From: Chitinivibrionales bacterium
GTDB taxonomy: Bacteria; Fibrobacterota; Chitinivibrionia; Chitinivibrionales; WJKA01
NCBI GenBank assembly: GCA_014728215.1
Contig: WJLZ01000133.1
Location: 13,129-77,128, forward strand
Direction: 5' to 3'
DNA length: 64,000 bases
The notes beneath the pieces were generated by a model that searched no databases, was not told the origin of the DNA, and saw nothing but the letters and a program-made list of their open reading frames with translations. Below are positions 1 to 64,000 of the stretch, one piece after another (position 1 is the first letter of the stretch; the number at the start of each line of letters is the position of its first letter). Both the position numbers and the translations under genes were made by a program.

Positions 1-381
1 CAGGGGGTTGCGGAGGCAAAAGACAATTTTTTCTATTGAAGGGCAAAATTGCTCCCAAACATCGATAGTCAGGCAGGTGCGGGGATCTTTCACAATATCG
101 CCGTTGAAACTTTTGGAAAAGGCCTGGATAAAATGGCCGACCTGTTGTCCGATTGTGGCAATATTCTTGTGGGGAGGCGGAGTACACCAGGTACCGCCAG
201 CATGTTTCAGTATGGTCTCGTTAATCGCAATCGTCTGAAGGTTTTCGAAATGTCCTTTTGGATTAGTGGGATGCTTGTTGTCGTGAATCGGATGACTTGT
301 GCCCAGGCTGAGGCCGCATTTCTCCAGGAGACCCGAAATACAGCTGGTTCCGCTTCGATGCATGCCGGTAACAATAATCAT
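1..381 (-). CDS. sulfotransferase family protein, N-terminal 127 codons (3' end lies beyond the left window edge)
   Basis: Absent from the ORF track because it runs off the edge. Reverse-complement translation from the ATG at complement 379-381 reads MIIVTGMHRSGTSCISGLLEKCGLSLG...NPKGHFEN. The GxHRSGTS motif is the PAPS-binding 5'-PSB loop of bacterial sulfotransferases. The + strand ORFs 8-238 and 49-399 are antisense shadows. Confidence 0.55.
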   Translation of the reverse strand, partial: MIIVTGMHRSGTSCISGLLEKCGLSLGTSHPIHDNKHPTNPKGHFENLQTIAINETILKHAGGTWCTPPPHKNIATIGQQVGHFIQAFSKSFNGDIVKDPRTCLTIDVWEQFCPSIEKIVFCLRNPL

Positions 382-608
382 ACGGCAAATCCTTCGTAAA
401 ATGTTATTTTATACCATTATATATAGTTATCGGATATTTTGCAAAAAATCTTGATCGGAAATTAAATTATAGCCGTGTCGCCGTTTCGGACGTGCGCAGG
501 TGCTGGATGCTGGTTGCTTGTTTCCGGATGGTGAGAGAGATGCCTATCTCTCCGCTATCCAGCGACCGGAAACCGGCGAACGCCATCTTATTTTAACCTG
601 GGATAACC

Positions 609-986
609 ATGTCACGTAAATTACTCTCAAAGGGACAAGTCGAAGCCGCTATCAGTGATGCGGTGACAAAATTCGAGAAAGAATATATGGGGCGGGGTCC
701 GCTTGAAACCAGGACCTCTATCATTGGTGATATGGTGATCATCCGTCTGAAAGGGATTCTGACCAAGGCGGAGTTGAAGCTTTCAAAGGCCGAGCGACAG
801 GCAAAGGGGCGGGATCTGGTCAAGCAGATGCGTATCGAATTGATTGAGAGTAACCGTCCGATACTGGATGGCATGATTAAAACCATAGTCCGGCGTAAGG
901 TTGTCAGCCTCCATACAGACCTCAGCACCCAAACGGGCGAGCGAATTATTATTCTTATCCTGGATAAGCCGTTGTCGTTTGCTTGA
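609..986 (+). CDS. DUF2294 domain-containing protein
   Basis: 125 aa. The signature KFEKEYMGRGP...RLKG.LT.AE...GR.L.KQ.R..LIE..RP.L......I....V.SLHTDLST.TGERI matches my recollection of the DUF2294 family consensus. Confidence 0.75.
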   Translation: MSRKLLSKGQVEAAISDAVTKFEKEYMGRGPLETRTSIIGDMVIIRLKGILTKAELKLSKAERQAKGRDLVKQMRIELIESNRPILDGMIKTIVRRKVVSLHTDLSTQTGERIIILILDKPLSFA

Positions 987-1148
987 TACTTTTGCAGAGA
1001 TGTAATTTATTGCGTTATGGGGTTGATGTGGAGAGCGGTCGATATGGCTATCGGCCGGGCTGGTGCATAAGCCTAAGAGAGAAAATTTTATTCAGGTGAA
1101 TCAAGTCCGGTGTGGGCCGGTTTAGCCAGCGCAGGCGGGAATGGATTT

Positions 1149-1191
1149 CCTCAAAATGCCTTTTAAGGCAAGCGCATTTTGAGGTTTTTTT
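1149..1191 (+). terminator. rho-independent terminator-like hairpin with no adjacent gene end
   Basis: CCTCAAAATGC (1149-1159) pairs perfectly with GCATTTTGAGG (1174-1184) and is followed by a T7 run. It lies 160 nt downstream of the DUF2294 stop. Confidence 0.5.
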
Positions 1192-1397
1192 ATCTTAAGA
1201 AACAATTTTCGTTTGACAAGGTCGCTTTTGCCCGGCGGGAGAATGCAATATGGCAAACAGTAAACTCGAGCCATGAATATGGGAAATGAATCCAGGCTGT
1301 GAGGGCGTCGTGTCGGGTAAATTACATTCGTCCCGGTATCCGTCGGAGCGAAGGTGACAGGTGATTGGTACCGTAAAAAGTGCAGGAAAGTATTCTT

Positions 1398-1426
1398 ATT
1401 CGAATTTCGAATCTTGAAATTCGAAT
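1398..1426. promoter_or_regulatory. perfect 11-bp inverted repeat (ATTCGAATTTC-N7-GAAATTCGAAT) 28 nt upstream of accD
   Basis: Read directly: 1398-1408 is the exact reverse complement of 1416-1426. Candidate operator or 5'-UTR hairpin. Its function is inferred only. Confidence 0.35.
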
Positions 1427-1453
1427 CTACCTTGACAAAAGGATGGGTTCACT

Positions 1454-2287
1454 ATGGGTTGGTTCACAAAACCGAAGGATGAAAAAAAGGTAGTAAAAGA
1501 TGAACTCTGGATACGCTGTGGATCGTGCAAAGCCCATGTTTTCAAAGAAGACTGGACCAATAATTTAAGTGTTTGTCCCCGGTGCAATTTTCATGGCCGG
1601 ATTACTGCCTATGAGCGAATCGGACAGATTTTCGATACCGGTACGTTTAAAGAGATTCACCAGGAGATTACCCCTTCCGATCCGCTGACCTTTTCCGATG
1701 CCAAGGGTTCCTATACCGAAAAAGTAGCTGCATCCCGGAAAAAAACCAGTCTCAATGAATCGGTCATTACCGGCACGGGCGAGATCAATAAGAATTCGGT
1801 TGTGGTTGCGGTAATGGATTTCCGTTTTCTGGGCGGGAGCCTTGGAAGCGGGACTGGCGAAAAAATACTTCAGGCGGCAAATCTCGCCTATAATCATCGC
1901 CTTCCCTACATTATTTTTTCTGCCTCGGGTGGCGCACGCATGCACGAGGGGATGCTTTCACTGATGCAGATGGCCAAGACCTGTGCCGGGATTGCCCGTC
2001 TCGACCAACGAGGCCTTCCCTACATATCGGTCATGACCCATCCCACGACCGGTGGAGTGTCGGCATCTTATGCAATGGTCGGAGATGTCAACATCGCTGA
2101 GCCGGGCGCCCTGATCGGTTTTGCCGGACGGCGGGTTATCGAACAAACTATCAAACATAAGCTTCCCGATAATTTCCAGACAGCGGAATATCTTCTCGAA
2201 CATGGTTTTATCGATTGCATTGTGCAGCGGAAGGACATGAAAAATACACTTGCCGCATTACTCGCTTATTACAAGCCGAAATCTTAA
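1454..2287 (+). CDS. accD: acetyl-CoA carboxylase carboxyltransferase subunit beta
   Basis: 277 aa. N-terminal Zn-ribbon CGSC...CPRC, followed by a carboxyltransferase beta core (GGSLGS, SASGGARMHEG, ISVMTHPTTGGV). Confidence 0.93.
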   Translation: MGWFTKPKDEKKVVKDELWIRCGSCKAHVFKEDWTNNLSVCPRCNFHGRITAYERIGQIFDTGTFKEIHQEITPSDPLTFSDAKGSYTEKVAASRKKTSLNESVITGTGEINKNSVVVAVMDFRFLGGSLGSGTGEKILQAANLAYNHRLPYIIFSASGGARMHEGMLSLMQMAKTCAGIARLDQRGLPYISVMTHPTTGGVSASYAMVGDVNIAEPGALIGFAGRRVIEQTIKHKLPDNFQTAEYLLEHGFIDCIVQRKDMKNTLAALLAYYKPKS

Positions 2288-2302
2288 CCGGAGGCGCGTA
2301 TC

Positions 2303-3256
2303 ATGGAACCAACGCTGGAGTTTGAAAAACCAATTGTTGAAATCGAAAATATGATAGCCAAGCTCAAGAAGTTGTCGGAAGATAAAAAGGGAGATTTTAC
2401 CAATCAGATCAAGGAACTTGAGAAGGAGTGCGATGAGCACCGGAAAAAAATATACGAGAATCTGACACCCTGGCAGATTGTTCAGATCGCCCGCCATCCT
2501 AAAAGGCCGATTTTGGATGATTACATTTCGATAATGTTCAGCGAATTTTTCGAGCTTCACGGCGACCGGCGGTTTTCTGATGACCAGGCGCTTATCGGGG
2601 GTTTTGCTACTCTTGAAGGCCGCCGGGTTATGCTTATCGGCCATAATAAGGGCAGAAGTGTTGAGGATAATATCAAGCGTAATTTCGGCCAGGCCCGGCC
2701 CGAAGGCTACCGGAAGGCGATTCGCCTCATGAAACTTGCAGAAAAATTCCAAATTCCGGTGGTAACATTAATCGATACGCAGGGTGCGTTTCCGGGGAAG
2801 GATGCTGAAGAACGGGGTCAGCATGAGGCCATTGCGCGGAATCTCATCGAAATGGCCCAGCTCAAAGTTCCGGTTATCGCCTGTGTTATGGGTGAAGGCG
2901 GCAGCGGTGGGGCAATAGGAATCGGTGTTGGCGACGTTATACTGATGCTCCAGTATTCTATTTATTCGGTTATTACTCCTGAAGGGTGTGCGGCGATTCT
3001 GTGGCGTGATGCTGCAAAGGCGCCTGAAGCCGCCGAAGCGCTCAAGCTTACGGCACCATCACTGGTAGATCTGGGAATTGCCGATGAAATAATTCCTGAA
3101 CCGGCCGGCGGTGCACATCATGATTATCAAGCCACGGCAGAAAATGTTAAAAAAGCACTTGTTAAGCATATTAATAAATTAAATCGTTCATCCGGCCAGA
3201 AACTTGTGCAAAAACGATTTGAGAAGTATTCCAGTATCGGGATGTTTGCCAGTTAA
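2303..3256 (+). CDS. accA: acetyl-CoA carboxylase carboxyltransferase subunit alpha
   Basis: 317 aa. Motifs LEFEKPI.E, ARHPKRP, FELHGDR.F.DD.A..GG and GEGGSGGA. Starts 15 nt after accD. Confidence 0.93.
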   Translation: MEPTLEFEKPIVEIENMIAKLKKLSEDKKGDFTNQIKELEKECDEHRKKIYENLTPWQIVQIARHPKRPILDDYISIMFSEFFELHGDRRFSDDQALIGGFATLEGRRVMLIGHNKGRSVEDNIKRNFGQARPEGYRKAIRLMKLAEKFQIPVVTLIDTQGAFPGKDAEERGQHEAIARNLIEMAQLKVPVIACVMGEGGSGGAIGIGVGDVILMLQYSIYSVITPEGCAAILWRDAAKAPEAAEALKLTAPSLVDLGIADEIIPEPAGGAHHDYQATAENVKKALVKHINKLNRSSGQKLVQKRFEKYSSIGMFAS

Positions 3257-3267
3257 GGAGAATTTCC

Positions 3268-5277
3268 ATGTCTAAAAAGCACCAGCCAAAAAAAGAAGCA
3301 AAAGAAGAAAAACTGCACAAAATACCGCTTCGAATTACCGACACGACCTTTCGTGATGCACATCAATCATTATGGGCGACCCGGATGCGTACTGATGATA
3401 TCATGAACATTATCGATACGGTCGACAATGTGGGGTATTACTCACTTGAAGTATGGGGCGGTGCGACATTTGATGTCTGCCTCCGTTTTTTGCGGGAAAA
3501 CCCTTGGGAACGTCTGAGAATGATAAAATCCAAGGCAAAAAAAACCCCGCTTCAGATGCTTCTGCGTGGTCAGAATCTGGTTGGATATCGCAATTATGCC
3601 GACGATGTTGTGGATCGGTTTGTTGCCCTGGCCTGTGAAAACGGCATGGATATTTTCAGGGTTTTCGATGCACTCAACGATACAAGAAATCTTGAATCTG
3701 CCGTGAAAGCGGTTAAAAAGCATGGCGGTCATGCACAGGGAACGCTTTCCTATACCATAAGCCCTGTTCATACAATCGAAAAGTATATTGAGTATGCAAA
3801 GGAACAGGTTGCTATCGGAATCGATTCACTGGTCATTAAAGACATGGCGGGTATTCTGACTCCCTTTGCAGCAGAACGGCTGGTTGGTACGCTTATCAAA
3901 GAAGTGCGTGTTCCGATCCAGCTCCACTGTCATTCATCGAGTGGTATGGCCACGGCAACCTATGTCGAGGCGGTACGAGCAGGAGCAGGGGCGATCGATT
4001 GTGCAATATCCACCTTGGCCGGATTTTCTTCCCAGCCTCCGGTCGAGGCTCTGGCAACCATCTTTTCAGAAACCAGCTATTCTCCTGATCTCGATATGGA
4101 TGCGCTTCAGAAGGTCGCCACATTCATGGAAAGTCTGGCACCCAAACGGATCCAGCGGTCGGCTTCCAGGGCCGTGATCGATCCTCACATCCTGGTGCAT
4201 CAGATTCCCGGCGGTATGATTTCCAATTTTCGTTCCCAGCTGGATAAGCAGGGCGCCCTCGATAAGCTGCCCGAGGTTTTTGAAGAGGTGACCCGGGTAC
4301 GAAAAGATCTCGGATATCCGCCCCTGGTAACGCCAACAAGTCAGATTGTCGGGACTATGGCGGTTGTCAATGTAGTGACCGGGAAACGGTATAAAATGGT
4401 TCCTAATGAAGTGAAAGATTATGTGCGGGGCCTGTATGGACGATCTCCTGGACCCGTCGATCCGGAATTCGTTAAACAGATTATGGGAGATGAAAAACCT
4501 GTCGATCATCGGCCGGCCGATAATCTCCCGCCGATGCTTCCAAAGGCAACGGCAGGGCTTGATCCCGAACTAATCGAGCACGAAGAGGATATTCTTTCCT
4601 ATTGTGTTCTTCCGAAACCCTCGCTGGAGTATTTCAAATGGCGCAAGCTTCCGCCGGACCAGCGGCCGGAAATACCCGCCGATACCGAATTGCGTCAGAT
4701 GGGACAGGAAGAGCAAAAAATCGCTCAGTGTGAACAGGAGTCCGCTGCCCGGTCGAAAGTAGAAGAAAAAGTCAAACGCATCCTCGATCCGGTCGATTAT
4801 TCCGGAATCAGTGAGCTTCTGGCAAATGCGCAAGGAATCGCTTTTGATGAATTGGTTATCGCTAAAGGAGATTTTTCCCTGACGCTTCATGGTCCGGGCG
4901 CGGCGTCAAAATCCGCCCGGAGAAAATCGATTAAAGTGTCTGAATCGATTCGGCATCTTGGGACAAAAGACGTTGTCGAGGAAACATCCGCCGAAGCCCC
5001 CGGTGCACCGAAAAGTACTGCTGAACCGGAAACCGGCACATCAATAATATCCCCGCTGGTCGGGACATTCTACTCTGCCGCAGGACCGGGAAAGCCGCGG
5101 TTTGTCAGTGAAGGCGATATCGTTGAAAAGGGCGATAAGGTCTGTATTGTCGAAGCAATGAAACTGTTTAATGAAATTGAAGCTCCAATAAAATGCAGGA
5201 TTGTTAAGTTTCTCATTGCTGACGGCGAAAATGTGAAAAAGGACCAGCCGCTTATATCGATCGAAGAACTGCAGTGA
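3268..5277 (+). CDS. pyruvate/oxaloacetate carboxyltransferase (5S-type) fused to a C-terminal biotinyl carrier domain (OadA/PycB family)
   Basis: 669 aa. N-terminal TIM-barrel carboxyltransferase (ITDTTFRDAHQSL, HCHSSSGMA). Long charged linker. C-terminal biotinyl domain with EAMKL (the canonical biotinylation motif is AMKM). The sequence alone cannot separate oxaloacetate decarboxylase alpha, pyruvate carboxylase B and transcarboxylase 5S. Confidence 0.85.
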   Translation: MSKKHQPKKEAKEEKLHKIPLRITDTTFRDAHQSLWATRMRTDDIMNIIDTVDNVGYYSLEVWGGATFDVCLRFLRENPWERLRMIKSKAKKTPLQMLLRGQNLVGYRNYADDVVDRFVALACENGMDIFRVFDALNDTRNLESAVKAVKKHGGHAQGTLSYTISPVHTIEKYIEYAKEQVAIGIDSLVIKDMAGILTPFAAERLVGTLIKEVRVPIQLHCHSSSGMATATYVEAVRAGAGAIDCAISTLAGFSSQPPVEALATIFSETSYSPDLDMDALQKVATFMESLAPKRIQRSASRAVIDPHILVHQIPGGMISNFRSQLDKQGALDKLPEVFEEVTRVRKDLGYPPLVTPTSQIVGTMAVVNVVTGKRYKMVPNEVKDYVRGLYGRSPGPVDPEFVKQIMGDEKPVDHRPADNLPPMLPKATAGLDPELIEHEEDILSYCVLPKPSLEYFKWRKLPPDQRPEIPADTELRQMGQEEQKIAQCEQESAARSKVEEKVKRILDPVDYSGISELLANAQGIAFDELVIAKGDFSLTLHGPGAASKSARRKSIKVSESIRHLGTKDVVEETSAEAPGAPKSTAEPETGTSIISPLVGTFYSAAGPGKPRFVSEGDIVEKGDKVCIVEAMKLFNEIEAPIKCRIVKFLIADGENVKKDQPLISIEELQ

Positions 5278-5287
5278 AAGCTGGAGT

Positions 5288-5312
5288 ATTGATCCTGATA
5301 CGGCGGATCAAT
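5288..5312. terminator. hairpin between convergent genes (candidate bidirectional terminator)
   Basis: ATTGATCC (5288-5295) and GGATCAAT (5305-5312) form a perfect 8-bp stem with a 9-nt loop. AT-rich sequence flanks both sides. Confidence 0.4.
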
Positions 5313-5326
5313 ATTTCAACACATTT

Positions 5327-6220
5327 TCATTTACCCGAAACAAGATCGAAAAAGACCGTCATCTTCTTTAATTCCTGATCGATAGATCCTTTAATTTTTT
5401 CGATCACCTTCTGGTCGATGTTCAGTTTGGCAACAGACTGTTCATCCAGCTTCGGGGCCGCATAGGAACTGTCGATAACTATTCCGGTTTGATAACAGAG
5501 CCAGTCTGCATAGTGGCAGAGTGCAACAATATCGGAATATTCCTGACTTTCCGCAGGTGCATGGTGATGAATAAGTGGGAGCAGCAGTTCCTGGGGAAGG
5601 TTCCAGTCTTCGGTCAGCCAGCCGGCAATATCCACATGGGTGAATCCGAGAGCCTCTTTTTCCGCATCAAAAAAGGAAATATTTTTCTCCTGCGCAAGGG
5701 TCAGCGCTTTATGAAAATCTTCATGAAAGTACTGTTCCATGACAACTTTTCCAATATCATGCAGCAGTCCCGCACCGAACGCTTCCTCAGAATCAAAAAT
5801 AACAAAGGATTTCATGGTGTCGGCAAGTATGCGCGATATGAGCGCACAGCCTAAACAATGGCGCCAGAAAGCTTCGCGATTAAAAAGGCGGGAACCTTTG
5901 TCCTGGGGAAACATATCAAAGACCGTCAGACTGAGTACCATGGTGTTAATAACTTTCATACCCAGAATCACCACCGCTTGCTGGATACTTGTTATACTCC
6001 TGGGAATTCCGTAAAAAGCACTGTTTGCAAGCCGGAGCACTTTTGCCGATAATGACATGTCCTGGCTGACCAGAAAAGCAACGTCATTTGCCGATGTCGT
6101 CGGATCGTTGATCGTTGTTACAAGCCGTGATGCAATCTGCGGAAGTGTCGGCAGGTTGCTGATGCCGCTTACTTTTTCCTGGAGTTGAGCATAGTTCGAT
6201 AAGGCCATGAATTGTGCCAC
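5327..6220 (-). CDS. HDOD domain-containing signalling protein
   Basis: 297 aa. LPTLPQIASRL......TSANDVAFLVSQDMSLSAKVLRLANSAFYG, followed by an HD-related region (LLHDIGK). Confidence 0.85.
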   Translation of the reverse strand: MAQFMALSNYAQLQEKVSGISNLPTLPQIASRLVTTINDPTTSANDVAFLVSQDMSLSAKVLRLANSAFYGIPRSITSIQQAVVILGMKVINTMVLSLTVFDMFPQDKGSRLFNREAFWRHCLGCALISRILADTMKSFVIFDSEEAFGAGLLHDIGKVVMEQYFHEDFHKALTLAQEKNISFFDAEKEALGFTHVDIAGWLTEDWNLPQELLLPLIHHHAPAESQEYSDIVALCHYADWLCYQTGIVIDSSYAAPKLDEQSVAKLNIDQKVIEKIKGSIDQELKKMTVFFDLVSGK

Positions 6221-6352
6221 ACCTGTTGAATATTACCATTTTAATGGGCCGATTTTTAAAGTATATCTTCTCGGAATCATAATGTCCATTATTCAAAAAA
6301 GATTAAAAATCAAAGGTTGTTGCACATTTCTTATCTAAATGATTATTTTTAT

Positions 6353-6381
6353 TTGACATATTGTATACACTATGATATCAT
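6353..6381 (+). promoter_or_regulatory. candidate sigma70-type promoter for the first ompA-like gene
   Basis: TTGACA (6353-6358), a 17-nt spacer, then TATCAT (6376-6381), about 25 nt upstream of the ATG at 6406. The promoter rules of this lineage are unknown to me. Confidence 0.3.
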
Positions 6382-6405
6382 CCAAGTGCCTGATTTATAG
6401 GCTGG

Positions 6406-8265
6406 ATGGAGACTCTTATGACCACTTGCTTTTGCCGTTTGTCTATTTTTCTGTGTGTTTTTACGTCTGTTAGTTTAAGCGCTATTTCTCCCGCGCCCAT
6501 AATCAATCGCAACGGACAAACCGGTTTGTTCTATACTCATTCGGCCAAAACATTGCGTATGGGCCGTTTGGTGGTGAGTGCAAATACCGCGGCAAGTCTT
6601 GACAAGAATTTTATCCATGCCCTTAATGGTGATTCTTCCACCGATATCGGAATGTTTACCGCCAACCTGCTTCCAAGCATTGGCTATGGTGCCACTAATT
6701 TTCTGGATTTTTCGCTCACCATGCCGGTATACTGGGATAATATATTTATTGATGATGACGATCCGTTCGGACTTACCGGCAATTTTGGTGACCTCGAGTT
6801 AACCGGCAAGTTTCAATATCCGCCCTATCCTCACTCAACGGTATTCGAGGTTGCTTTTTTCGGCGGAATCAGTATTCCGACCGGGAGCAGAGATGACGGC
6901 TGGATACCTCGTCATACCTATTATTTCCGGGAGACCGATTCGGACACCGGCGATGTTACGGCAATGTATACGTCGAAAGCAACTGAACTCGATCTCAAGA
7001 TGCTATGGACACTGGATCTCAATCAGTTTCAACGAAAAGCGCCACTTCAACTGCATCTGAATTTCGGCGCCCGGTTTACCATGCATAAAGATCTGGATAA
7101 TCTGTTTCTGCTCAATCTCGGATTCGAATATCATCCTTCAAAGTGGTTTGGAATGTTTACCGAATTCAGCGGCGAAACCAAAGTGGGCAACGTCAAAGAC
7201 GGGTTCCGTCTCGGGGAAGATCCGATTCGCCTGTCGCCCGGAATTTCCTTTACCCCTCCCGGCGGTTTTTACATTACCCTTGGTGGAGATATCAATCTCT
7301 CAGCCGATTCGACCCATCATACCTATAACGTCGATAATAACCTCTTTGAGACAAATGTTGAGCCTCGATGGCGGGCGAATCTGACAATCGGATGGTGTGG
7401 TTTTATCCTTCCCCAGGATGAAGACAAGGATGGTATTAAAGATAATATCGATCGCTGTCCCAAGGACCCGGAAGATTTTGATGGATACGAAGATACCGAC
7501 GGCTGTCCCGATCTCGATAACGATATGGACGGCATATCCGATTTAGATGATAAATGTCCGACCGATCCTGAAGATAAGGATGGTTTTGAAGATGAAGATG
7601 GGTGTCCTGAGCTCGACAACGATAAAGACGGGGTTCCTGATCTGGAAGACAAGTGTCCTATGGCGGCTGAGGATGTCGACGGTTTTGAAGATGATGACGG
7701 CTGTCCCGATCTCGATAACGACATGGACGGTGTTCCCGATACATCCGATCAGTGTATGGCCGATCCTGAAGACAGAGACGGGTTTATGGATCACGACGGC
7801 TGTCCCGACCTGGATAACGATCAGGATGGTGTTCCCGATAGTGTGGATAAATGTCCTGATACAAAAGGTGTTCCCGAGAATAATGGATGTCCCATGCAGA
7901 AACCCAAGCCCAAGGAAATCAAGCGGGGCCGGGTTGTTCTCCGAGGTGTCAATTTTGAGTCCGGTAGCGCAGTGCTTACCGGCGATTCCTATCAGATTTT
8001 AGAAAAAGTATATGAGTCGCTTAAAGAATGGCCCGAGGTAAAAGTTGAGATCCGAGGCCATACCGACAGCATTGGAAGCAATAGCGCGAATAAGATTCTG
8101 TCTCAGAAACGGGCAGAAGCTGTTATGAATTATCTGGTAACCAGAGGAATAGATCCGTCCCGTCTGAGAGCGGTAGGCATGGGTGAAGAAGATCCCATTG
8201 CCAGCAACCGGACTGCGGACGGCCGGGCAATGAACCGGCGGGTAGAGTTGCACCGGATAGATTAG
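6406..8265 (+). CDS. OmpA family outer-membrane protein with thrombospondin type-3 repeats
   Basis: 619 aa. Signal peptide, roughly 330-aa beta-barrel-like N-domain, about 5 Ca-binding TSP3 units (DxDxDGxxDxxDxCP), and a C-terminal OmpA/MotB peptidoglycan-binding domain (GHTDSIGS...N..LSQKRAEAV, NRRVEL). Confidence 0.9.
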   Translation: METLMTTCFCRLSIFLCVFTSVSLSAISPAPIINRNGQTGLFYTHSAKTLRMGRLVVSANTAASLDKNFIHALNGDSSTDIGMFTANLLPSIGYGATNFLDFSLTMPVYWDNIFIDDDDPFGLTGNFGDLELTGKFQYPPYPHSTVFEVAFFGGISIPTGSRDDGWIPRHTYYFRETDSDTGDVTAMYTSKATELDLKMLWTLDLNQFQRKAPLQLHLNFGARFTMHKDLDNLFLLNLGFEYHPSKWFGMFTEFSGETKVGNVKDGFRLGEDPIRLSPGISFTPPGGFYITLGGDINLSADSTHHTYNVDNNLFETNVEPRWRANLTIGWCGFILPQDEDKDGIKDNIDRCPKDPEDFDGYEDTDGCPDLDNDMDGISDLDDKCPTDPEDKDGFEDEDGCPELDNDKDGVPDLEDKCPMAAEDVDGFEDDDGCPDLDNDMDGVPDTSDQCMADPEDRDGFMDHDGCPDLDNDQDGVPDSVDKCPDTKGVPENNGCPMQKPKPKEIKRGRVVLRGVNFESGSAVLTGDSYQILEKVYESLKEWPEVKVEIRGHTDSIGSNSANKILSQKRAEAVMNYLVTRGIDPSRLRAVGMGEEDPIASNRTADGRAMNRRVELHRID

Positions 8266-8289
8266 TACTTAACTAAGGGGAGCGCCTTT

Positions 8290-10176
8290 ATGGTACGTTT
8301 GATGGTAAAAACCGTACTTTGTGGAAGTCTGCTGTGGGGTATTGCTGCAGGAAATCTTAATACCAATGGTCAAAAAGGGATAACGCGCACGATATCCGGT
8401 AAGACTCTTGGAAAATCGAAAATGAATGTCGGTGCAGGGCTGAATTACGCACAAGGACTTTCATCATCGCCCTTTATCAGATGGGATAAGGTGCCGGATG
8501 GTGAAACGGGATTTTCTGCAGGTGCCGAAGAAAACGGCAAATTCATTTCATCCAATGCCTATCTTGCTCTGGGAGTGGCTTCGTTCTGGGATATCGGAGT
8601 CAGCATTCCTTTTATGTGGGACGGCAGCGATTTGTATGATGATCTTTCGGCCTTTGGTATCGGTGATCTGGAATTTTCCACAAAGATTCTCTACCCCCGC
8701 CCTACCGAACCCCGGGTTTTTTATCAAGCCTACTATCTTGCTGCTGGTTTTGGTGTTACCCAGATGATGGATCATGGCATCTATCCCCGTCATGCATATT
8801 ATACTTCTAAAAGTTTTTCCGAAGGCGGCAATGTTAATAATGCCGGTCAAGATGCTGATGTCATGTCGGCAACTTCTTTTGTTGTAAAAGCGATGCTCTG
8901 CTGGACTTTTGATATCAAGGCAGCTGCCGAAAACGTTCCTCTGGAAATCACGGTGAACGGTGGTATTGCCATTCCCGACGGTAGCAGGGCTATAACTGGA
9001 CTGGCAAATATGGCGCTTACTTATACTCCGGTCGATGCACTTACCATTTATGTCGATTATGCCGGCGAGTTCCGTGGTAATACGGTGATCAACCGGCCCG
9101 ATGAGCTTCTGGGCGAACCCATGTGGCTGTCACCGGGTATCCGCATTACCGCGCCGGTGGGCGTTTATGTGCAGCTCGGTGCGGATATCGGCTTGTCTCA
9201 GGATTCCGATGAGTACCGGACAACCTGGGCGGTCGACGGCGGAAGATATTCTACTTCACCGGTACCAAAACTGGGAGTACAGTTTGCCTTTGGATGGTGC
9301 GGATTCCTTTCGGCGCAGGATGAAGATCGTGACGGTATAAAAGATAAAGACGACCGGTGCCCCAAGGATGCCGAGGATATCGACGGGTTTGAAGATTCGG
9401 ACGGGTGCCCTGAAGAGGACAATGACAAAGACGGTGTGCTGGATAAGCAAGATAAATGCTCCAAAGAGCCCGAAGACAAAGATGGATTCGAGGATGAAGA
9501 CGGGTGTCCCGACCCTGATAACGACGAAGACGGTATTATCGATACAAAAGACAAATGTCCTCTGGTTGCTGAAGATTTCGATGGATTTGAAGACAAGGAC
9601 GGCTGCCCTGATTATGACAACGATAAAGACGGCGTGCCGGATTCTCTGGACAAATGCCCCAACGATGTCGAAGATTTCGATAAGTTCAAGGATGATGATG
9701 GTTGTCCGGATATCGATAACGACAAGGACGGTATTCCCGACTTAAAAGACAAATGTCCGAATGAGCCCGAGACATTCAATAATCTCAATGATAAGGACGG
9801 CTGTCCGGATGAGAAAAAGCAGGAGTCAAAAATGCCGAAACACCAGATCATGCGGGGTGTAAATTTCAGCAGCGGCAGTGCTGAGATGAGTTTCGATTCC
9901 TACAAGCATCTCGATCCGATTATCGAAGAGATGAAAAAGTATCCCGAAATAGAGATTGAGATACGTGGACATACCGACAGTATCGGGAGGAGTTCGGCGA
10001 ATAAACGTCTTTCACAAATGCGGGCCGAGTCGGTACGACAGTACATGATGTCCCGGGGGATTGAAGGCCATCGGATGCGTGCGGTCGGTTTTGGCTCAAG
10101 CAGCCCGATTGCCGACAACAGGACTGCCGCCGGACGGGCCCAGAACAGGCGTATCGAAATCGTCAGAATAAAGTAA
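8290..10176 (+). CDS. OmpA family outer-membrane protein with thrombospondin type-3 repeats (tandem paralog)
   Basis: 628 aa. Same three-part architecture as the upstream gene, with only a 24-nt gap between them. OmpA domain motifs GHTDSIGR...N..LSQMRAESV and NRRIEI. Confidence 0.9.
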   Translation: MVRLMVKTVLCGSLLWGIAAGNLNTNGQKGITRTISGKTLGKSKMNVGAGLNYAQGLSSSPFIRWDKVPDGETGFSAGAEENGKFISSNAYLALGVASFWDIGVSIPFMWDGSDLYDDLSAFGIGDLEFSTKILYPRPTEPRVFYQAYYLAAGFGVTQMMDHGIYPRHAYYTSKSFSEGGNVNNAGQDADVMSATSFVVKAMLCWTFDIKAAAENVPLEITVNGGIAIPDGSRAITGLANMALTYTPVDALTIYVDYAGEFRGNTVINRPDELLGEPMWLSPGIRITAPVGVYVQLGADIGLSQDSDEYRTTWAVDGGRYSTSPVPKLGVQFAFGWCGFLSAQDEDRDGIKDKDDRCPKDAEDIDGFEDSDGCPEEDNDKDGVLDKQDKCSKEPEDKDGFEDEDGCPDPDNDEDGIIDTKDKCPLVAEDFDGFEDKDGCPDYDNDKDGVPDSLDKCPNDVEDFDKFKDDDGCPDIDNDKDGIPDLKDKCPNEPETFNNLNDKDGCPDEKKQESKMPKHQIMRGVNFSSGSAEMSFDSYKHLDPIIEEMKKYPEIEIEIRGHTDSIGRSSANKRLSQMRAESVRQYMMSRGIEGHRMRAVGFGSSSPIADNRTAAGRAQNRRIEIVRIK

Positions 10177-10207
10177 ACCGTAGTGTAAAATCATATGTTT
10201 TCATAAA

Positions 10208-10238
10208 AGAGAGGCGCACCAGCGCCTCTCTTTATTTT
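10208..10238 (+). terminator. rho-independent terminator after the ompA-like pair
   Basis: AGAGAGGCGC / GCGCCTCTCT form a perfect 10-bp stem with an ACCA loop, followed by TTATTTT. Confidence 0.7.
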
Positions 10239-10281
10239 CACCTGTACGAGACCGGCGGCTGCCGGCATTCGATGAACTCTC

Positions 10282-12486
10282 ATGAGATCCCCTGTGCTGT
10301 TCATTACCTGGCTTTTTATAACCGTAATCCCGGTTCATGCCGCTTTAAATGCGAAGCTCCTTTCCTTTACTGAAATGGACACAACCCTTTCGGTATGGGT
10401 TGTTTTTGAAGGTAAACCTCAGAGTCTTCACAAAAGCCGTATAACGACCCGTGCTGCAAAACGACGGGCAAAAGCGAATTTTCCGCGGCATCATTACAGT
10501 GATATTCCCGTATCGACTGAGAATATCCGCCAGGTAACAAAACTCGGCGCCCGTCTTGTGCATACCTTTAAATGGGCCAATGCTGCAAGTTTCGATTGTC
10601 ATGCATCGCTGCTCGACCGGGTAAGCGTTCTTTCCTGTGTCAAAACGGTGCTCCCGGTCCGTACTTTCATCAGAAAACCACCGACGCCGGTTCAACCAGG
10701 TCTGCGAAAGAGTCGCAGTCTGAAAAATGAACGATACGGATTCAGCGAGGATCAGCTTAATCTGGTTTCGATTCCCGCCGCCCATGTGTTTATTGATTCT
10801 CGCTACGGCGCTCCTCCGGGTGAGGGGGTCGTGATCGGGTTTTTAGACAGCGGATTCGATCTCGACCATGATGTGTTTTCCTATGTACATGAGCATCATT
10901 CGGTTGTTGCCGACAGCGATTTTGTTGACCATGACGGCGATGTTTCTCAGAGCGATGATCATGGCACGAAAACGTTGTCGCTGGTGGCCGGTTACGCTCC
11001 GGGCACATTCATGGGAGCGGCATGGGGGGCCCGGTTTGTGCTTGCCCGCACCGAAGAAGCCGCTTACGAACGGCATATCGAAGAAGACAACTGGGCTGCG
11101 GCGATTGTCTGGGCCGAAAGCCTGGGTGTTGACATTGTCAATAGCTCCCTCGGATACCGGTATACCTTTGATCCGCCGGATGAAGATTATACTTTCGAGG
11201 ACATGGACGGCCGGTCGACTATTGTTTCCCTGGCTGCCCGGGCCGCGGTCGAGCGGGGCATGTTGATTGTCAACTCGGCAGGTAATGACGGTATGCTTAC
11301 CGCAACCGGCGATTCCACACTGAATGCCCCCGCAGATGTAGAAGGGGTCGTTGCCGTGGGTGCGGTAGGCAAAGACAGCGCTGTTGCCCTGTGGAGCAGT
11401 CATGGCCCCACTGCTGACGGACGAATCAAACCGGATTGCGTGGCCTATGGAAGCATCGTGAATGTGCCCCATGGTATCGACGGCTTCCGGCTGGAATCGG
11501 GCACTTCCTATTCTTCACCAATAACCGCGGGCGTTTGTGCGCTTATTCAACAGAGCCATCCCGGGCATGCCGCTGAGATGATTCGTTCGTACCTCTATGC
11601 ATCATGCATGCTCACACCCTGGCAGGATACAATCGACAACACCTATGGACGGGGTATCCCCGATGCCGCACTGGCATGCAGGCTTACACCACATTCAGTT
11701 GTCATACATGTGCGGGACACAAGCAGAAATTCCGTAAGCAATGTGTCGATTTACGACAACAATCAGAACGTCCTGGGTATCACCGACAGCATCGGGCTTT
11801 CGATTTTGGAAGCAGGCGAGGCCATGCATCCGAAAACCCTGTATATAGGAGCACAATCGGGCGATATCAGACAACAGGTGCAGGTCGATACTACGCCTTT
11901 GCGGAAAAATATCGACCTGCCTCTCGGTTATGTGAAAGTATCGTTACTGGATACGGCTGGAGAAGTGCCACGGACCATAGAGCAGGGAACCCTCTACTGG
12001 AGAGCCCCGGATGATACGAAATATTATTCCTATCCCATTACCGGCGGATTCACGATTATCCATTTTACCCGGTTCGGTGCTGCGCACCTCTATGCTTCAG
12101 CAAAGGGTTATTTTTCGTCGGATACCCTCACCCTCGATTTGCTGCAGCCGGAAATGATCGCAACATTGTATCTGAAACGCCGCCCTGTTGAACAGTTGAT
12201 CGTCTATCCCAATGTTGTCCGCCTTTCACATCCCGTTCCTCATGTCAACTATGATTTCATAGCTGCCGAATTACAGGAGAACGAGCGCATGGAGGCGTCG
12301 ATCCGTTCCATTGACGGCGATCTTGTCTGGAGTCACAGCGAATACCTTATCGAAGGTACGTCACCAAGGGTTACCCGGTGGGATTGCCGTAATCAAAAGG
12401 GCAGACGGATCGCGCCGGGAATGTATATCTTTTTGCTGCGCTATAATGGAAAGTCCTATAAAAGAGAAATTCTTATTGTGGGATAG
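10282..12486 (+). CDS. secreted S8 (subtilisin-like) serine peptidase with FlgD-Ig/T9SS-like C-terminal domain
   Basis: 734 aa. Signal peptide. Catalytic triad contexts GFLDSGFD (Asp), DDHGTKT (His) and SGTSYSSP (Ser). The C-terminal roughly 80 aa (SIDGDLVW...GRRIAPGMYIFLLRYNGKSYKREILIV) resembles FlgD-Ig-like/sorting domains. Confidence 0.85.
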   Translation: MRSPVLFITWLFITVIPVHAALNAKLLSFTEMDTTLSVWVVFEGKPQSLHKSRITTRAAKRRAKANFPRHHYSDIPVSTENIRQVTKLGARLVHTFKWANAASFDCHASLLDRVSVLSCVKTVLPVRTFIRKPPTPVQPGLRKSRSLKNERYGFSEDQLNLVSIPAAHVFIDSRYGAPPGEGVVIGFLDSGFDLDHDVFSYVHEHHSVVADSDFVDHDGDVSQSDDHGTKTLSLVAGYAPGTFMGAAWGARFVLARTEEAAYERHIEEDNWAAAIVWAESLGVDIVNSSLGYRYTFDPPDEDYTFEDMDGRSTIVSLAARAAVERGMLIVNSAGNDGMLTATGDSTLNAPADVEGVVAVGAVGKDSAVALWSSHGPTADGRIKPDCVAYGSIVNVPHGIDGFRLESGTSYSSPITAGVCALIQQSHPGHAAEMIRSYLYASCMLTPWQDTIDNTYGRGIPDAALACRLTPHSVVIHVRDTSRNSVSNVSIYDNNQNVLGITDSIGLSILEAGEAMHPKTLYIGAQSGDIRQQVQVDTTPLRKNIDLPLGYVKVSLLDTAGEVPRTIEQGTLYWRAPDDTKYYSYPITGGFTIIHFTRFGAAHLYASAKGYFSSDTLTLDLLQPEMIATLYLKRRPVEQLIVYPNVVRLSHPVPHVNYDFIAAELQENERMEASIRSIDGDLVWSHSEYLIEGTSPRVTRWDCRNQKGRRIAPGMYIFLLRYNGKSYKREILIVG

Positions 12487-12525
12487 ACGGGAAAAGGAAA
12501 ATGAGAAGAAGGACTTTTCTTATCC

Positions 12526-14730
12526 CTATCCCTTAATCAACCAGCTGAATCCCCACCGGAAGGTAATCCCCGGCATGATATAGCCCGGAACATAGGCTAT
12601 TTGACGGTTGAGAAGGTTGTCTATTTTGTAAAAGAGGCGGAATGATTTGATATGGACCGTTGTTTTAAAGTAGAGGTCGTATATTTCCCGGCTCCAGATA
12701 TCCCGGTTTTCGGGGCTGCCCAGCCTGATATCACCTCTCTCACTCCAGTAGTCGAGGGCCAGATCGAGAATGATATGTTGCCGTCCTCCCCGGGCGACAA
12801 TATCCCAGGTGAGTGCGGTCTGGGATTTGGTATAGGGTTTGGTATCGGAAATCATCCATCGTGAACTGAAGGTGAGGCCGTGCCATTTGCCGAATACCGG
12901 GGCGATAGTGAATACCGATTGTGGTTGTTCGTAGGGTGCAATGCCGTGGGGCCAGGAATGTTTAACCGTGGCGCTGTCGATGCCGTCCAGATAGGCATAC
13001 CCGACTGCCAGGCCGAGTTTTTTACCGGCAAAAAATGCTTCTGCACCAAAAGCCCGGTAGGTATCGAATACAAGTCCTGATATCTTTTCGGAGACGTCAT
13101 AGGGAATTTCGTATGGATTGGCATCCTGTTGAGCGAAAAGATTGAGGGTGTGATTGAAAACCTCGCCTTGTACTTTTGCATCCCAGGTCCAGACATGTCC
13201 GCTGGAATCTTCGATGGTTAAGAAACGATGTCCGGCGGATCCTTTAACCAAACCCTGGATTGTACCCATTTGAAAGGGATGTACATATCCCGTTTTTGTC
13301 CGGTGGCCAGTCGAATGCCACCGGTCGTTGGTGTAGAGGATTTTTTTGCTGTTATCGAAGAGATAGTCGGCAAAGAGAGTATCGTTTCCCAGAAGAAGAT
13401 AGGGTTTGAGCAGACAACCGATTCGTGTAAGGGCGCCCTGCCGTTTCCGGGAGCCGTCCCAGTATATCCCCGAGAGCGGGTGACGTTTATTGACATCCCT
13501 GTCGACAGAGAGTTGCATGTCTCCCCGAAGAGGCCCGCGGCCAAGACCGGTCATCCCGAACCTTATGTCGTTGCGATACTGGGTGAGGCGTTCCCAGAGC
13601 AGTGGTGCGGTATCGGAGGGCATGGTGCTGTTCTGTTGCTGATAAAGTAGTTCATCTTTGATATCGGAATATTCGTAGGTGAAGTAGTTTTTCGCATCCC
13701 TGTCTTTGTATTGCTCAAGATGAATGCCTATTGCAAGTTCATCGGTGAGGGGGTTGGTGCCCTTGTTCGCCACTGCCGACGTATCGGCGCCAAAAAAATC
13801 GTACGAATTTTTGAAAAAGTTATAGATATCCCCTGGACGGTGAGAGTATTCATCATGAGCAAGGAACCGGTAGCTGGAAAAGACCCCGAGTTGAAGGTTT
13901 GATGCCAGAGGGCGAGCGAATCTGATATCGAGAATATTCTCACTGAATACGCCGTTTTCCCAGAAAATCGACATCTCGGGGGTGGTGATATTGTAGGGAT
14001 GAAGCTCTATGGTATTATCGCCTGGGCCACCGAAATTAATCCGGGAAGCTTCGGCATTGCTGAAAAAATCGGTTCCGTCAACCGGGTCGAAACCGATAGG
14101 AAAAATACCGGTTTCAGGCACCGGCGCACCGAATCCTGAAGGAAAGCCGTAGTAGAGAAATCGATTCAAGCTCGAAGAGAGAGAAAAGCGGGTCGAAATC
14201 GCCATGGGTGAAAACCGGAGCGCTTCGGAAATACCGCTTCCGTCGGTGTTGAACAATTGCCAGGTATAAAAATGAGAAGGATTGTAAAAGGAATCAACAT
14301 ATTCAGGAAAACGTGCATAGAGGCCTTTATAATAGGCATTCATTTCGAGCAGGGAGTCCTTGAGCGCAGCTTTTCTCAAAGAATCGGCCTTAAGCGAGTC
14401 TAATCGGGTCTGGGTATGCTGTTTCCGTAGTGAATCATTGGGTGGTTGTCCCATGGTAACGGCTGTATCTGAGGATGCTGCTGAATCTGTGGTAGCGGTT
14501 AGTTTGTCTTCTGCAGTCGAAATATCATGCAGCGTATCGGCGGCAGAATCTGTGTGCGCGGTATCTCTCTCAAAAGAAGCTGTTGTTTGTGCATGAATTT
14601 TGGATGAGGAAATAAGCAATAAACAAAGCACGCAAACAGTAATACCTGAAGGAGAGAACTTTTGAGATGGAGCAGGGGCAAAAAGAAGGTATTTCGAAGA
14701 AGAGAAAAATGAGGAAAATTTGTATTTCAT
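12526..14730 (-). CDS. hypothetical large outer-membrane beta-barrel candidate
   Basis: The ORF extends to 14748 (TTG). The ATG at 14730 gives MKYKFSS... with a hydrophobic signal region. The Ser/Thr/Asp-rich N-terminus is followed by alternating aromatic-rich segments, ending ...TFRWGFSWLIKG. I recognise no family. Confidence 0.45.
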   Translation of the reverse strand: MKYKFSSFFSSSKYLLFAPAPSQKFSPSGITVCVLCLLLISSSKIHAQTTASFERDTAHTDSAADTLHDISTAEDKLTATTDSAASSDTAVTMGQPPNDSLRKQHTQTRLDSLKADSLRKAALKDSLLEMNAYYKGLYARFPEYVDSFYNPSHFYTWQLFNTDGSGISEALRFSPMAISTRFSLSSSLNRFLYYGFPSGFGAPVPETGIFPIGFDPVDGTDFFSNAEASRINFGGPGDNTIELHPYNITTPEMSIFWENGVFSENILDIRFARPLASNLQLGVFSSYRFLAHDEYSHRPGDIYNFFKNSYDFFGADTSAVANKGTNPLTDELAIGIHLEQYKDRDAKNYFTYEYSDIKDELLYQQQNSTMPSDTAPLLWERLTQYRNDIRFGMTGLGRGPLRGDMQLSVDRDVNKRHPLSGIYWDGSRKRQGALTRIGCLLKPYLLLGNDTLFADYLFDNSKKILYTNDRWHSTGHRTKTGYVHPFQMGTIQGLVKGSAGHRFLTIEDSSGHVWTWDAKVQGEVFNHTLNLFAQQDANPYEIPYDVSEKISGLVFDTYRAFGAEAFFAGKKLGLAVGYAYLDGIDSATVKHSWPHGIAPYEQPQSVFTIAPVFGKWHGLTFSSRWMISDTKPYTKSQTALTWDIVARGGRQHIILDLALDYWSERGDIRLGSPENRDIWSREIYDLYFKTTVHIKSFRLFYKIDNLLNRQIAYVPGYIMPGITFRWGFSWLIKG

Positions 14731-14880
14731 GATTGTTTGTGTGTGCAATGGAAGTTATATCTGTGTTAAAAATACATGCCTGTCTGCGGTAACAAAGTAA
14801 ACTAAAATATACTTTTAAATCAGTTTATGAATCGACTATTACAGTTTAAGCGCATTATTATGTATTTTACCTCAAGACTT

Positions 14881-16764
14881 ATGAAACGAATCGGCACGTC
14901 TTCACTCTATCATCTGGTCCTCATACTTTCCTTCTGCCTGCTTTTGCTGGGAGGGTGTGCATATCTTAATACGTTTTACAATGCCAAAGCCTATTTCAAT
15001 AGTTCGTACTCGGAACATAAAAAATTAATGCAGGAGCATCCCGACTCGACGATCGAATTGCCTTCGAACATCGCTATGGGATATGATTCGGCGATTTCAA
15101 AGAGTCTGAAGGTGCTCGATGTGTACCATAAGCAGGAGAAATGGCATGATGATGCTGTTTTTCTGATGGGAAAAGCACATTTTTACAAAAAGGAGCACAG
15201 CCGTGCAATCCGCCGGCTTCGCCAGGTGCAGAAAGAATTTCCCCAGAGCCCTCACGTACCCGAGTCCTATCTCTATCTGGGAAAAGCGTACCTGCAAGAT
15301 GGATTACTCGATAAAGCGGAACAGACATTCAATTATATTCTCGAAAAATATCCTCAGCTCAATAAAAACGAGCAGGTTTCGGTGCTGATTGCCGAGGTGG
15401 CAATTCGCCGGGAAGGCAAGGCTATGGCACTCGAAATTCTGGAAAAAATCAGAAAATCGATCAAAAACCCTGTCGAGAAGATGAAGCTATTTTTGCAGAT
15501 TGCCGATTTATACATGGATCTCCATCAGTATGATAAAGCCATTAACCTGCTGAAAACCAGTCCCCGTAAACGGGGTTTGAATAAGCTCCACTACCGGATC
15601 GATTATGCGCTGTTGAGTTGTTATCTGAAAATTGATTCTCTGCAAACCGCCCTGGATCTGGCCGATGGGATGCTAAAGAAAAAACAGTATCAAAATGAAA
15701 TCCCCGCAATACTGTTGAAAAAAGGTGCGATTCTGGTGCAAATGGAGCGGTACGATGATGCTATTGCGAGCTATGAGCGGATTACCGAGCGGTATGACAC
15801 AAGCGATGTTGTTGGTGAAGCATGGTTTGAGCTGGGAATTATCTATCAGAAAAACAAGAGTGATTACGAGAAAGCGGAGGAATGTTTTGTCAAGGCGGCG
15901 TCACTGGCAAAAGACCCCGAGATCAAAGAGCGCGCAGCAAAGCGTAGCGAAGCGCTGAAATTACTGGCCCGGTACCGGGGTGAACCGGATTCGACCGATA
16001 CTGCGAGTGCAGCAGATACGGCAACATCCGACTGGGGGCTGGAGATGTTCCGTATAGGAGAGCTGTTCTGGCTCAGTCTCGATGAACCCGACTCTGCGCT
16101 CAAGTACTACACCGCGCTGGCATCGGATACATTGTTGCGTGATGATTCCCTTCCAAAGGCACTCTATGCCGCTGGCTGGATAAGCCGTCACGCTAAAAAC
16201 GATACGGCAACATCCGACAGTTTCTTTAACATGCTGATAGAAAAGTATCCCACTAATATCTATGCAAAACAGGCCCAGCAGGCAAAGGGCGAGAAAGTAA
16301 CGATTCAGACCCGGGAAGATACCGCCCAGTATCGGTTTAATTCGGCAGAGCAGAAACTTTTTGCCGATGATGATATGGAGAGCGCTATCGAAGAGTATCT
16401 GAAAATTTATGAAACCTATCCCGACCTGATATATGGCCGGCGGTCGATCTATGCTGCGGCGTGGCTCTACGATTTCAAGCTGGAAAAGAATGTGACTGCC
16501 CGGGATCTCTATATTGAATTGTGCGACTCTTTCCCCGAGTCGGATTTATGTCTGAAAGAAGCCAAACCCCGTCTGCAGGTTGTTGAAGATACCCTTCGGG
16601 TATTACGGGCAAGAAAAATGCAAAAAGAAAACGCCCGGAAACAATCAAAAAAGAGTCTGAATAAAAAGAGAAGCCTGAAAAAGAAAGCAAATCCACCCTC
16701 ACCCCCCAGTGAGGCTGTCTCCCCGGCAAAGCCCGATAGTATATTTGAGGCGGATGGGGAGTGA
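14881..16764 (+). CDS. tetratricopeptide-repeat lipoprotein
   Basis: The ORF opens at 14827. The ATG at 14881 gives MKRIGTSSLYHLVLILSFCLLLLGGC, a lipobox. Multiple TPR-like units (e.g. AVFLMGKAHFYKKEHSRAIRRL). Lys-rich C-terminal tail. Confidence 0.7.
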   Translation: MKRIGTSSLYHLVLILSFCLLLLGGCAYLNTFYNAKAYFNSSYSEHKKLMQEHPDSTIELPSNIAMGYDSAISKSLKVLDVYHKQEKWHDDAVFLMGKAHFYKKEHSRAIRRLRQVQKEFPQSPHVPESYLYLGKAYLQDGLLDKAEQTFNYILEKYPQLNKNEQVSVLIAEVAIRREGKAMALEILEKIRKSIKNPVEKMKLFLQIADLYMDLHQYDKAINLLKTSPRKRGLNKLHYRIDYALLSCYLKIDSLQTALDLADGMLKKKQYQNEIPAILLKKGAILVQMERYDDAIASYERITERYDTSDVVGEAWFELGIIYQKNKSDYEKAEECFVKAASLAKDPEIKERAAKRSEALKLLARYRGEPDSTDTASAADTATSDWGLEMFRIGELFWLSLDEPDSALKYYTALASDTLLRDDSLPKALYAAGWISRHAKNDTATSDSFFNMLIEKYPTNIYAKQAQQAKGEKVTIQTREDTAQYRFNSAEQKLFADDDMESAIEEYLKIYETYPDLIYGRRSIYAAAWLYDFKLEKNVTARDLYIELCDSFPESDLCLKEAKPRLQVVEDTLRVLRARKMQKENARKQSKKSLNKKRSLKKKANPPSPPSEAVSPAKPDSIFEADGE

Positions 16765-16982
16765 AGAATTGGGAGGGTGGAATAGTGGAGTGATTGAGTT
16801 TCGGGATAGGCAAAAATCATTCAATTAATGTACTAAAAAAGAAGGCTTTCTTTCTATTACTTCACCACTCTAACGCCTTATTTCTTCACTTTTTTTCTTT
16901 TCTTTCATGCTCTTTGATTTTATACTTATATATCTGTAGTAAATACACATTTAATTTTTACAAGTTTTAAAAGGAGGACGAC

Positions 16983-17585
16983 ATGACAAGAAATGCCGTT
17001 TTGCAGATTATTGCATCGGTTGCATTGGTAGCGCTTGTCGGGTGTGGCGGGAAACAGGTGACGCGGATCGATCCCAACACAACCACCGACTTGAGCGGAA
17101 AATGGAACGATACCGATTCCCGCCTGGTTGCCGAAGAGATGATTACCGACTGTATGTCCCGTCCGTGGCTAACCAATAATTATCCCAACAGCACACCCAC
17201 GATTATCGTTGGTAACGTGCGCAATAAAAGTCACGAGCATATCAATGTGGAGACCTTTGTGAAAGATCTGGAACGGACCCTGATCAATTCCGGTAAGGTA
17301 GAGTTTGTGGCCAGTAAAAACGAACGGGTACAGATCCGTGAAGAAAAGGCCGATCAGATGAGCGGTAATGCCTCTGAGGAGACCATGAAATCGGCCGGCA
17401 ACGAAACCGGCGCTGATCTGATGCTCATCGGAAGCATCAATACCATTGCCGATCAGGAAGGGAACAAGCGGGTGATGTATTATCAGGTCGATTTGGAGCT
17501 TATCGAAATCGAGACCCATAAAAAGCTCTGGATTGGCGATAAGAAAATCAAAAAGGTTATCACCAAGAGTAAAGCGAGGCTTTAA
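16983..17585 (+). CDS. LpoB-like lipoprotein (COG3417, penicillin-binding protein activator family)
   Basis: 200 aa. Lipobox LVGCGG. Its core pattern is IIVGNVRNKS...FVKDLERTLINSGKVEFV...GADLMLIGSI...YQVDLELIEIETHKKLW. This parallels E. coli LpoB, recalled as LLVDSVNNRT...LRNALANNGKFTLV...GAHYVLYSS...LQMQLMLVQTGEIIW. Confidence 0.65.
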   Translation: MTRNAVLQIIASVALVALVGCGGKQVTRIDPNTTTDLSGKWNDTDSRLVAEEMITDCMSRPWLTNNYPNSTPTIIVGNVRNKSHEHINVETFVKDLERTLINSGKVEFVASKNERVQIREEKADQMSGNASEETMKSAGNETGADLMLIGSINTIADQEGNKRVMYYQVDLELIEIETHKKLWIGDKKIKKVITKSKARL

Positions 17586-17629
17586 AGCGTACCGGTTGTT
17601 ATAAAAACGCGGTCGAACAATTGAGGAGC

Positions 17630-19084
17630 ATGCGCAAAAAACTTTCCTTATTCCTGCTCATAACCTGCATACCGGTCATCTTTTTCTGCACCAGCAGGGC
17701 GCTGCAACGGGCTGATCTCTTTTCCGACCTCACCCACGACGGAGACTATGTGGAGGGGGTGGAAAAAATCCGTCAGTCCAGGGACCTCTATGGAAATCTC
17801 AACCGTCTGCTGTATCATTACGACCAGGGGGTACTGTTTCACTATGCCGGGCTTTTCGATTCAAGTCTGGCGGAATTTCAGAAAGCAGAGCAGATATCCG
17901 AAGATCTCTATGCACGCTCGATTACCAACGAAGCTGCATCGCTTTTGACTAATGATAATCTCCGCCCCTACCGCGGCTGGCGCTTCGAGAGAATTCTTCT
18001 TCACCAGCTCATGTCGTTCAATTATCTCGGTAAGGATGAATACGATGAATCGCTGGTGGAGACACGCAAGGTCCAGCTGGTGATCGACAATTTTCGTTCT
18101 AAAGGCAAAGGGCGGGACAAATACCATGATGACGGCATGTCGCATTATTTTTCCTCCATTATCTACGCGGCACAGGGTGAACCGGACAATGCCCACATCT
18201 CGCTGTTCAAATCGGTGCGGGCCTACAAGGAAAGCCCGGTCGCGCTCCCCGATCCGGTGAAAAATCTGGCCTATTATGAATTCGAACAGGCGGACCGGGA
18301 AGAAGATATCAAGCTTTTAGAGTTGGAACCTGCTGCCGAACCCGAAAACATTCACCGTTTGACCGATGATCAAAGCGAAATAATCTTTGTTGGTTATGCC
18401 GGAAACTCGCCGATTTTAGGTGAAGTTGTCTGGTGGGGTACGTATGTTGTTGACGGCATGCTCCTTCTTCACCACCGCAATCCTCAGGGAGACACGGTAC
18501 TGGTTCGCTTGCCCGCACCACCGATTCCGGAGGTGGAAGAGGAGAAGCGGGAAGGCAAGAAAAAGGGAGAAAAGGTCAAGTCGGGACAGACATTTCATAT
18601 CAAATTCGCACTTCCCTCGCCGGTGTTCCGTAATTCCGAAACCAGCTATTTCACCATGTCGGTCGACTCGAGCCGGATTCCCCGGAAGTCTTTTGTTGTT
18701 TCCAATCTCGACAGGATTGTGGAAAAGGAGCTTCAGGATAATCAGCCGATAATTTTAGCCCGCACCGCTCTCCGGGTCGTGCTCCGGACCATTGCCGCCC
18801 AGAAAGCCAAAGCAAAAATGCAGACCGAAAACGGAATGGCCAACTTTCTCCTCAATGTGGGCGCCGATATTCTCTCGAGTCAGCTCGAAAAGGCCGATAC
18901 CCGAATCTGTTTTCTGCTTCCCAAGACAATTCAGTGCATCCGTATTCCGGTCGAACCCGGCACACACATTATCGATGCCGCTGCGCATACCTCAGGCGGC
19001 GCAATCGTTGCCGAAAAACACTGGAGCGAACTGACCGTTGCTCCGGGAGAGAAGAAGTTTGTGTTTTTTCCGAGTTTGCGGTGA
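17630..19084 (+). CDS. hypothetical lipoprotein, possibly COG3014-like partner of LpoB-type genes
   Basis: The ORF opens at a TTG at 17621 and the first ATG is at 17630. N-terminal signal with Cys (IFFCTS), and a TPR-like N-terminal half. The family assignment rests on gene-neighbourhood memory only. Confidence 0.4.
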   Translation: MRKKLSLFLLITCIPVIFFCTSRALQRADLFSDLTHDGDYVEGVEKIRQSRDLYGNLNRLLYHYDQGVLFHYAGLFDSSLAEFQKAEQISEDLYARSITNEAASLLTNDNLRPYRGWRFERILLHQLMSFNYLGKDEYDESLVETRKVQLVIDNFRSKGKGRDKYHDDGMSHYFSSIIYAAQGEPDNAHISLFKSVRAYKESPVALPDPVKNLAYYEFEQADREEDIKLLELEPAAEPENIHRLTDDQSEIIFVGYAGNSPILGEVVWWGTYVVDGMLLLHHRNPQGDTVLVRLPAPPIPEVEEEKREGKKKGEKVKSGQTFHIKFALPSPVFRNSETSYFTMSVDSSRIPRKSFVVSNLDRIVEKELQDNQPIILARTALRVVLRTIAAQKAKAKMQTENGMANFLLNVGADILSSQLEKADTRICFLLPKTIQCIRIPVEPGTHIIDAAAHTSGGAIVAEKHWSELTVAPGEKKFVFFPSLR

Positions 19085-19192
19085 CAGGATGGAACGGTTT
19101 ACAACAAAAGACCCTCCCAAGATGCTACCGGGAGCGAAACAACCATATAAGACGTGAAATTACGTTATGAGACGGGCATTATCTCTCTTTTT

Positions 19193-22027
19193 TTAAAACA
19201 TTTTCTTCAATTTCTTCACCGCGTTTTTCCCCGCATCCTTTGCTTCTTCTTTTGCTTTTTGCTCGGCTTTTTTGGCCTCTTCACGAGCTTTTGCTTCGGC
19301 TTCGGCCTTTTTACGGGCAGCTTCTTCGGCAGCTTTTTTCTTCTGTGCTTCGACGTTCCTTCGTTGCTCTTCGAGCTTTTTCTTTGCTAACTCTTCGGCT
19401 TCTTTTTTCTTCTGATTAATCTCGTCCTGGAGTTTTTCCTTGATCTGCTCTCGGGGCTTCTGTTCCTGTTTTTTACCGCCGCTGTCATAGCGTACCAGGG
19501 TGGGAGACGAAAATTTCGGCTTGGAGACTGTTCCGGTAATCTGAATCTTAAGCGTGGCCCGCCCCTGCTCGTCAAGATAGGTGCCGAAATCATCAACCAC
19601 GGAGCCGGGATCCACATATTGTGCCAGTCCCGAGGCTTTTGCAGCGGCTTGAAGTCCTTTTTTCGCCGCCCCGGTTGCTGCGTTTTCCATTTTCGCAACC
19701 GGCTTTGAGTGCTTTTTGGTAAGATAGTTCTTCAGGGTTATATCCAACGATGAATTAAACCCGATCGAGCCTTCGGCCAGCCAGTCACCGTAGGATGAAT
19801 TCAAATCGAAGTTTTTAAGGTGTACCAAGCGGTCGGCGATAGCGACCGTGAGTTTCATTTTTCTGAAATCAATCGCACCAAGGTTATAGAACTTGTCAAC
19901 AACTTTTGTCAGGCCTTCGAAAATAGAACCCCGCTCAATTTTGCCGTCTTTTAGCCGTGCTGTCAGTTCACCGTTGAGGTTGTCGGTCAACTCCTGCTGT
20001 GTCCCGCCATGGGTGGTCAAGTCTCCGTTAAGTGCGATTTTACCCGAAAGGGATTCGTCCAGTTTTTTGAGTTCTCCGAACAACACATTGCCATTATCAA
20101 GATATCCTTTGAAAGCCGTAATCAGTTCGCCGACCTGAATACCGTCGATACTGAGTTTGTTTTCGATTTGTGGATTTTCGATATTCTGCACATTGGCGTT
20201 CATGTCTTGAGTAAATGAGCCGCCAAAGAGGTTTGCTTGTACCGTCATGTCGATAATGTCGTTGATGCACTGGTAAGCAACCTTTACATTGCGGAGGTCC
20301 ATTTCCTGATAGATCATATGGTCGTTTGTAATCGTACCTTTCATGTCCAGGTTCGGAAGCGGCGATGCCAGAAGGAGTCCGGGTTCCTGGGTCGAAGATT
20401 TTTCTTCCGGCGCGTCTTCCGATGTTTCTTTTTCTTCAGATGCGGGAAGAATCTCATTGGTGTTGAGATAGGGTGAATTCAGATCGAACGTGAGCATGGG
20501 GCGGGGATAGTTCTTCGATGTATCCGGAATAGCAAGGGCGAGATAATCCTTGAGCTGTGCGGTAAGGTTCATCGATGATTTTCCGATATCAACAGCGAGT
20601 TTCTGGGCGATTTTATCGTTGGAAAAATCGAGGGAGCCGTTAAGTAGCACCGGTTGGACAACTGCCGGTGTTACTACCCTTACCTTTTGAAGCTCCACAT
20701 CACCGTTTACCGCAAGTTTGGTGGGATCGTTGGGATCGACCTGCCCTTTCGCTTGGACATCGGCGGTAATCATCCCGCCCAGATCGTTGCCTTCGGGGAG
20801 CTTGATAATATTTTTGATATCGTCGAGGTTCACTTTTGCATTCAACGCGGCGTCGACAACCGGCGAGGCGAAATTTTCCACCTGTGCTTTCAGATCAACC
20901 GGATTGGCGCCCAGCATGAGATGAAGTTTCGAGATATTCAGGCTGTTTGCGTTGAACGCGATGTTTGCATTCATATCGCTGATTTTCTGGGGCAGCTCGG
21001 TATAGTTGATTTCGCCGTTGTTGAGCACAAGGGTACCGTTGATATCCGGTCCTGCTGAGTCGAGTTCGCCTTTGACCGCAACATCGAGCCGAAGCGAGCC
21101 GGAACCTTTTGTCTTGGCGATCTCGGGAACCATGGCAACCGGAACTTCGGCCAGGATGTTCGCGAGGTCGAGTTTTTCGGTTTTGATCGCCAGATCGAGG
21201 GTGGGAGTCTGGTTGAAATTGGTGACCTTTCCGGTCATGGCGATATAGATTTCCTGCAACGAGGCTTTGATTTCGTTGATCGTGAGTGTGCCTTCAACCA
21301 GGTCTGCAACCAGATCGTGATTAAAGGTCACTACAAGGTCGGTAATCGGCTTGGGTACATCCTTTGAGTAGAACGAAATCTCTTTCATGGTAAGCTCACC
21401 GGTGGTTTTGATATCTTTCAGGCCCTTATCGGCTGATACATCCACGCGCTGATTGATCTTCCCCAGCCCGACCTTCATGTTGCTTTTCCGGTCGTGATAG
21501 ATCACCGAGCCGTCGTCGATGATAAATTTCTCCATGACAAGCGGTACCGGAATTCCTCCCGCACCTTCAGGCTTCTCTTTTTCGGGCTTTTCTTCTTTGG
21601 TGGTGTCTTTTGCCACTACCGCAAGGTCATCGAAATTGAACGAGCCTGTGTGGTCGGTCTCCACCAGGATATGCGGTGACGTCAGTATTATTTCATCGAT
21701 CTGAAGATCCCGTTTGAGCAGGGGCAGCACCTTGACCTTTACAATGAACCCTTCGAGGGTGACAAAAGGTTCATCACTGAACCCTTCACGCTGCGTATTG
21801 GCGATCTGAAGGTTCCGGATTTTCACGCCCAGATAAGGAAACACCGCCAGCCCGATCCGTTCGATCTCGACATCGCGGCCTAATGCCTTTTCGATATGCG
21901 GCATGGTCATCGCTTTGAGCTTTGACGGCGGAAACATGATTTTCAAGGTAACACCCGCGGCAACAAGCAGGACAACGATAATAACCAGGATAATTCCGAT
22001 AATTTTTGCAGGGCTCTTTTTGGCCAT
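19193..22027 (-). CDS. AsmA family protein
   Basis: 944 aa. N-terminal membrane anchor (IIGIILVIIVVLLVAAGV), AsmA-like N-terminal motif (IERIGLAVFPYLGVKIRNLQIAN), a long beta-rich body, and a Lys/Glu/Ala low-complexity C-tail. Confidence 0.8.
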   Translation of the reverse strand: MAKKSPAKIIGIILVIIVVLLVAAGVTLKIMFPPSKLKAMTMPHIEKALGRDVEIERIGLAVFPYLGVKIRNLQIANTQREGFSDEPFVTLEGFIVKVKVLPLLKRDLQIDEIILTSPHILVETDHTGSFNFDDLAVVAKDTTKEEKPEKEKPEGAGGIPVPLVMEKFIIDDGSVIYHDRKSNMKVGLGKINQRVDVSADKGLKDIKTTGELTMKEISFYSKDVPKPITDLVVTFNHDLVADLVEGTLTINEIKASLQEIYIAMTGKVTNFNQTPTLDLAIKTEKLDLANILAEVPVAMVPEIAKTKGSGSLRLDVAVKGELDSAGPDINGTLVLNNGEINYTELPQKISDMNANIAFNANSLNISKLHLMLGANPVDLKAQVENFASPVVDAALNAKVNLDDIKNIIKLPEGNDLGGMITADVQAKGQVDPNDPTKLAVNGDVELQKVRVVTPAVVQPVLLNGSLDFSNDKIAQKLAVDIGKSSMNLTAQLKDYLALAIPDTSKNYPRPMLTFDLNSPYLNTNEILPASEEKETSEDAPEEKSSTQEPGLLLASPLPNLDMKGTITNDHMIYQEMDLRNVKVAYQCINDIIDMTVQANLFGGSFTQDMNANVQNIENPQIENKLSIDGIQVGELITAFKGYLDNGNVLFGELKKLDESLSGKIALNGDLTTHGGTQQELTDNLNGELTARLKDGKIERGSIFEGLTKVVDKFYNLGAIDFRKMKLTVAIADRLVHLKNFDLNSSYGDWLAEGSIGFNSSLDITLKNYLTKKHSKPVAKMENAATGAAKKGLQAAAKASGLAQYVDPGSVVDDFGTYLDEQGRATLKIQITGTVSKPKFSSPTLVRYDSGGKKQEQKPREQIKEKLQDEINQKKKEAEELAKKKLEEQRRNVEAQKKKAAEEAARKKAEAEAKAREEAKKAEQKAKEEAKDAGKNAVKKLKKMF

Positions 22028-22115
22028 GATACGGCTCCTTTCGGGGAGGGTTTTTTAAATGATATCAAAAAATATATATGGTAAGGGGGTGAAGGGGAAA
22101 TTTAATCGTCCTCGT

Positions 22116-22142
22116 TCTACAGCCATGCCGCCTCTGACGAGG
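22116..22142 (+). repeat. intergenic repeat family R1, copy 1 (TCTACAGCCATGCCGCCTCTGACGAGG)
   Basis: The 27-mer is identical to 28168-28194 and differs by one base from 28992-29018. Flanks are also related: CGTT on the left, GAGG(C/T)T(G/A)AA.A..GGG on the right. Confidence 0.9.
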
Positions 22143-22551
22143 TTAAAAGATGAGGGATGCCTGTCGGTTCGTTTCCGAACCCTTCCCTCGTGCGCTCGTG
22201 ACCTCGTCCCCCAAATTGCCTCCCCCCCACACAACAATTATATTGATTTAGGCTAAGGCGCAGGAAGGCTCTCCAACCGAGGCTTGGGAGTGTTGGAAAA
22301 TCCGAACGCAAAAAAAAGATTTTCTGCCGGTGAAAACAGACAATTCCGTTGTGTAGGTCTCTTTTAGATAAGCCGCCGGCTTCGGCGGGGGCATCTCCGT
22401 TTTTATCCCGCCGAAAAAGAGTATTTATCACGGCAGACAACTACATATTTCTATCACCCGAACGCACTCCGGCGGGAGAGAATATACAATTTTTTGCCGC
22501 CGGCTTGTTTGCGTGCCGCATGGGCCGAGCCGGGCCTATATGGAGGAGTAT

Positions 22552-25494
22552 ATGGCAAAGAAGCGCAAAGAATCGGACACAAATCAAACATCGAAGAAAA
22601 AGCAGAACCCGGCTTTGCAAAAGGCACCTGAAGGCAGTTCGACACAGCGGGAGTCATTTCCGGTTGTCGGCCTGGGGTCGTCGGCCGGCGGGCTCGAGGC
22701 GCTGCAGATATTTTTCAGTCATATGCCCGTTGACAGCGGCATGGCTTTTGTGGTGGTGACACACCAGCATCCGGGGCATGAGAGTGTTCTTCCGGAGCTG
22801 TTGCGCAGAGAAACCGATATGCCGGCGCATGAGATCACCGACGGCATGAGCATCGAGCCCGATCAGGTCTATGTTCTCGGGCCCGGCAGCCATGTAACTA
22901 TCGATCGAGGGGTGCTCCACTTGATGGAGAGGGGGCATGCCGGAGGGCATGATGCGCCGATCGATATCTTTTTCCGCTCGCTTGCCCATGACATGCATGA
23001 GCGGGCGATTGCTATCGTCCTCTCCGGAACCGGTTCTGACGGTACGTTGGGAATCAAGGAGGTCAAGGCCCAGGGCGGCATGATCGTTGTTCAGGAGCCG
23101 TCCGCTGCAAAATATGGCGGTATGCCGACCAGCGCGCGGGATACGGGTGTTGTGGATTTTATCGAGCCGCCGGAAAAGATGCCGGAATGTATGCAGAATT
23201 ATGCCAATGGCCCGTATCTTCAGCCAAGAACACCGCAAGAAGATGATCGTTTCACCGACAAAGATCTTGAGGCGATTTTACGATTTATCCGCTCACGGAT
23301 CGGTCATGATTTTTCTTCGTATAAGCGCAGCACCATCCACCGGCGTATCGAGCGCCGCATGAGTGTCCACGGCCTGGAAAAAGCACAGGACTACCTCGAT
23401 TTTCTCCATGAAAACCGTCAGGAAACGCAGATGCTGTTTTCTGAATTGTTAATCAGCGTGACCAGCTTTTTCAGGGATCCCGAGGCCTTTAAACTACTGC
23501 AGGAGAAATATCTTACCGAACTGGTCGTATCCCGTCCCGACAACCACGAGTTCCGTGTCTGGGTGCCGGGCTGTGCCACGGGGGAAGAAGTTTACAGCAT
23601 CGCGATCATTCTTTCTGATATCAAGCAGAAGTCCCGGAAACCGATAACGTTCAGTGTTTTCGGCACCGATCTTGATGAAAGGGCCATCCAGCGCGCCCGG
23701 CGGGGGGTATATCCCGAAAGTATTTCGGTTGATGTTTCCCCCGAGCGGCTGGAGCGTTATTTCAGCCGTGAAGGCGAGGACATGTATTCGGTCCGGAAAA
23801 GTATCAGGGACATGCTGGTGTTTGCGCCTCATAACGTGCTCAGCGATCCGCCGTTTCTGAAAATCGATCTGCTGGTGTGCCGCAATCTGTTGATCTATCT
23901 CCAGCAGGACCTCCAAAAGCTGCTTCTGCCGACCTTTCACTATGCATTGGCACCGGGCGGCATTCTGTTTTTAGGCTCTTCCGAGAGTGTCGGGCCCCAT
24001 ACCGATCTTTTCGAATCGCTGGATACCCGCTGGAAAATATACCGCCGCAAGGATGTGCCGACCGAACTGCCGAGACTGCCTGCCCAGCCGGGGAAGCATG
24101 AGGCTGAGGCGCAGGCGGAACGAGAGCAGCCCGGCCCGCCCCGTCAGTTGCAAACAAACCGTCGGATCGAGCGCCTCCTGCTCAGTCGATTTGCCCCGGT
24201 CAGCATTGTGGCCGATCGTAACGGCACTATCGTGTATATCCACGGAAGAACCGGTTTTTATCTTGAGCCCGAAGAGCAGAACCCACAAAACAATATCATC
24301 GAGATGGCCCGTGAAGGGCTGCGTCTTCCCCTCTCCGCCGCCATTCATCATGTCCAGACAAAAGACCAGGAAATTACGCGACGCGCAGTCAGGGTCAAGA
24401 CAAACGGAACCTACCTGAGCGTCGATCTAACCGTCTCTCCCATACAGGAACCCGAATCACTCCGCGGTCTGCTGCTGATTACGCTCACACGAGCCGCTCC
24501 TCCTTCCAAAGCTCCCGAGACGGAAAAGGCCGAAGGTGAAAACGAAGTTCCTCCCGAGCGGGTCGAAGAACTCGAAAAGGAACTGCTCTCGGTCAGAGAA
24601 TCGAATCAGACCATGATTGAAGAGCTCCAGTCGAGCAACGAAGAACTGCAGAGTTCCAACGAAGAGCTGCAATCGACCAACGAAGAGCTTCAGAGCTCCA
24701 AGGAAGAGATGGAGTCGCTCAATGAAGAGCTTACCACGGTAAACAATGAACTTGACAGTAAGGTGGTTGACCTGCGGCAGGCGCACGATGACATGCGTAA
24801 CCTGCTCAACAGCACCGATCTGGGAGTGATATTCCTGGACCAGCAACTGCGGGTGAAACGGTATACCGAGAAGGTGCGGGGCCTGATCAGTTTCAGGGAT
24901 TCCGATATCGGCCGTCCCATCGGCGACCTGTCCGCCCAGTTGAAATACGATAATCTGCTCGAAGACTGCAAAAACGTTCTGAACACCCTGGTGCGGAAGG
25001 AAATTGAGGTCGCTACAAAAGACGGCACCTGGCACCTCATGCGGATTCTCCCCTATCGTACCGCCGAGAATGTTATCGGCGGCGTGGTGATAACATTTGT
25101 TGACATATCGCGTCTGAAGGAAAGCGAAAGTCATGCCGAATCAATGGGGTTTTTTTATGATATTGTCAATACTATCGGAGAACCGCTTATTCTGCTCGAC
25201 AAAAACATGCATGTGCAGTATGTCAACAATGCCTTTATCGGTACTTTTGCAACCAGCTTCGAAAAGGTGCGCGGCAAAAAAATCTACGATCTCGGCAACG
25301 GCCAATGGGATATCCCGCAATTTCACGCCCTGCTGGAAGAAATCCTGCCTAAAAATACGGAGTTCAACGATTTTAAGGTTGAGCATGACTTTCCGGCTAT
25401 CGGTCGCCGGACATTCCTGCTCAATTGCCGCCGCCTCAAACGCGCCGAAGGCGCCGAGGAGTTGATTTTTCTGGCAATGAAAGAGAAGGAGTGA
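22552..25494 (+). CDS. CheB methylesterase / CheR methyltransferase fusion protein with coiled coil and PAS domains
   Basis: The ORF opens at 22513. The ATG at 22552 follows GGAGGAG. Domains in order:
- CheB-like: FPVVGLGSSAGGLEAL, GTGSDG.
- CheR-like SAM methyltransferase: FFRD, VWVPGCATGEEVYS, CRNLLIY.
- Heptad repeat: EELQSSNEELQSSNEELQSTNEELQSSKEE.
- Two or three PAS-like regions.
There is no kinase output domain. Confidence 0.88.
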   Translation: MAKKRKESDTNQTSKKKQNPALQKAPEGSSTQRESFPVVGLGSSAGGLEALQIFFSHMPVDSGMAFVVVTHQHPGHESVLPELLRRETDMPAHEITDGMSIEPDQVYVLGPGSHVTIDRGVLHLMERGHAGGHDAPIDIFFRSLAHDMHERAIAIVLSGTGSDGTLGIKEVKAQGGMIVVQEPSAAKYGGMPTSARDTGVVDFIEPPEKMPECMQNYANGPYLQPRTPQEDDRFTDKDLEAILRFIRSRIGHDFSSYKRSTIHRRIERRMSVHGLEKAQDYLDFLHENRQETQMLFSELLISVTSFFRDPEAFKLLQEKYLTELVVSRPDNHEFRVWVPGCATGEEVYSIAIILSDIKQKSRKPITFSVFGTDLDERAIQRARRGVYPESISVDVSPERLERYFSREGEDMYSVRKSIRDMLVFAPHNVLSDPPFLKIDLLVCRNLLIYLQQDLQKLLLPTFHYALAPGGILFLGSSESVGPHTDLFESLDTRWKIYRRKDVPTELPRLPAQPGKHEAEAQAEREQPGPPRQLQTNRRIERLLLSRFAPVSIVADRNGTIVYIHGRTGFYLEPEEQNPQNNIIEMAREGLRLPLSAAIHHVQTKDQEITRRAVRVKTNGTYLSVDLTVSPIQEPESLRGLLLITLTRAAPPSKAPETEKAEGENEVPPERVEELEKELLSVRESNQTMIEELQSSNEELQSSNEELQSTNEELQSSKEEMESLNEELTTVNNELDSKVVDLRQAHDDMRNLLNSTDLGVIFLDQQLRVKRYTEKVRGLISFRDSDIGRPIGDLSAQLKYDNLLEDCKNVLNTLVRKEIEVATKDGTWHLMRILPYRTAENVIGGVVITFVDISRLKESESHAESMGFFYDIVNTIGEPLILLDKNMHVQYVNNAFIGTFATSFEKVRGKKIYDLGNGQWDIPQFHALLEEILPKNTEFNDFKVEHDFPAIGRRTFLLNCRRLKRAEGAEELIFLAMKEKE

Positions 25495-25636
25495 GGAGAA
25501 TGACGGGAAGATGATGTGGCTGATCAGAGGAGAGAGGGATAAATTTTATAATTTGTAAATAAGAATGAATTGGAAATGCAAAATCAAAATTGTTTCTATA
25601 TTCTCGCTTCAGTATTCATATGGTTCCCGAACTATG

Positions 25637-26245
25637 CCGTAGCCCGATCATCAGGGAGGGCAAAATAGCATGAATGCTACCAGCGCGACGCATAAACACT
25701 CATACAATCCGATAGGACCGGTGGCATATTTCATTACATTCCGCTGCTATGGAACATGGCTGCATGGAGATAAGCGAGGCTCAATGGACCGAATATCGCA
25801 TAATAAGCCGGGAATACCTCTTCTGCCGTCTTCGCATGCCAGGCAGCGACAAGAACGCAAGCAGATGAAACATCCGCCTGTGCTATTCACTCCGCAGCAA
25901 CGGCTTGTTGTCGATAGAACAATTCGGAGTGTGGTCGAGTATAATCGATGGTTGCTTCATGCCTTGCGGGTTATGCAGGATCATGTTCATGTCATATTAA
26001 CGGCCGGCAAAAACCCGGAGCTGGTGATGAATAGTCTTAAATCGTGGTGCACAAGGAGACTGCGTGAAGGTGGATTCATCGAAGAAACGACAAAGCCATG
26101 GTCGCGGCATGGAAGCACACGATATCTATGGAACGAAGACGAATTAAAAAAGGCGTGCTTATATGTAAATGAAGGTCATAAAGAAAACAACAGATGATCG
26201 GTATGCTGCGCATAACACAAGCCCTCCTTAACAGTCGGGCTACTG
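25637..26245 (+). mobile_element. REP-RAYT unit: Y1 transposase gene flanked by inverted REP-like 25-mers
   Basis: CCGTAGCCCGATCATCAGGGAGGGC (25637-25661, +) lies upstream. The reverse complement of 26221-26245, CAGTAGCCCGACTGTTAAGGAGGGC, lies downstream. The two are in inverted orientation around the transposase CDS. Confidence 0.6.
25670..26197 (+). CDS. IS200-like Y1 (HUH) transposase, REP-associated tyrosine transposase (RAYT) type
   Basis: 175 aa. Motifs YFITFRCYGTWLHGD, the HUH motif HVHVIL, and C-terminal tyrosines (RYLW...ACLYV). A single gene with no tnpB. By eye its GC is lower than that of its neighbours. Confidence 0.75.
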   Translation: MNATSATHKHSYNPIGPVAYFITFRCYGTWLHGDKRGSMDRISHNKPGIPLLPSSHARQRQERKQMKHPPVLFTPQQRLVVDRTIRSVVEYNRWLLHALRVMQDHVHVILTAGKNPELVMNSLKSWCTRRLREGGFIEETTKPWSRHGSTRYLWNEDELKKACLYVNEGHKENNR

Positions 26246-26340
26246 CATTCGTCGGTTGGAATATTCAAGTTATACTATAATGCAAATACAGGGAATGATC
26301 GTTTTAATAGAATGTCGCGACTGAGAATAAGGAATTATAC

Positions 26341-26450
26341 AAAATCCGTAGCCTGCAATGGGAAGAGGACCATAAATTAAAATCCGTAGCCTGCAATGGG
26401 AAGAGGACCATAAATTAAAATCCGTAGCCCGACTGTTAAGGAGGGCCATA
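26341..26450 (+). repeat. tandem array of REP-like units (2 x 38 bp plus one variant)
   Basis: AAAATCCGTAGCCTGCAATGGGAAGAGGACCATAAATT occurs at 26341-26378 and again, identically, at 26379-26416. The third unit, AAAATCCGTAGCCCGACTGTTAAGGAGGGCCATA, is at 26417-26450. Positions 26424-26446 are the perfect reverse complement of 26221-26243. Confidence 0.9.
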
Positions 26451-26489
26451 TTGCCGTTTAAGGAAATCAAAAGCTCCAGGACACCACCA

Positions 26490-28142
26490 ATGAAAGCAAC
26501 CAAAATGTGCAACAGCAACAAAAAAGCAGAATTCCGCAAGCGTGCGGAGGAGCGTTTGCAGAAAACGCGTGATGAGGTAGCATCGATGGCAACCGAAGAT
26601 GTTCAGGAACTTATCTATGAACTTCAGGTGCACCAGATAGAGCTGGAGATGCGCAATGATGAAATCGTGCAGGCGCAGGAAGAGACTACGATGGCCCGCG
26701 ACCGGTATCAGCGGCTGTACGAGTTTGCACCCGAGGGATACATTACGCTGGATGAAGACCTTGTGATTCGGGAAGCCAATGAGGTTGCGGCATCGCTTCT
26801 GGGAGTGAGCCGCCGGCAGCTTGTCGGCGACCGGATCTCGCGGCATGCGGTTTCAGAAGACCGGGATATCTGCTATAAGTATCTTAGAGAAATTTCCACA
26901 ATAAAGCAGCCGCAAAAAGTGGAAATCAGGTTTGAGCCGAAGCCGGAAGACCGGCGAATCGTCCAGCTCCAGGCAAAATTCAGCCGCTGCCCGATAGCCG
27001 GGCAGGTAGAGATACCTGTCGCTTTAACCGATATCACCGAGGAGCACAACGCCAGGGATGCCCTCAGGTATTCGGAACAGCGTTACCGGTTTCTCTATGA
27101 GCAGTCGCAGTTGACAAATGTTGTGCTCGGTCTCGATGGAAAAATTACCGATATCAATGAAGCGGCCCTGCGGAGAATGGGGTATTGCAAGGAAGAGGTT
27201 ATCGGGCAGCCGCTCATCAATTTTATTGTTCCTGCGCAGCGGGAAACTATCACGCAATGGATCGATGAAGTCGCCCATGGCGGACCTGCGGAATCGATCG
27301 ATATCGAAGTGTATGACAAGGATGGCTCGGTACGGACGTTCATGACCGCGGCGGGAAACGTTATGCTCTATGACAATGGAAATCCTTCGGGCATGCTTTT
27401 CAGCGCCAGCGATATTACCGAGCGGAAGCAGCTTGAGGAACAGCTTCAGCAACGCGCCCGGGAATTGGCCGAATCCAACAAGGAGCTCGAAGCCTTTGCG
27501 CATTCAATTTCGCACGACCTGCGCAACCCGCTCAATAACCTGCTCGCCATGTCGGATTTGCTGCTGCACTCCTTTTCCGAGAAACTTGACAAAGACGGTG
27601 TCTGGTGTGTGCACGAAGTGGAGCGGAGCGCACAACGCATGTCGGCAACGATTTCGGATCTGCTCCGTCTCTCCCGGGTAACTCGCCACGAGCCGGTTCC
27701 CGAACAGATCGATCTCAGCGAAATGGCCGGAATTATTGTGGCGGAGCTGCAGAAAGCAAAGCCCCGCCCGAATATACGCGTGACGATCAAAGAAAATATG
27801 ACCGTAGTCGCGGACAGCGGCCTGATGCACAATGTGCTCTACAATCTTTTAGAAAACTCCTGGAAATACACCGGTAACCGGGAGGACCCGTCAATCGAGT
27901 TCGGCAGTTTCGAGCGTGACGACAGAACGATATTTTATGTCCGTGACAACGGAGAAGGCTTTGATATGGACAAGGCCGGCGAGCTGTTCGAGCCGTTTCG
28001 GCGCCTGAGCACCAGCCATAAATATGAAGGCACCGGGATCGGCCTATCCCTTGTCAAGAGGGTTGTCGCCCGTCACCACGGACAGATATGGGCCGAGAGC
28101 GAGAAGGGGAAGGGCGCAACTTTTTATTTCTACCTTGGGTAG
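26490..28142 (+). CDS. PAS domain-containing sensor histidine kinase (cytoplasmic)
   Basis: The ORF opens at a TTG at 26451, and an in-frame ATG lies at 26490. N-terminal coiled coil (YELQVHQIELEMRNDEI), two PAS-like regions, HisKA H-box SHDLRNPLNN, and HATPase_c (NLLENSWKY, DNGEGF, GTGIGLS). No transmembrane segment. Confidence 0.88.
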   Translation: MKATKMCNSNKKAEFRKRAEERLQKTRDEVASMATEDVQELIYELQVHQIELEMRNDEIVQAQEETTMARDRYQRLYEFAPEGYITLDEDLVIREANEVAASLLGVSRRQLVGDRISRHAVSEDRDICYKYLREISTIKQPQKVEIRFEPKPEDRRIVQLQAKFSRCPIAGQVEIPVALTDITEEHNARDALRYSEQRYRFLYEQSQLTNVVLGLDGKITDINEAALRRMGYCKEEVIGQPLINFIVPAQRETITQWIDEVAHGGPAESIDIEVYDKDGSVRTFMTAAGNVMLYDNGNPSGMLFSASDITERKQLEEQLQQRARELAESNKELEAFAHSISHDLRNPLNNLLAMSDLLLHSFSEKLDKDGVWCVHEVERSAQRMSATISDLLRLSRVTRHEPVPEQIDLSEMAGIIVAELQKAKPRPNIRVTIKENMTVVADSGLMHNVLYNLLENSWKYTGNREDPSIEFGSFERDDRTIFYVRDNGEGFDMDKAGELFEPFRRLSTSHKYEGTGIGLSLVKRVVARHHGQIWAESEKGKGATFYFYLG

Positions 28143-28167
28143 CAGGAGGGGGCTTGTCGGTCCGTTG

Positions 28168-28194
28168 TCTACAGCCATGCCGCCTCTGACGAGG
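28168..28194 (+). repeat. intergenic repeat family R1, copy 2
   Basis: Identical 27-mer TCTACAGCCATGCCGCCTCTGACGAGG, 26 nt after the PAS-kinase stop. Confidence 0.9.
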
Positions 28195-28218
28195 CTTGAA
28201 GAAAGGGGGCTGCCCAGG

Positions 28219-28305
28219 TCCGTAGGACCGACATGTCTGTAGCACGATAACGCAGCGGAATGATAATTTCCCGAGGTTCGTAGAACCGGCATGTCTGTAA
28301 CGACC
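28219..28305 (+). repeat. two direct R2 repeats (TCCGTAGGACCGACATGTCTGTAGCACG / TTCGTAGAACCGGCATGTCTGTAACGACC)
   Basis: Copies at 28219-28246 and 28277-28305. Their core CG(A/G)CATGTCTGTA is an approximate reverse complement of the R1 core TACAGCCATGCCG. Their 5' part, CCGTAGGACCGAC, resembles the REP-like CCGTAGCCCGAC. Confidence 0.8.
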
Positions 28306-28312
28306 GCGCGTA

Positions 28313-28567
28313 TTAAAAGCTTGTCATCGGAACATCTTTTTTCGAATCAAGATAAAGTGTGTCGGGACAGATGTCCTGTTCATGTGGCCATACAACCGTT
28401 CCGTGTTCGGCATGCGCCTGCTGGAAATAGGTAATATCTTTCAGTTCTCTAAACACGCCAAAATCAAGCAACGGTTTACAATCATAAAGTCCATGCTCTC
28501 CATTGGTGAATAGCAGTTCAAGCATGTAGTCGTCTAGCGGCTTAACATCTTTAATTCTCGGGTTCAT
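28313..28567 (-). CDS. DUF2442 domain-containing protein
   Basis: 84 aa. I recognise MNPRIKDVKPLDDYMLELLFTNGE...FQQAHAEHGTVVWPHEQDICPDTLY as the DUF2442 pattern. Confidence 0.8.
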   Translation of the reverse strand: MNPRIKDVKPLDDYMLELLFTNGEHGLYDCKPLLDFGVFRELKDITYFQQAHAEHGTVVWPHEQDICPDTLYLDSKKDVPMTSF

Positions 28568-28576
28568 AGTTTTATC

Positions 28577-28846
28577 TCACTTCAGAGGATCTATTTTGTA
28601 CGGCTGATCACCTTGCGCGGCAAGCTGCCAATCAGCCATTAATTCATCCTTGTGAAGCTCAATCCAGGCAGAGACCAATTTCATTTTATTCGCTGGAATA
28701 GAGCCCTCAAGGACATTTCCATCGGGAATCCTTATAACAACTTCCTGTTCCTGGTATTGCGCATGAATATGCGGCGCTTTATGTTGCTTGTTGTCAATGA
28801 AATACATATAGATAATAATCCCATAAAACATCGATATTGCGGGCAT
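28577..28846 (-). CDS. DUF4160 domain-containing protein
   Basis: 89 aa. I recognise MPAISMFYGIIIYMYF.D...H..PHIHA.Y as the DUF4160 N-terminal signature. It lies 9 nt upstream of the DUF2442 gene. Confidence 0.8.
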   Translation of the reverse strand: MPAISMFYGIIIYMYFIDNKQHKAPHIHAQYQEQEVVIRIPDGNVLEGSIPANKMKLVSAWIELHKDELMADWQLAAQGDQPYKIDPLK

Positions 28847-28991
28847 CAGGGTTCTTTCGGATAAAAATTAATAAATATGGTCATATATATTTATAAAAGT
28901 AGATTATGCCGTATCAGTTTTCCATACTTCAAGGAGGAACGATGGTTTTTTATTGCCAGGCTTGAAGAGGGTTGTGCGTGTTTGTGCGTTA

Positions 28992-29018
28992 TCTACAGCC
29001 ATGTCGCCTCTGACGAGG
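28992..29018 (+). repeat. intergenic repeat family R1, copy 3
   Basis: TCTACAGCCATGTCGCCTCTGACGAGG, one mismatch to the other copies. It is bracketed by a 14-bp direct repeat AGGCTTGAAGAGGG at 28958-28971 and 29016-29029. Confidence 0.9.
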
Positions 29019-29144
29019 CTTGAAGAGGGGGTGCTTACCGGGTCGGTTGTTTTTCCGGAAAAAATCCGAGAACGAGGAGGATGCTTCGATAAACTCAGCA
29101 CAGCGGGACGAGAACGTTTGTTCTGAGTCCTGAACCTTCGCCTC

Positions 29145-29250
29145 CACCTCGTGCGTTTGTTCTTACCTCGTCGCGTCCCCGTGTCGCCCCGTCGTCGCGT
29201 CGTTTCACCCCTCGTGCTTTCGTGCGCTCGTAACTTCGTGCGCTCGTTTA
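29145..29250. repeat. CTCGTGC/CGTGCGCTCGT micro-repeat tract abutting the Kai-linked kinase stop
   Basis: TTCGTGCGCTCGT occurs at 29219-29231 and 29235-29247. Several CCTCGT(G/C) units occur from 29147 onward. A related CCTCGTGCGCTCGTGACCTCGTCCC lies at 22186-22210, next to R1 copy 1. Confidence 0.8.
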
Positions 29251-30117
29251 TCACCCCTGCTCCCCGAGCGTAAAGAAAAACGTCGCCCCTTTCCCGACTT
29301 CGCTTTCTGCCCATATTTTGCCGCCATGCCGCTGAATAATTCGTCGTACAACGGCCAGGCCCAATCCGGTACCGGGATATTTAGCCTGCGAATGGAGCGT
29401 GTGGAACTGCTCGAATACTTTTTCGGCATGTTCGAGATCGAAACCCGCGCCGTTGTCTTTTACAAAATAGACGGTCTGGTTGTCTTCATGGTACATGCCG
29501 ATTTCGATTCGGGCATTCGGGGTGTTCCTGGTGTATTTCCAGGCGTTTTTGAGGAGATGTTCGAGTGCCTGGCGGGTCAGCTTGCTGTCTGCGGTTGCAG
29601 TCATGTTTTTTGCGATGACTACGTCTACGGTGCGTTCCGGATCTGTCTCTCTCAGTTCTGCGATGAAATCCTCGGCAATCACGCTCAGGTCAATTTTTTT
29701 CAGGCGCAACTCGCGTCGTACTACTTGAGACAGCTCCAGAAGCCCGGAAACCGTATCGGTAATGCGCGAGACATTCGATTTTATCAGGCGCAGGCACTTT
29801 TGACCGTCGGAATCCAGTACATTGCCGTAATGTTCTTCGAGCACACCGGCCATGGCGCCGATGTTGTTGAGCGGGTTGCGAAGCTCATGGGAAATGGATT
29901 GTGAAAAAGCTTCGAGTTCCGCTGCGCGGAGCTCTGCTGCTTTTCGCGCCTTCGCAAGCTGCTGCTCGACTTTACGCAACCGCACGACCGCGACACTCTG
30001 TTCGCCGACAATGGCGTCAACCTCATGCTTGCGCAGTGCCGAAACAAGCTCTTCAGCTTCGGCCAGGCGCTTTTCAAGTTCTTCGTAGGTAGGTTCCCGT
30101 TTGCTGTTAGCCATCAT
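29251..30117 (-). CDS. histidine kinase (coiled-coil N-terminus, HisKA + HATPase_c), third gene of the kai operon
   Basis: The ORF extends to 30165. The ATGs at 30117 and 30114 overlap the kaiB stop (sequence ATGATGGCTAA). H-box SHELRNPLNN. HATPase_c motifs HLLKNAWKY, DNGAGF and GTGLGLA. No PAS domain, transmembrane segment or KaiB-like domain. Confidence 0.85.
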   Translation of the reverse strand: MMANSKREPTYEELEKRLAEAEELVSALRKHEVDAIVGEQSVAVVRLRKVEQQLAKARKAAELRAAELEAFSQSISHELRNPLNNIGAMAGVLEEHYGNVLDSDGQKCLRLIKSNVSRITDTVSGLLELSQVVRRELRLKKIDLSVIAEDFIAELRETDPERTVDVVIAKNMTATADSKLTRQALEHLLKNAWKYTRNTPNARIEIGMYHEDNQTVYFVKDNGAGFDLEHAEKVFEQFHTLHSQAKYPGTGLGLAVVRRIIQRHGGKIWAESEVGKGATFFFTLGEQG

Positions 30118-30430
30118 CACCTTGTTCGATATTAAGTTGTTGCGCGATTGCATCTTTATCATCAAGGCTGCCGAAAAAAGTCATGCGCATTGCCGGGTCA
30201 TCGCAGGTGACAAGAAGGGTCGGCGTCACGACGATACGTTCCTTTAAGGCTGCCTCAAAATCTTTGTATACATCGATTACGTGTATGGTACATTGTTTGG
30301 TCGCTTTTCCCGAGCAAAGGTTATTGAGATTGTTGAGTGCGCGCAGAGAATTGGGCTCATCGCTGGCGACAAAGAGAACAAACCGGTAATGAGCTTTGCC
30401 GCCGGTATGGGTATCGGATGAAGGCATCAT
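30107..30430 (-). CDS. kaiB: circadian clock protein KaiB homolog
   Basis: 107 aa. The thioredoxin-like KaiB pattern is present: YRFVLFVASDEPNSLRALNNLNNLC...IHVIDVYKDFEAALKERIVVTPTLLV. Its start overlaps the kaiC stop (ATGA). Confidence 0.88.
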   Translation of the reverse strand: MMPSSDTHTGGKAHYRFVLFVASDEPNSLRALNNLNNLCSGKATKQCTIHVIDVYKDFEAALKERIVVTPTLLVTCDDPAMRMTFFGSLDDKDAIAQQLNIEQGDDG

Positions 30431-32139
30431 TGGCCTCCTTTCCGGGTGCGGCGGGAGCTGCGATTCTTCTGTAGCACTTTTTCTTCGCTATCTTTGCTTT
30501 TCCGCATAATTTCCCGTTGTTCACGGGCTTTGTCGAAAATGACGTCTTCACTTTTCAGATTTTCAAGCTCGACAATCGCTTTATCGATTCGGGCCTGCAA
30601 AGCCAGCCTTTCGGCTTTAGAGGACGCCTTCATGCGTTCGATTTCCTTCTTTTTGGCCTCAACCTCGTACTGCCGCTGACGTTCTTCCTGCTGCTCACGG
30701 ATCTCCTGCTCCTGACGGGCCACGCCGGTGAGCATGCCGCCTTTGCCGCTATAAATGTCGGCAAATCGTATACCGTCTGAAGTTATCATGAATTCCCGAA
30801 ACTGATTGGTATGCTGAGAACCTCTGGATTTCATGATCAGAATCGTGCGGTTCATTTCCCCGCCGATTGACGAATAGTTAAGATACACAATCGTATCGAT
30901 AATCGATGAATAGCCGATTCCGAAAATTTCGCCGATATTTTCTTTCCCGGTGATCTGGTTGGTAAGCAGAACGGTAATGCCTTTTCGGCGACAATGCGTG
31001 ACAAGCCGAAGCATGAAATAAAAAGCGGTTGCCTCGGAGCCCATTCGATCAAACGAGGAGACCGCATCTACAATTACATACCCTGGGTTATGGTCTTCAA
31101 TGGCATTCATCAGATTATCTAAATGGATTTCAGGAACGACGGCTTCCGGCATTTGCGAGAGGATTTTGAGCGAACCTTTTTGGATTACCGGCTCGAGATC
31201 GATTCCCGAGCTTTTCATCATGCCAACCATGTGCCCGGCCGATTCTTCATAGTTGACATACAACACCCGCTCGCCGTTCTCGCATGCATTGCGCGCAAAG
31301 GTATTGGAAATCGTGGTTTTGCCGGTTCCGGTGGCGCCGACAATAGCGGTGCACCCTCCTTTGGTATACCCGCCGCCCATCATGTGATCGAGTTCCTCAA
31401 AGCCGGTGGAGATATGGCCTGTTATCGGTGGATAGGACATTTCCAGATCTACCAAGGGATGAAAGACCAATCCCCGTTCGCTGATCGCGTAGGGGTTGGC
31501 GCCGCTGCTGAATCCGGAGCCGCGGCATTTGACAATCTGCAGCAGCCGTTGGTGCTCGGTGGTCTCCGCCCTCAGTCTGACAACACAATCGGTTAAAAAC
31601 TCCACAAAGGGGTAATAGGACTGTTCGCCGGCAAGCTTCATGGTGATCAGTGCGGTGAGTTTGTGATCTAAAAGCCAGTCGTGAAGCATAAAAATTTCGT
31701 TGCGTTCCCTCGCGGGGTTTTCAAGCAATTGCAGAAGAACATCGACTGCATCGATAACAATACGTTTTACATTCAGTTTCCGTATAAGGCCTTCAAGCAG
31801 GGCGAAGAGTCCCGCAAAGCTGAATTCCCCTGTGACGACTGCTCTGGGATCGAGCCGGGGATCAAGCACCGCAAGGCGTCCTTCCTTTTCGAGCTTCGCC
31901 AGATCCCATCCCAGAGTAAGCGCGTTACGCCTGAGTGCATCGGCGCGTTCTTCAAAGGAAATCAGTATGCCCGCCTCGCTATTCTGCGCGCCTTCAATCA
32001 GAAAATGCATGCCGATAATGGTTTTTCCGGTGCCGGTTTCGCCGTGGATAAGTGTTGTACGGCCGGAAGGATAACCACCGCGAAGTGCTGCATCCAGGCC
32101 GCCAATTCCAGAAGAGAGTTTTATGAGTTTTTGGGTCAT
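30427..32139 (-). CDS. kaiC: KaiC homolog with extended C-terminal coiled-coil tail
   Basis: 570 aa. Two RecA-like domains with Walker A motifs GETGTGKT and GATGTGKT, and catalytic EE pairs (SFEE, NYEE). The phosphosite-region equivalent is GYSSIIDTIV, against ISTITDTII in S. elongatus as I recall it. A charged heptad-rich tail of roughly 95 aa follows ITSDGI. Confidence 0.9.
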   Translation of the reverse strand: MTQKLIKLSSGIGGLDAALRGGYPSGRTTLIHGETGTGKTIIGMHFLIEGAQNSEAGILISFEERADALRRNALTLGWDLAKLEKEGRLAVLDPRLDPRAVVTGEFSFAGLFALLEGLIRKLNVKRIVIDAVDVLLQLLENPARERNEIFMLHDWLLDHKLTALITMKLAGEQSYYPFVEFLTDCVVRLRAETTEHQRLLQIVKCRGSGFSSGANPYAISERGLVFHPLVDLEMSYPPITGHISTGFEELDHMMGGGYTKGGCTAIVGATGTGKTTISNTFARNACENGERVLYVNYEESAGHMVGMMKSSGIDLEPVIQKGSLKILSQMPEAVVPEIHLDNLMNAIEDHNPGYVIVDAVSSFDRMGSEATAFYFMLRLVTHCRRKGITVLLTNQITGKENIGEIFGIGYSSIIDTIVYLNYSSIGGEMNRTILIMKSRGSQHTNQFREFMITSDGIRFADIYSGKGGMLTGVARQEQEIREQQEERQRQYEVEAKKKEIERMKASSKAERLALQARIDKAIVELENLKSEDVIFDKAREQREIMRKSKDSEEKVLQKNRSSRRTRKGGQ

Positions 32140-32344
32140 AATACCTTTGTTTTTGGAATGGGTGAAACAGGGAAAATATTAAAAAGCAAAATAAGTCCTG
32201 GATACTGATTTTGCTAATTCATAGCTCTGTCGGATAACCCGGATTTGGCTTGGCTTAACCGGTGGTAGCGGCTGATGGTTTTGAGGCCACTTGTATTTAT
32301 AATTTTTGAGAGCTATATTTTTAAAATGCCGTTAGCGCGTGTGA

Positions 32345-34309
32345 ATGGATAAAAGAAGGCATATTCGAAAACGATTATTTCCCACCCAGACATTACTGCG
32401 AGGCGCCATGTCCCCCGCACCTGAACAGTTCGGACGCTACAAAGTGGAGCGGCTTCTTGGTGAAGGCGCTATGGGAAGGGTCTATCTGGCGCAGGATCCG
32501 GTTCTGGGGCGTAATGTTGCGATCAAGGTGATTTCGATAGCGCCACTACTCAAAGGCGCCAATCGGGAAGAGTATCTTTGCCGTTTTTCGGTCGAAGCCA
32601 AAGCATCCGCTCAATTGAGCCATCAATCGATTGTTGCCGTATATGATGCCGGTGATGAGGAGGGGATACCCTGGATTGCCTTTCAGTATGTAGAAGGCCG
32701 GAGTCTCGAGGACCTGCTGAAGGAGGCTGGTTGTCTGCCGGTTGACCGGGCGCTGTCGATTGCCGGTGATATAGCGTCGGCTTTACGCACGGCACACCAC
32801 GACAAGATTATTCACCGCGACATAAAACCGGCCAATATTCTTATCGACAACACCACCGGTATTGCAAAACTTGCCGATTTTGGAGTTGCCAAGGCGCCCT
32901 GGGCTATGTTAACGCAGGAAGGCGCCACCCTCGGCTCGCCGGGATATATGTCGCCGGAGCAGGTTGACGGTGCGGAGCTTGACGAGCGCTCGGATATCTT
33001 TTCGCTCGGCGTGGTGATGTATGAAATGATCGCGGGAAAACACCCCTTTGCCCGGGAAACTGTTGCCGCGACCGTCTATGCAACACTTGGGGGATCATAT
33101 GTCCCTCTTCGAGAGCATGCACCGGATATTCCTGAAGACCTCGAGCAGGGAGTGGCCCGGTGCCTGACACCGGATAAGGAGCAGCGCCTGAAATCCGCTG
33201 ATGAACTTATGAGTCTGCTTCAAAATATCGATTGCACCGGAAAAGATAGGGTTGTAAAGTCTTCCTTGGCCGCAAAAAAAAAGTTTACGCAACAAAGCGA
33301 GCTGCCGAAGATTGTGATTCCGGTATCCGGGATAATGAAGTTTTTCGTTCGAATTGATGAATTGGTGCGCAGAAACCCAACGTTTAACAGGGTGATTGAC
33401 CGTTCGGCAGACCTGTTTGTCCGGCTCAAGCCGCATGCCGCGGTTGCAAAACGGCGATGCGGCAAAGTGTTCATGTCGGGATCCCGCAGGCTCACCCGAT
33501 TTATTGTCGCTCAATATAAAAAAACAGCCAAAGTGCTTGCCCACAACAGGCGGTTGCGCTATGCTTCTGTTGGAGTTTCTGCTGGAGCCGTTGTGGTTTT
33601 CGTCCTGCTGATGCTTTTATCTCCCGGCGAGGAATCGATTTCCGAATCCGGGATTTCAAAACTGCTGTCTTTTCCGGTTCCCGCACTCAGCAGCAACCAT
33701 CGGGATATAATTGACAGTTGTCTCGTTCTGATGAACCGGGGTGATTTCGATGAAGCAGAAGAAAAAGCGGCCGCTCTTATCAAAGAGAAAGGCGCTGCCG
33801 CGGCATACGGGTACCTGCTCCAGGGAAGAATCGAGCTTGAAGATGAGGAGTATTTTGCCGCAAAAGACGCCTTTGAAAAGGCACTGGAACTTCCCCACGG
33901 TAAACGTGTCCTGGACAAAGAACGGCATGCCCTTTTAGAACAGACAAAAAGGCTCCTGACCCGGGAACGAGCACCCGAATCTTTGGCGTCTCTGGCAACG
34001 CATACGCTTGAGCTCGCCGGATACGAAAAAGTGCAGAAGTGGGCGTATGAAAAACCGTACTGGCTTCGGTGGAACACGGTGAGAATTCTCGAGGCTGCGG
34101 GAAAGGATGTTGATATGGTGGAGGTGTACATTCTCGATATGAACCATGGAGGCAGCGCCCGGACGCGTATTCGGGCGGCGCGCAAACTGGGTGAGCTGGG
34201 CGACAAACGGGCAATACCCGCACTCAAGGAAGTCAAGGAAAAGGGCCTGCGGGACCCCTTCGTCGCAAATGTGGCGTCATCGGTACTGGAAAAGTATTTC
34301 GAGGAATAG
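32345..34309 (+). CDS. Hanks-type serine/threonine protein kinase with membrane anchor and TPR/HEAT-like C-terminal region
   Basis: 654 aa, with an alternative ATG at 32408. Kinase motifs GEGAMGRVY, VAIK, HRDIKPANIL, DFG and GSPGYMSPE. A hydrophobic segment (VGVSAGAVVVFVLLMLL). The C-terminal motif RIRAARKLGELGDKRAIPAL is HEAT (PBS-lyase)-like. Confidence 0.85.
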   Translation: MDKRRHIRKRLFPTQTLLRGAMSPAPEQFGRYKVERLLGEGAMGRVYLAQDPVLGRNVAIKVISIAPLLKGANREEYLCRFSVEAKASAQLSHQSIVAVYDAGDEEGIPWIAFQYVEGRSLEDLLKEAGCLPVDRALSIAGDIASALRTAHHDKIIHRDIKPANILIDNTTGIAKLADFGVAKAPWAMLTQEGATLGSPGYMSPEQVDGAELDERSDIFSLGVVMYEMIAGKHPFARETVAATVYATLGGSYVPLREHAPDIPEDLEQGVARCLTPDKEQRLKSADELMSLLQNIDCTGKDRVVKSSLAAKKKFTQQSELPKIVIPVSGIMKFFVRIDELVRRNPTFNRVIDRSADLFVRLKPHAAVAKRRCGKVFMSGSRRLTRFIVAQYKKTAKVLAHNRRLRYASVGVSAGAVVVFVLLMLLSPGEESISESGISKLLSFPVPALSSNHRDIIDSCLVLMNRGDFDEAEEKAAALIKEKGAAAAYGYLLQGRIELEDEEYFAAKDAFEKALELPHGKRVLDKERHALLEQTKRLLTRERAPESLASLATHTLELAGYEKVQKWAYEKPYWLRWNTVRILEAAGKDVDMVEVYILDMNHGGSARTRIRAARKLGELGDKRAIPALKEVKEKGLRDPFVANVASSVLEKYFEE

Positions 34310-34508
34310 GGGCAAAGGGCGGGCCAAACGTTCAACGCTCAACGCTCAAAAATTTTGTGGCATGGTCTTCCAGACCATGTTCTGTTATTATCTCAGATCG
34401 TTGTCGCGTTCCTGATAGGACACCGGGAGAGGCGGTCAATTTAAAAAAAATGTGCTGTTTTCATTGCATGGTGGGGCTGCTGAATGACATTTCCACCACC
34501 CCATTCCC

Positions 34509-35309
34509 TCAAGGCCCATACCTTTTATCCTGAATCGCCCGTTGGGTCACCGATGATGGTTTCGTGGCGATGAGCACTTCCACCGAGTCAACGCGTTTGT
34601 CCGAAGCGGGATGGGTGGATATGGCTTCTGTTAAAACACCCCAGCTATGGTTGCTGAGTGAACCGAGGTATTCGAGAAAGGTTTTCATGCCGTTGGGGTT
34701 ATAGCCGGCTGAAGTAAGATACTCTACCGCACAGCTGTCGGCCTGGTATTCGTTATCTCTGCTGTATTTGAGAAACATGAAACCCGAAGCAACATCCAGA
34801 ACTGTTCGCAAGCCGGATTCTTCACCGACAACAAGGTCGAGAACAAAATCCATGCCGGTCTGTTTGACCAGTTGCTTTGCGCCATGGCGTTTGGTGATAT
34901 GGCCCAGTTCATGGGCAAGGACCCCGGCGATTTCAGCTTCATTGCGCGCCGCGAGAATCAGACCGGTGTAGATATAGATAAACCCACCGGGCACTGCGAA
35001 TGCGTTAACGACCGTATCCATATCGATTATGGTGAAATGATATTCGATACCGGTACGGTCCCCCTGACTGTTTGCCAGCGCCTGGCCGATCGAATCGATA
35101 TAATTAACCAGGTTGACATTATAACCGGGCTTGTCGGTATACAGAGGAAAATTTTCCGTGTCGGCTTCGATCTCTTCCTTGAAATTCCGCCCCATCTGAA
35201 CCTCCTGCTCATCACTGATCAAAACGGCCGTGGCAACATCATTGACCTTACTGCAGGAAAAGAGAATGAGAAGCGGGCAGATTAAGAGGGGGGAAAGGAA
35301 TTTTTGCAT
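34509..35309 (-). CDS. M48 family metallopeptidase (lipoprotein)
   Basis: The ORF extends to 35348. The ATG at 35309 gives MQKFLSPLLICPLLILFSCSK, a lipobox. Zinc motif HELGHITKRH and the distal motif STHPASDKR. Confidence 0.8.
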   Translation of the reverse strand: MQKFLSPLLICPLLILFSCSKVNDVATAVLISDEQEVQMGRNFKEEIEADTENFPLYTDKPGYNVNLVNYIDSIGQALANSQGDRTGIEYHFTIIDMDTVVNAFAVPGGFIYIYTGLILAARNEAEIAGVLAHELGHITKRHGAKQLVKQTGMDFVLDLVVGEESGLRTVLDVASGFMFLKYSRDNEYQADSCAVEYLTSAGYNPNGMKTFLEYLGSLSNHSWGVLTEAISTHPASDKRVDSVEVLIATKPSSVTQRAIQDKRYGP

Positions 35310-35472
35310 ATTCTGGTTCCTTGAGAGCGTCGTATGGTTCACAATCAAATATCCGGTGTCCCGGCAAAAGAACCCGGTTGCCGTACCAGATAAATCAATG
35401 AGATGGTCCCTTTGGAAAATATACCATAAATTGAATTGCAGAGCAATGCTTAAGTGCCTTTAACACAGAGCC

Positions 35473-35503
35473 AAAAAAAGGCCGGACCCGCAAGTAGCCG
35501 GCC
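35473..35503 (-). terminator. rho-independent terminator for the 35536-36456 gene
   Basis: On the minus strand, GGCCGG-N12-CCGGCC is followed by T7 (the plus strand shows A7 at 35473-35479). Confidence 0.55.
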
Positions 35504-35535
35504 CGGCATGGAGAATGAATTGAGATTGATCGCTA

Positions 35536-36456
35536 TTAATATTTTCCGATAACGGAAATTTCTGCGCTTTGAGATTGGGCTGAAACGCTTTCAACTTTGA
35601 TAAGCACATATTCACCTTCGGTAGTTTCCACGACAACGACTTCACCACCGGTAATAGCCAGCTCATTAACCGGCGTTCCGGTCCAGAGGGCGTCGATTTC
35701 TTCCTGGGTGGTGATCTGATCAAAGGTTGACGTTACCGGCAGAATCTGCGTGGACGGCGGGCTTGTCCAGGACCCAATAAAACCGTCGTTTTTGGCTTCT
35801 GCGGGTGAATAGAGACGCAGTTCACCTGCTGCACCAGCGTAACCGAGCAGTATATCAATTTTTGATTCATTGCCCGAAACGGAAGTGCTGTTGTAGGCAG
35901 TCATGGCGTCGGCGTCCAGGTATGAACCGGAGTTTGCATTCTGAGCGCCCAGCGTAATTGAGCTGCTTGTGGTTACCGGAGTACCTGTCTGGCTGCAATC
36001 GGTCGCACCCTCCAGGACAATTGTCTGGCTTGCTGTATTGGTTGCACCACCCACAGTCGCTGAAATAGTCAGGGTGTAGGTGCCATTACAGGCACTCTGG
36101 TTCACCACAATTTCTATTTGCATGTCTTTCCCTTCCCCGATCTCAATTTTATCGAGGTCCGGCTGTTGGGTAGTATTGATCTGGATGCCGTCTGCTGTAC
36201 CAGTGGCATCGTTATTAGTCATGATAGCTGAAATCGAAGATGGTGCGGCAGACCCTTCAATGGTACCTTCAACCGGAACAATTACTGATGTCCCAGTAAG
36301 GTTGATTGTCGCAAGGTCGGCGTCATTGGTAATCGAAACAGTAACTTCATCCGTATCTTCTTCCGGATCTAAGAGTCCGCATCCCATATAACCAATCATC
36401 AAAAATGCAGAAAGAAAAATTACGCCGAATTTTTTAAATGAGTTTCGGTATTTCAT
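35536..36456 (-). CDS. hypothetical lipoprotein (Thr/Ser/Gly-rich, Ig-like beta-rich)
   Basis: 306 aa. Signal peptide plus lipobox (FLMIGYMGCG). I recognise no family. Confidence 0.5.
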   Translation of the reverse strand: MKYRNSFKKFGVIFLSAFLMIGYMGCGLLDPEEDTDEVTVSITNDADLATINLTGTSVIVPVEGTIEGSAAPSSISAIMTNNDATGTADGIQINTTQQPDLDKIEIGEGKDMQIEIVVNQSACNGTYTLTISATVGGATNTASQTIVLEGATDCSQTGTPVTTSSSITLGAQNANSGSYLDADAMTAYNSTSVSGNESKIDILLGYAGAAGELRLYSPAEAKNDGFIGSWTSPPSTQILPVTSTFDQITTQEEIDALWTGTPVNELAITGGEVVVVETTEGEYVLIKVESVSAQSQSAEISVIGKY

Positions 36457-36862
36457 CTCATGTCCTTTCAGAAAAGGTTAATGCTTGTAACAGTTGCCGT
36501 GATTGAGAGTTTTAAGAGTTAAATCAGCTATGATCTCTTAAAACGCACCTCCTTTCTACATCAATGAGACGGTTGTAAAATATATAGTCCTCCACGAATA
36601 TCCTAAGCATAGATGATTTCGTTTTTTTCTGTATAACTAATAAATATACAATGTGATAAGATCAAAATACTGTGAAAAGAGAGCCTGTGTCAACGGTGGT
36701 CCGTTGTGTTGAGAAAGCCTGCCCGAATGGTACCGAAAAGAACACATACAAAGGATGCCATAGTCCAAAAATTTTTCGGCACAAATATTACGGTACCAAA
36801 ATCATTCTTATTTTATTTTACTTCATAAGCCAAGTCAAGATTAAATGTATCCAGGAGGATTT

Positions 36863-37609
36863 ATGCTTATCCGCAATCTGCTATTTGCCATGCTTCTGTT
36901 AGGATCTGCAAGGTGTGCTCAAACCTCGGATTCTTTTATCAGGAGCCGGTGGAGTGATGAATTTCATTTGCTTCGGAGCGATAACGGGGATACTATCTCG
37001 ATCGGAGGGATTTATGGAGGAGCAGAAACGCTGTATATCTATGATATGGCCGGCGGAAAGATCGTTGCTTTCAATAACAATGGAGCTGTTGTGGCAAAAA
37101 CAGAGCTGTCGTCTTTTGGGAGAGGAACGTATGCCGGTGATGATTTCGTGATCAGGGGCAGTGAAGCGCTTTTTCTCAATACAGTTGACAAAAGAATCGA
37201 GGTTTTCGATATGAAAAGCGGTGAACATAAACGGTCTATCTCCTATCCGCTCGATGTGTTCGCACGCGAGCCCCGGCGGACCCGGCGAGTCATCAACAAA
37301 ATATTTCTGGTGGATGGAAACATCGTACTGGGTAATTCCTATCACTACTTTTATTTTAATGATAGACTGGGAAAGAAGAGCGCGAATACGAAAATTCACT
37401 CGGTTGAATCGGGAATACGGCTGGAAAATATGCACGGAAGGTCCGTGGTTGTTGTGAATAATGGAAAGGTGCTGGCCGGCGATACGGTGAAAGGCGATAC
37501 GGTTATGACCCATTTTCCTGTTGCTGGCAAACGGTATGTTATGTTTGACGGCAGGCTTTATTCGCTTGTGCTGTCGGAAAAAGAGATGAAAATTGTTGAA
37601 GTGCAGTGA
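36863..37609 (+). CDS. hypothetical secreted protein
   Basis: The ORF opens at 36845. The ATG at 36863 follows AGGAGG and gives the signal peptide MLIRNLLFAMLLLGSARC. The protein is beta-rich, and I recognise no family. Confidence 0.45.
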   Translation: MLIRNLLFAMLLLGSARCAQTSDSFIRSRWSDEFHLLRSDNGDTISIGGIYGGAETLYIYDMAGGKIVAFNNNGAVVAKTELSSFGRGTYAGDDFVIRGSEALFLNTVDKRIEVFDMKSGEHKRSISYPLDVFAREPRRTRRVINKIFLVDGNIVLGNSYHYFYFNDRLGKKSANTKIHSVESGIRLENMHGRSVVVVNNGKVLAGDTVKGDTVMTHFPVAGKRYVMFDGRLYSLVLSEKEMKIVEVQ

Positions 37610-37622
37610 GAGAACAGGAGCC

Positions 37623-38564
37623 ATGGCCTTGAAAATACCAAAAATCCCTTTTTCGATACTTTCAGCGGCAGTTTTCGTTATAACAACGGGAGTCTGGATC
37701 TTTCGGGTAGATGGAATTCATCTCGATTCGGTCCTTGCCCGGGGAGACAGTTGCCTTAATATTGTCTGGACTCCCTCTGCGGCCAACACAGGATCGGACT
37801 GGTGGAATTCCTGCGGGTCGGGATGTTCCGATGATCTTAAAAAATGCGATTTTATCGCTGGTGAAAGCTACCGGGGCGTGGCGTATTCCTATGGTGGTGA
37901 AGATCCCTATTTTTTGTTCCGGCAGCGGCTTCTGGATCAATGGCCCGTAGGATCGCACCTGTGTCATTACAGCCAGTGCGGTAATCCCTCAAATGATGTT
38001 ACCGGCACCGATTGCTCGGGGTATGTCTGCTGGATTTGGGATGAACCCCGGGTTTCGACCAGGGAACTGGCAACGTTCGACCGGTACGATCATATCGACA
38101 AAACCGAGCTGACCGCGGGCGATATTCTGGTGAAGCACGGAAGCCATACCGTTCTGGTTGTCGAGGCAGTCGACTATCCACAGATACTCATCTGGGAAGC
38201 CACCGGTACGCCGATCAACGGTGTACGCGAGCGGGTGATCGATCTTACCGCTACCTACTGGGATGCCTACAGCGCAGTAAGAAATCCCCGGATTACCACC
38301 GGCGATGTTTCGAGCCGCAGCAACAGGCGAACCATGCATTTCCAGGAATTGGTTACGGGTGTTAAAAGAGGGGAGATCGACGGGTTCTCACTTTATAATG
38401 CACTTGGAAAGCGAATATCGCTATACAAAGGACTTTCGCCCTACGCCCCGCTCAAGAAAGCCCTTACAATGGCCGGTAATGACGGGGTCGTTTTTGTGCG
38501 CTATACAGATGAGCGTGGGAACGTTGGTATCGTGAGGATTTGGGGTGGTGGATTGAGGCGGTGA
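37623..38564 (+). CDS. hypothetical membrane-anchored protein with NlpC/P60-like (papain-fold) motif
   Basis: The ORF opens at a TTG at 37593, and an ATG lies at 37623. N-terminal transmembrane segment. The motifs YRGVAYSYGGED, GTDCSGYVCWIW and GDILVKHGSHTVLV resemble the Cys/His motifs of NlpC/P60-type hydrolases. The assignment is tentative. Confidence 0.4.
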   Translation: MALKIPKIPFSILSAAVFVITTGVWIFRVDGIHLDSVLARGDSCLNIVWTPSAANTGSDWWNSCGSGCSDDLKKCDFIAGESYRGVAYSYGGEDPYFLFRQRLLDQWPVGSHLCHYSQCGNPSNDVTGTDCSGYVCWIWDEPRVSTRELATFDRYDHIDKTELTAGDILVKHGSHTVLVVEAVDYPQILIWEATGTPINGVRERVIDLTATYWDAYSAVRNPRITTGDVSSRSNRRTMHFQELVTGVKRGEIDGFSLYNALGKRISLYKGLSPYAPLKKALTMAGNDGVVFVRYTDERGNVGIVRIWGGGLRR

Positions 38565-38661
38565 AGATGATGAGGATGAGAGAAAAAAGACCAGTCCTGA
38601 TCGTGTGCCGCACCGAGTGGGCCGAAGTACCGAGGGATTTTCAATCTCCCTGCTATTCTCC

Positions 38662-39894
38662 TCAATAATCAACAATAATTTCCTCCCCGTCAACCACAAC
38701 AAGCCGTACTTCGGGTTCTTCGGCAATGAGTTCTTCCAGAAGATTTTCGCCCGGGTCATGGGCAAAGCTTACCGCGATAAAATCGGCCTGTAAACCCGGG
38801 GCAAGGGAGCCGATATTGTCTTGAGCCCCTAGTGCCCTTGCAGGGTTGACCGTAACCCACCTGATCATCTCGGCAGCCGGTATGTGGGGATAATTAGTTT
38901 TGACAGTATAGAGCTCATCAAAAAGATTCATTGCGCCCACGCCCGGGATATTGGCGGTCCCGACACAAATATTCACGCCTCTGGTGAGGGCAAGATCCAG
39001 GGGAAAATTCTTATGGCCAAGGGACTTGGTATATTGCGGACAGATGACAATCGATATGTTTTTTGCTGCCAGAGACGACAACTGAGCCCCGTTGACATAA
39101 TTACAATGATAAAGAAGAGCACTCGCGGGGAGGAGGTTTTCGGTGAGCGCATAATGCATGGGGCCGATACCCGTGGCACCGTATGCCCATTCCCGGTTGC
39201 GGGTTATCTGGAAATAGAGATCGCCCTTATGCTCGGCGAAAGCCTGAAGTTCTTCAGCGCTTTCGGCAAGATGTGACGCCCAGGGTGCATGTTCTTTTGC
39301 GGCGGTGTTAATTAAATTTCTGTGTCGCTGTGGCGTGCACGAAAAAAGTGCATAGGGTCCCATGCCGATTCCGACCCTGTTTGAAGTCGATGCAACCCGC
39401 TTGAGCAGTTCGATGGTGCGGATAAGATTGTCCTTTTCAGCCTGGTCGTTATTATGAACTTCATGAATAATCCAGCTTCTCACCGGTTCATCCTTGAGCA
39501 CTACAACCGAATGGCCGGTACGTGAACTGTCAACAATCGTTGTTGTTCCATTGGTCAGCGATTCCCGGATACCAAGCCGTATTACCGGCATGATCGATTC
39601 GACCGGCGCATTTCTGAGGCGGGAAGTCTTTTTAGCTATCCATGATGCAAAGGTGTCGGCGTCTTCTTTGGGAATGCCCCGTACAACACCTTCCTCGAGA
39701 TGGCTGTGGGCATTAATCAGGCCGGGAAGAAGCAGTTGATCGCCCAGGTTGATTGTACGATCGCCCGGGCGGCGGGGCACTTGGCTCCGGGTGCCCACCG
39801 CCTCGATTTTATCACCTGCTAAAGCAAGCGCCGCATTGGTAATTATCCCGCCGTCGGGACTCAAAAGCCATCTGGCATAATAGATAGTAGACAT
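38662..39894 (-). CDS. amidohydrolase family protein (deaminase/chlorohydrolase-like)
   Basis: 410 aa. Metal-binding motifs LINAHSHLEE and HLAES, and a C-terminal DF..V motif. The substrate cannot be called from the sequence alone. Confidence 0.8.
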   Translation of the reverse strand: MSTIYYARWLLSPDGGIITNAALALAGDKIEAVGTRSQVPRRPGDRTINLGDQLLLPGLINAHSHLEEGVVRGIPKEDADTFASWIAKKTSRLRNAPVESIMPVIRLGIRESLTNGTTTIVDSSRTGHSVVVLKDEPVRSWIIHEVHNNDQAEKDNLIRTIELLKRVASTSNRVGIGMGPYALFSCTPQRHRNLINTAAKEHAPWASHLAESAEELQAFAEHKGDLYFQITRNREWAYGATGIGPMHYALTENLLPASALLYHCNYVNGAQLSSLAAKNISIVICPQYTKSLGHKNFPLDLALTRGVNICVGTANIPGVGAMNLFDELYTVKTNYPHIPAAEMIRWVTVNPARALGAQDNIGSLAPGLQADFIAVSFAHDPGENLLEELIAEEPEVRLVVVDGEEIIVDY

Positions 39895-40031
39895 GTCTAC
39901 CCATCAAAATACATTTGCTGCAGGGAGTTGAGCTTGAGGTTGAAGTTGAGGAGAAGTGAAAAAGATCCTTCAAGCGGAAATAAGTATCCAGACATAATTT
40001 ATTTTAACTCCGAACGTATTACAATAATATT

Positions 40032-40427
40032 ATGAAAGGATTACCGATGCGTTATTATTTATCTGCTCTAACCTTTTTTGTAATGAATGCTGCTGTATTT
40101 GCTCAGAATGAGGCGCCGGGAAGAGGTGTTGGCGGTGCGAATATGATTTTTATGATGGTGATCATGTTTGGGATTATCTATTTCCTGATGATCCGTCCTG
40201 AACAGAAAAAGCAGAAAAACCGTCAGAAAATGATCGGCGAGATGAAAAAGGGCGATAAGGTCGTAACAATCGGCGGTGTATACGGGACGGTCGGTAATGT
40301 GAAAGAAAATTCGTTGATGGTCAAGATCGCGGAAAATACCGTCGTTGAAGTTCGCAAAGGGGCTGTCTCCGAAGTGCTCAATAAGCAGGAAATGGGCGAA
40401 AAGAGTGAAAAGAAAGACGGAAAATAG
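40032..40427 (+). CDS. yajC: preprotein translocase subunit YajC
   Basis: 131 aa. Motif IIYFLMIRPEQKKQK....M...KKGDKVVT.GG.YG.V. Confidence 0.85.
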   Translation: MKGLPMRYYLSALTFFVMNAAVFAQNEAPGRGVGGANMIFMMVIMFGIIYFLMIRPEQKKQKNRQKMIGEMKKGDKVVTIGGVYGTVGNVKENSLMVKIAENTVVEVRKGAVSEVLNKQEMGEKSEKKDGK

Positions 40428-40429
40428 AC

Positions 40430-40951
40430 ATGTTTGAAGTTTGTATTTACGGAAATCCGGTATTGCGGAAAAAGGCTGAAGCCGTAACCGAATTCAATGA
40501 TGAGCTGAAAGGTTTTGTTGAAGAGATGGCCGAAACCATGAAAATCCAGGATGGTGTTGGCCTTGCCGCTCCTCAGGTCAGTAAATCATTGCGTATTGCC
40601 GTTATCGATACGACCGGTGGCGAACAGGAGCCTTATATTCTGATCAATCCCGAAATCATTCACTCCTCTGAGGAGCGTGAAGATTTCGAAGAAGGGTGCC
40701 TGAGTATTCCGGATATCCGTCTTAAAGTAAACCGTCCGTTAAAAGTTTCGATAAAAGCCTTCGATGCCGAAGGCAGAGAATATAGTATCGAAAATGCCGA
40801 AGGTCTGCTGGCCCGCGCTTTGCAGCACGAAATAGATCATCTGGACGGTGTACTTTTTATCGACCGCGCTTCCCCGGTTGCCCGTCAGTTAGTGAGCGGC
40901 AAGCTGAAAAAAATGGCCAAATCACAAAAGATAAAAAATAAGACCGTCTGA
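40430..40951 (+). CDS. def: peptide deformylase
   Basis: 173 aa. The three canonical motifs are present: GVGLAAPQ, EGCLS and HEIDHL. Confidence 0.95.
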   Translation: MFEVCIYGNPVLRKKAEAVTEFNDELKGFVEEMAETMKIQDGVGLAAPQVSKSLRIAVIDTTGGEQEPYILINPEIIHSSEEREDFEEGCLSIPDIRLKVNRPLKVSIKAFDAEGREYSIENAEGLLARALQHEIDHLDGVLFIDRASPVARQLVSGKLKKMAKSQKIKNKTV

Positions 40952-40974
40952 TCATTTTTCATCTTTTCAAACCA

Positions 40975-42468
40975 TTGGTGCTACAAAGATATAATTACCG
41001 GTTGCGGAGAATCCTCATTGCAGGAGGAGTCTTCATTTTCCCCCTTCTCTATTCCGGATGTTCTTCATCAAAAATTTTAACGCCCCATCCCAGGGGAATG
41101 CAAAAACAGCCTCCCTCTTCGGATACAACCCATGAAGAGTCTGCACCAGAGCCGCAACAGGAAGAAAAAAAATCCTCTCACCCCGATGCATTCGATTTCG
41201 GTCTGGCCTTTGTCGATACCGCAGAACTTGAAGAAAGACCATCCCGGTCCGGCCGTCCACAAACCGATCCTAAAAGCTCAATGAACAAAACCGGGGTGGT
41301 TTCACTGCGATATCCGGATTTTCCTGTTCCCGCTGTCAAAGCGCGGGTTGCGGTTCTTCGAAATAATCTTAAAACCTCTCTTTACTCGGTAGGAAAAGTC
41401 GTTTTGAGAGGTGCCGGGCAAAAAAATCGCATTTCCTTTCGTGGACGATTGCTGGTTGAGGCATCCTATTCAGCCGGTAAAGTACTGGTAACAGCAGACG
41501 ATATTAAGCGCCGGGAGGTTAGTGTTCCCTGCACTCTCCTATCGGAAAATGAATACAATTTTATCGAACTCGACGACGGCTCCTACCGGGGATCGATGAT
41601 TATCATTTCCGAAAAGCCCAAGAGGTTTTCTTTAGTTAATTATATCGACGTCGAAGAGTATCTCCGGGGTGTTGTTCCCCTCGAGATCGGCCCCCGGAAA
41701 GAAAAGGAGATCGAGGCGGTGAAAGCCCAGGCGGTGGCTGCCCGTACCTATACCTACCGGAAAATTCTTGAAAGAAGCAATGCATCCTTCGATCTTGTCA
41801 CGACGGTCGCCGATCAGGTATACGGCGGTCTGAATGCCGAAAACAGGCACTGCGATAAAGCCATAAGGCTCACCGAAGATCTCGTGATGGTCTATGGTGA
41901 CAGCCTGATAATCGCCTATTACCATTCGACCTGCGGAGGGAAGACCGCCAATGTGGAGGATGTATGGCAAAGGCCGCCGAAGCCCTATTTAAAATCGGTG
42001 AGTGATTACGATAAGAACGGCAATGCCTATTGTGCAATATCCAGATATTATACCTGGATTGAGAACTGGTCAACCTACCGGTTGTCATCGATAATTGCCC
42101 GGCATGGGGGCAGCGCTGGATGTAAAGGTACGGTGAAGGGTATGAAAATAAAATGGCGGCATTCCTGTGGCCGTATTGCCGATCTCAATATCCGTACAAC
42201 CCAGGGCGACTGTGTTCACCATGGCGATAAGATCCGCTTTGTGCTCAGGCGGGATATTTCGGGGAATCCGATTCTGCGGTCCTGCAATTTCAGGATTCGC
42301 TCGGGCAATGCCCGGTCGGTTAAAATCGAGGGCAAAGGCTATGGCCATGGCGTGGGTATGTGCCAGATGGGTGCTATCGGACGTGCCCGGGCCGGGCAGA
42401 GTTTCGAAGAAATCCTCAAGGCGTATTACACCGGTGTTGATATGAGGACTGCGGTTCCGAAAAGGTAG
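40975..42468 (+). CDS. SpoIID/LytB domain-containing protein
   Basis: 497 aa (TTG start called by the ORF track, so the start is uncertain). Lipobox LLYSGCSS. SpoIID motifs VDVEEYLRGVVPLEIGP, EAVKAQAVAARTY, YHSTCGGKTAN and GHGVGMCQ. Confidence 0.8.
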   Translation: MVLQRYNYRLRRILIAGGVFIFPLLYSGCSSSKILTPHPRGMQKQPPSSDTTHEESAPEPQQEEKKSSHPDAFDFGLAFVDTAELEERPSRSGRPQTDPKSSMNKTGVVSLRYPDFPVPAVKARVAVLRNNLKTSLYSVGKVVLRGAGQKNRISFRGRLLVEASYSAGKVLVTADDIKRREVSVPCTLLSENEYNFIELDDGSYRGSMIIISEKPKRFSLVNYIDVEEYLRGVVPLEIGPRKEKEIEAVKAQAVAARTYTYRKILERSNASFDLVTTVADQVYGGLNAENRHCDKAIRLTEDLVMVYGDSLIIAYYHSTCGGKTANVEDVWQRPPKPYLKSVSDYDKNGNAYCAISRYYTWIENWSTYRLSSIIARHGGSAGCKGTVKGMKIKWRHSCGRIADLNIRTTQGDCVHHGDKIRFVLRRDISGNPILRSCNFRIRSGNARSVKIEGKGYGHGVGMCQMGAIGRARAGQSFEEILKAYYTGVDMRTAVPKR

Positions 42469-42505
42469 AAGGGCGTGCTTTTTTGCAGAAGTGTTTCTCA
42501 AAGAT

Positions 42506-44110
42506 CTACTTTTTCCACGAAATAGGCGCCAGCGCAATAAGCACCGTATAAACTTCAAGCCGTCCTAAAAGCATGCAGAGAATAAGCACCCATTTACCGA
42601 TCATCGGTATCCAGGCATAATTTTCCATTGCTCCGATTCCCGATAAGCCGGGACCGATATTGCACATTGTGGCAACAACGGTCGTTACCGCGGTGGTAAA
42701 ATCGGGGATCATGAAGGCCATAATTGCCGAAAAGAGCACGAAAAGGAGCATAAAAAGGGTAAAAAACCCGAGGATATTGGAAACGATTTTATAATCAATG
42801 GCCTCATTACCGATTTTTATGGGCATGATAAGTCGTGGCTGTATCATAGTGCGTACTTCTTTCCACGCGGTTTTAAGTACCACGAGAATCCGGATCATTT
42901 TCATGCCTCCTCCCGTGGAACCAGCGCACCCCCCGAAAAACATGAGAATTACAAGCGCGAATCTGAGGAAATTAGGCCACACATCAAAGTCGGCGGTAGT
43001 ATACCCGGTGGTGGTGGTGATCGAAATGACTTGAAATGCCATATACCGGATAGTCTTTCCAATCGTGGCGACCTTGTTTTCCTCTGTCTCGATTTTGTCG
43101 ACAAGCTCGATTTGAGAAAGCGGATCAGGCCGATAACTTCGTTCGATATGTTCGGGAGAATTGATTCCCCATATTCTCAGCAGCACCGTGCCGATTATAA
43201 TCACCGACATGATGACGGTCACGTAAAAAATGAATTCCCGGTTTTTGGAAAGCACATTGAAATCTTGAGAGAAGATAATCCGGTAGTGAAGAATAAAATT
43301 CATGCCCGCAAAGAACATGAATATGATTATCACCCAGTCGATATACGCGCTGTTGTAGGCGCTGATCGAGGTGTTTCGGGTAGAGAATCCACCGGTTGCC
43401 ATAGTACCGAAGGAATGGCAGAAGGACTCGAAAATCGACATACCGCCCAGCCAGAGCAAAAGCGTTTCGGCCAGGGTGAGCAATGCATAGACACCCCAGA
43501 GAATCGTGGCGGTCCAACGGAGACGGGGCGAAAGACGTTCCGATGTCGGTCCGGGAACTTCACCCCTGAACATCTGATAGGCAGCAACACCAAAGGCCGG
43601 AAAAATTGCCAGTGCAAGGGTCACGATTCCCATACCGCCCAGCCAGTGGGTAAGACTCCGCCAGAAAAGGAGCCCCCGCGGTAAAATTTCGATGTCGGTT
43701 AAAATTGTCGCTCCGGTGGTCGTAAATCCGCTCATGATTTCAAAATAGGAATCGGTAATTAACCGCAGGACGGTTTCTATGTTGACCACGGGGGCTTCTG
43801 AGATCAGAAAAACAAAAAGTGGAATACATCCAAAGAGCGTAAATAAAAGCCACCCGATAGTTACAATGGCAAATCCCTCCTTGATTCCCTCGCTTTTTCG
43901 TTCCTTGCGTCCTGTAATGACCACCAGGGTCCCACAGACAAAGGCCGAGATTACGGCAATGACAAAACCCAGCACGCGGGGATCTAAGAGTGTTGAGGGT
44001 AAAGAGATCGGCCGCGCTTCGTGAACAGCTATTGCCAGGGGGACAAAGAGTACAAGAGAGAGGACTTGAAGCAGTTTGCCAACCGCATAAAAAATGAAGC
44101 GTTGGTTCAA
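42506..44110 (-). CDS. trkH: TrkH family potassium uptake protein
   Basis: 534 aa polytopic membrane protein. Selectivity-filter-like repeats TTTGATI, MATGGFST, TTTGYTT and GSTGGGMK. Confidence 0.9.
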   Translation of the reverse strand: MNQRFIFYAVGKLLQVLSLVLFVPLAIAVHEARPISLPSTLLDPRVLGFVIAVISAFVCGTLVVITGRKERKSEGIKEGFAIVTIGWLLFTLFGCIPLFVFLISEAPVVNIETVLRLITDSYFEIMSGFTTTGATILTDIEILPRGLLFWRSLTHWLGGMGIVTLALAIFPAFGVAAYQMFRGEVPGPTSERLSPRLRWTATILWGVYALLTLAETLLLWLGGMSIFESFCHSFGTMATGGFSTRNTSISAYNSAYIDWVIIIFMFFAGMNFILHYRIIFSQDFNVLSKNREFIFYVTVIMSVIIIGTVLLRIWGINSPEHIERSYRPDPLSQIELVDKIETEENKVATIGKTIRYMAFQVISITTTTGYTTADFDVWPNFLRFALVILMFFGGCAGSTGGGMKMIRILVVLKTAWKEVRTMIQPRLIMPIKIGNEAIDYKIVSNILGFFTLFMLLFVLFSAIMAFMIPDFTTAVTTVVATMCNIGPGLSGIGAMENYAWIPMIGKWVLILCMLLGRLEVYTVLIALAPISWKK

Positions 44111-44176
44111 TCGGCCACCTTTATCGATAAATGAACGGATGGTTCGGATGAATTCATAAAATCAGCAGTCATACGA

Positions 44177-45547
44177 TTATACCGACAGTGAGACCCCGGT
44201 TTTAAAGAGTTTTCCCGCGAATTTGAGGCTCGACGTCTGACATAAAACAAGCACTTCATCATCGGGAAGAATTACCGTATCTCCCCGGGGAATAATAACA
44301 TTTTCTCCCCGCATCACCGCGCCGATCACAATAGACCGCCGAAAAATCTCCTTAAACTCCTGCAGGGGTTTTCCAATGATTTTTGACTTCTTTTCTGCAA
44401 TGAATCGGGTAACCTGTATGTCGGTTTTTTCCAGCCCCAGATGGGCACTGATCGGCATGCGGAGGATGCTCGAGATTATTTTCTGGGCGGTAATTTTGCG
44501 CGGATTGATGATGTGGTCCAGGCCCAGCGATTGAAAGAGCCGTTCATGACGGTCGGTGTTGTTGACCGCAATGACCTCGCCGGCACCTTCGGCTTTTGCA
44601 AGAAGGCAGGACATTACATTGTCTTCGGTATCTTCACCCGAAGCAATGAAAAAATGCGCGTTCTCGATATGTACTTCCTGAAGCATTTCGGTGTTGGTGC
44701 AGTCGCCGTGAAACACTTCAATGCCTTCGAGTTTTGATGCCGCTTTGATTGCATGCTGTTCATCGGGATCTACCAGGATCACCCGCTCAACATAGGGCTT
44801 GCATGCTTCGGCAAGATTGAGCGCCGTCAGGGTGTCACCCGAAATGATGACTTTTTTGACTTTATCCGGTCCCTTGCCGAGTATTTGACGAAAGGTGGCA
44901 AAGGATTCTTTGGGCATGATTGCCACAATCTTGTCGCCGGGGAGCAGTCGTTCTGCTCCCGACGGGGTAATGCTTTTTCCGTTACGGACAATAACCACGA
45001 TCAGCATGGGTGCCGGTGACACAATATTGTTTATCTCGACAAGTGTTTTGTGGGCAAGAGGCATCCCTTCCCTAACTTCATACCCCCGTAAATAGACCTT
45101 GTCCGCCTGGAAATTCGCAGTTTGTGAGACACCGGGCAGTTCGATGTACTGGATTATGACCTTGACAACCTCTTTTTCGGGTTCGACGACATGGGTTACT
45201 CCCAGTTCTTCGAGGCTGATATCAATATCGCCTCTGGTATATTCACCCGATTTAACTCGGGCGATACGGTCGGGAACTCCGTATTGCTTGGCGAAATTGC
45301 AGACGAGGAGGTTGGTTTCGACATTCGGGGTGGCAGCGATAATCATATCGGCATCCTGAATTCCAGCGGCTTTTAATGCCGAAGGACTGCTGCCCTTGGC
45401 ATTGATCGTGAAAACATCGAGCTTGGTATTGATTTCGTTACAGAGGACGGTATCGGTCTCGATTACCGAAATATGGTGTTGATGCTTACTGAGATATTCG
45501 GCCAGGGAAAAACCTACTGTCCCTGCACCTATGATTATAATATTCAC
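44177..45547 (-). CDS. trkA: Trk system potassium uptake protein TrkA
   Basis: 456 aa. Two Rossmann (TrkA-N) modules (IIIGAGTVG and a second module) alternate with TrkA-C modules. It sits directly upstream of trkH. Confidence 0.9.
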   Translation of the reverse strand: MNIIIIGAGTVGFSLAEYLSKHQHHISVIETDTVLCNEINTKLDVFTINAKGSSPSALKAAGIQDADMIIAATPNVETNLLVCNFAKQYGVPDRIARVKSGEYTRGDIDISLEELGVTHVVEPEKEVVKVIIQYIELPGVSQTANFQADKVYLRGYEVREGMPLAHKTLVEINNIVSPAPMLIVVIVRNGKSITPSGAERLLPGDKIVAIMPKESFATFRQILGKGPDKVKKVIISGDTLTALNLAEACKPYVERVILVDPDEQHAIKAASKLEGIEVFHGDCTNTEMLQEVHIENAHFFIASGEDTEDNVMSCLLAKAEGAGEVIAVNNTDRHERLFQSLGLDHIINPRKITAQKIISSILRMPISAHLGLEKTDIQVTRFIAEKKSKIIGKPLQEFKEIFRRSIVIGAVMRGENVIIPRGDTVILPDDEVLVLCQTSSLKFAGKLFKTGVSLSV

Positions 45548-45713
45548 GCCTCTATCCTGCTAGGGTTCTAATCTGACGGCTAACAAAAATAACTTGTTTC
45601 GATGGCTCGGGCAAAGAAGCGGTCAAGAGAGTTTCAGAGGAACCCGCAAAAGGGGGCCCGGCGAGCGGGGTATGCTCGATTAAGTATATTTATAATGATA
45701 GTATCGACGAGAT

Positions 45714-47999
45714 GTGGTGTCCGGTCTTTCTTTTATGGATGTATTCGAACATAATAAGCAACAGTTTCTGGAAAAAAACGCCCCTTTAGCCGACAGGATG
45801 CGTCCACGCACGTTGGATGAGTTTGCAGGACAGGAGCATATTATTGGACCCGGAAGGCTTCTCCGGCGGGCGATAACCATCGATCAGCTTTCCAGTGTCA
45901 TATTTTACGGTCCTCCCGGCACAGGTAAAACAACCCTTGCCAGAATTATCGCCAAAACCACAAAGGCAAGGTTTATTTCCATCAATGCGGTGCTTGCGGG
46001 TGTCAAGGACATTCGTGAAGCGATCGATACCGCCCAGAAAACGCTGTCCTTGTATTCCCAACGGACAATTCTCTTTGTCGATGAAGTCCATCGGTTCAAT
46101 AAGTCGCAGCAGGATGCGCTTTTGCCCCATGTTGAAAACGGGGTAATCATATTGATCGGGGCCACAACCGAAAATCCATATTTTGAAGTAAACAAGGCGC
46201 TGGTGTCACGGTCACGGATTTTCCAGTTGAAAAGCCTTACGTCCGATGACCTCCGGAAGGTTGCGCGGATGGCTCTTGAGGATAAAGAGCGGGGCTTTGG
46301 TGAATTTGACGTTCATATCGACGACGATGCTTTGGATCACCTTGTGAGTGTTGCCAACGGTGATGCCCGGGGAGTGCTCAATGCTCTGGAACTTGCCGTG
46401 GAAACCACTTCACCCGACTCCGAAGGTGCTGTCCGTATCACCCGCGATGTTGCTGAAGAGTCGATTCAGCAGAAGGCGGTGTTGTATGATAAGGACGGCG
46501 ATGCTCATTATGATACCATCTCGGCCTTTATCAAGTCGGTCCGTGGCTCCGATCCTGATGCCGCCCTCTACTGGATGGCACGGATGGTGTATGCCGGTGA
46601 AGATCCCCGGTTTATTTTTCGCAGAATGCTCATTCTGGCGTCCGAAGATATCGGCCTGGCCGATCCCGATGCCCTGAGCGTGGTCATGAGTGCTGCACAG
46701 GCATTCGATTATGTGGGGCTTCCTGAAGGTCGGTTTCATCTTGCTCAGGCCTGTCTCTATCTTGCCACAGCAGCCAAAAGCAATTCGACGATGGCCTTTT
46801 TCGATGCGCTGAAATCGGTGGGCAATGAAATGACCGGTGAAGTGCCTGATCATCTTAAAGACGCATCCAGAGACGGTGATGATTTCGGCCATGGAAAGGG
46901 ATACCTCTATCCCCATGCATTCAGGGACCATTGGGCTGCCCAGCAGTATCTTCCCGATGTTTTGCAGGGGAAGGTTTTTTATCAACCATCCGGTCAGGGA
47001 AGAGAAGGGGGGATTAAAGAGCGGGTTGACAGGTTGCGTGAGGCGCGGGTCGAGGCCATGGTGGAGCAGGATGAGTCGGATCCTTTTAATTCTTTCAGAG
47101 AGAGTGAGTCGCAACCTGGTCGAAGTGCCTGGATTAAAAGGACGGCTTCGGAGGCGACCCTCGCAGAGATCAGAGACCGCCTGCTGGAGCTTGCACACGT
47201 GAACAAAGAGAGCTTGGTCCTCGACCTCCACGCCCGCACAGGCCTTCTGGCCTTTGAAGCTGTGCGGCGGGTACGGGAGGGCGCAGTATGGGCGATGGCC
47301 CATTCCGACAAAGAGTATTTCACTCTCTCCACAATGGCTTCACAGTTCGATACACTCAACCGGCCGCAGATTGTTTTAAGGACCCCAAAATCGCTGATCG
47401 ATGACATTCGTAATGAAGCCGGCGATGAAATCGCCTTTACCTCGATTGTAGGAAGAAATATCCTTGCAAAGCATGCCGATAAGCCCGGCTTGCTCCGCTC
47501 AATTACCGGTCTCCTTGCTTCCGGAGGAACACTTGCCCTTGCCGAAACAATTCCCGCACTCGGCCAACGCCTCTCGGAACTGATAACTTTTCCCAAAAAA
47601 TATGCTGCACTGAAAAAGAAATTTACCCGGATCGAGCAACTGCTCTTTACCGATACGAACGACCCTATGGTCAACTGGACGCTCGAAACGCTCGAAAAAG
47701 AGCTGACGCTGGATTCCGGTTATGAGCTGCGGACCTATATGGAAATGCAGCACCATTCCAAACGCATTACCGCTCAGGAAGTAGAATTCTGGTTCAGGGG
47801 ACCGTCGGGAGAGAAACGTCGATCTCTGGGTGACCGGCTGCGGGAAACACTTTCTGAAAACGAGGTTTCGTTATGTAAAGATGTCGTCCGCAGGGCCGTT
47901 GTCGACCAGGATATTTCCTGGAAAACCGCAATCGGGTATATCAGGATACGTAAAGGGGAGTCGAAAGTCGAAGGCCAAGATACAACAATAATGGATTAG
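45714..47999 (+). CDS. rarA: replication-associated recombination protein A (RarA/MgsA) with about 300-aa C-terminal methyltransferase-like extension
   Basis: 761 aa. AAA+ motifs GPPGTGKTT and FVDEVHRFNK, plus an MgsA_C region (DAHYD..SA..KS.RGSDPDAALYW). The extension carries a degenerate class-I methyltransferase-like layout (LVLDLHARTGLL, FTSIVGRNIL, LLASGGTLALAE). The start is uncertain: GTG at 45714 or ATG at 45735. Confidence 0.85.
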   Translation: MVSGLSFMDVFEHNKQQFLEKNAPLADRMRPRTLDEFAGQEHIIGPGRLLRRAITIDQLSSVIFYGPPGTGKTTLARIIAKTTKARFISINAVLAGVKDIREAIDTAQKTLSLYSQRTILFVDEVHRFNKSQQDALLPHVENGVIILIGATTENPYFEVNKALVSRSRIFQLKSLTSDDLRKVARMALEDKERGFGEFDVHIDDDALDHLVSVANGDARGVLNALELAVETTSPDSEGAVRITRDVAEESIQQKAVLYDKDGDAHYDTISAFIKSVRGSDPDAALYWMARMVYAGEDPRFIFRRMLILASEDIGLADPDALSVVMSAAQAFDYVGLPEGRFHLAQACLYLATAAKSNSTMAFFDALKSVGNEMTGEVPDHLKDASRDGDDFGHGKGYLYPHAFRDHWAAQQYLPDVLQGKVFYQPSGQGREGGIKERVDRLREARVEAMVEQDESDPFNSFRESESQPGRSAWIKRTASEATLAEIRDRLLELAHVNKESLVLDLHARTGLLAFEAVRRVREGAVWAMAHSDKEYFTLSTMASQFDTLNRPQIVLRTPKSLIDDIRNEAGDEIAFTSIVGRNILAKHADKPGLLRSITGLLASGGTLALAETIPALGQRLSELITFPKKYAALKKKFTRIEQLLFTDTNDPMVNWTLETLEKELTLDSGYELRTYMEMQHHSKRITAQEVEFWFRGPSGEKRRSLGDRLRETLSENEVSLCKDVVRRAVVDQDISWKTAIGYIRIRKGESKVEGQDTTIMD

Positions 48000-48105
48000 G
48001 ATACCAGGCTGCGATAATGGATTCCAGTATCCGGGACCAGCCTCACCCCCAACCACTCACATCGTTGTCACGCTCCCGATAGCACCTCGTGAGGGGGCTT
48101 TTGTC

Positions 48106-48573
48106 TCAGATCTCCCTTTTCTTCCCCTCGTCCGTCATTTTCTCCACAATCATCGTCACCGGCCCGTCGTTGACAATCTCAACATCCATCATGGCGCCGA
48201 AAATACCGGTTTCAACTTTGTGAACGCGTTGTTTCAGGCAGGCAACAAAATATTCGTAGAGTTCATTTCCCTTTTCAGGGCGCGCTGCTTCAACAAAGCT
48301 GGGGCGCCGTCCTTTGCGGCAATCGCCGTAGAGGGTGAATTGGGAGACAACCAGTGCTTCGCCGTCGATATCGAGCACTGAGCGGTTCATTTTCCCGGCT
48401 TCATCACTGAAAATCCGCAATTCCGCGCATTTTTTTGCACAGAATTCGGCTTCGGTCTCCGTGTCGGTGGCATGGACGCCGAGAAGAATGAGGATTCCTT
48501 TACCGATTTTGCCGGTAATTGTCCCCTCGACACTGACGGTGGACTGGTGGACGCGCTGAAGGACGATTCGCAT
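48106..48573 (-). CDS. dtd: D-aminoacyl-tRNA deacylase
   Basis: The ORF extends to 48606, but the ATG at 48573 gives the canonical MRIVLQRV start and avoids overlap with the upstream gene. Motif SQFTLYGD. Confidence 0.9.
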   Translation of the reverse strand: MRIVLQRVHQSTVSVEGTITGKIGKGILILLGVHATDTETEAEFCAKKCAELRIFSDEAGKMNRSVLDIDGEALVVSQFTLYGDCRKGRRPSFVEAARPEKGNELYEYFVACLKQRVHKVETGIFGAMMDVEIVNDGPVTMIVEKMTDEGKKREI

Positions 48574-48577
48574 GGCG

Positions 48578-49198
48578 CTAAAAGTTAAAGGAAAATCCCA
48601 TTTCAAAGCCGAGACCGCTCATATTGCGATAATAAATGGTGTTACGATCATCTTTGTCTCGACGACGGGTATTGGCCCATTGGTAATTGATTCCCGCCAA
48701 AACTGAAGCATTTTCGCTGAAACCGTAAACACCGTCGAGAGCAAGTTGCATATATAAGCCATGGTAATAGCGGGTTGTATTTTCAATCTCTTTGCCCCGT
48801 TGAGAATAAATGTGGGGCATGTAGCCGATATTGAATTGAAGCAGGGGATGAACAAGCATATGTGAAAGAGGGTCCACAAAAATAAACCCGGAAACAGGAA
48901 ACATAAAGCTTTTAATGTCCTCCTGGACAGTCTTCTGCTGGTCAGAGATGCTGGTATCGATTAACGTGTCTTTGTCTTTCGTTGAGCGGTTCCATATGAA
49001 ATCGGCGCCGACACCGAAACCGACTTTTTCGTCGATATCAATTCCGTATTCCACCGTGGCGTCCCAGGCTGTCTTTGTGTCGGTATCAAGAAGATACCGG
49101 GGCCAGAGCGGACCGATTTTCAAATTCAGAACATTCTCTCCAAACACCGATGATATCGTGCTCACGCAGAGAATAAAGAGTGCGATATTCTTTTTCAT
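48578..49198 (-). CDS. small outer-membrane beta-barrel protein (hypothetical)
   Basis: 206 aa. Signal peptide, alternating aromatic beta-strand pattern, and a C-terminal ...GFEMGFSFNF ending in Phe. Confidence 0.5.
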   Translation of the reverse strand: MKKNIALFILCVSTISSVFGENVLNLKIGPLWPRYLLDTDTKTAWDATVEYGIDIDEKVGFGVGADFIWNRSTKDKDTLIDTSISDQQKTVQEDIKSFMFPVSGFIFVDPLSHMLVHPLLQFNIGYMPHIYSQRGKEIENTTRYYHGLYMQLALDGVYGFSENASVLAGINYQWANTRRRDKDDRNTIYYRNMSGLGFEMGFSFNF

Positions 49199-49460
49199 TG
49201 GATCCTCCTTTTTTGTTTTTCAATATAATTTATAATATCTATTTCTCAAAACAGAGCCATTGGAAAGGAATGGCGGTGGTAGGAGCGGAGCTTAAGAACT
49301 GAAAAATATGCTTTCGTTCGAGTTCCTTAAGCGACTATTCCATCTCAGTCCCCTGATTGTCTCTCTTAATGTTCGACCTTGGATCTTCGGTCCTCCAAAA
49401 AATGTACTCAAATATATGCACACATTGGCCGTTGCATTTTGTTCTAAGTTTATTTATTAT

Positions 49461-50321
49461 ATGGACATGGCAAACGAAAATTTACCCACTGTGTTTCACT
49501 ATAACGATTTTCGTAAGTTCCTGGATGATTATCAGCAGGAACGGCAGAAATTCGATAAGAATTTCAACCGCTCCAATGTCTGCAGACTTCTTGGACTCTC
49601 AAAGAGCAGAAGTTTCTTTAATGATGTCATCAAAGGCAAAACGGTCACGTCTACCTTTATCGACCGGTTTATTAAGGTTTTCGAGCTTAAAAAGGATGAG
49701 GCTCAGTTTTTCAGAGTTCTGGTTAAATACAACCAGGCCATGGAGCCGGGAGAACGGGAGCTCTATTTTCAGCAGCTAATTTCGTTAAATAAAACACCCC
49801 GTCAGATACTCGATCTCAATGTCTACGAATATTTCAAAGAATGGCGCCACAGCGTTATCAGGGCTATGCTCGATGTTTACAATTGTACCGAGGACGATTA
49901 TGGAGAGCTTGGGAAAAAGATAAATCCTCCCCTTACTGAGAAAACGGTCCGGGAATCAATTAATCTTCTGAAAAATCTCGAACTGGTTGCGCAGGACGAA
50001 AAGGGGTTTTTAAAACCGACCCAAAAAATTATACAAACCCCACCATATATCAACGATGATCTGGTGAAACATTATCAGATGCAGTCTCTGGAAACGGCCA
50101 AACGGGCTCTTTTCTCAAATTCCGATCAGATGCAGAACGTTTCCACAAAATTGATCAGTATCTCTGAGCTTGGCCTTAAAAGGATTGAACGGCAATTGCA
50201 GAAGTTTAAATCTGAAGTTACTTCAATAATTCATAAAGATCATCACGAATCAGACCGTATCTATGAGCTTGCCATGTTCCTGGTACCGGTCACAAAGATT
50301 AAAAAAGGAGGGAAGCAATGA
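49461..50321 (+). CDS. TIGR02147/DUF4423 family protein (putative DNA-binding regulator)
   Basis: The ORF opens at 49308, and ATGs lie at 49461 and 49467. The pattern below matches my memory of the Fibrobacter-type TIGR02147 family: Y.DFRKFL.DY...., LLGLS...FFNDVIKGK, EAQFF..LV.YNQA, Y..W....IRAML, DRIYELAMFLVPVT. The stop overlaps the next start (ATGA). Confidence 0.6.
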   Translation: MDMANENLPTVFHYNDFRKFLDDYQQERQKFDKNFNRSNVCRLLGLSKSRSFFNDVIKGKTVTSTFIDRFIKVFELKKDEAQFFRVLVKYNQAMEPGERELYFQQLISLNKTPRQILDLNVYEYFKEWRHSVIRAMLDVYNCTEDDYGELGKKINPPLTEKTVRESINLLKNLELVAQDEKGFLKPTQKIIQTPPYINDDLVKHYQMQSLETAKRALFSNSDQMQNVSTKLISISELGLKRIERQLQKFKSEVTSIIHKDHHESDRIYELAMFLVPVTKIKKGGKQ

Positions 50322-52135
50322 AAAAAATGCTGCTTGCCCTTCACGTGGCATTATTTTCCTGTTTATGCGCACTGTTGTATTGTTCATCGGAGCAACCGAT
50401 TGCTGGTACCGAAACCGGCACTGAAACCGGTACACTGACAGGTTCTGTGAGTACTGCTGACAATAAACCTGTTGCCAATGCCTATGTTTTCCTCCATCCA
50501 GGTTTTTCACCGGTTGAACAGGTCGCTCTCAATGAAATTCGTGCAGTAGATTCCACCTGGACCGATAACCGTGGCTCTTTTACTTTCAACCCGATACCCA
50601 AAGGCGACTACAATGTCGAAATAATTTCCGGTGATTCGGTCGGTGCATTGCTCAATGCTTCGGTTGCCGGCCGTGATACGGATTCTGTTTCGGGTGTTGT
50701 TCAGACACTGGGCTCGATATCGGGAACGGTAGATTCGGCTCTTCTTAATCGGGAACAAAAGCTTTATGTGTACATTCCCGAAATTGAACGTATCACAGAA
50801 GTAGAACCTGCGGGCTCCTTTTCATTTGTTCATGTGCCGCAGAGCGATTATACATTCTATGTGACAACAATAAGCGGCGCCGTCGAGGCTGAGCATGAGT
50901 CGGTACCGGTAAGGAAAGGAGAACGGACGATTCTTGGGTCTGTAGGATCCCTTTCAGGTTCGCCGCAAATCAGTCATCTGCCTGCACCTGAAAAGCCGAA
51001 AGGGTTGAAGGCTACGGTTTATTCATATACATCGATAAAACTTGTCTGGGACAGCCTTCCTTACGTTCATCTGTATTACATTTACAGAATGTCTCCTGAA
51101 ACTGGCCTCTACGACCTGCTTGATTCTACCCTGAGAACACATTATCTCGATTCCGGTTTGGCTGAAGGAACCACTTGTTACTATAAAGTCGCTGCTGCAA
51201 ATGATGCGGGCGTGTCTTCACGCAGCGAGTATGAATCGGCAACAACACCTTCTTCACAGGGGTACAAATTCGAACGGAAACCCGATCTACAATATACGCT
51301 GACTTCTTATGAGATTTCTTCATCGGATGAAGCTGCATTTAATGTATCGGATAATAAAATATCATCCTTCTGGTCGGCCTGGGATACGGCCTATCTTGAT
51401 ATTGTCCACCTCAATGCCTTCGATTATGCGGATTACAGCGAAGAACCGTCAAGTTCCGATGACTGCGGTATGGCATTGAAATCGGCCTATGGAGACAGCG
51501 GCGTCTATTTCTTCTTTGAGGTCAATGATGATGAATGGGTCGATTCTCTGGCGGAAAAAATATACGGTAACGATGCTGTAGAACTCATGGTGGACAGACG
51601 GTCGGCAGAGGAACTTTATACGCAGGGAACCCCCTACTTTGTTAACGTTGATTACAGTCAGCTGACGCAGAGTTATATGCAGGTACAGGTCCGATTCGGA
51701 GCTTCCGAGCCGAGCAATAACGCCAGCATAAACTGGTTTGATCAGGCGATGGCATATGATTCGGGGTTAACCGATCCCTCCGGATTTGTGGAGTTCAACA
51801 GAGGACTGACCCTCGACAGTATTGCAGCCCAATGGGGCATCAAGATTGAAATAATATTCTCTCCCATCGATACACCTTCCGTTCGCCGTCAGGAATGGCT
51901 GGTTCCATGGGATGTATGGGGAGGAACACCCGGGATTGCTCGAAAAACCGCAGGCAGCAGGTTTGCTTGTGCCTTTGGGTACAACGATATGGATTCAGGT
52001 GCGGGAAATCACACGGCTCTTAGGTGGAGGAACCGCACCGATCCGTATTCCACCGATGTTAACCCGGCTACCAGCGATACAACATCTGTGGATTCGTGGG
52101 GGGATATCCTCCTCGGTCCCAAATTAGATAAATGA
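50318..52135 (+). CDS. secreted lipoprotein: carboxypeptidase-regulatory-like domain, FN3 domain, C-terminal CBM9-like domain
   Basis: 605 aa. Lipobox ALLYCSS. A region resembling CarboxypepD_reg (GSVSTADNKPVANAYVFL). An FN3-like region (PKGLKATVYSYTSIKLVWDS...YYKVAAANDAGVSS). The C-terminal roughly 300 aa carry DDCGMALKSAYGDSGVYFFFEVNDDEW...GNDAVELMVD, typical of CBM9/DOMON-like folds. Confidence 0.55.
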   Translation: MKKMLLALHVALFSCLCALLYCSSEQPIAGTETGTETGTLTGSVSTADNKPVANAYVFLHPGFSPVEQVALNEIRAVDSTWTDNRGSFTFNPIPKGDYNVEIISGDSVGALLNASVAGRDTDSVSGVVQTLGSISGTVDSALLNREQKLYVYIPEIERITEVEPAGSFSFVHVPQSDYTFYVTTISGAVEAEHESVPVRKGERTILGSVGSLSGSPQISHLPAPEKPKGLKATVYSYTSIKLVWDSLPYVHLYYIYRMSPETGLYDLLDSTLRTHYLDSGLAEGTTCYYKVAAANDAGVSSRSEYESATTPSSQGYKFERKPDLQYTLTSYEISSSDEAAFNVSDNKISSFWSAWDTAYLDIVHLNAFDYADYSEEPSSSDDCGMALKSAYGDSGVYFFFEVNDDEWVDSLAEKIYGNDAVELMVDRRSAEELYTQGTPYFVNVDYSQLTQSYMQVQVRFGASEPSNNASINWFDQAMAYDSGLTDPSGFVEFNRGLTLDSIAAQWGIKIEIIFSPIDTPSVRRQEWLVPWDVWGGTPGIARKTAGSRFACAFGYNDMDSGAGNHTALRWRNRTDPYSTDVNPATSDTTSVDSWGDILLGPKLDK

Positions 52136-52352
52136 AAGAAAATATGGGTTCAATTATTATTGTAGATTTATTAGTACATCCCTGTTTTATAAATTATTTT
52201 AATTTTTATACCCGAAAACAACAAAAAGACGAGTTTAATGTGATCGCAAGTACAACGAAAGGAGGTTTGCGCAAAGGCTGAATATTACTCAATGATGCAA
52301 TTGGGGTGTATTGTGACGGCTAATTGAATTTTTTTGAAAGGAGCTACCTATT

Positions 52353-53588
52353 ATGAAACGTTTTACAGTTTTGATGTTATGTCTTTTTGTTACTTCCTTA
52401 TCAGTGGCGCAATTCGAGCGCGCTCCTGATCAGTCTCTCAAGCTTACCGCCTACCATCTTTCGTCCGCCGAAGAAGCACTATTCCAGGTCGACGACAACA
52501 ATCAGAAATCCTGTTTCTGGTATTGCTGGGATATTTCAGCGTCACTCGACAGGGCTACCCTCGATGAAAACAACTGGGCCTATGGAACACTTCCCGACGG
52601 CACCGGAAATGACTGCGGTATGGATCTTATGGCAGCCTATGGTGACAGAGGTGTCTATTTTCTTTTTCAGGTTACCGATGATGACTGGCAGGGCTTGATT
52701 TATCCCGAAGCCTATGGCAATGATGCATGTGAGCTGTTTATCGATCAGCATTCTTCAACCGAGCTGTATGGAAGTATTGGTAGTGCTGCCCCACTCTTTA
52801 TCGATCTTTCGATGAGCCAGTTGACCGAATCCTTCGCTCAGTTCCAGATCCGTTTTGGCGGAAGCGAACCGGTTGAGAATTTCCGCTATAATCTTTTTAA
52901 CATTCATGTGGCTGGTGAACCATGGCTTTCGAATCCTGAAAACTTTGTGTCATATCAAACAGTCCGTATCGATGATGCAGAGGCCTTGTATGGCATTAGG
53001 GTTGATATCCTTGATGCAGAGGGCGGAGTCACGAGTGTTCGCCGTCAGGAATGGTTTGTTCCGTGGGATGTCTGGGGTGCTTCACCTGGTGTTGCTCCGC
53101 AAAGCGCAGGATCCGAATTAGCAATGACATTCGGTTATAATGACCTCGATGCTGCAGAGCCCAATTCATTTACCGCTCTTCGCTGGCGTCTGCCCGGTGA
53201 CCCTTTCCACAAGGAAGCCAATCCGATTTCCGGTGCTGAAGAATCGGTAGATGCCTGGGGCGATATCGCCTTTGGCATGAATCTCGATGATTTTCTGGAA
53301 GGCGAAGGACAACCTGTGTTTGATGAAGCAACCGCCGGTGCAGCCGATCATGCCTACTGCCCCGGATGGATTGATGTCCAGGTGCCGATCAATCGGTGGA
53401 ACCCAAGGTCGTCAAACATAGTCAAAACTCAGTATTTCACACCAGGCGGCCGGATGCTCAAGGTTATCGACGGCGCTCTTCAGGCACCGTCAAACAGCGT
53501 TATTCTCCGGAAACAAATCACCGCAGATAACCGCGTTGTCATCACCCAGGGTATTGCAACCGATGGTAAAATTAGTTACGCCCGATAA
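52353..53588 (+). CDS. secreted CBM9-like domain protein (paralog of the C-terminal domain of the upstream gene)
   Basis: 411 aa with a signal peptide. NDCGMDLMAAYGDRGVYFLFQVTDDDW...GNDACELFID...VRRQEWFVPWDVWG...ALRWR aligns colinearly with residues from about 300 to 600 of the 50318 gene. Confidence 0.55.
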   Translation: MKRFTVLMLCLFVTSLSVAQFERAPDQSLKLTAYHLSSAEEALFQVDDNNQKSCFWYCWDISASLDRATLDENNWAYGTLPDGTGNDCGMDLMAAYGDRGVYFLFQVTDDDWQGLIYPEAYGNDACELFIDQHSSTELYGSIGSAAPLFIDLSMSQLTESFAQFQIRFGGSEPVENFRYNLFNIHVAGEPWLSNPENFVSYQTVRIDDAEALYGIRVDILDAEGGVTSVRRQEWFVPWDVWGASPGVAPQSAGSELAMTFGYNDLDAAEPNSFTALRWRLPGDPFHKEANPISGAEESVDAWGDIAFGMNLDDFLEGEGQPVFDEATAGAADHAYCPGWIDVQVPINRWNPRSSNIVKTQYFTPGGRMLKVIDGALQAPSNSVILRKQITADNRVVITQGIATDGKISYAR

Positions 53589-53618
53589 TTAAAATTATCT
53601 GGGTTTCATTTTTAAAAA

Positions 53619-53643
53619 GGCGGAGTAATCCGCCTTTTTTTAT
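53619..53643 (+). terminator. rho-independent terminator
   Basis: GGCGGA / TCCGCC stem with a GTAA loop, followed by T9. Confidence 0.7.
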
Positions 53644-53819
53644 TCATCCCTGGTAATAACTGCTCCTGCAGCGGGTGAATGAATCATTGTATACCGGTAC
53701 GCTTCATGTTCCTGCAATCAAATTATTTTTCTTTCCCCACTTCACATTTAAGCAGGGAATTCTCTATTTTCTTACTATATCTAAATTATCAGGAAGCGAA
53801 ATAACAAGAAGGAGCCTCA

Positions 53820-54602
53820 ATGAAAGTTCTGACACATGGTTTAGCCGTAATCCTTACTGCAGCCATATTGCTTGCTTTAATATGGATGAAACTTCCCGGT
53901 GAAATAAATGCAATAATCGCCCGCCGTCAAATAAGTTCGCTGCGGCAGTGTGTCAGGCAGCAGCTCGAGCAGCAAAAAGAATCACTTGCAGATAAATTAA
54001 CCGCCTTTGCAGAAGTAACCGGATCGGACCGGGAATTTGCAATGAGGCTTCTTGTCGAAAATGACCCCTCGGCCGCCGAAGTCGTTGAAAGAGCAGAGCA
54101 GTTTATCCGGCCCATGGGACTCGAGATCCTCGAAATCACCGATTCTTTATTTGTGTTGATATCATCAGGACATTTTCCGGCAAGTGCAGGAAATTCAATT
54201 GCCGAAAAAATCACTCTTTTAGAAAGTGACCCTGCCTTTATAATGGATAATATTTTAGGTGAGGAAGCCTTAACCCTTCAGGCTAAAACCCGCTTTTCCA
54301 TTGCTGAACTTCCTTTTTATGTCGCCGGCGGGTTGATTGTCGATCAGGGGTTTCTCTCGATGCTTGTACCATCCAGTAATTCCTTCGTGCTGTTGAAATG
54401 GGAAGATGAAATCATCGGCGGCGAAAAACTGGGAAAAATTGAATCGATTTCAGAGATCGAAGACAATAAAATTATCGTGAATAACCGTACGTTTCTTGCC
54501 GATACCCTGTCACTTCAATTCAGCGGAGAAAATGCTTCACCTGTTTTACTCGTTCTGGCAGAGGAGCCGGAACCGGTTTCAATACTCTCTTTGTTCCAAT
54601 GA
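53820..54602 (+). CDS. hypothetical membrane-anchored protein resembling an orphan extracytoplasmic sensor domain
   Basis: 260 aa. A single N-terminal transmembrane segment (GLAVILTAAILLALIW) is followed by a mixed alpha/beta domain of roughly 230 aa. There is no second transmembrane segment and no output domain. I recognise no family. Confidence 0.45.
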   Translation: MKVLTHGLAVILTAAILLALIWMKLPGEINAIIARRQISSLRQCVRQQLEQQKESLADKLTAFAEVTGSDREFAMRLLVENDPSAAEVVERAEQFIRPMGLEILEITDSLFVLISSGHFPASAGNSIAEKITLLESDPAFIMDNILGEEALTLQAKTRFSIAELPFYVAGGLIVDQGFLSMLVPSSNSFVLLKWEDEIIGGEKLGKIESISEIEDNKIIVNNRTFLADTLSLQFSGENASPVLLVLAEEPEPVSILSLFQ

Positions 54603-54772
54603 TTGTATATTAAAAGCTCCTTTTCTTCACCCGCTTTTCTTTCACCGAAAACCCTTTATCAGCTATGGTTGATCTCTCTTTGCACGGAATTGGTGCATTT
54701 TAGTAATGTGTTGATATTTCGAGGCTTAAGACAGCCGCCATTGATTATTATGATAAAAAGGTAACATAAAGG

Positions 54773-54801
54773 TTGACTTTCATAACAATTTATGTTATAT
54801 T
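54773..54801 (+). promoter_or_regulatory. candidate promoter of the rex operon with an embedded palindrome
   Basis: TTGACT (54773-54778), a 17-nt spacer, then TATATT (54796-54801). The spacer/-10 region contains ATAACA-N5-TGTTAT (54782-54798). This is not a canonical Rex box. Confidence 0.3.
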
Positions 54802-54868
54802 TATATCATAAAACAGGAATTCAAAACAAAAAAAACAGGAATGACTCTGTGCAAATGGAGGCGAGATA

Positions 54869-55492
54869 ATGGCAAATCATGAATCATCCAGCATTCGGCT
54901 GCTTGAATATAAAAACATATTGAAAAAGCTGAAAGGTCTGGGTTTCAGTAAGGTGTTTTCCTCGAATCTTGCCGATACACTCGGAATTTCAGCATCATTG
55001 GTGCGAAAAGATTTTACGCAACTCACGACATCGGGAAACAAAAAGGGCGGCTATATAATTGATGATCTCCTTGGTGAGATAAACAGACTTTTAAACAAAG
55101 GGACAGAAACCGGTGCGGTAATTGTAGGGTTTGGAAAGCTCGGTAAAGCTTTATGTAATTACCGGGGGTTCATTGATGAAAATATCAGGTTTGTTGCGGC
55201 ATTCGATACGGATGAGTCGAAAATCGATCCTGATGCTGATGTGCCGGTGTTTCCTGCAGAAAAACTTGCGGAATTTGTGTCGACAAATAAAATAAAAATA
55301 GCTGTTTTGACTATTCCGGGTGACGTTGTTCAACGGACGGTGGATATTCTGGTAATAGCTGGTGTTAAGGGGTTTTTGAATTTTGTTCCGTTCAGGCTGG
55401 TATTGCCCGCTGATTGTTATGAAAATCACATTAATCTTGCAATGGAACTGGAGAAAGTAATTCTGCACATAACGAATGGTCACAAAGGATAG
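54869..55492 (+). CDS. rex: redox-sensing transcriptional repressor Rex
   Basis: 207 aa. Winged-helix N-terminus (RLLEYKNILKKL...FSSNLADTLGISASLVRKDF). Rossmann domain with VIVGFGKLGKAL. Confidence 0.88.
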   Translation: MANHESSSIRLLEYKNILKKLKGLGFSKVFSSNLADTLGISASLVRKDFTQLTTSGNKKGGYIIDDLLGEINRLLNKGTETGAVIVGFGKLGKALCNYRGFIDENIRFVAAFDTDESKIDPDADVPVFPAEKLAEFVSTNKIKIAVLTIPGDVVQRTVDILVIAGVKGFLNFVPFRLVLPADCYENHINLAMELEKVILHITNGHKG

Positions 55493-55506
55493 GATGGTGG
55501 TAGCAG

Positions 55507-57468
55507 ATGCTTCGTACTCGTTTATTTAAGTTTTTCGGTTTTCTGGCTTTGATTTTTGGTCTCCTGTATGCCTTTATTGGAGTGCAGGTTATCAGAAAGC
55601 AGGTAATTCAGCGCGCCGAAAATCAGGTGCGGTCGGACTTAAATGCAGCCTGGAGTGTTTTAAATGGCGAAATGAATACTATTGAAACGGTATTGAAGCT
55701 AATTGTCGACAACAGTGGTTTCAGAGAACAGTGCAGCGATGGTCAATTTGATGATGGTGAATTACGACGGCACCTTGAGGGGATACGCACGAGATTTAAT
55801 TTGGATTTTCTAAGTATCCTTACGCCGAATGGAAGGGTTGTACTTAGAAGTGCGCCTCCCTATAAAGTTGGAGATTATTTTCCGGCCGATGCTTTGATAC
55901 AGAAGGCATTAAAGGGGCAAGGCGTTGCCGGGGTTACGCTGTTTGATCCACAGACACTGGATCGGGAGTATGGGGATCTTTCCAGGAGAGCATTTCTGGA
56001 GTTTGAGGAAACACCATTTGCCCGCGGAAGCCGGAAGAATAACGAATCCAGGGGAATGGTTCTTATGAGCGCTGTGCCGGTTGTTTACAATAACAATGTT
56101 GTGGCGGCCGTGTATGGAGGCGTCATGATGAACCGTAACAAGAAAATTGTGGATAAAATTCATGAAACCATTTATCGCAATGAAAAATACAAAGGCACAT
56201 CGACCGGTTCGGTGACCATATTTCTCAATGACTGCAGGATAACGACAACTGTTCGAAAGGATAATGGAAACCGGGCATTGGGAACGCGTGTTTCGAAAGA
56301 GGTGGCTGAAAGCGTTCTTGACAATGGTGAGCCATGGCTCGGCAGGGCGTTTGTTGTAAAGGATTGGTATTTGACTGCCTATGATCCGATATATACGGTC
56401 AACAACAGGATTGTCGGCATGTTGTACGTTGGTATACTGGAACAGCCGTTTGTTGATATTGTCCGCATGATGATTGGCCGTTATGCACTCCTTTCTTTTG
56501 CCGGCCTTCTGGTGACACTTATTGCAGCCTATTTTCTCGCTGCCCGGGTCGCTAAACCAATTCATGCACTGGCCGAGGCGTCGCATACAATGCGTGAAGG
56601 TCAACATCCGGGACGCGTTGAATTTAAAAAATGTTCTACCGAGACTCGTACGCTTATCGATGCTTTTAACAATATGGCAGATAAGCTTGTAGAGAGGGAA
56701 CGCAAACTCAAAGAGGCCAATACATCGCTGGTTGCGGTTAATAAAAGTTACATGGAAACACTCGGCTTTATTTCCCATGAGCTGAAAACACCGTTGGGTT
56801 CCATTATGAATTACACATTTATGCTCGGAGAGGATAAATTCGGAGAGCTTAATGAAAAACAGAAACGGGCGGTAAAAAATATAGACCTTAACACAAAGCG
56901 AATTACCGAAATGGTACGGCATTATCTTAACTTGTCGAGAATAGAAAATAATGAGTTGAATCCTGTGCTCGCCGACGTGCGGATTAATGATGAAATCGTG
57001 GGGTCGCTGATAGAATTGATGAAATTGGCTGCCGAAGAGAAGAGTGTAACAATTCAAAACAATATTCCCGATGAATGTACGGTTCATGCGGACTACAATA
57101 TGACTCATGAAGTATTTGAAAATCTTATCAGCAATGCGATAAAATACGGCAATAAAGACGGATGCGTAACGATCGATTCTCAGATCAGCGATGCAGTGAT
57201 AGAATTCAGGGTTCGTAATACCGGTGATGGTATTCCTGAAGAGTATCGTAATACGATATTTGATAAATTTGTACGTGTCAATGGTATGGGGATGAAGAAA
57301 AAGGGAACCGGACTTGGTCTCTTTATAACACAGCATATAGTTAAGAGCCACGGAGGGACTATCTCTGTTAATTCCGAAGAGGGCAAATGGACTGAATTTG
57401 TTTTTACTTTGCCTGCAAGCAAAGAAAGGTTGAAAAGACATGAACAAAGAACCCTTGAAAATTGTTAA
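55507..57468 (+). CDS. sensor histidine kinase (Cache-like periplasmic domain, HAMP, HisKA, HATPase_c)
   Basis: 653 aa. Two transmembrane segments flank an extracytoplasmic domain of roughly 280 aa, followed by a HAMP-like linker. H-box SHELKTPLGS. HATPase_c motifs ISNAIKYG, RNTGDGI and GTGLGL. Confidence 0.85.
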   Translation: MLRTRLFKFFGFLALIFGLLYAFIGVQVIRKQVIQRAENQVRSDLNAAWSVLNGEMNTIETVLKLIVDNSGFREQCSDGQFDDGELRRHLEGIRTRFNLDFLSILTPNGRVVLRSAPPYKVGDYFPADALIQKALKGQGVAGVTLFDPQTLDREYGDLSRRAFLEFEETPFARGSRKNNESRGMVLMSAVPVVYNNNVVAAVYGGVMMNRNKKIVDKIHETIYRNEKYKGTSTGSVTIFLNDCRITTTVRKDNGNRALGTRVSKEVAESVLDNGEPWLGRAFVVKDWYLTAYDPIYTVNNRIVGMLYVGILEQPFVDIVRMMIGRYALLSFAGLLVTLIAAYFLAARVAKPIHALAEASHTMREGQHPGRVEFKKCSTETRTLIDAFNNMADKLVERERKLKEANTSLVAVNKSYMETLGFISHELKTPLGSIMNYTFMLGEDKFGELNEKQKRAVKNIDLNTKRITEMVRHYLNLSRIENNELNPVLADVRINDEIVGSLIELMKLAAEEKSVTIQNNIPDECTVHADYNMTHEVFENLISNAIKYGNKDGCVTIDSQISDAVIEFRVRNTGDGIPEEYRNTIFDKFVRVNGMGMKKKGTGLGLFITQHIVKSHGGTISVNSEEGKWTEFVFTLPASKERLKRHEQRTLENC

Positions 57469-59668
57469 AAACTTAAGAACCGAAGCTGTCTGGCGGGTGT
57501 TTGAAGCGAAGTTCAATACTGAATACAGGATAACCGTTGGTTCGGCAACCTGCGAAAATGCTGCCGGAGCCCGGGAGGTTTACGGTAAATTTCGGGAACT
57601 GGTACAGAATAACCCGGAAGCAAATGTAACAATGGGTCAGGTGGGGTGTACCGGAAGATGCGATATGGAACCTGTCGTTACTGTTATACGAAAAGGAATC
57701 GTGCCGGTAAAATATGTTCATTGTACTCCTCAAATGGCAGAGGAAATCTTTAAGGACCATATACTCGCTGACAAACCGATAGTAAAGTATACGATGCAGC
57801 ATGTTGATGGATTCAGTTCGACGCGCCGAATCATTGGCCTTTGCACGGGGAAGGCATGCGGTAATGAACGTGCCGACACACTGTTCACCTACTGCGCGGC
57901 TCGTATTGAAGCGGCGAATTTGAGTGAAGAATTAATGGTAACCAGGATGGATTGTCGTGGTAAATGCGACGCCGGACCGGTTATGCATGTTTATCCTGAT
58001 AATGTAATATACAGTGGCTTGACCAAAGAGATGATTGATCGTATTGTGGAAGAGCACTTGAAAAATGAAAAAATTGTGGCCGACTATGCAATGTCGATGG
58101 ATAAGATTTCGAATCGGTTTATACCCTTTTTCGGAAACATTCACTTTTTCGGAAAGCAGCTTCGAATGACTCTTCGGAATTGCGGTGTTATTGATCCTGA
58201 GGCGATTGATGAATATCTGTCGGTAAACGGATATGAAGCCGCGGCGCAGGCTCTGGCATCCGAAGATCCGGAAATGATCATAGAAAAGGTTAAATCGGCT
58301 GGTCTGAAGGGTCGTGGCGGCGGCGGGTTTTTAACCGCCCAGAAGTGGTCCTTTGCCGCAAAGCAGGATGCGGATGAAAAGTTTCTGATATGTAATGCCG
58401 ATGAAGGGGATCCCGGGGCCTTTATGGATCGAAGCACAATAGAAGGCGATCCTCACACGATTATTGAGGGGATGATAATTGCCGGGTATGCAATTGGAGC
58501 GACAAAAGGGTTTATTTACACCAGGGTTGAATATCCCCTGGCGATCAAACGACTTGAAATGGCGATTAAGAGTGCCCGAGAGTATGGTTTTCTGGGTAAA
58601 AACATTTTCGGCACCGGATGGGATTTTGATGTTGAAGTCCGTCTCGGTGCGGGAGCATTCGTGTGCGGGGAAGAGACGGCGCTTATAAAGTCGATTGAAG
58701 GATATCGTGGAGAACCCAAGCCGCGGCCGCCTTTCCCCACCGATAGAGGATTGTGGAATAAGCCGACGGTGATAAATAATGTTGAGACATTTGCCAATGT
58801 TCCAGTTGCACTTCTGGATGGTGAGAGCTGGTTTAATTCGATTGGGACGCCGCAAAGTAAGGGAACAAAGGTTTTTGCCCTGGCCGGTGCGGTCCGGCAT
58901 ACCGGGCTTATCGAGGTGCCGATGGGCACAACGCTTCATGAAGTAATCTACACGGTTGGTGGCGGAATACCGGAAAACAAAAAATTCAAAGCGGTTCAGA
59001 TCGGCGGTCCGGCAGGTGGGTGTCTTCCTGAATCCTTTCTCGAAACACCGGTCGATTACGATTCACTCAAACAGGCCGGGGCAATGATGGGCAGCGGGGG
59101 GATGATCGTTATGGATGAGAGCACCTGCATGGTGGATGTCGCCCGGTTTTTTCTCGAGTTTATGGCTGAAGAGTCGTGCGGACAGTGTACCCCCTGTCGA
59201 GCCGGGACTACTATCATGCTGGAAATTCTGGATTCGATTACAAAAGGAAAGGCCACTATGAGCGATCTTGATAAGCTTGAAGAGATCGCAAAGGTGACGG
59301 CAAACGCTTCGCTCTGTGGACTGGGTAAAGGTGCGCCTAATCCTGTACTCAGCACACTCAGCCATTTTCGCCATGAGTACGAAGAACACATCGTTAATAA
59401 GAGGTGCTCGGCAGGAGTATGTAAAAGCTTAACTTCCTATATCATCGATAGGGAGAAATGTGTCGGATGTACCGCCTGTGCCCGTGTCTGTCCTGTGAAG
59501 TGTATTGTCGGAGCGAAAAAGATGCCCCATGAGATAATCAATGAAATCTGCGTAAAATGCGGTAGTTGTTATGATATATGCAAATTCAATGCTGTACAAA
59601 AGGATGTTGGGCCTTTTGAAAAGGAGAATAAGACATGGAGAACTGTAAAACAAAAAATGACAGCGTAA
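57440..59668 (+). CDS. NuoF-like NAD(P)H-oxidising flavoprotein (HydB/HndC-type) with N-terminal thioredoxin-like domains and C-terminal 2x[4Fe-4S] ferredoxin domain
   Basis: 742 aa. Core motifs GLKGRGGGGF, NADEGDPGAF and ESCGQCTPCR. C-terminal ferredoxin motifs CVGCTACARVCP and CVKCGSCYDIC. Of the two N-terminal Trx-like modules, only the second keeps CxxxxC...CxxxC. The gene overlaps the kinase gene by 29 nt. Confidence 0.88.
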   Translation: MNKEPLKIVKNLRTEAVWRVFEAKFNTEYRITVGSATCENAAGAREVYGKFRELVQNNPEANVTMGQVGCTGRCDMEPVVTVIRKGIVPVKYVHCTPQMAEEIFKDHILADKPIVKYTMQHVDGFSSTRRIIGLCTGKACGNERADTLFTYCAARIEAANLSEELMVTRMDCRGKCDAGPVMHVYPDNVIYSGLTKEMIDRIVEEHLKNEKIVADYAMSMDKISNRFIPFFGNIHFFGKQLRMTLRNCGVIDPEAIDEYLSVNGYEAAAQALASEDPEMIIEKVKSAGLKGRGGGGFLTAQKWSFAAKQDADEKFLICNADEGDPGAFMDRSTIEGDPHTIIEGMIIAGYAIGATKGFIYTRVEYPLAIKRLEMAIKSAREYGFLGKNIFGTGWDFDVEVRLGAGAFVCGEETALIKSIEGYRGEPKPRPPFPTDRGLWNKPTVINNVETFANVPVALLDGESWFNSIGTPQSKGTKVFALAGAVRHTGLIEVPMGTTLHEVIYTVGGGIPENKKFKAVQIGGPAGGCLPESFLETPVDYDSLKQAGAMMGSGGMIVMDESTCMVDVARFFLEFMAEESCGQCTPCRAGTTIMLEILDSITKGKATMSDLDKLEEIAKVTANASLCGLGKGAPNPVLSTLSHFRHEYEEHIVNKRCSAGVCKSLTSYIIDREKCVGCTACARVCPVKCIVGAKKMPHEIINEICVKCGSCYDICKFNAVQKDVGPFEKENKTWRTVKQKMTA

Positions 59669-60153
59669 CACGTGCGGCGCTGCCGCGGAAGGTTGAGGAA
59701 TTCGTTCGTCAATGCTGTAACGAACTCCGGCCAAGAAGTTATCTCATACCGATACTCCATCAATTGCAGGAGGAAGAGGGATATCTGCGTGAAGATCAGA
59801 TGGCAACAGTCGCCTCCTTGCTTGGTGTTACCCTGTCGGAAGTAATGGGTGTTGCCACGTTCTATCACTATTTTACCCTGAAGCCGAAAGGGAAGCATAC
59901 GATTTCCATCTGTCTGGGGACGGCATGCCATGTGAAAGGTGCGGGAAAAATAGTGAAGAAGCTTGTGGATTTAATCGGAATCAAGGAGGGTGAAACCAGC
60001 AAGGATGACTTATTCTCCATCGAATCCGCCCGCTGCGTAGGAATGTGCGCACTTGCTCCGGTGATGATTATCGATGAGCGGGTATATGGCAATGTACAAC
60101 CGGATGAACTGGAAGAAATCCTCGGAGAATACGGGTTCAAAGGAGGCAGGTAA
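59635..60153 (+). CDS. NuoE-like [2Fe-2S] thioredoxin-fold protein (HydC/HndA-type)
   Basis: 172 aa. Motifs ICLGTACHVKGA and ESARCVGMCALAPV. The gene overlaps the NuoF-like gene by 34 nt, and AAGGAG lies 8 nt upstream of the ATG. Confidence 0.85.
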   Translation: MENCKTKNDSVTRAALPRKVEEFVRQCCNELRPRSYLIPILHQLQEEEGYLREDQMATVASLLGVTLSEVMGVATFYHYFTLKPKGKHTISICLGTACHVKGAGKIVKKLVDLIGIKEGETSKDDLFSIESARCVGMCALAPVMIIDERVYGNVQPDELEEILGEYGFKGGR

Positions 60154-60545
60154 TGGAGCCGAAGAAGAAGATAGTTCTTATCGATGATGATGAAGACTTC
60201 ATTGCTTCAGTGGCCGAACTTCTGGAAGCATTTGATTACGAGGTATTCTCGGCATTCAACGGTAGTGACGGTCTGGCGCTGGCGGTTAATGAGCGCCCCG
60301 ATTTAATTATTCTTGATGTTATGATGACCTATGAGACTGAAGGTTTTGATATTGCCCGTAAGATACGTACTAAACCCGAGTTGAAATCGACAAAGGTATT
60401 ACTGGTAAGCGGAATTGTGTCCGAAAAAAGACTGCCCTCATTATTAAAACCGGATGTACAATGGCTCCCTGTCGAAAGGATACTCGAAAAACCGATCGAA
60501 CCGTCAAAACTCATTGGTGAAGTTGAAAAATTGCTTGATGAATGA
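60153..60545 (+). CDS. response regulator, receiver domain only
   Basis: 130 aa. Acidic pocket DDD, phospho-acceptor context IILDVMM, LVSG, and EKP (Lys). The start shares one base with the NuoE-like stop (TAATG). Confidence 0.85.
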   Translation: MEPKKKIVLIDDDEDFIASVAELLEAFDYEVFSAFNGSDGLALAVNERPDLIILDVMMTYETEGFDIARKIRTKPELKSTKVLLVSGIVSEKRLPSLLKPDVQWLPVERILEKPIEPSKLIGEVEKLLDE

Positions 60546-60567
60546 TACATGTTATCTGGAGGTATAA

Positions 60568-61005
60568 ATGAAAGATGTAAATAAAACAATATTACTCGTA
60601 GATGATGATGTTGCGTTTGTTCATAGTGTTATAGACCTTCTTGAAGCTGAAGGCTACAGGATTCTGAGCGCCCATAATGGCACCGACGGAATGGCGCTGG
60701 CTAAAAAAGAAAAGCCGGATCTGGTTATGCTTGATGTGATGATGGATTATAACACCGAAGGGTTCGAGGTGAGTAGAGAGTTGAAAAAGCATTGCAGTTT
60801 AAATGCGGTCCCTGTTGTGCTGGTGACCGGGATCTGCCGTGAAATGAACCTCCCCTTTCGTTTTGAAGCTGATGACAAATTTCTTCCGGTAAATAAAATT
60901 GTCGAAAAGCCGGTTGCCCCAAAAAAGCTTTTGGAGCTTGTGGCTACATTACTTAACAACGATACACCCACACACCAACACACAAAAGGAGGTTGTCATG
61001 AATAA
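60568..61005 (+). CDS. response regulator, receiver domain only
   Basis: 145 aa. Motifs VDDD, VMLDVMM, LVTG and EKP. A paralog of the flanking receiver genes. Confidence 0.85.
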   Translation: MKDVNKTILLVDDDVAFVHSVIDLLEAEGYRILSAHNGTDGMALAKKEKPDLVMLDVMMDYNTEGFEVSRELKKHCSLNAVPVVLVTGICREMNLPFRFEADDKFLPVNKIVEKPVAPKKLLELVATLLNNDTPTHQHTKGGCHE

Positions 61006-61381
61006 AAAAGCTTTGGTTATTGATGATGATGCTGAATACAGAGCATCGGTGAAGGACCTGCTTGCCGCCAACGGTTACACGGTTGTGACTGCTGAAGACG
61101 GTCGGGTAGGGTATGAAGAAGCTGTTGCTCAGAAACCCGATGTAATCCTGCTCGATGTCATGATGGAAGACTGCAGTGCCGGACTCGATACGGTAAAGAA
61201 GCTTCGTGACGGAGCTGAAACTGCAAATATTCCGGTTATGCTGATCACGGGGATTCATAAAGGCAATTTTCTTCTCAGCAGCTATGCTCCTGACGAGAAG
61301 TTTCCAAATGTAAAAGGTGTTTATGAAAAGCCGGTCAAACCCGAAGAGCTGGTTGAAAATCTTACCAAAGTTGCCGCATAA
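60998..61381 (+). CDS. response regulator, receiver domain only
   Basis: The ORF track opens at 60899. The ATG at 60998 follows AAAGGAGG and gives MNKKALVIDDD. Motifs ILLDVMM, LITG and EKP. It overlaps the previous gene by 8 nt. Confidence 0.85.
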   Translation: MNKKALVIDDDAEYRASVKDLLAANGYTVVTAEDGRVGYEEAVAQKPDVILLDVMMEDCSAGLDTVKKLRDGAETANIPVMLITGIHKGNFLLSSYAPDEKFPNVKGVYEKPVKPEELVENLTKVAA

Positions 61382-61435
61382 TACCTTTTTAGAATGCGCC
61401 GGCCGGTAAACCGTATGGCAGTTTGAAAAGGCAAG

Positions 61436-61460
61436 GGGCCCTTATCGGGCCCTCCTTTTT
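61436..61460 (+). terminator. rho-independent terminator closing the rex-to-receiver operon
   Basis: GGGCCC (61436-61441) / GGGCCC (61447-61452) stem with a TTATC loop, followed by TCCTTTTT. Confidence 0.65.
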
Positions 61461-61745
61461 GACTCCTGGTGCGGCATACTGCCGGTGCATGGTCTACTCT
61501 CCGGCATACGCCTGAATGGCCGGATTTTCCTCGGCTGTAGAGCGCTGTACATTTTGGCGCTTGAGTTCCCTAATCCCTTTTTATCAATTCTGCACCCGCA
61601 ATATTCCGTTTCGCTTACCGAATTTTTTAGTAGAGAATCCGACTCGTGCTGTATGCAGAGAGAAGTTGCCGAAAGGGGCTGATTTTATAAGAGGCATATA
61701 TTATATTTGTTATATCATATTATAAATAAAAAAGCGGTCAACTCC

Positions 61746-62843
61746 GTGTACTTATCCCATCTTACTTTGCATAATTTCAGAAATTTTAAAGAACAGAGCT
61801 TAGAGTTTTCTCAGGACGGTGCTCTTTTCAGAGGGCTGAACGGTTCCGGCAAAACAAATTTGCTTGAAGCCATGCATGTTGTATGCACCGGCCGTTCTCA
61901 AAGGGCTGCTTCCCGCCGCAATATGATCAATTCATCGGCATCATGCTATTTCATCGAGGCAGGATTCAAGAATGCCGAATCGGGCAATGAAACCATTGCG
62001 TCGATGGGGTTCGGGCGGGACAGAAAATCAAGCATGAAAATTAACGATAAGAAGGTCTCATCATTTTCTGAGTGGTTCGGTATTGCCGGAATCGTCTCTT
62101 TTGGTCCCGACGATCTTAATTTAATCTACGGTCCACCCCATGAACGTCGGCGATTTGTCGATATCTTAATCAGCCAGCTTGTGCCCGGCTATCTCGGGCA
62201 TTGTGTTCACTATCGAAAAAGCCTGCTGAACCGGAATAAGCTTCTTGGAATGAAAATCTGCGACATGCAGCTTGACGCATATGAAGAAAAGATGGCCTTC
62301 CATGGGGCCGAACTCGCCGAAAAACGGAATGAAATAATCAGAAAGGTCGAATCGCAATTCACCGAATTCTACCGGCAAATCAGCCGGAATAAAGAGACAG
62401 GAACAATTAAGTTTCAACCTTCTTTTTCAAGTGAATTTAATAGTAAAAAAGAGTGGAAATATTTATTTTTAGAGGCACTGAAAAATACTCGAAAACAGGA
62501 TTGCAATCTTGGATACTCATCAATCGGGCCACACAGAGATGATGTGCGGATAACGATTGACGGTCGTCCGGCCAGAAACTTCGGCTCTCTGGGACAATGT
62601 CGATCACTTTCCCTTGCACTCCGCCTTTGCTCATACTACAGCCTTAAAGAGAATTCGGGTGATTCGATGATTCTGCTTGTGGATGATGTCTTTTCGGAAC
62701 TCGATGATCAGCGGCTTAAGCATTTCTATCCGCTTATCGAATCCGGTGGACAGCTCTTTGCAACAGCATCAACATCGCGGGTTCCCTTTTCAAAACCGAT
62801 TCATCCCTTCACAATATCGGATGGGAAGGTGTGTGCCGGATGA
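61746..62843 (+). CDS. recF: DNA replication and repair protein RecF
   Basis: The ORF opens at a TTG at 61707. The GTG at 61746 gives the typical (V)YLSHLTLHNFRNF start. Walker A GLNGSGKTNLLEA and a C-terminal LLVDDVFSELD motif. Confidence 0.88.
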   Translation: MYLSHLTLHNFRNFKEQSLEFSQDGALFRGLNGSGKTNLLEAMHVVCTGRSQRAASRRNMINSSASCYFIEAGFKNAESGNETIASMGFGRDRKSSMKINDKKVSSFSEWFGIAGIVSFGPDDLNLIYGPPHERRRFVDILISQLVPGYLGHCVHYRKSLLNRNKLLGMKICDMQLDAYEEKMAFHGAELAEKRNEIIRKVESQFTEFYRQISRNKETGTIKFQPSFSSEFNSKKEWKYLFLEALKNTRKQDCNLGYSSIGPHRDDVRITIDGRPARNFGSLGQCRSLSLALRLCSYYSLKENSGDSMILLVDDVFSELDDQRLKHFYPLIESGGQLFATASTSRVPFSKPIHPFTISDGKVCAG

Positions 62844-63133
62844 TGAGAAAAAGTAAGCCGGAGTCAATAACGCAAATCCTGAATTCGTTTTTATCCGAAC
62901 AAGGCTATCTAACCGCATGCAGAGAGTATGACGTTGTGCGCATGTGGCCCGAGATCGTAGGAGAAAAGATTGCAGAGAATACCCAATGCACAAGGGCTGA
63001 GGATGGTGTCTTGTATGTCCGTGTCCCCTCTGCAGCCTGGAGGCAGGAAATTAGCTATTTAAAAAAGGAGATCCTGGACAAAATCGAAGAAAAGTCCGGA
63101 TGCTCCTCAATAAAGGAAATAATATTTTATTAA
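62840..63133 (+). CDS. DUF721 (DciA-like) domain-containing protein
   Basis: The ATG at 62840 overlaps the recF stop (ATGA). The motif W..IVGE.IA..T.......G.L.V.V.S.AW..E....K..I is typical of the small gene found between recF and gyrB. Confidence 0.78.
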   Translation: MMRKSKPESITQILNSFLSEQGYLTACREYDVVRMWPEIVGEKIAENTQCTRAEDGVLYVRVPSAAWRQEISYLKKEILDKIEEKSGCSSIKEIIFY

Positions 63134-63154
63134 CCCGTTCAGAGGTTACCATTT

Positions 63155-64000
63155 ATGAGCAATTTTGAATACAGTGCAGAAAACATCAAGACACTGAAGG
63201 GGCTCGATGCAGTCCGGAAACGGCCCGCCATGTATATCGGCAGCACCGGCGTACAGGGCCTTCACCACCTGGTTTTTGAAGTCGTTGATAATTCAATCGA
63301 TGAAGCGCTCGCCGGCTATGCAACGAAAGTCGATGTTGTCATTCATAAGGACAATTCGGTCACCGTTGTTGATGATGGTCGTGGTATTCCGGTAGGACAT
63401 CACAGCGAGGCCCAGATGTCGGCGCTTCAGCTGGTTATGACAACCCTTCATGCCGGTGGAAAGTTCGACAACTCCTCCTATAAAGTGTCCGGCGGACTCC
63501 ATGGTGTCGGTGTGTCCTGTGTAAATGCGCTTTCAATCCATCTGGAAGTCGAAGTCAGTCTTGATGGTAAAGTCCATTTCATGAGGTTCGAAAACGGTGT
63601 TCCGGTTTCGGACATAAAGGTGACAGGGGAAACCGATAAGCGCGGGACAAAAATAACTTTCAAGCCGGATCCCGCCATATTTGAAACTACCGAGTACAGC
63701 TTTGATGTCCTTTCCAAAAGATTGCGTGAGCTTGCTTTTCTCAATAAGGGCGTTCGTATAACGATAAACGATGATCGTGTTGAGGATAAAAAGCACGATT
63801 TCTGTTATCCCGGTGGGCTGATCTCCTTTGTGCAGTTTCTCGATGAAAATAAAACACCGCTTCATCACGAGCCGATCTATTTCCAGAAGGGTATCGAGAA
63901 AATCGAAATTGAGATCGCCATGCAGTATAACGATTCGTATGCCGAAAACCTTTTTTCCTTTGCCAATAATATCAACACGATCGACGGCGGCACGCATTTA
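63155..64000 (+). CDS. gyrB: DNA gyrase subunit B, N-terminal 282 codons (continues beyond the right window edge)
   Basis: Not in the ORF track because there is no stop codon inside the window. The translation reads MSNFEYSAENIKTLKGLDAVRKRPAMYIGSTGVQGLHHLVFEVVDNSIDEALAGY...DDGRGIPV...GGKF...YKVSGGLHGVG. Confidence 0.95.
   Translation, partial: MSNFEYSAENIKTLKGLDAVRKRPAMYIGSTGVQGLHHLVFEVVDNSIDEALAGYATKVDVVIHKDNSVTVVDDGRGIPVGHHSEAQMSALQLVMTTLHAGGKFDNSSYKVSGGLHGVGVSCVNALSIHLEVEVSLDGKVHFMRFENGVPVSDIKVTGETDKRGTKITFKPDPAIFETTEYSFDVLSKRLRELAFLNKGVRITINDDRVEDKKHDFCYPGGLISFVQFLDENKTPLHHEPIYFQKGIEKIEIEIAMQYNDSYAENLFSFANNINTIDGGTHL

Follow-up and report, generated by a model that had tools for sequence, protein, structure and literature searches.

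A KaiC2-type kaiC-kaiB-histidine kinase operon in a Chitinivibrionales genome, and a kinase N-terminal segment typical of kaiB-adjacent kinases

Introduction

How does a KaiC-KaiB pair that is encoded without KaiA pass on its state, and is the histidine kinase encoded next to it the route? The question is raised by three minus-strand genes in a stretch of 64 kb from a Chitinivibrionales metagenome-assembled genome (MAG), which we call the window. In the structural study of the Rhodobacter sphaeroides KaiC (KaiC-RS), the term "histidine kinase", which would denote the operon kinase, has no occurrence.

A kaiC-kaiB-PAS/HK operon was described in R. palustris and in R. sphaeroides (PMC4794148). 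The architecture is common and not new, and the present locus is an ordinary representative of the widespread kaiC-kaiB-histidine kinase operons of KaiC2 type and has been annotated before; the NCBI record identical to its KaiC is named KaiC and comes from a Chitinivibrionales MAG. The fresh point is a short N-terminal segment of the kinase, which is nearly confined to kinases whose genes immediately follow kaiB.

Results

Organization of the operon

An earlier note on this DNA had described a kaiC, a kaiB and a kinase gene joined by overlapping stop and start codons. We found all three open reading frames on the minus strand, at the positions given there: kaiC (30427-32139; 570 aa), encoding a double RecA-like ATPase of KaiC2 type, kaiB (30107-30430; 107 aa), divergent and with about 13 extra N-terminal residues, and the gene of a cytoplasmic HisKA-type kinase of 288 aa (29251-30117). 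Both overlaps were seen as described. The ATGA at 30430-30427 is common to the TGA stop of kaiC and the ATG start of kaiB, and the kaiB TAA (30109-30107) lies within ATGATGGCTAA, the kinase start at 30117. This last start is ambiguous, with alternatives at 30162/30165, and NCBI calls a 303-aa product from 30162; the overlapping ATGATG start is the one favoured by homologues. Inside the operon, no terminator-like sites were found on the minus strand. The intergenic region between kaiC and a divergent Ser/Thr kinase gene (32140-32344) presumably holds the operon promoter: no ORF is present there in the ORF list, and a promoter scan gave two weak sigma-70-like matches on the minus strand, a number not above that of shuffles.

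The note had also reported that no kaiA-like gene is present and that no receiver gene lies between 22 and 34 kb. Indeed, a scan of 49 ORFs across the 64-kb window gave no KaiA domain, and the only receivers of the window, two single-domain proteins, are encoded at 60153-60545 and 60899-61381, about 30 kb away. In another locus (L133), a receiver-kinase is encoded beside the orthologue. When 81 loci were compared, kaiB was located downstream of kaiC in 77 of 79, and in related loci from many phyla a kinase gene follows kaiB in 71 of 77.

We considered a three-copy intergenic repeat as a possible ribozyme, since it contains CTGACGAG, which resembles a hammerhead core, yet Rfam gave no match (E up to 1); folding z-scores were weak as well and the candidate was dropped.

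KaiC belongs to the KaiC2 type

KaiC matches Pfam PF06745 in two stretches (E 8e-95) and passes the NCBIfam KaiC equivalog NF006799 with 455.2 bits for a cut-off of 408. It fails RadA TIGR00416 (68.8 bits, cut-off 403) and the RecA model (37 bits, cut-off 325), and we therefore did not see the grouping with RadA/Sms that had been named in advance as a refutation. The cut-off of the cyanobacterial-type model TIGR02655 (KaiC1) is not reached either (286.4 bits against 546.25), and the phosphosites are Ser-Ser here, whereas KaiC1 has Ser-Thr.

Both Walker A loops, GETGTGKT at 33-40 and GATGTGKT at 268-275, and both EE pairs (63-64 and 298-299) are intact, in agreement with what had been noted; E63, E64, E298 and E299 are invariant among 33 KaiC homologues. 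The YSSIIDT motif at 410-416 contains the Ser pair S411/S412, which aligns with the S431/T432 position (ISTITDT) of cyanobacterial-type KaiC, where the note had located it, and also with S413/S414 of KaiC-RS (GLSSLMDG). From these alignments, the two codons at 30904-30909 (minus strand) presumably specify the autophosphorylation sites. S412 is invariant and S411 conserved in at least 90% of the 33 homologues, and the SS pair occurs in almost all of 80 related loci.

The hallmarks of KaiC2 are SS phosphosites and an extended C-terminus, which exceeds that of the other KaiC clades by about 50 aa (PMC10076222; PMC5520375). This KaiC has the two serines at the phosphorylation position and a longer helical C-terminus (570 aa versus 519 aa in S. 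elongatus chains); as to the KaiC tree, it is a crude NJ tree only, anchored on a designed KaiC of cyanobacterial type and on KaiC-RS. By sequence as well as by fold, R. sphaeroides KaiC is the closest solved relative: the best PDB match is 8DBA (E 2e-87, aligned residues 7-538), and the top Foldseek matches of the model are 8FWJ, 8FWI and 8DBA (TM 0.78-0.86 over 530-564 columns). This relative is itself KaiA-independent and has a coiled-coil tail. The structural premises of a KaiA-independent switch all hold.

The C-terminal extension of KaiC

Some 97 aa of KaiC lie beyond A474. In the AlphaFold2 monomer model, residues 472-552 (30484-30726, minus strand), which we presume to be a coiled-coil arm, are predicted to form a single helix of 81 residues, with a mean pLDDT per 10-residue block of 76-90 at 471-540 and of 56 at 541-550. 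Residues 553-570 (30430-30483, minus strand) make up a basic C-terminal end that is gapped and variable among homologues (alignment A1). A tail predicted to be disordered and devoid of a heptad register was another refutation named beforehand; in the model disorder is predicted at the end of the protein, for residues 548-570 (pLDDT <50), and a single helix for 472-552.

HMMER aligns the tail gap-free with that of KaiC-RS, at 26% identity, and Foldseek aligns 564 columns to the chains of the KaiC-RS dodecamer. Between residues 468 and 553, zero indels were observed in 93 of 94 long homologues. In the set of 33, the residues of the tail junction (G467, T471, G472, A474 and R475) are invariant; the distal part has two conserved arginines, R542 and R546. 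With its roughly 80 residues, the extension is a homologue of the arm by which two hexamers of R. sphaeroides KaiC are held together, in a 12-helix coiled-coil bundle.

The tail had been described as heptad-rich and about 95 aa long. Its length agrees with that found here; the heptads were not shown by three simple tests of hydrophobic periodicity (best-register a/d score, Fourier power near 3.5 residues and variance by position modulo 7). For the tail of this KaiC alone the heptad signal was not significant, and for the family modulus 7 gave a weak one (R2 0.23, p ~0.04). The solved coil of KaiC-RS, used as a control, likewise failed, and such tests therefore discriminate neither for nor against a coiled coil.

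KaiB is divergent

KaiB matches Pfam PF07689 with 40.2 bits (cut-off 27, E 3e-10, residues 19-98), a score below the cut-offs of 110 and 145 of the NCBIfam equivalogs NF006798 and TIGR02654. Its matches to KaiB proteins in the PDB go down to E 2e-9, with R. sphaeroides KaiB (8FWJ_M; 32% identity) at 9.5e-9. Judged by its sequence, it is a divergent member of the family, other than the cyanobacterial KaiB1 type.

The kinase has a HisKA-type core and no sensor domain

Pfam places HisKA at 85-147 (E 7e-12) and HATPase_c at 193-301 (E 1.6e-24) in the numbering of the 304-aa ORF. The features of the HisKA class are present, that is, an H-box in the DHp domain and a GHKL ATPase with N, G1 and G2 boxes: H77, N191, D221-G225 and G249-G253 are invariant in the kinase alignment A4, in which the DNGAGF and GTGLGL motifs are conserved. 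His77, the invariant H of the SHELRNPLN H-box (codon at 29887-29889, minus strand), is the presumed phospho-acceptor. The AlphaFold2 model (pLDDT 87) shows the DHp helices and an alpha/beta CA domain. The protein is composed of an N-terminal module, a helix, DHp and CA only, and has neither a PAS nor another sensor domain.

SasA-type kinases have an N-terminal KaiB-like domain with a thioredoxin fold, which binds KaiC. Here the N-terminus is predicted to be helical, and a phmmer search of the window with KaiB matched the kaiB ORF only. With NF006800 (PRK09303) the kinase scores 118 bits for a cut-off of 342, through its catalytic part only.

A short N-terminal module is specific to kinases encoded after kaiB

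Residues 7-62 of the kinase, REPTYEELEKRLAEAEELVSALRKHEVDAIVGEQSVAVVRLRKVEQQL (29932-30099, minus strand), form a module that has no Pfam match and follows the pattern PTYEEL-x12-ALRxxEVDA[IV]VGE-x3-[VI]A-x2-RL-x-E-x-E. We built an HMM from six copies; it matched 69 of 71 kinases whose genes come immediately after kaiB and, among the remaining kinases of the same loci, 2 of 26. In the reverse direction, we fetched 51 metagenome loci by the motif alone, with narrow patterns (alignment A3) that return mostly close relatives, and found kaiB to be the next gene upstream in each of the 43 loci that allowed the test, and kaiC to lie upstream in 26 of 26. A protein search with motif alignment A2 returned only 18 short fragments, which carry no gene context.

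When the 120 nearest catalytic-core homologues were searched, the HMM matched seven, five of which clearly carry the module N-terminally; the two module-bearing homologues that we looked up are both encoded after kaiB, and none of three looked up that are devoid of it. The module is borne alike by HisKA, HWE, PAS-containing and hybrid kinases. In the HWE kinase of R. sphaeroides (WP_012643402.1) its counterpart, in the first 26-30 residues, is the only region in common with our kinase (14 of 26 residues identical). The conserved VDAIVGE stretch is poorly modelled by AlphaFold2 (pLDDT <50 at 32-34).

Tail-less SS-type KaiCs from Planctomycetota, Acidobacteriota and Nitrospirota keep the kaiB-kinase pair and the module, which therefore has no need of the tail; a pairing of the kinase helix with the KaiC tail was rejected for this reason. 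We consider residues 7-62 as a candidate Kai-docking element.

Comparison with characterized systems

The KaiC-KaiB hourglass of R. sphaeroides (Cereibacter) KD131 is encoded on plasmid pRSKD131A by a kaiC-kaiB-HWE kinase operon (PDB 8DBA, 8FWI, 8FWJ). The gene order is identical, with kaiB directly after kaiC and then the kinase, and no kaiA adjoins; KaiC has 570 aa in both and shares the Ser-Ser phosphosites and the extended helical C-terminus. However, the KaiCs are only 33% identical, our KaiB has the extra N-terminal residues, and the R. sphaeroides kinase is a PAS-containing HWE protein of 478 aa, whereas ours is a HisKA kinase of 288 aa without PAS. The hosts also differ, a purple phototroph on one side and a member of the Chitinivibrionales (Fibrobacterota) on the other.

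With the KaiABC/SasA system of S. elongatus, the operon shares the double-domain fold of KaiC, its Walker A loops, EE pairs and phosphosite position, KaiB as a thioredoxin-like partner and, as we infer, a histidine kinase that would read the clock state. Unlike in S. elongatus, there is no KaiA in the window, KaiC ends in a long helix where the cyanobacterial protein has a short A-loop tail, and stays under the TIGR02655 cut-off, its phosphosites are Ser-Ser instead of Ser-Thr, the gene order is kaiC-kaiB and not kaiB-kaiC, and the kinase carries the module of about 55 aa in place of the KaiB-like N-terminal domain of SasA.

By the hallmarks stated above, the R. palustris KaiC-KaiB-PAS/HK system, which has the same operon layout, and the KaiBC of Legionella pneumophila fall in the same KaiC2 subgroup (PMC4794148; PMC5520375). 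The likeness of these proto-circadian and stress systems to ours is seen in the hallmarks; their kinases differ in having PAS domains. The roles reported for them, in adaptive growth under light/dark cycles and in resistance to stress, might not carry over to a heterotroph that lives without oxygen.

Discussion

By homology with KaiC-RS, we think it quite probable that this operon, of KaiC2/KaiB2 type, encodes a KaiA-independent phospho-switch that signals through the kinase. We propose that KaiC hexamers would stack tail-to-tail into a dodecamer, in which the A-loop region would stay extended, so that KaiC could autophosphorylate S411 and S412 without KaiA. KaiB would bind the CI ring in its post-hydrolysis state and, at a falling ATP/ADP ratio, would speed up both ATP hydrolysis and dephosphorylation; the system would consequently behave as an hourglass or an energy-state switch rather than as a free-running clock. 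From the linkage of the module to kaiB, the kinase may dock on the KaiB-KaiC complex via residues 7-62 or so, the continuous helix into the DHp domain may relay the state of KaiC to autophosphorylation of His77, and the phosphoryl group would then pass to a receiver whose gene lies at another place in the genome. Weighing against this reading are the weak heptad signal of the tail and its low identity to that of KaiC-RS, the divergence of KaiB, and the host, probably a non-phototrophic anaerobe, in which a day/night role is not obvious.

The kinase could also be the input, a sensor (for example of the redox state) that modifies KaiC or KaiB; the PAS kinase of R. sphaeroides was proposed to act in this manner. 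It has been suggested that redox information may reach KaiBC by way of the operon kinase (PMC5520375; PMC10931921), and many kaiB-adjacent kinases of other loci contain PAS domains or receivers. Our kinase, however, has no sensor domain, the sole element conserved across kaiB-adjacent kinases is the N-terminal module, which is not a sensor, and no site for a histidine kinase is known on KaiC or KaiB. We consider this direction of signalling unlikely; a kinase that lacks a sensor and has a kaiB-linked N-terminal module favours the kinase as the output. It is just as doubtful that the KaiC tail, instead of stacking hexamers as a coiled coil, either binds some other partner, which might be the helical N-terminal part of the kinase, or is simply charged and flexible. 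The weak heptad signal, the almost purely charged residues 476-500 and a helix seen in monomer models only would fit such a tail. Yet the alignment to the solved KaiC-RS coil is gap-free, and the hydrophobic I511, L514, L518, L525 and L528 of the family coincide with I, L, L, L and L of KaiC-RS. The periodicity test fails on that coil too, and the loci with tail-less KaiCs speak against a kinase-binding tail.

A self-sustained circadian oscillator of the cyanobacterial KaiABC kind appears most improbable. All three core activities are represented in KaiC, and KaiB is present, but KaiA is missing from the window, KaiC is far from the TIGR02655 cut-off (286 bits versus 546) and its closest characterized relative requires an external ATP/ADP cue (PMC10076222). 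The locus itself extends the known KaiC2-type systems by one, from an anaerobe related to Fibrobacterota, and underlines that phototrophy is not a condition for timers or energy switches of this sort.

Whether the N-terminal module is a previously undescribed dock, through which KaiA-less KaiC-KaiB systems of at least 10 phyla, including that of R. sphaeroides, would drive their output kinases, is in our opinion an evenly balanced matter. If so, the module would do in these kinases what the KaiB-like domain does in SasA. A short and sharply conserved module of kaiB-adjacent kinases offers a concrete handle on KaiBC output.

Organization of the kai operon and identity of its products

Three minus-strand ORFs make up the operon: kaiC (30427-32139, 570 aa), kaiB (30107-30430, 107 aa) and a histidine kinase gene (29251-30165; 304 aa if read from a TTG, 288 aa from an ATGATG at 30117). 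The overlapping starts and stops described in the earlier note are correct. The kaiC TGA and the kaiB ATG overlap as ATGA (reverse-complement read: ...GGAGGCCAATGATGCC...) and the kaiB TAA falls within the kinase start ATGATG (...GGTGATGATGGCTAACAGC...). Shine-Dalgarno-like sequences precede the kaiB start (AAGGAGG) and the kinase start (AAGGTG), and we found no minus-strand terminator-like site within the three genes. The NCBI annotation gives the kinase 303 aa ('hypothetical protein GF401_10900'), with a start 45 nt before the ATGATG at the kaiB stop (30162/30165 versus 30117). Since homologues of the kinase start 3-10 residues before a PTYEEL motif, we favour the shorter, translationally coupled start.

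The KaiC domain was detected in two stretches by Pfam (E 8e-95), and NCBI already lists an identical protein, on a 141-kb contig, under the name 'MAG: circadian clock protein KaiC [Chitinivibrionales bacterium]'. Both Walker A loops (residues 33-40 and 268-275), both EE pairs (63-64 and 298-299) and the Ser-Ser motif YSSIIDT (410-416) that had been read from the sequence were all found. The protein passes the NCBIfam KaiC equivalog NF006799 (455 bits, cut-off 408), is below the cut-off of the cyanobacterial-type TIGR02655 (286 versus 546) and is distant from both RadA and RecA in the same scoring; it is thus not a RadA/Sms-like paralog. Among solved structures, R. sphaeroides KaiC (KaiC-RS; PDB 8DBA, E 2e-87) is the closest in sequence, with an alignment that spans residues 7-538 and therefore runs through the C-terminal tail. 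At the phosphosite, GLSSLMDG of KaiC-RS is aligned with GYSSIIDT. Two serines at this site and a C-terminal extension of ~50 aa are the hallmarks of the KaiC2 subgroup; in KaiC-RS, the extension forms a 12-helix coiled coil linking two hexamers and makes possible a KaiA-independent cycling driven by the ATP/ADP ratio (PMC10076222; PMC5520375; PMC11372060).

KaiB matches its Pfam domain (E 3e-10) and fails the NCBIfam KaiB equivalogs (40 bits). Solved KaiBs match it, among them that of R. sphaeroides, which is 32% identical and lacks ~13 N-terminal residues of the window protein.

The C-terminal tail of KaiC

An AlphaFold2 model built with 33 homologues (mean pLDDT 85) predicts a single continuous helix at residues 472-552 and a disordered end at 548-570; averaged over 10-residue blocks, pLDDT is 76-90 across 471-540 and 56 across 541-550. 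The top Foldseek matches of this model were 8FWJ, 8FWI and 8DBA (530-564 columns, TM 0.78-0.86), whereas cyanobacterial KaiCs were aligned over only ~470 columns. Residues 468-553 are gap-free in 93 of 94 long homologues (555-600 aa), and the alignment of 33 sequences shows a (near-)invariant tail junction G467-G468-x-L-T471-G472-x-A474-R475, a nearly invariant L525 and conserved R542 and R546. The hydrophobic tail positions of the family (511, 514, 518, 525 and 528) match I, L, L, L and L of KaiC-RS. Helix prediction, conservation and this match indicate, therefore, that the tail is a structured helix homologous to that of KaiC-RS.

The earlier note had described the tail as heptad-rich; the helix stands, but the heptad periodicity is weak in the family profile (modulus 7, R2 0.23, p ~0.04) and not significant in the window sequence alone by simple hydrophobic tests. 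The same test does not discriminate, since it gives p 0.67 for the solved KaiC-RS coil.

Conservation of the locus among relatives

Eighty genome loci were retrieved through KaiC alignment from Desulfobacterota, Acidobacteriota, Planctomycetota, Nitrospirota, Chloroflexota, Gammaproteobacteria, Spirochaetota, Myxococcota and others. With the window added to this set, kaiB lies directly downstream of kaiC in 77 of the 79 loci with room, and a same-strand kinase gene follows within 1 kb in 71/77. Given this frequency, and since a kaiC-kaiB-PAS/HK operon was described in R. palustris and R. sphaeroides (PMC4794148), the architecture is common and the locus belongs to a known type, its KaiC being already annotated as such.

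Almost all KaiCs of these loci have the Ser-Ser pair and about 45 have a long tail. In a crude neighbour-joining tree without support values, they form one clade with KaiC-RS, separated by a long branch from a cyanobacterial-type KaiC; the window KaiC clusters with Chitinivibrionales, Desulfobulbaceae and Spirochaetales sequences. In this tree, tail-less lineages (loci L036-L079) are nested among tailed ones. After the core, tail-less Ser-Ser KaiCs keep 3 residues in Acidobacteriota and Nitrospirota and about 21 in Planctomycetota. The nested position of these lineages suggests at least two losses of the tail. Typical tails have ~100 residues; in Candidatus Halobeggiatoa sp. HSG11 (L020) the KaiC frame extends ~484 residues past CII in a 958-aa stop-to-stop ORF, which could represent a fusion or a far longer arm.

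A conserved N-terminal module in kinases encoded after kaiB

The Kai-linked kinase consists of HisKA and HATPase_c domains, in which the H-box (H77) and the N, G1 and G2 boxes are present; Pfam detected no sensor domain. With >5,500 matches, the catalytic core is that of a very large family. Residues 11-97 are predicted as a helix continuing into the DHp domain (AlphaFold2, pLDDT 87), with a sharp drop of confidence at residues 32-34.

We observed that kinases encoded after kaiB share a ~55-aa segment at their very N-terminus, the N-module (residues 7-62 in the window, REPTYEELEKRLAEAEELVSALRKHEVDAIVGEQSVAVVRLRKVEQQL). An HMM built from six copies detected it in 69 of the 71 kinases directly after kaiB, which range from 190 to 1,868 aa and occur with or without PAS or receiver domains, and in 2 of 26 other kinase ORFs of the same loci. 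The reverse test used 51 metagenome loci retrieved via the motif alone, by narrow patterns that mostly recover close relatives: kaiB was immediately upstream in all 43 with enough sequence, kaiC upstream in 26/26, and the motif ORF was a kinase in 37/37. Among the 120 closest catalytic-core homologues, the HMM matched seven, five clearly at the N-terminus; two module-bearing homologues lie right after kaiB, and no kai genes were found near three without the module (0/3). The module is also absent from the PAS-PAS-HisKA-HATPase paralogue encoded nearby (26451-28142, plus strand; phmmer E 7e-67).

The kinase encoded after kaiC (570 aa) and kaiB in R. sphaeroides KD131 is a PAS kinase of the HWE type; it resembles the window kinase solely in the N-terminal stretch ELRRRLHEAEETLKAIRQGDVDALVV (14/26 identical). 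The module is independent of the KaiC tail, since tail-less loci retain it. No earlier description was found in the searchable literature, the coverage of which is incomplete; the module is the one element of the locus that may be new and deserve an experiment.

A putative KaiA-independent switch and its partners

The locus anatomy, the homology to KaiC-RS and the association of the kinase module with kaiB are shown here, and support the KaiA-independent timer or switch proposed earlier. The best-supported reading is a KaiC2/KaiB2 phospho-switch working without KaiA, which would act as an hourglass or as an ATP/ADP-driven energy-state sensor. KaiC hexamers would pair into a dodecamer and autophosphorylate on S411/S412, KaiB would act on KaiC, and a dedicated kinase without a sensor, which may dock via its N-module, would read the state of the switch. 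Alternatively, the kinase could be an input device; this role is disfavoured because the window kinase has no sensor. For the switch with the kinase as reader, no receiver gene lies in the 22-34 kb island, as had been noted: the 64 kb hold only two receivers, both single-domain response regulators (60153-60545 and 60899-61381), which follow a Cache-HAMP histidine kinase, a NuoF-like and a NuoE-like gene (55507-61381, plus strand).

Among the relatives, a receiver-kinase gene directly follows the short kinase in the close relative L133, and in another, L002, the Kai-linked kinase is itself a hybrid. In many loci (L055, L067, L070, L077, L035, L017, L018 and others), most clearly with tail-less Acidobacteriota KaiCs, kaiC is immediately preceded by a same-strand gene for a CheY-like receiver (mostly about 150-190 aa); other loci have a divergent receiver gene. 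Neither form is present in the window.

Neighbouring genes and repeats

An intergenic repeat with the core TCTACAGCCATG(C/T)CGCCTCTGACGAGG occurs in three plus-strand copies (22116-22142, 28168-28194 and 28992-29018), with no others in the 64 kb and 0 expected by chance. It is unmatched in Rfam and its folding z-scores are weak. The copies lie at gene-module borders, namely asmA/cheBR, PAS kinase/DUF2442-DUF4160 pair, and this pair/3' end of the kai operon. Two of them belong to 72-nt direct repeats (28152-28223 and 28976-29047, 82% identical) flanking the DUF2442/DUF4160 pair (28313-28846, minus strand), which looks like an inserted cassette. The pair occupies exactly the position of the receiver-kinase gene in L133.

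A 38-nt unit in three tandem copies, two identical (26341-26454), lies just downstream of an IS200/RAYT-like Y1 transposase ORF (25670-26197, plus strand; Y1_Tnp, E 2e-5) and immediately before the PAS kinase gene; a relationship between these elements and the intergenic repeats is possible. An 81-nt stretch of the PAS kinase gene (27482-27562) shows 77% complementarity to 29840-29920 in the gene of the Kai-linked kinase. Further upstream, a CheB-CheR fusion of 993 aa (22513-25494, plus strand) carries two PAS domains at its C-terminus and a NEELQS-type repeat run at about residues 690-730; it has no receiver domain and no neighbouring chemoreceptor gene. On the other side, divergent from kaiC across a 205-nt gap, lies a gene for a Ser/Thr protein kinase with a C-terminal HEAT_PBS repeat (32345-34309, plus strand; Pkinase, E 1e-47).

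Follow-up and report, generated by a model that had tools for sequence, protein, structure and literature searches.

We propose that this stretch of 64,000 nt from a Chitinivibrionales bacterium (the window) carries a Rex-controlled BfuBC core whose catalytic subunit was lost from the locus, whose two-component regulatory kit was kept and whose partner acts in trans, a reading to which we give a probability of about 45%. We see the operon as an uncommon version of a known enzyme family, not proven to be a new signalling device. Among the roles offered in the preliminary description for its NuoF/NuoE-like pair, those of co-regulated module of a partner encoded elsewhere and of relay effector fit the data better, and that of redox input fits them less well.

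Operon layout and the putative Rex operator

The open reading frames match exactly the coordinates described previously for the seven genes, and Pfam and NCBIfam agree with every gene assignment in the block. A promoter at 54773-54801 and a closing hairpin with T-run had also been proposed; both were found, the latter now at 61435-61463. The features are as follows.

54773-54801, + strand: sigma-70-like promoter (TTGACT, 17 nt with extended TG, TATATT)
54793-54808, + strand: Rex-box-like palindrome TGTTATATTTATATCA, overlapping the -10
54869-55492, + strand: rex, redox-sensing repressor of 207 aa (ORF, Pfam, NCBIfam)
55507-57468, + strand: sensor histidine kinase (ORF, Pfam)
57440-59668, + strand: BfuB/HydB-type flavoprotein (NuoF-like), 742 aa (ORF, Pfam, solved relatives)
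59635-60153, + strand: BfuC/HydC (NuoE/HoxE-like), 172 aa, [2Fe-2S] (Pfam, NCBIfam)
60153-60545, + strand: REC1, single-domain receiver (Pfam Response_reg)
60568-61005, + strand: REC2, single-domain receiver (Pfam Response_reg)
60998-61381, + strand: REC3, single-domain receiver (Pfam Response_reg)
61435-61463, + strand: intrinsic-terminator-like hairpin and T-run (sequence)

The genes overlap (by ORF coordinates, 29 nt between the kinase and NuoF-like genes and 34 nt between the NuoF-like and NuoE-like genes) or sit at most 22 nt apart. Every gene start is preceded by a Shine-Dalgarno-like purine run, which reads AGGAGG 5' of BfuC, REC1, REC2 and REC3, and one promoter/operator and one terminator enclose the block. 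We call A-type this partner-less arrangement of Rex, Cache kinase, NuoF-like protein, NuoE-like protein and three receivers. Six more loci, whose flanks are unrelated, have the identical order of seven genes, making seven distinct loci with 35–40% amino acid divergence. The earlier view of the block as a single compact and conserved unit that lacks a catalytic gene in cis is supported, as is an evolutionarily conserved link between NuoFE and the kinase and receivers.

Rex scores 192 bits with the NCBIfam equivalog model NF003996 (cut-off 138), shows the Pfam domains Put_DNA-bind_N and CoA_binding (winged helix and Rossmann) with a GFGKLG motif, and is 54–61% identical across the other A-type loci. 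Upstream of rex by 45–95 nt, the pattern TGTTAT-N4-ATAACA was present with 0–2 mismatches in 6/6 A-type loci with upstream sequence and overlaps the -10 in each of these promoters, and a TTGACA-like -35 lies 5' of it in the other A-type loci as well; at no more than one mismatch, the window holds two matches against 0.10 expected. The published Rex consensus is TTGTGAA/TTGTTAA-N4, and similarity to it suggests that the palindrome at 54793-54808 is the Rex operator. A rise in NADH/NAD+ would remove Rex from this site over the -10 and allow expression of the operon.

The flavoprotein core and the absent catalytic subunit

Judged by its sequence, the pair formed by the NuoF- and NuoE-like proteins is a genuine electron-bifurcation core of the BfuB/BfuC (HydB/HydC) type, with every cofactor ligand that the Bfu-core definition of PMC9304861 asks for. 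BfuB comprises two N-terminal thioredoxin-like 2Fe-2S domains, the FMN/NADH site, the [4Fe-4S] cluster B1, the B2 site and a C-terminal 2x[4Fe-4S] domain, with Pfam matches to Complex1_51K (4e-45) and NADH_4Fe-4S (8e-35) and GRGGGGF at residues 291–297. In the alignment, the B1 ligands C580, C583, C586 and C626 are conserved. The B2 site C563/T601/H650/C656/C661, equivalent to C438/C476/H525/C531/C536 of 7t2r_B, keeps the signature His and has Thr at its second position, like FeFe enzymes, and the B3/B4 ligands of the C-terminal domain (C674–C714) are invariant. The N-terminal [2Fe-2S] ligands of B5 (C135/C140/C172/C176) are present in the window protein and lost in P0004-P0009. The cofactor motifs first noticed in the NuoF-like protein are all intact, with the correction that the second ferredoxin motif is CxxCxxCxxxCK and does not end in CP. 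To that account we add the pair of thioredoxin-like [2Fe-2S] domains at the N-terminus. The GenBank entry MBD3345581.1 (624 aa) begins 118 codons late, and homologs align from residue 4–5.

The closest solved relatives of BfuB are bifurcating BfuB subunits, 7t2r_B (4.8e-222) and 7q4v_B. Assignment to respiratory complex I NuoF was rejected, as TIGR01959 reached 492.6, short of its cut-off of 558.65, and no other NuoF model passed either. BfuC gave a full-length match to Pfam 2Fe-2S_thioredx (1e-48), and its CLGTAC and CVGMC motifs (C1 [2Fe-2S]) uphold the statement that the NuoE-like cysteines are kept; its best NCBIfam E-value is to HoxE, and it narrowly exceeds the threshold of the NuoE model NF005722.

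The reported lack of a HydA, formate dehydrogenase, NuoG or other Nuo partner in the 64 kb agrees with our six-frame motif scan and Pfam scans, which were empty. Across all 64 kb, read in six frames, motifs of the H-cluster and of [NiFe] large subunits had no valid match, nor had the HydA motifs TSCCP and MPCxxK; the single CxxGCxxGGG-type match (34096-34125) is interrupted by a stop codon. Pfam revealed no hydrogenase, formate dehydrogenase, NuoG or other Nuo gene among the approximately 35 other ORFs of at least 150 aa in the window, and motif and Pfam scans detected no HoxU/BfuA, HoxY or HoxH gene there. No BfuA or other third-substrate module was found in the operon, the 64 kb or the six sister loci, and no HoxH or HydA could be linked to the MAG of the window. 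The lack of a nearby partner gene in 7/7 loci is unusual for the subunits of one complex; both points speak against the preferred reading of a partner in trans.

Since every close outgroup has hydA placed between hydB and hydC, its absence could point to a decayed, non-functional remnant of a hydrogenase operon, or the genes might be independent neighbours. We regard either as very improbable: the reading frames are intact with every cofactor ligand kept, and dN/dS is 0.12–0.28 across all genes tested (for an A-A pair, 0.18 in BfuB and 0.27 in BfuC, equal to the A-B pairs, with dS near saturation). The same gene order in seven contexts, the tight spacing, the Shine-Dalgarno site of each gene and the single set of transcription signals also argue against both.

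Relatives of the locus and its two-component genes

The BfuB clade of the window has 100% bootstrap support, and its sister group consists of about 110 HydB proteins. The three sister loci that were read (L003, L005 and L007) are (Rex-)HydB-HydA-HydC(-REC) operons, and the outgroups L006 and L014 are [FeFe] operons. The pair is joined to hydA in these five loci as well as in L033 and L034, and to hoxUYH in L027, a member of the same clade with a BfuBC-HoxU-HoxY-HoxH [NiFe] operon and orthologous kinase and receivers. The preliminary description had asked whether, in relatives, the pair adjoins catalytic genes while the signalling genes drop out; hydA or hoxUYH do adjoin it, but kinase and/or receivers are kept in several of these loci.

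The kinase consists of TM1 (5–31), a periplasmic sCache_3 domain, TM2 (318–352), HAMP, HisKA and HATPase_c, with both the HisKA H-box and HATPase_c present. Its orthologs are 54–59% identical in the A-type loci and 47% in the [NiFe] locus L027, and score 632 bits in L034 and 342 bits in L006, both [FeFe]. D11, D12, D55 and K113 are invariant among 26 receivers, and S/T86 is conserved. The REC1 orthogroup is common to L027 and L034, and REC2 resembles the lone receiver of HydB-A-C-REC operons (51% to L003, 50% to L006). The REC3 orthogroup (R3 clade, 100% bootstrap) is restricted to A-type loci, and in L028 is fused to REC2. The conserved co-operonic placement suggests phosphotransfer from the kinase to the receivers, whose putative targets are suggested by gene neighbourhood: the receiver subfamily adjoins NuoE/F-containing enzymes in 8/17 high-scoring loci versus 1/63 low-scoring ones (p=6.7e-6). 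One of these enzymes is an Fdh.

Orthologous kinase and receivers also occur inside complete hydrogenase operons ([NiFe] L027; [FeFe] L006, L034 and L033), and neither they nor Rex are peculiar to the partner-less version; the kit is therefore best seen as inherited together with complete NAD-linked hydrogenases, and not as built around a partner-less flavoprotein. Together with the receiver enrichment beside NuoE/F enzymes, this indicates that the flavoprotein is most likely the regulated enzyme module rather than the sensor of the kinase. The reverse, which we consider unlikely, is that BfuBC has lost its catalytic role and reports the NADH/ferredoxin state to the kinase or receivers, by analogy with the regulatory hydrogenase HoxBC signalling to HoxJ. 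The kinase stop overlapping the bfuB start in all A-type loci, the three receivers with a REC3 specific to partner-less loci, and the absence of a catalytic gene in cis would be consistent with such an input. However, kinase and receivers also accompany complete hydrogenases, in which BfuBC clearly serves as a subunit of the enzyme, and L006 already has the kinase gene ahead of hydB. That the kinase brings a periplasmic Cache sensor of its own argues against NuoFE as its input, NADH sensing is already done by Rex, and all the bifurcation cofactors are kept, under a constraint equal to that in enzyme-linked relatives.

A possible partner in trans and comparison with known systems

Under the preferred reading, the core would descend from HydB-HydA-HydC-type operons that lost the catalytic/BfuA subunit, with the Cache kinase and single-domain receivers, expanded to three, still co-transcribed. 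BfuBC would act as an FMN/multi-FeS flavoprotein exchanging electrons with NAD(H) and ferredoxin, and the electrons would leave through the B1 cluster for a partner whose genes lie elsewhere. The best candidate would be an [NiFe] module of SH type, HoxU-HoxY-HoxH, because two sister loci come from genomes that have one and it adjoins the core in L027. Two genomes with an A-type operon hold a complete Rex-HoxFUYH hydrogenase elsewhere (L029 and L031 share assemblies with the A-type loci L004 and L032). A hydrogenase partner acting in trans is therefore possible, but these Hox operons include their own HoxF diaphorase and so have no need of BfuBC, a point against the preferred reading. HoxU/Y/H of L027 are 50–76% identical to those of L029-L031, and the lower conservation of HoxU (50–58%, versus 73–76% for HoxY/H) could reflect a different docking surface. 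An extracytoplasmic cue would lead, through the kinase, to phosphorylation of the receivers, which lack an output domain and so would work through direct contact with the NuoE/F-type module or with Rex.

It is possible, although rather unlikely, that the operon encodes instead a stand-alone enzyme without a hydrogenase partner, regulated by Rex and the two-component genes, such as a soluble ferredoxin:NAD+ oxidoreductase/diaphorase or an enzyme for an unrecognised third substrate. BfuA-less Bfu cores are already known as 'Type 4' (Schut et al. 2022, PMC9304861), and clade 57 offers a precedent, with 47 members that have BfuBC only and for many of which the third substrate is unknown (PMC9304861). 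The lack of a partner gene in cis in 7/7 loci, the age of the arrangement under purifying selection and the self-sufficient Hox enzymes agree with this. Against it, electron transfer from NADH to ferredoxin is uphill without a third acceptor, and transfer from ferredoxin to NAD+ would duplicate Rnf, reported in cultured Chitinivibrionia (PMC4814513), without energy conservation. In addition, the B1 exit towards BfuA is fully conserved, and a catalytic module is re-attached in L027.

A broader reading, tentative and unlikely, is that the receivers are phosphorylation-dependent partners of NuoE/NuoF diaphorase modules, a hitherto undescribed post-translational layer on bifurcating/NAD-linked hydrogenases and formate dehydrogenases. 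The Chitinivibrionales version would be a hydrogenase-free, self-contained device in which BfuBC, kinase and three receivers form a redox/phospho-signalling system or gated electron valve. We found no published description of two-component wiring on BfuA-less cores. If the receivers do act on the core, this would be the first sign of two-component phosphorylation switching flavin-based bifurcating enzymes, which would be governed beyond transcription alone. If the core docks onto SH-type HoxUYH in trans, an NAD-only diaphorase could be swapped for a bifurcating one using NAD and ferredoxin, with the same catalytic unit serving both.

H2-sensing systems include the HoxBC-HoxJ-HoxA regulatory hydrogenase and group C [FeFe] HydS with kinase/PAS domains. 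The operon resembles them in placing a redox metalloprotein with histidine-kinase genes near hydrogenase genes, but the window lacks a sensor subunit resembling a hydrogenase, the kinase uses a periplasmic Cache domain for sensing, and the outputs are receivers only, with no DNA-binding regulator; HydS-kinase fusions appeared only in the distant loci L010, L012, L018 and L024. In the Rex regulons of fermentative bacteria, genes for hydrogenase and for NADH-consuming fermentation are repressed when NADH/NAD+ is low. Here a rex equivalog is the first gene and a Rex-box-type palindrome covers the -10, although the half-site of this putative operator is TGTTAT and not TGTGAA/TGTTAA.

The HydABC [FeFe] enzymes (T. 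maritima 7p5h, A. woodii 7q4v) share HydB/HydC homologs (E = 1e-190 to 1e-218), and among the operons read, those of the closest sisters and outgroups are HydB-HydA-HydC, in many cases with Rex, whereas HydA with its H-cluster is absent here from the operon and the 64 kb. In the comparison with SH-type HoxFUYH (5xf9) and with NiFe-HydABCSL of Acetomicrobium mobile (7t2r), the latter supplies the best solved relative of BfuB, and L027 couples BfuBC to HoxU/Y/H; HoxU/Y/H genes are absent here, and L027 differs from A. mobile in having a short SH-type HoxU of 240 aa in place of the 692-aa BfuA. Type 4 Bfu shares a BfuB with FMN, B1–B5 ligands and the signature His, a BfuC with [2Fe-2S] and no adjacent BfuA. 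The described example has rubrerythrin downstream, whereas here the core shares its operon only with Rex, kinase and three receivers, and its BfuB carries an extra N-terminal thioredoxin-like domain. The operon is a specific and conserved instance of a Bfu core without BfuA.

Layout and surroundings of the operon

An ORF check placed the seven genes on the plus strand at coordinates identical to those of the preliminary description, and a purine-rich ribosome-binding site is found at the start of each. The candidate promoter and the hairpin with a T-run, proposed to open and close the block, were both recovered.

Features of the operon block (window coordinates)
54773-54801, plus strand: promoter-like TTGACT-17-TATATT, 5' end of the block
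54869-55492, plus strand: rex, first gene of the block
55507-57468, plus strand: histidine kinase, 14-nt gap after rex
57440-59668, plus strand: NuoF-like gene (BfuB), 29-nt overlap with the kinase gene
59635-60153, plus strand: NuoE-like gene (BfuC), 34-nt overlap with the NuoF-like gene
60153-60545, plus strand: receiver REC1, 1-nt TAATG overlap with the NuoE-like gene
60568-61005, plus strand: receiver REC2, 22-nt gap after REC1
60998-61381, plus strand: receiver REC3, 8-nt overlap with REC2
61435-61463, plus strand: GC hairpin and T-run, 3' end of the block

The NuoF-like protein corresponds to GenBank MBD3345581.1 (Chitinivibrionales MAG, 141-kb contig), whose start is annotated 118 codons too far downstream. 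All frames of the 64-kb window are free of H-cluster and [NiFe] motifs, and a Pfam scan of its other large ORFs detected neither a hydrogenase or formate dehydrogenase gene nor NuoG or any Nuo gene; the proposed absence of a HydA, Fdh, NuoG or Nuo partner from the 64 kb holds.

Directly upstream, on the same strand, lies a gene for a 260-aa membrane-anchored protein without a Pfam match (53820-54602), which is not kept beside the operon in other loci. Immediately 3' come recF and then a DciA-family gene (61707-63133), which suggests that the operon could be close to the origin of replication, though in this genome alone. Antisense ORFs in the kinase gene (535 aa, 55909-57516, minus strand) and in bfuB were rejected as shadow ORFs, being 22-35% identical across loci versus 47-65% for the sense frames, which their weak conservation mirrors. 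Elsewhere in the window, at 29251-32139 on the minus strand, genes for a KaiC-family ATPase (570 aa) and a short HisKA/HATPase kinase adjoin each other; nearby genes encode a PAS kinase (26451-28142) and, at 22513-25494, a CheB-CheR-PAS fusion.

The flavoprotein core and its relatives

The NuoF-like protein scores below every NuoF equivalog cut-off in NCBIfam and does not belong to complex I. Its closest solved relative is the B subunit of A. mobile NiFe-HydABCSL (7t2r_B, 4.8e-222), and A. woodii HydB, NfnB and T. maritima HydB, all B subunits of bifurcating enzymes, are also among the top matches. Schut et al. (PMC9304861) define the BfuBC core, the HydB/HydC-type core of electron-bifurcating enzymes, by a set of cofactor ligands. 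All of them are present here, and the cofactor motifs are complete, as previously described.

Cofactor ligands of the window's BfuB
B1: C580/583/586/626
B2, with the bifurcation-signature His: C563/T601/H650/C656/C661
B3/B4: C674-C714
B5: C135/140/172/176

BfuB carries an additional N-terminal Trx-like domain (residues 1-125; 57440-57814) with invariant C38/C70/C74/H107, and the entire 720-aa HydB family shares this domain. These residues may form a Cys3His [2Fe-2S] site missing from solved BfuB structures, and the domain may replace B5 in the subclade without B5 cysteines. Pfam and NCBIfam matches identify the NuoE-like protein as a full-length [2Fe-2S] subunit of the HydC/HoxE type.

Neighbour-joining trees were built from the flavoprotein's 120 best homologs and the fetched loci, the MAGs compared being incomplete. 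The window's protein groups with P0002-P0009, P0086 and P0098 (100% bootstrap). The order Rex-kinase-BfuB-BfuC-REC-REC-REC, here called A-type, occurs in seven distinct loci within this group (the window, L001/2, L004, L025, L026, L028 and L032), whose flanks are unrelated, the seven genes alone being common to them. Every gene tested has a dN/dS of 0.12-0.28, with dS near saturation, and these genes are under purifying selection; that the operon is a dead remnant is highly improbable.

The sister clade (about 110 proteins, 100% support) contains, in the three loci read (L003, L005, L007), [FeFe]-hydrogenase operons of the form (Rex-)HydB-HydA-HydC(-REC). Two outgroup [FeFe] operons read kinase-2Fe2S-HydB-HydA-HydC-REC (L006) and Rex-HydB-HydA-HydC (L014). 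In these five loci, unlike the seven A-type ones, hydA adjoins the pair, and L006 has a kinase and a receiver as well.

Inside the window's clade, a subclade holds the B-type locus L027 (7826-17436), with the order BfuB-BfuC-HoxU-HoxY-HoxH-HoxW-Rex-kinase-REC-REC, the kinase being a Cache kinase. A second B-type member probably exists, since P0008 and P0124 come from contigs of equal length (8478 bp). The L027 HoxU is of the short SH type (240 aa, best match 5xf9_B), and this hybrid operon is a plausible candidate for a bifurcating [NiFe]-hydrogenase. Some A-type loci keep the B5 cysteines, whereas others, like the B-type, have lost them. On parsimony, the A-type would therefore be ancestral in the clade and the [NiFe] attachment derived, with weak bootstrap values inside the clade.

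Rex, kinase and receivers

The Rex protein scores above the cut-off of an NCBIfam Rex equivalog model. The canonical boxes TTGTGA-N6-TCACAA and TTGTTA-N6-TAACAA gave chance-level matches only, none upstream of rex. Comparison of the upstream regions of the loci yielded a 16-bp palindrome, TGTTAT-N4-ATAACA, directly after a TTGACA-like -35 element and overlapping the -10, in all six A-type loci with upstream sequence (54793-54808 in the window). The window has 2 matches at ≤1 mismatch versus 0.10 expected, and the palindrome's form agrees with the consensus of published Rex boxes. The B-type promoter carries TTGTGAAAAGAATCACA. Another Rex-box-like palindrome, TGTTATGAAAATCACA (55415-55430, 3' end of rex, also in L026), is not claimed as a site; it falls in the conserved CYENH coding sequence and may be an internal operator or merely conserved codons.

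In the kinase, two TM helices (5-31 and 318-352) flank an sCache_3 domain, so the sensor is periplasmic; HAMP, HisKA and HATPase follow. The kinase's ortholog in L027 is 47% identical, and those in L034 and L006 score 632 and 342 bits. REC1-3 all have an intact acidic pocket as well as the phospho-acceptor Asp and the Ser/Thr and Lys residues, and lack an output domain; the signature of this receiver-only subfamily is LDVMM..TEGF..[ST]GI..LPV..EKP. Its members are found after HydC or HydA (L003, L006, L033, L034, L020), before NuoE (L010, L012, L018, L024, L047), after HoxH/W (L042, L043, L049) and, together with a kinase, ahead of a NuoG-Mo formate dehydrogenase plus NuoEF fusion (L037). Among the receiver loci of a metagenome sample, NuoE/F-containing enzymes adjoined 8 of the 17 that scored high versus 1 of the 63 that scored low (Fisher p=6.7e-6). 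The NuoE/NuoF-containing enzymes beside which the subfamily is enriched comprise both [FeFe] and [NiFe] hydrogenases and a single formate dehydrogenase; receiver genes of this kind lie in L003, L006, L020, L033, L034, L037, L042, L043, L047 and L049. What the receivers share as a neighbour is the NuoE/F module rather than any one catalytic subunit, and kinase and receivers are not peculiar to the partner-less version.

The REC3 orthogroup was encountered in A-type loci alone (100% bootstrap). One of these encodes a 271-aa fused REC2 and REC3 (L028:5671-6486), which hints that the two act jointly. No natural receiver-NuoE/NuoF fusion was found among the 5 Pfam-scanned proteins of the 150 top representatives listed (1.8 billion searched); what turned up were multi-receiver proteins and, as the sole fusion to a non-receiver domain among those 5, the REC-CBS protein P0414, in which a receiver of this type is joined to an adenine-nucleotide-binding CBS pair.

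The preliminary description had offered, as its novel option, that BfuBC is the redox-sensor input to the adjoining relay. This loses ground: the kinase possesses a periplasmic Cache domain of its own, an identical kit accompanies complete enzymes, and the cofactor set remains equally constrained. We regard it as unlikely.

Possible partners and comparison with known enzymes

The flavoprotein is best understood as the enzyme module under regulation, from a line of hydrogenases whose locus lost the catalytic gene; Rex and the hydrogenase-associated two-component kit would have come down together with the flavoprotein core. Statements on function that go further than sequence, context and phylogeny are inferred. 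A complete Rex-HoxF-HoxU-HoxY-HoxH-HoxW operon (L029, L031) lies on other contigs of two A-type MAGs, GCA_014728295.1 (L004) and GCA_014729845.1 (L032). Its HoxU, HoxY and HoxH are 50-58%, 73-76% and 73-74% identical to those following BfuBC in L027, and its HoxF (best match 5xf9_A) is of the non-bifurcating SH type. Because these MAGs hold a Hox operon with its own HoxF, a partnership in trans is possible yet not required. Searches for HoxH gave Chitinivibrionales matches in two A-type MAGs and for HydA one, from an unrelated project; none was assignable to the window's MAG, which is weak evidence. Taken as a whole, a regulated BfuBC module, most likely with a partner in trans and HoxUYH-type as the best candidate, has a probability of about 0.45.

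BfuBC cores without BfuA, the subunit joining the core to the third substrate, are already on record as Type 4 (clade 57), for many of whose 47 members the third substrate is unknown (PMC9304861), so the lack of a catalytic partner is not new by itself. That the operon encodes a stand-alone enzyme of this Type-4-like kind is rather doubtful. The literature searched, with incomplete coverage, offered no description of kinase, receiver or Rex genes in Bfu/HydABC operons, a silence that is weak evidence of novelty. Since the searchable papers omit these genes, the conserved Rex-kinase-BfuBC-triple-receiver operon and the wider receiver/NuoEF association appear new, as variants within a kind of enzyme already known. 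The candidate hydrogenase of L027 is also built unlike the solved A. mobile enzyme, with a HoxU of 240 aa versus a BfuA of 692 aa.
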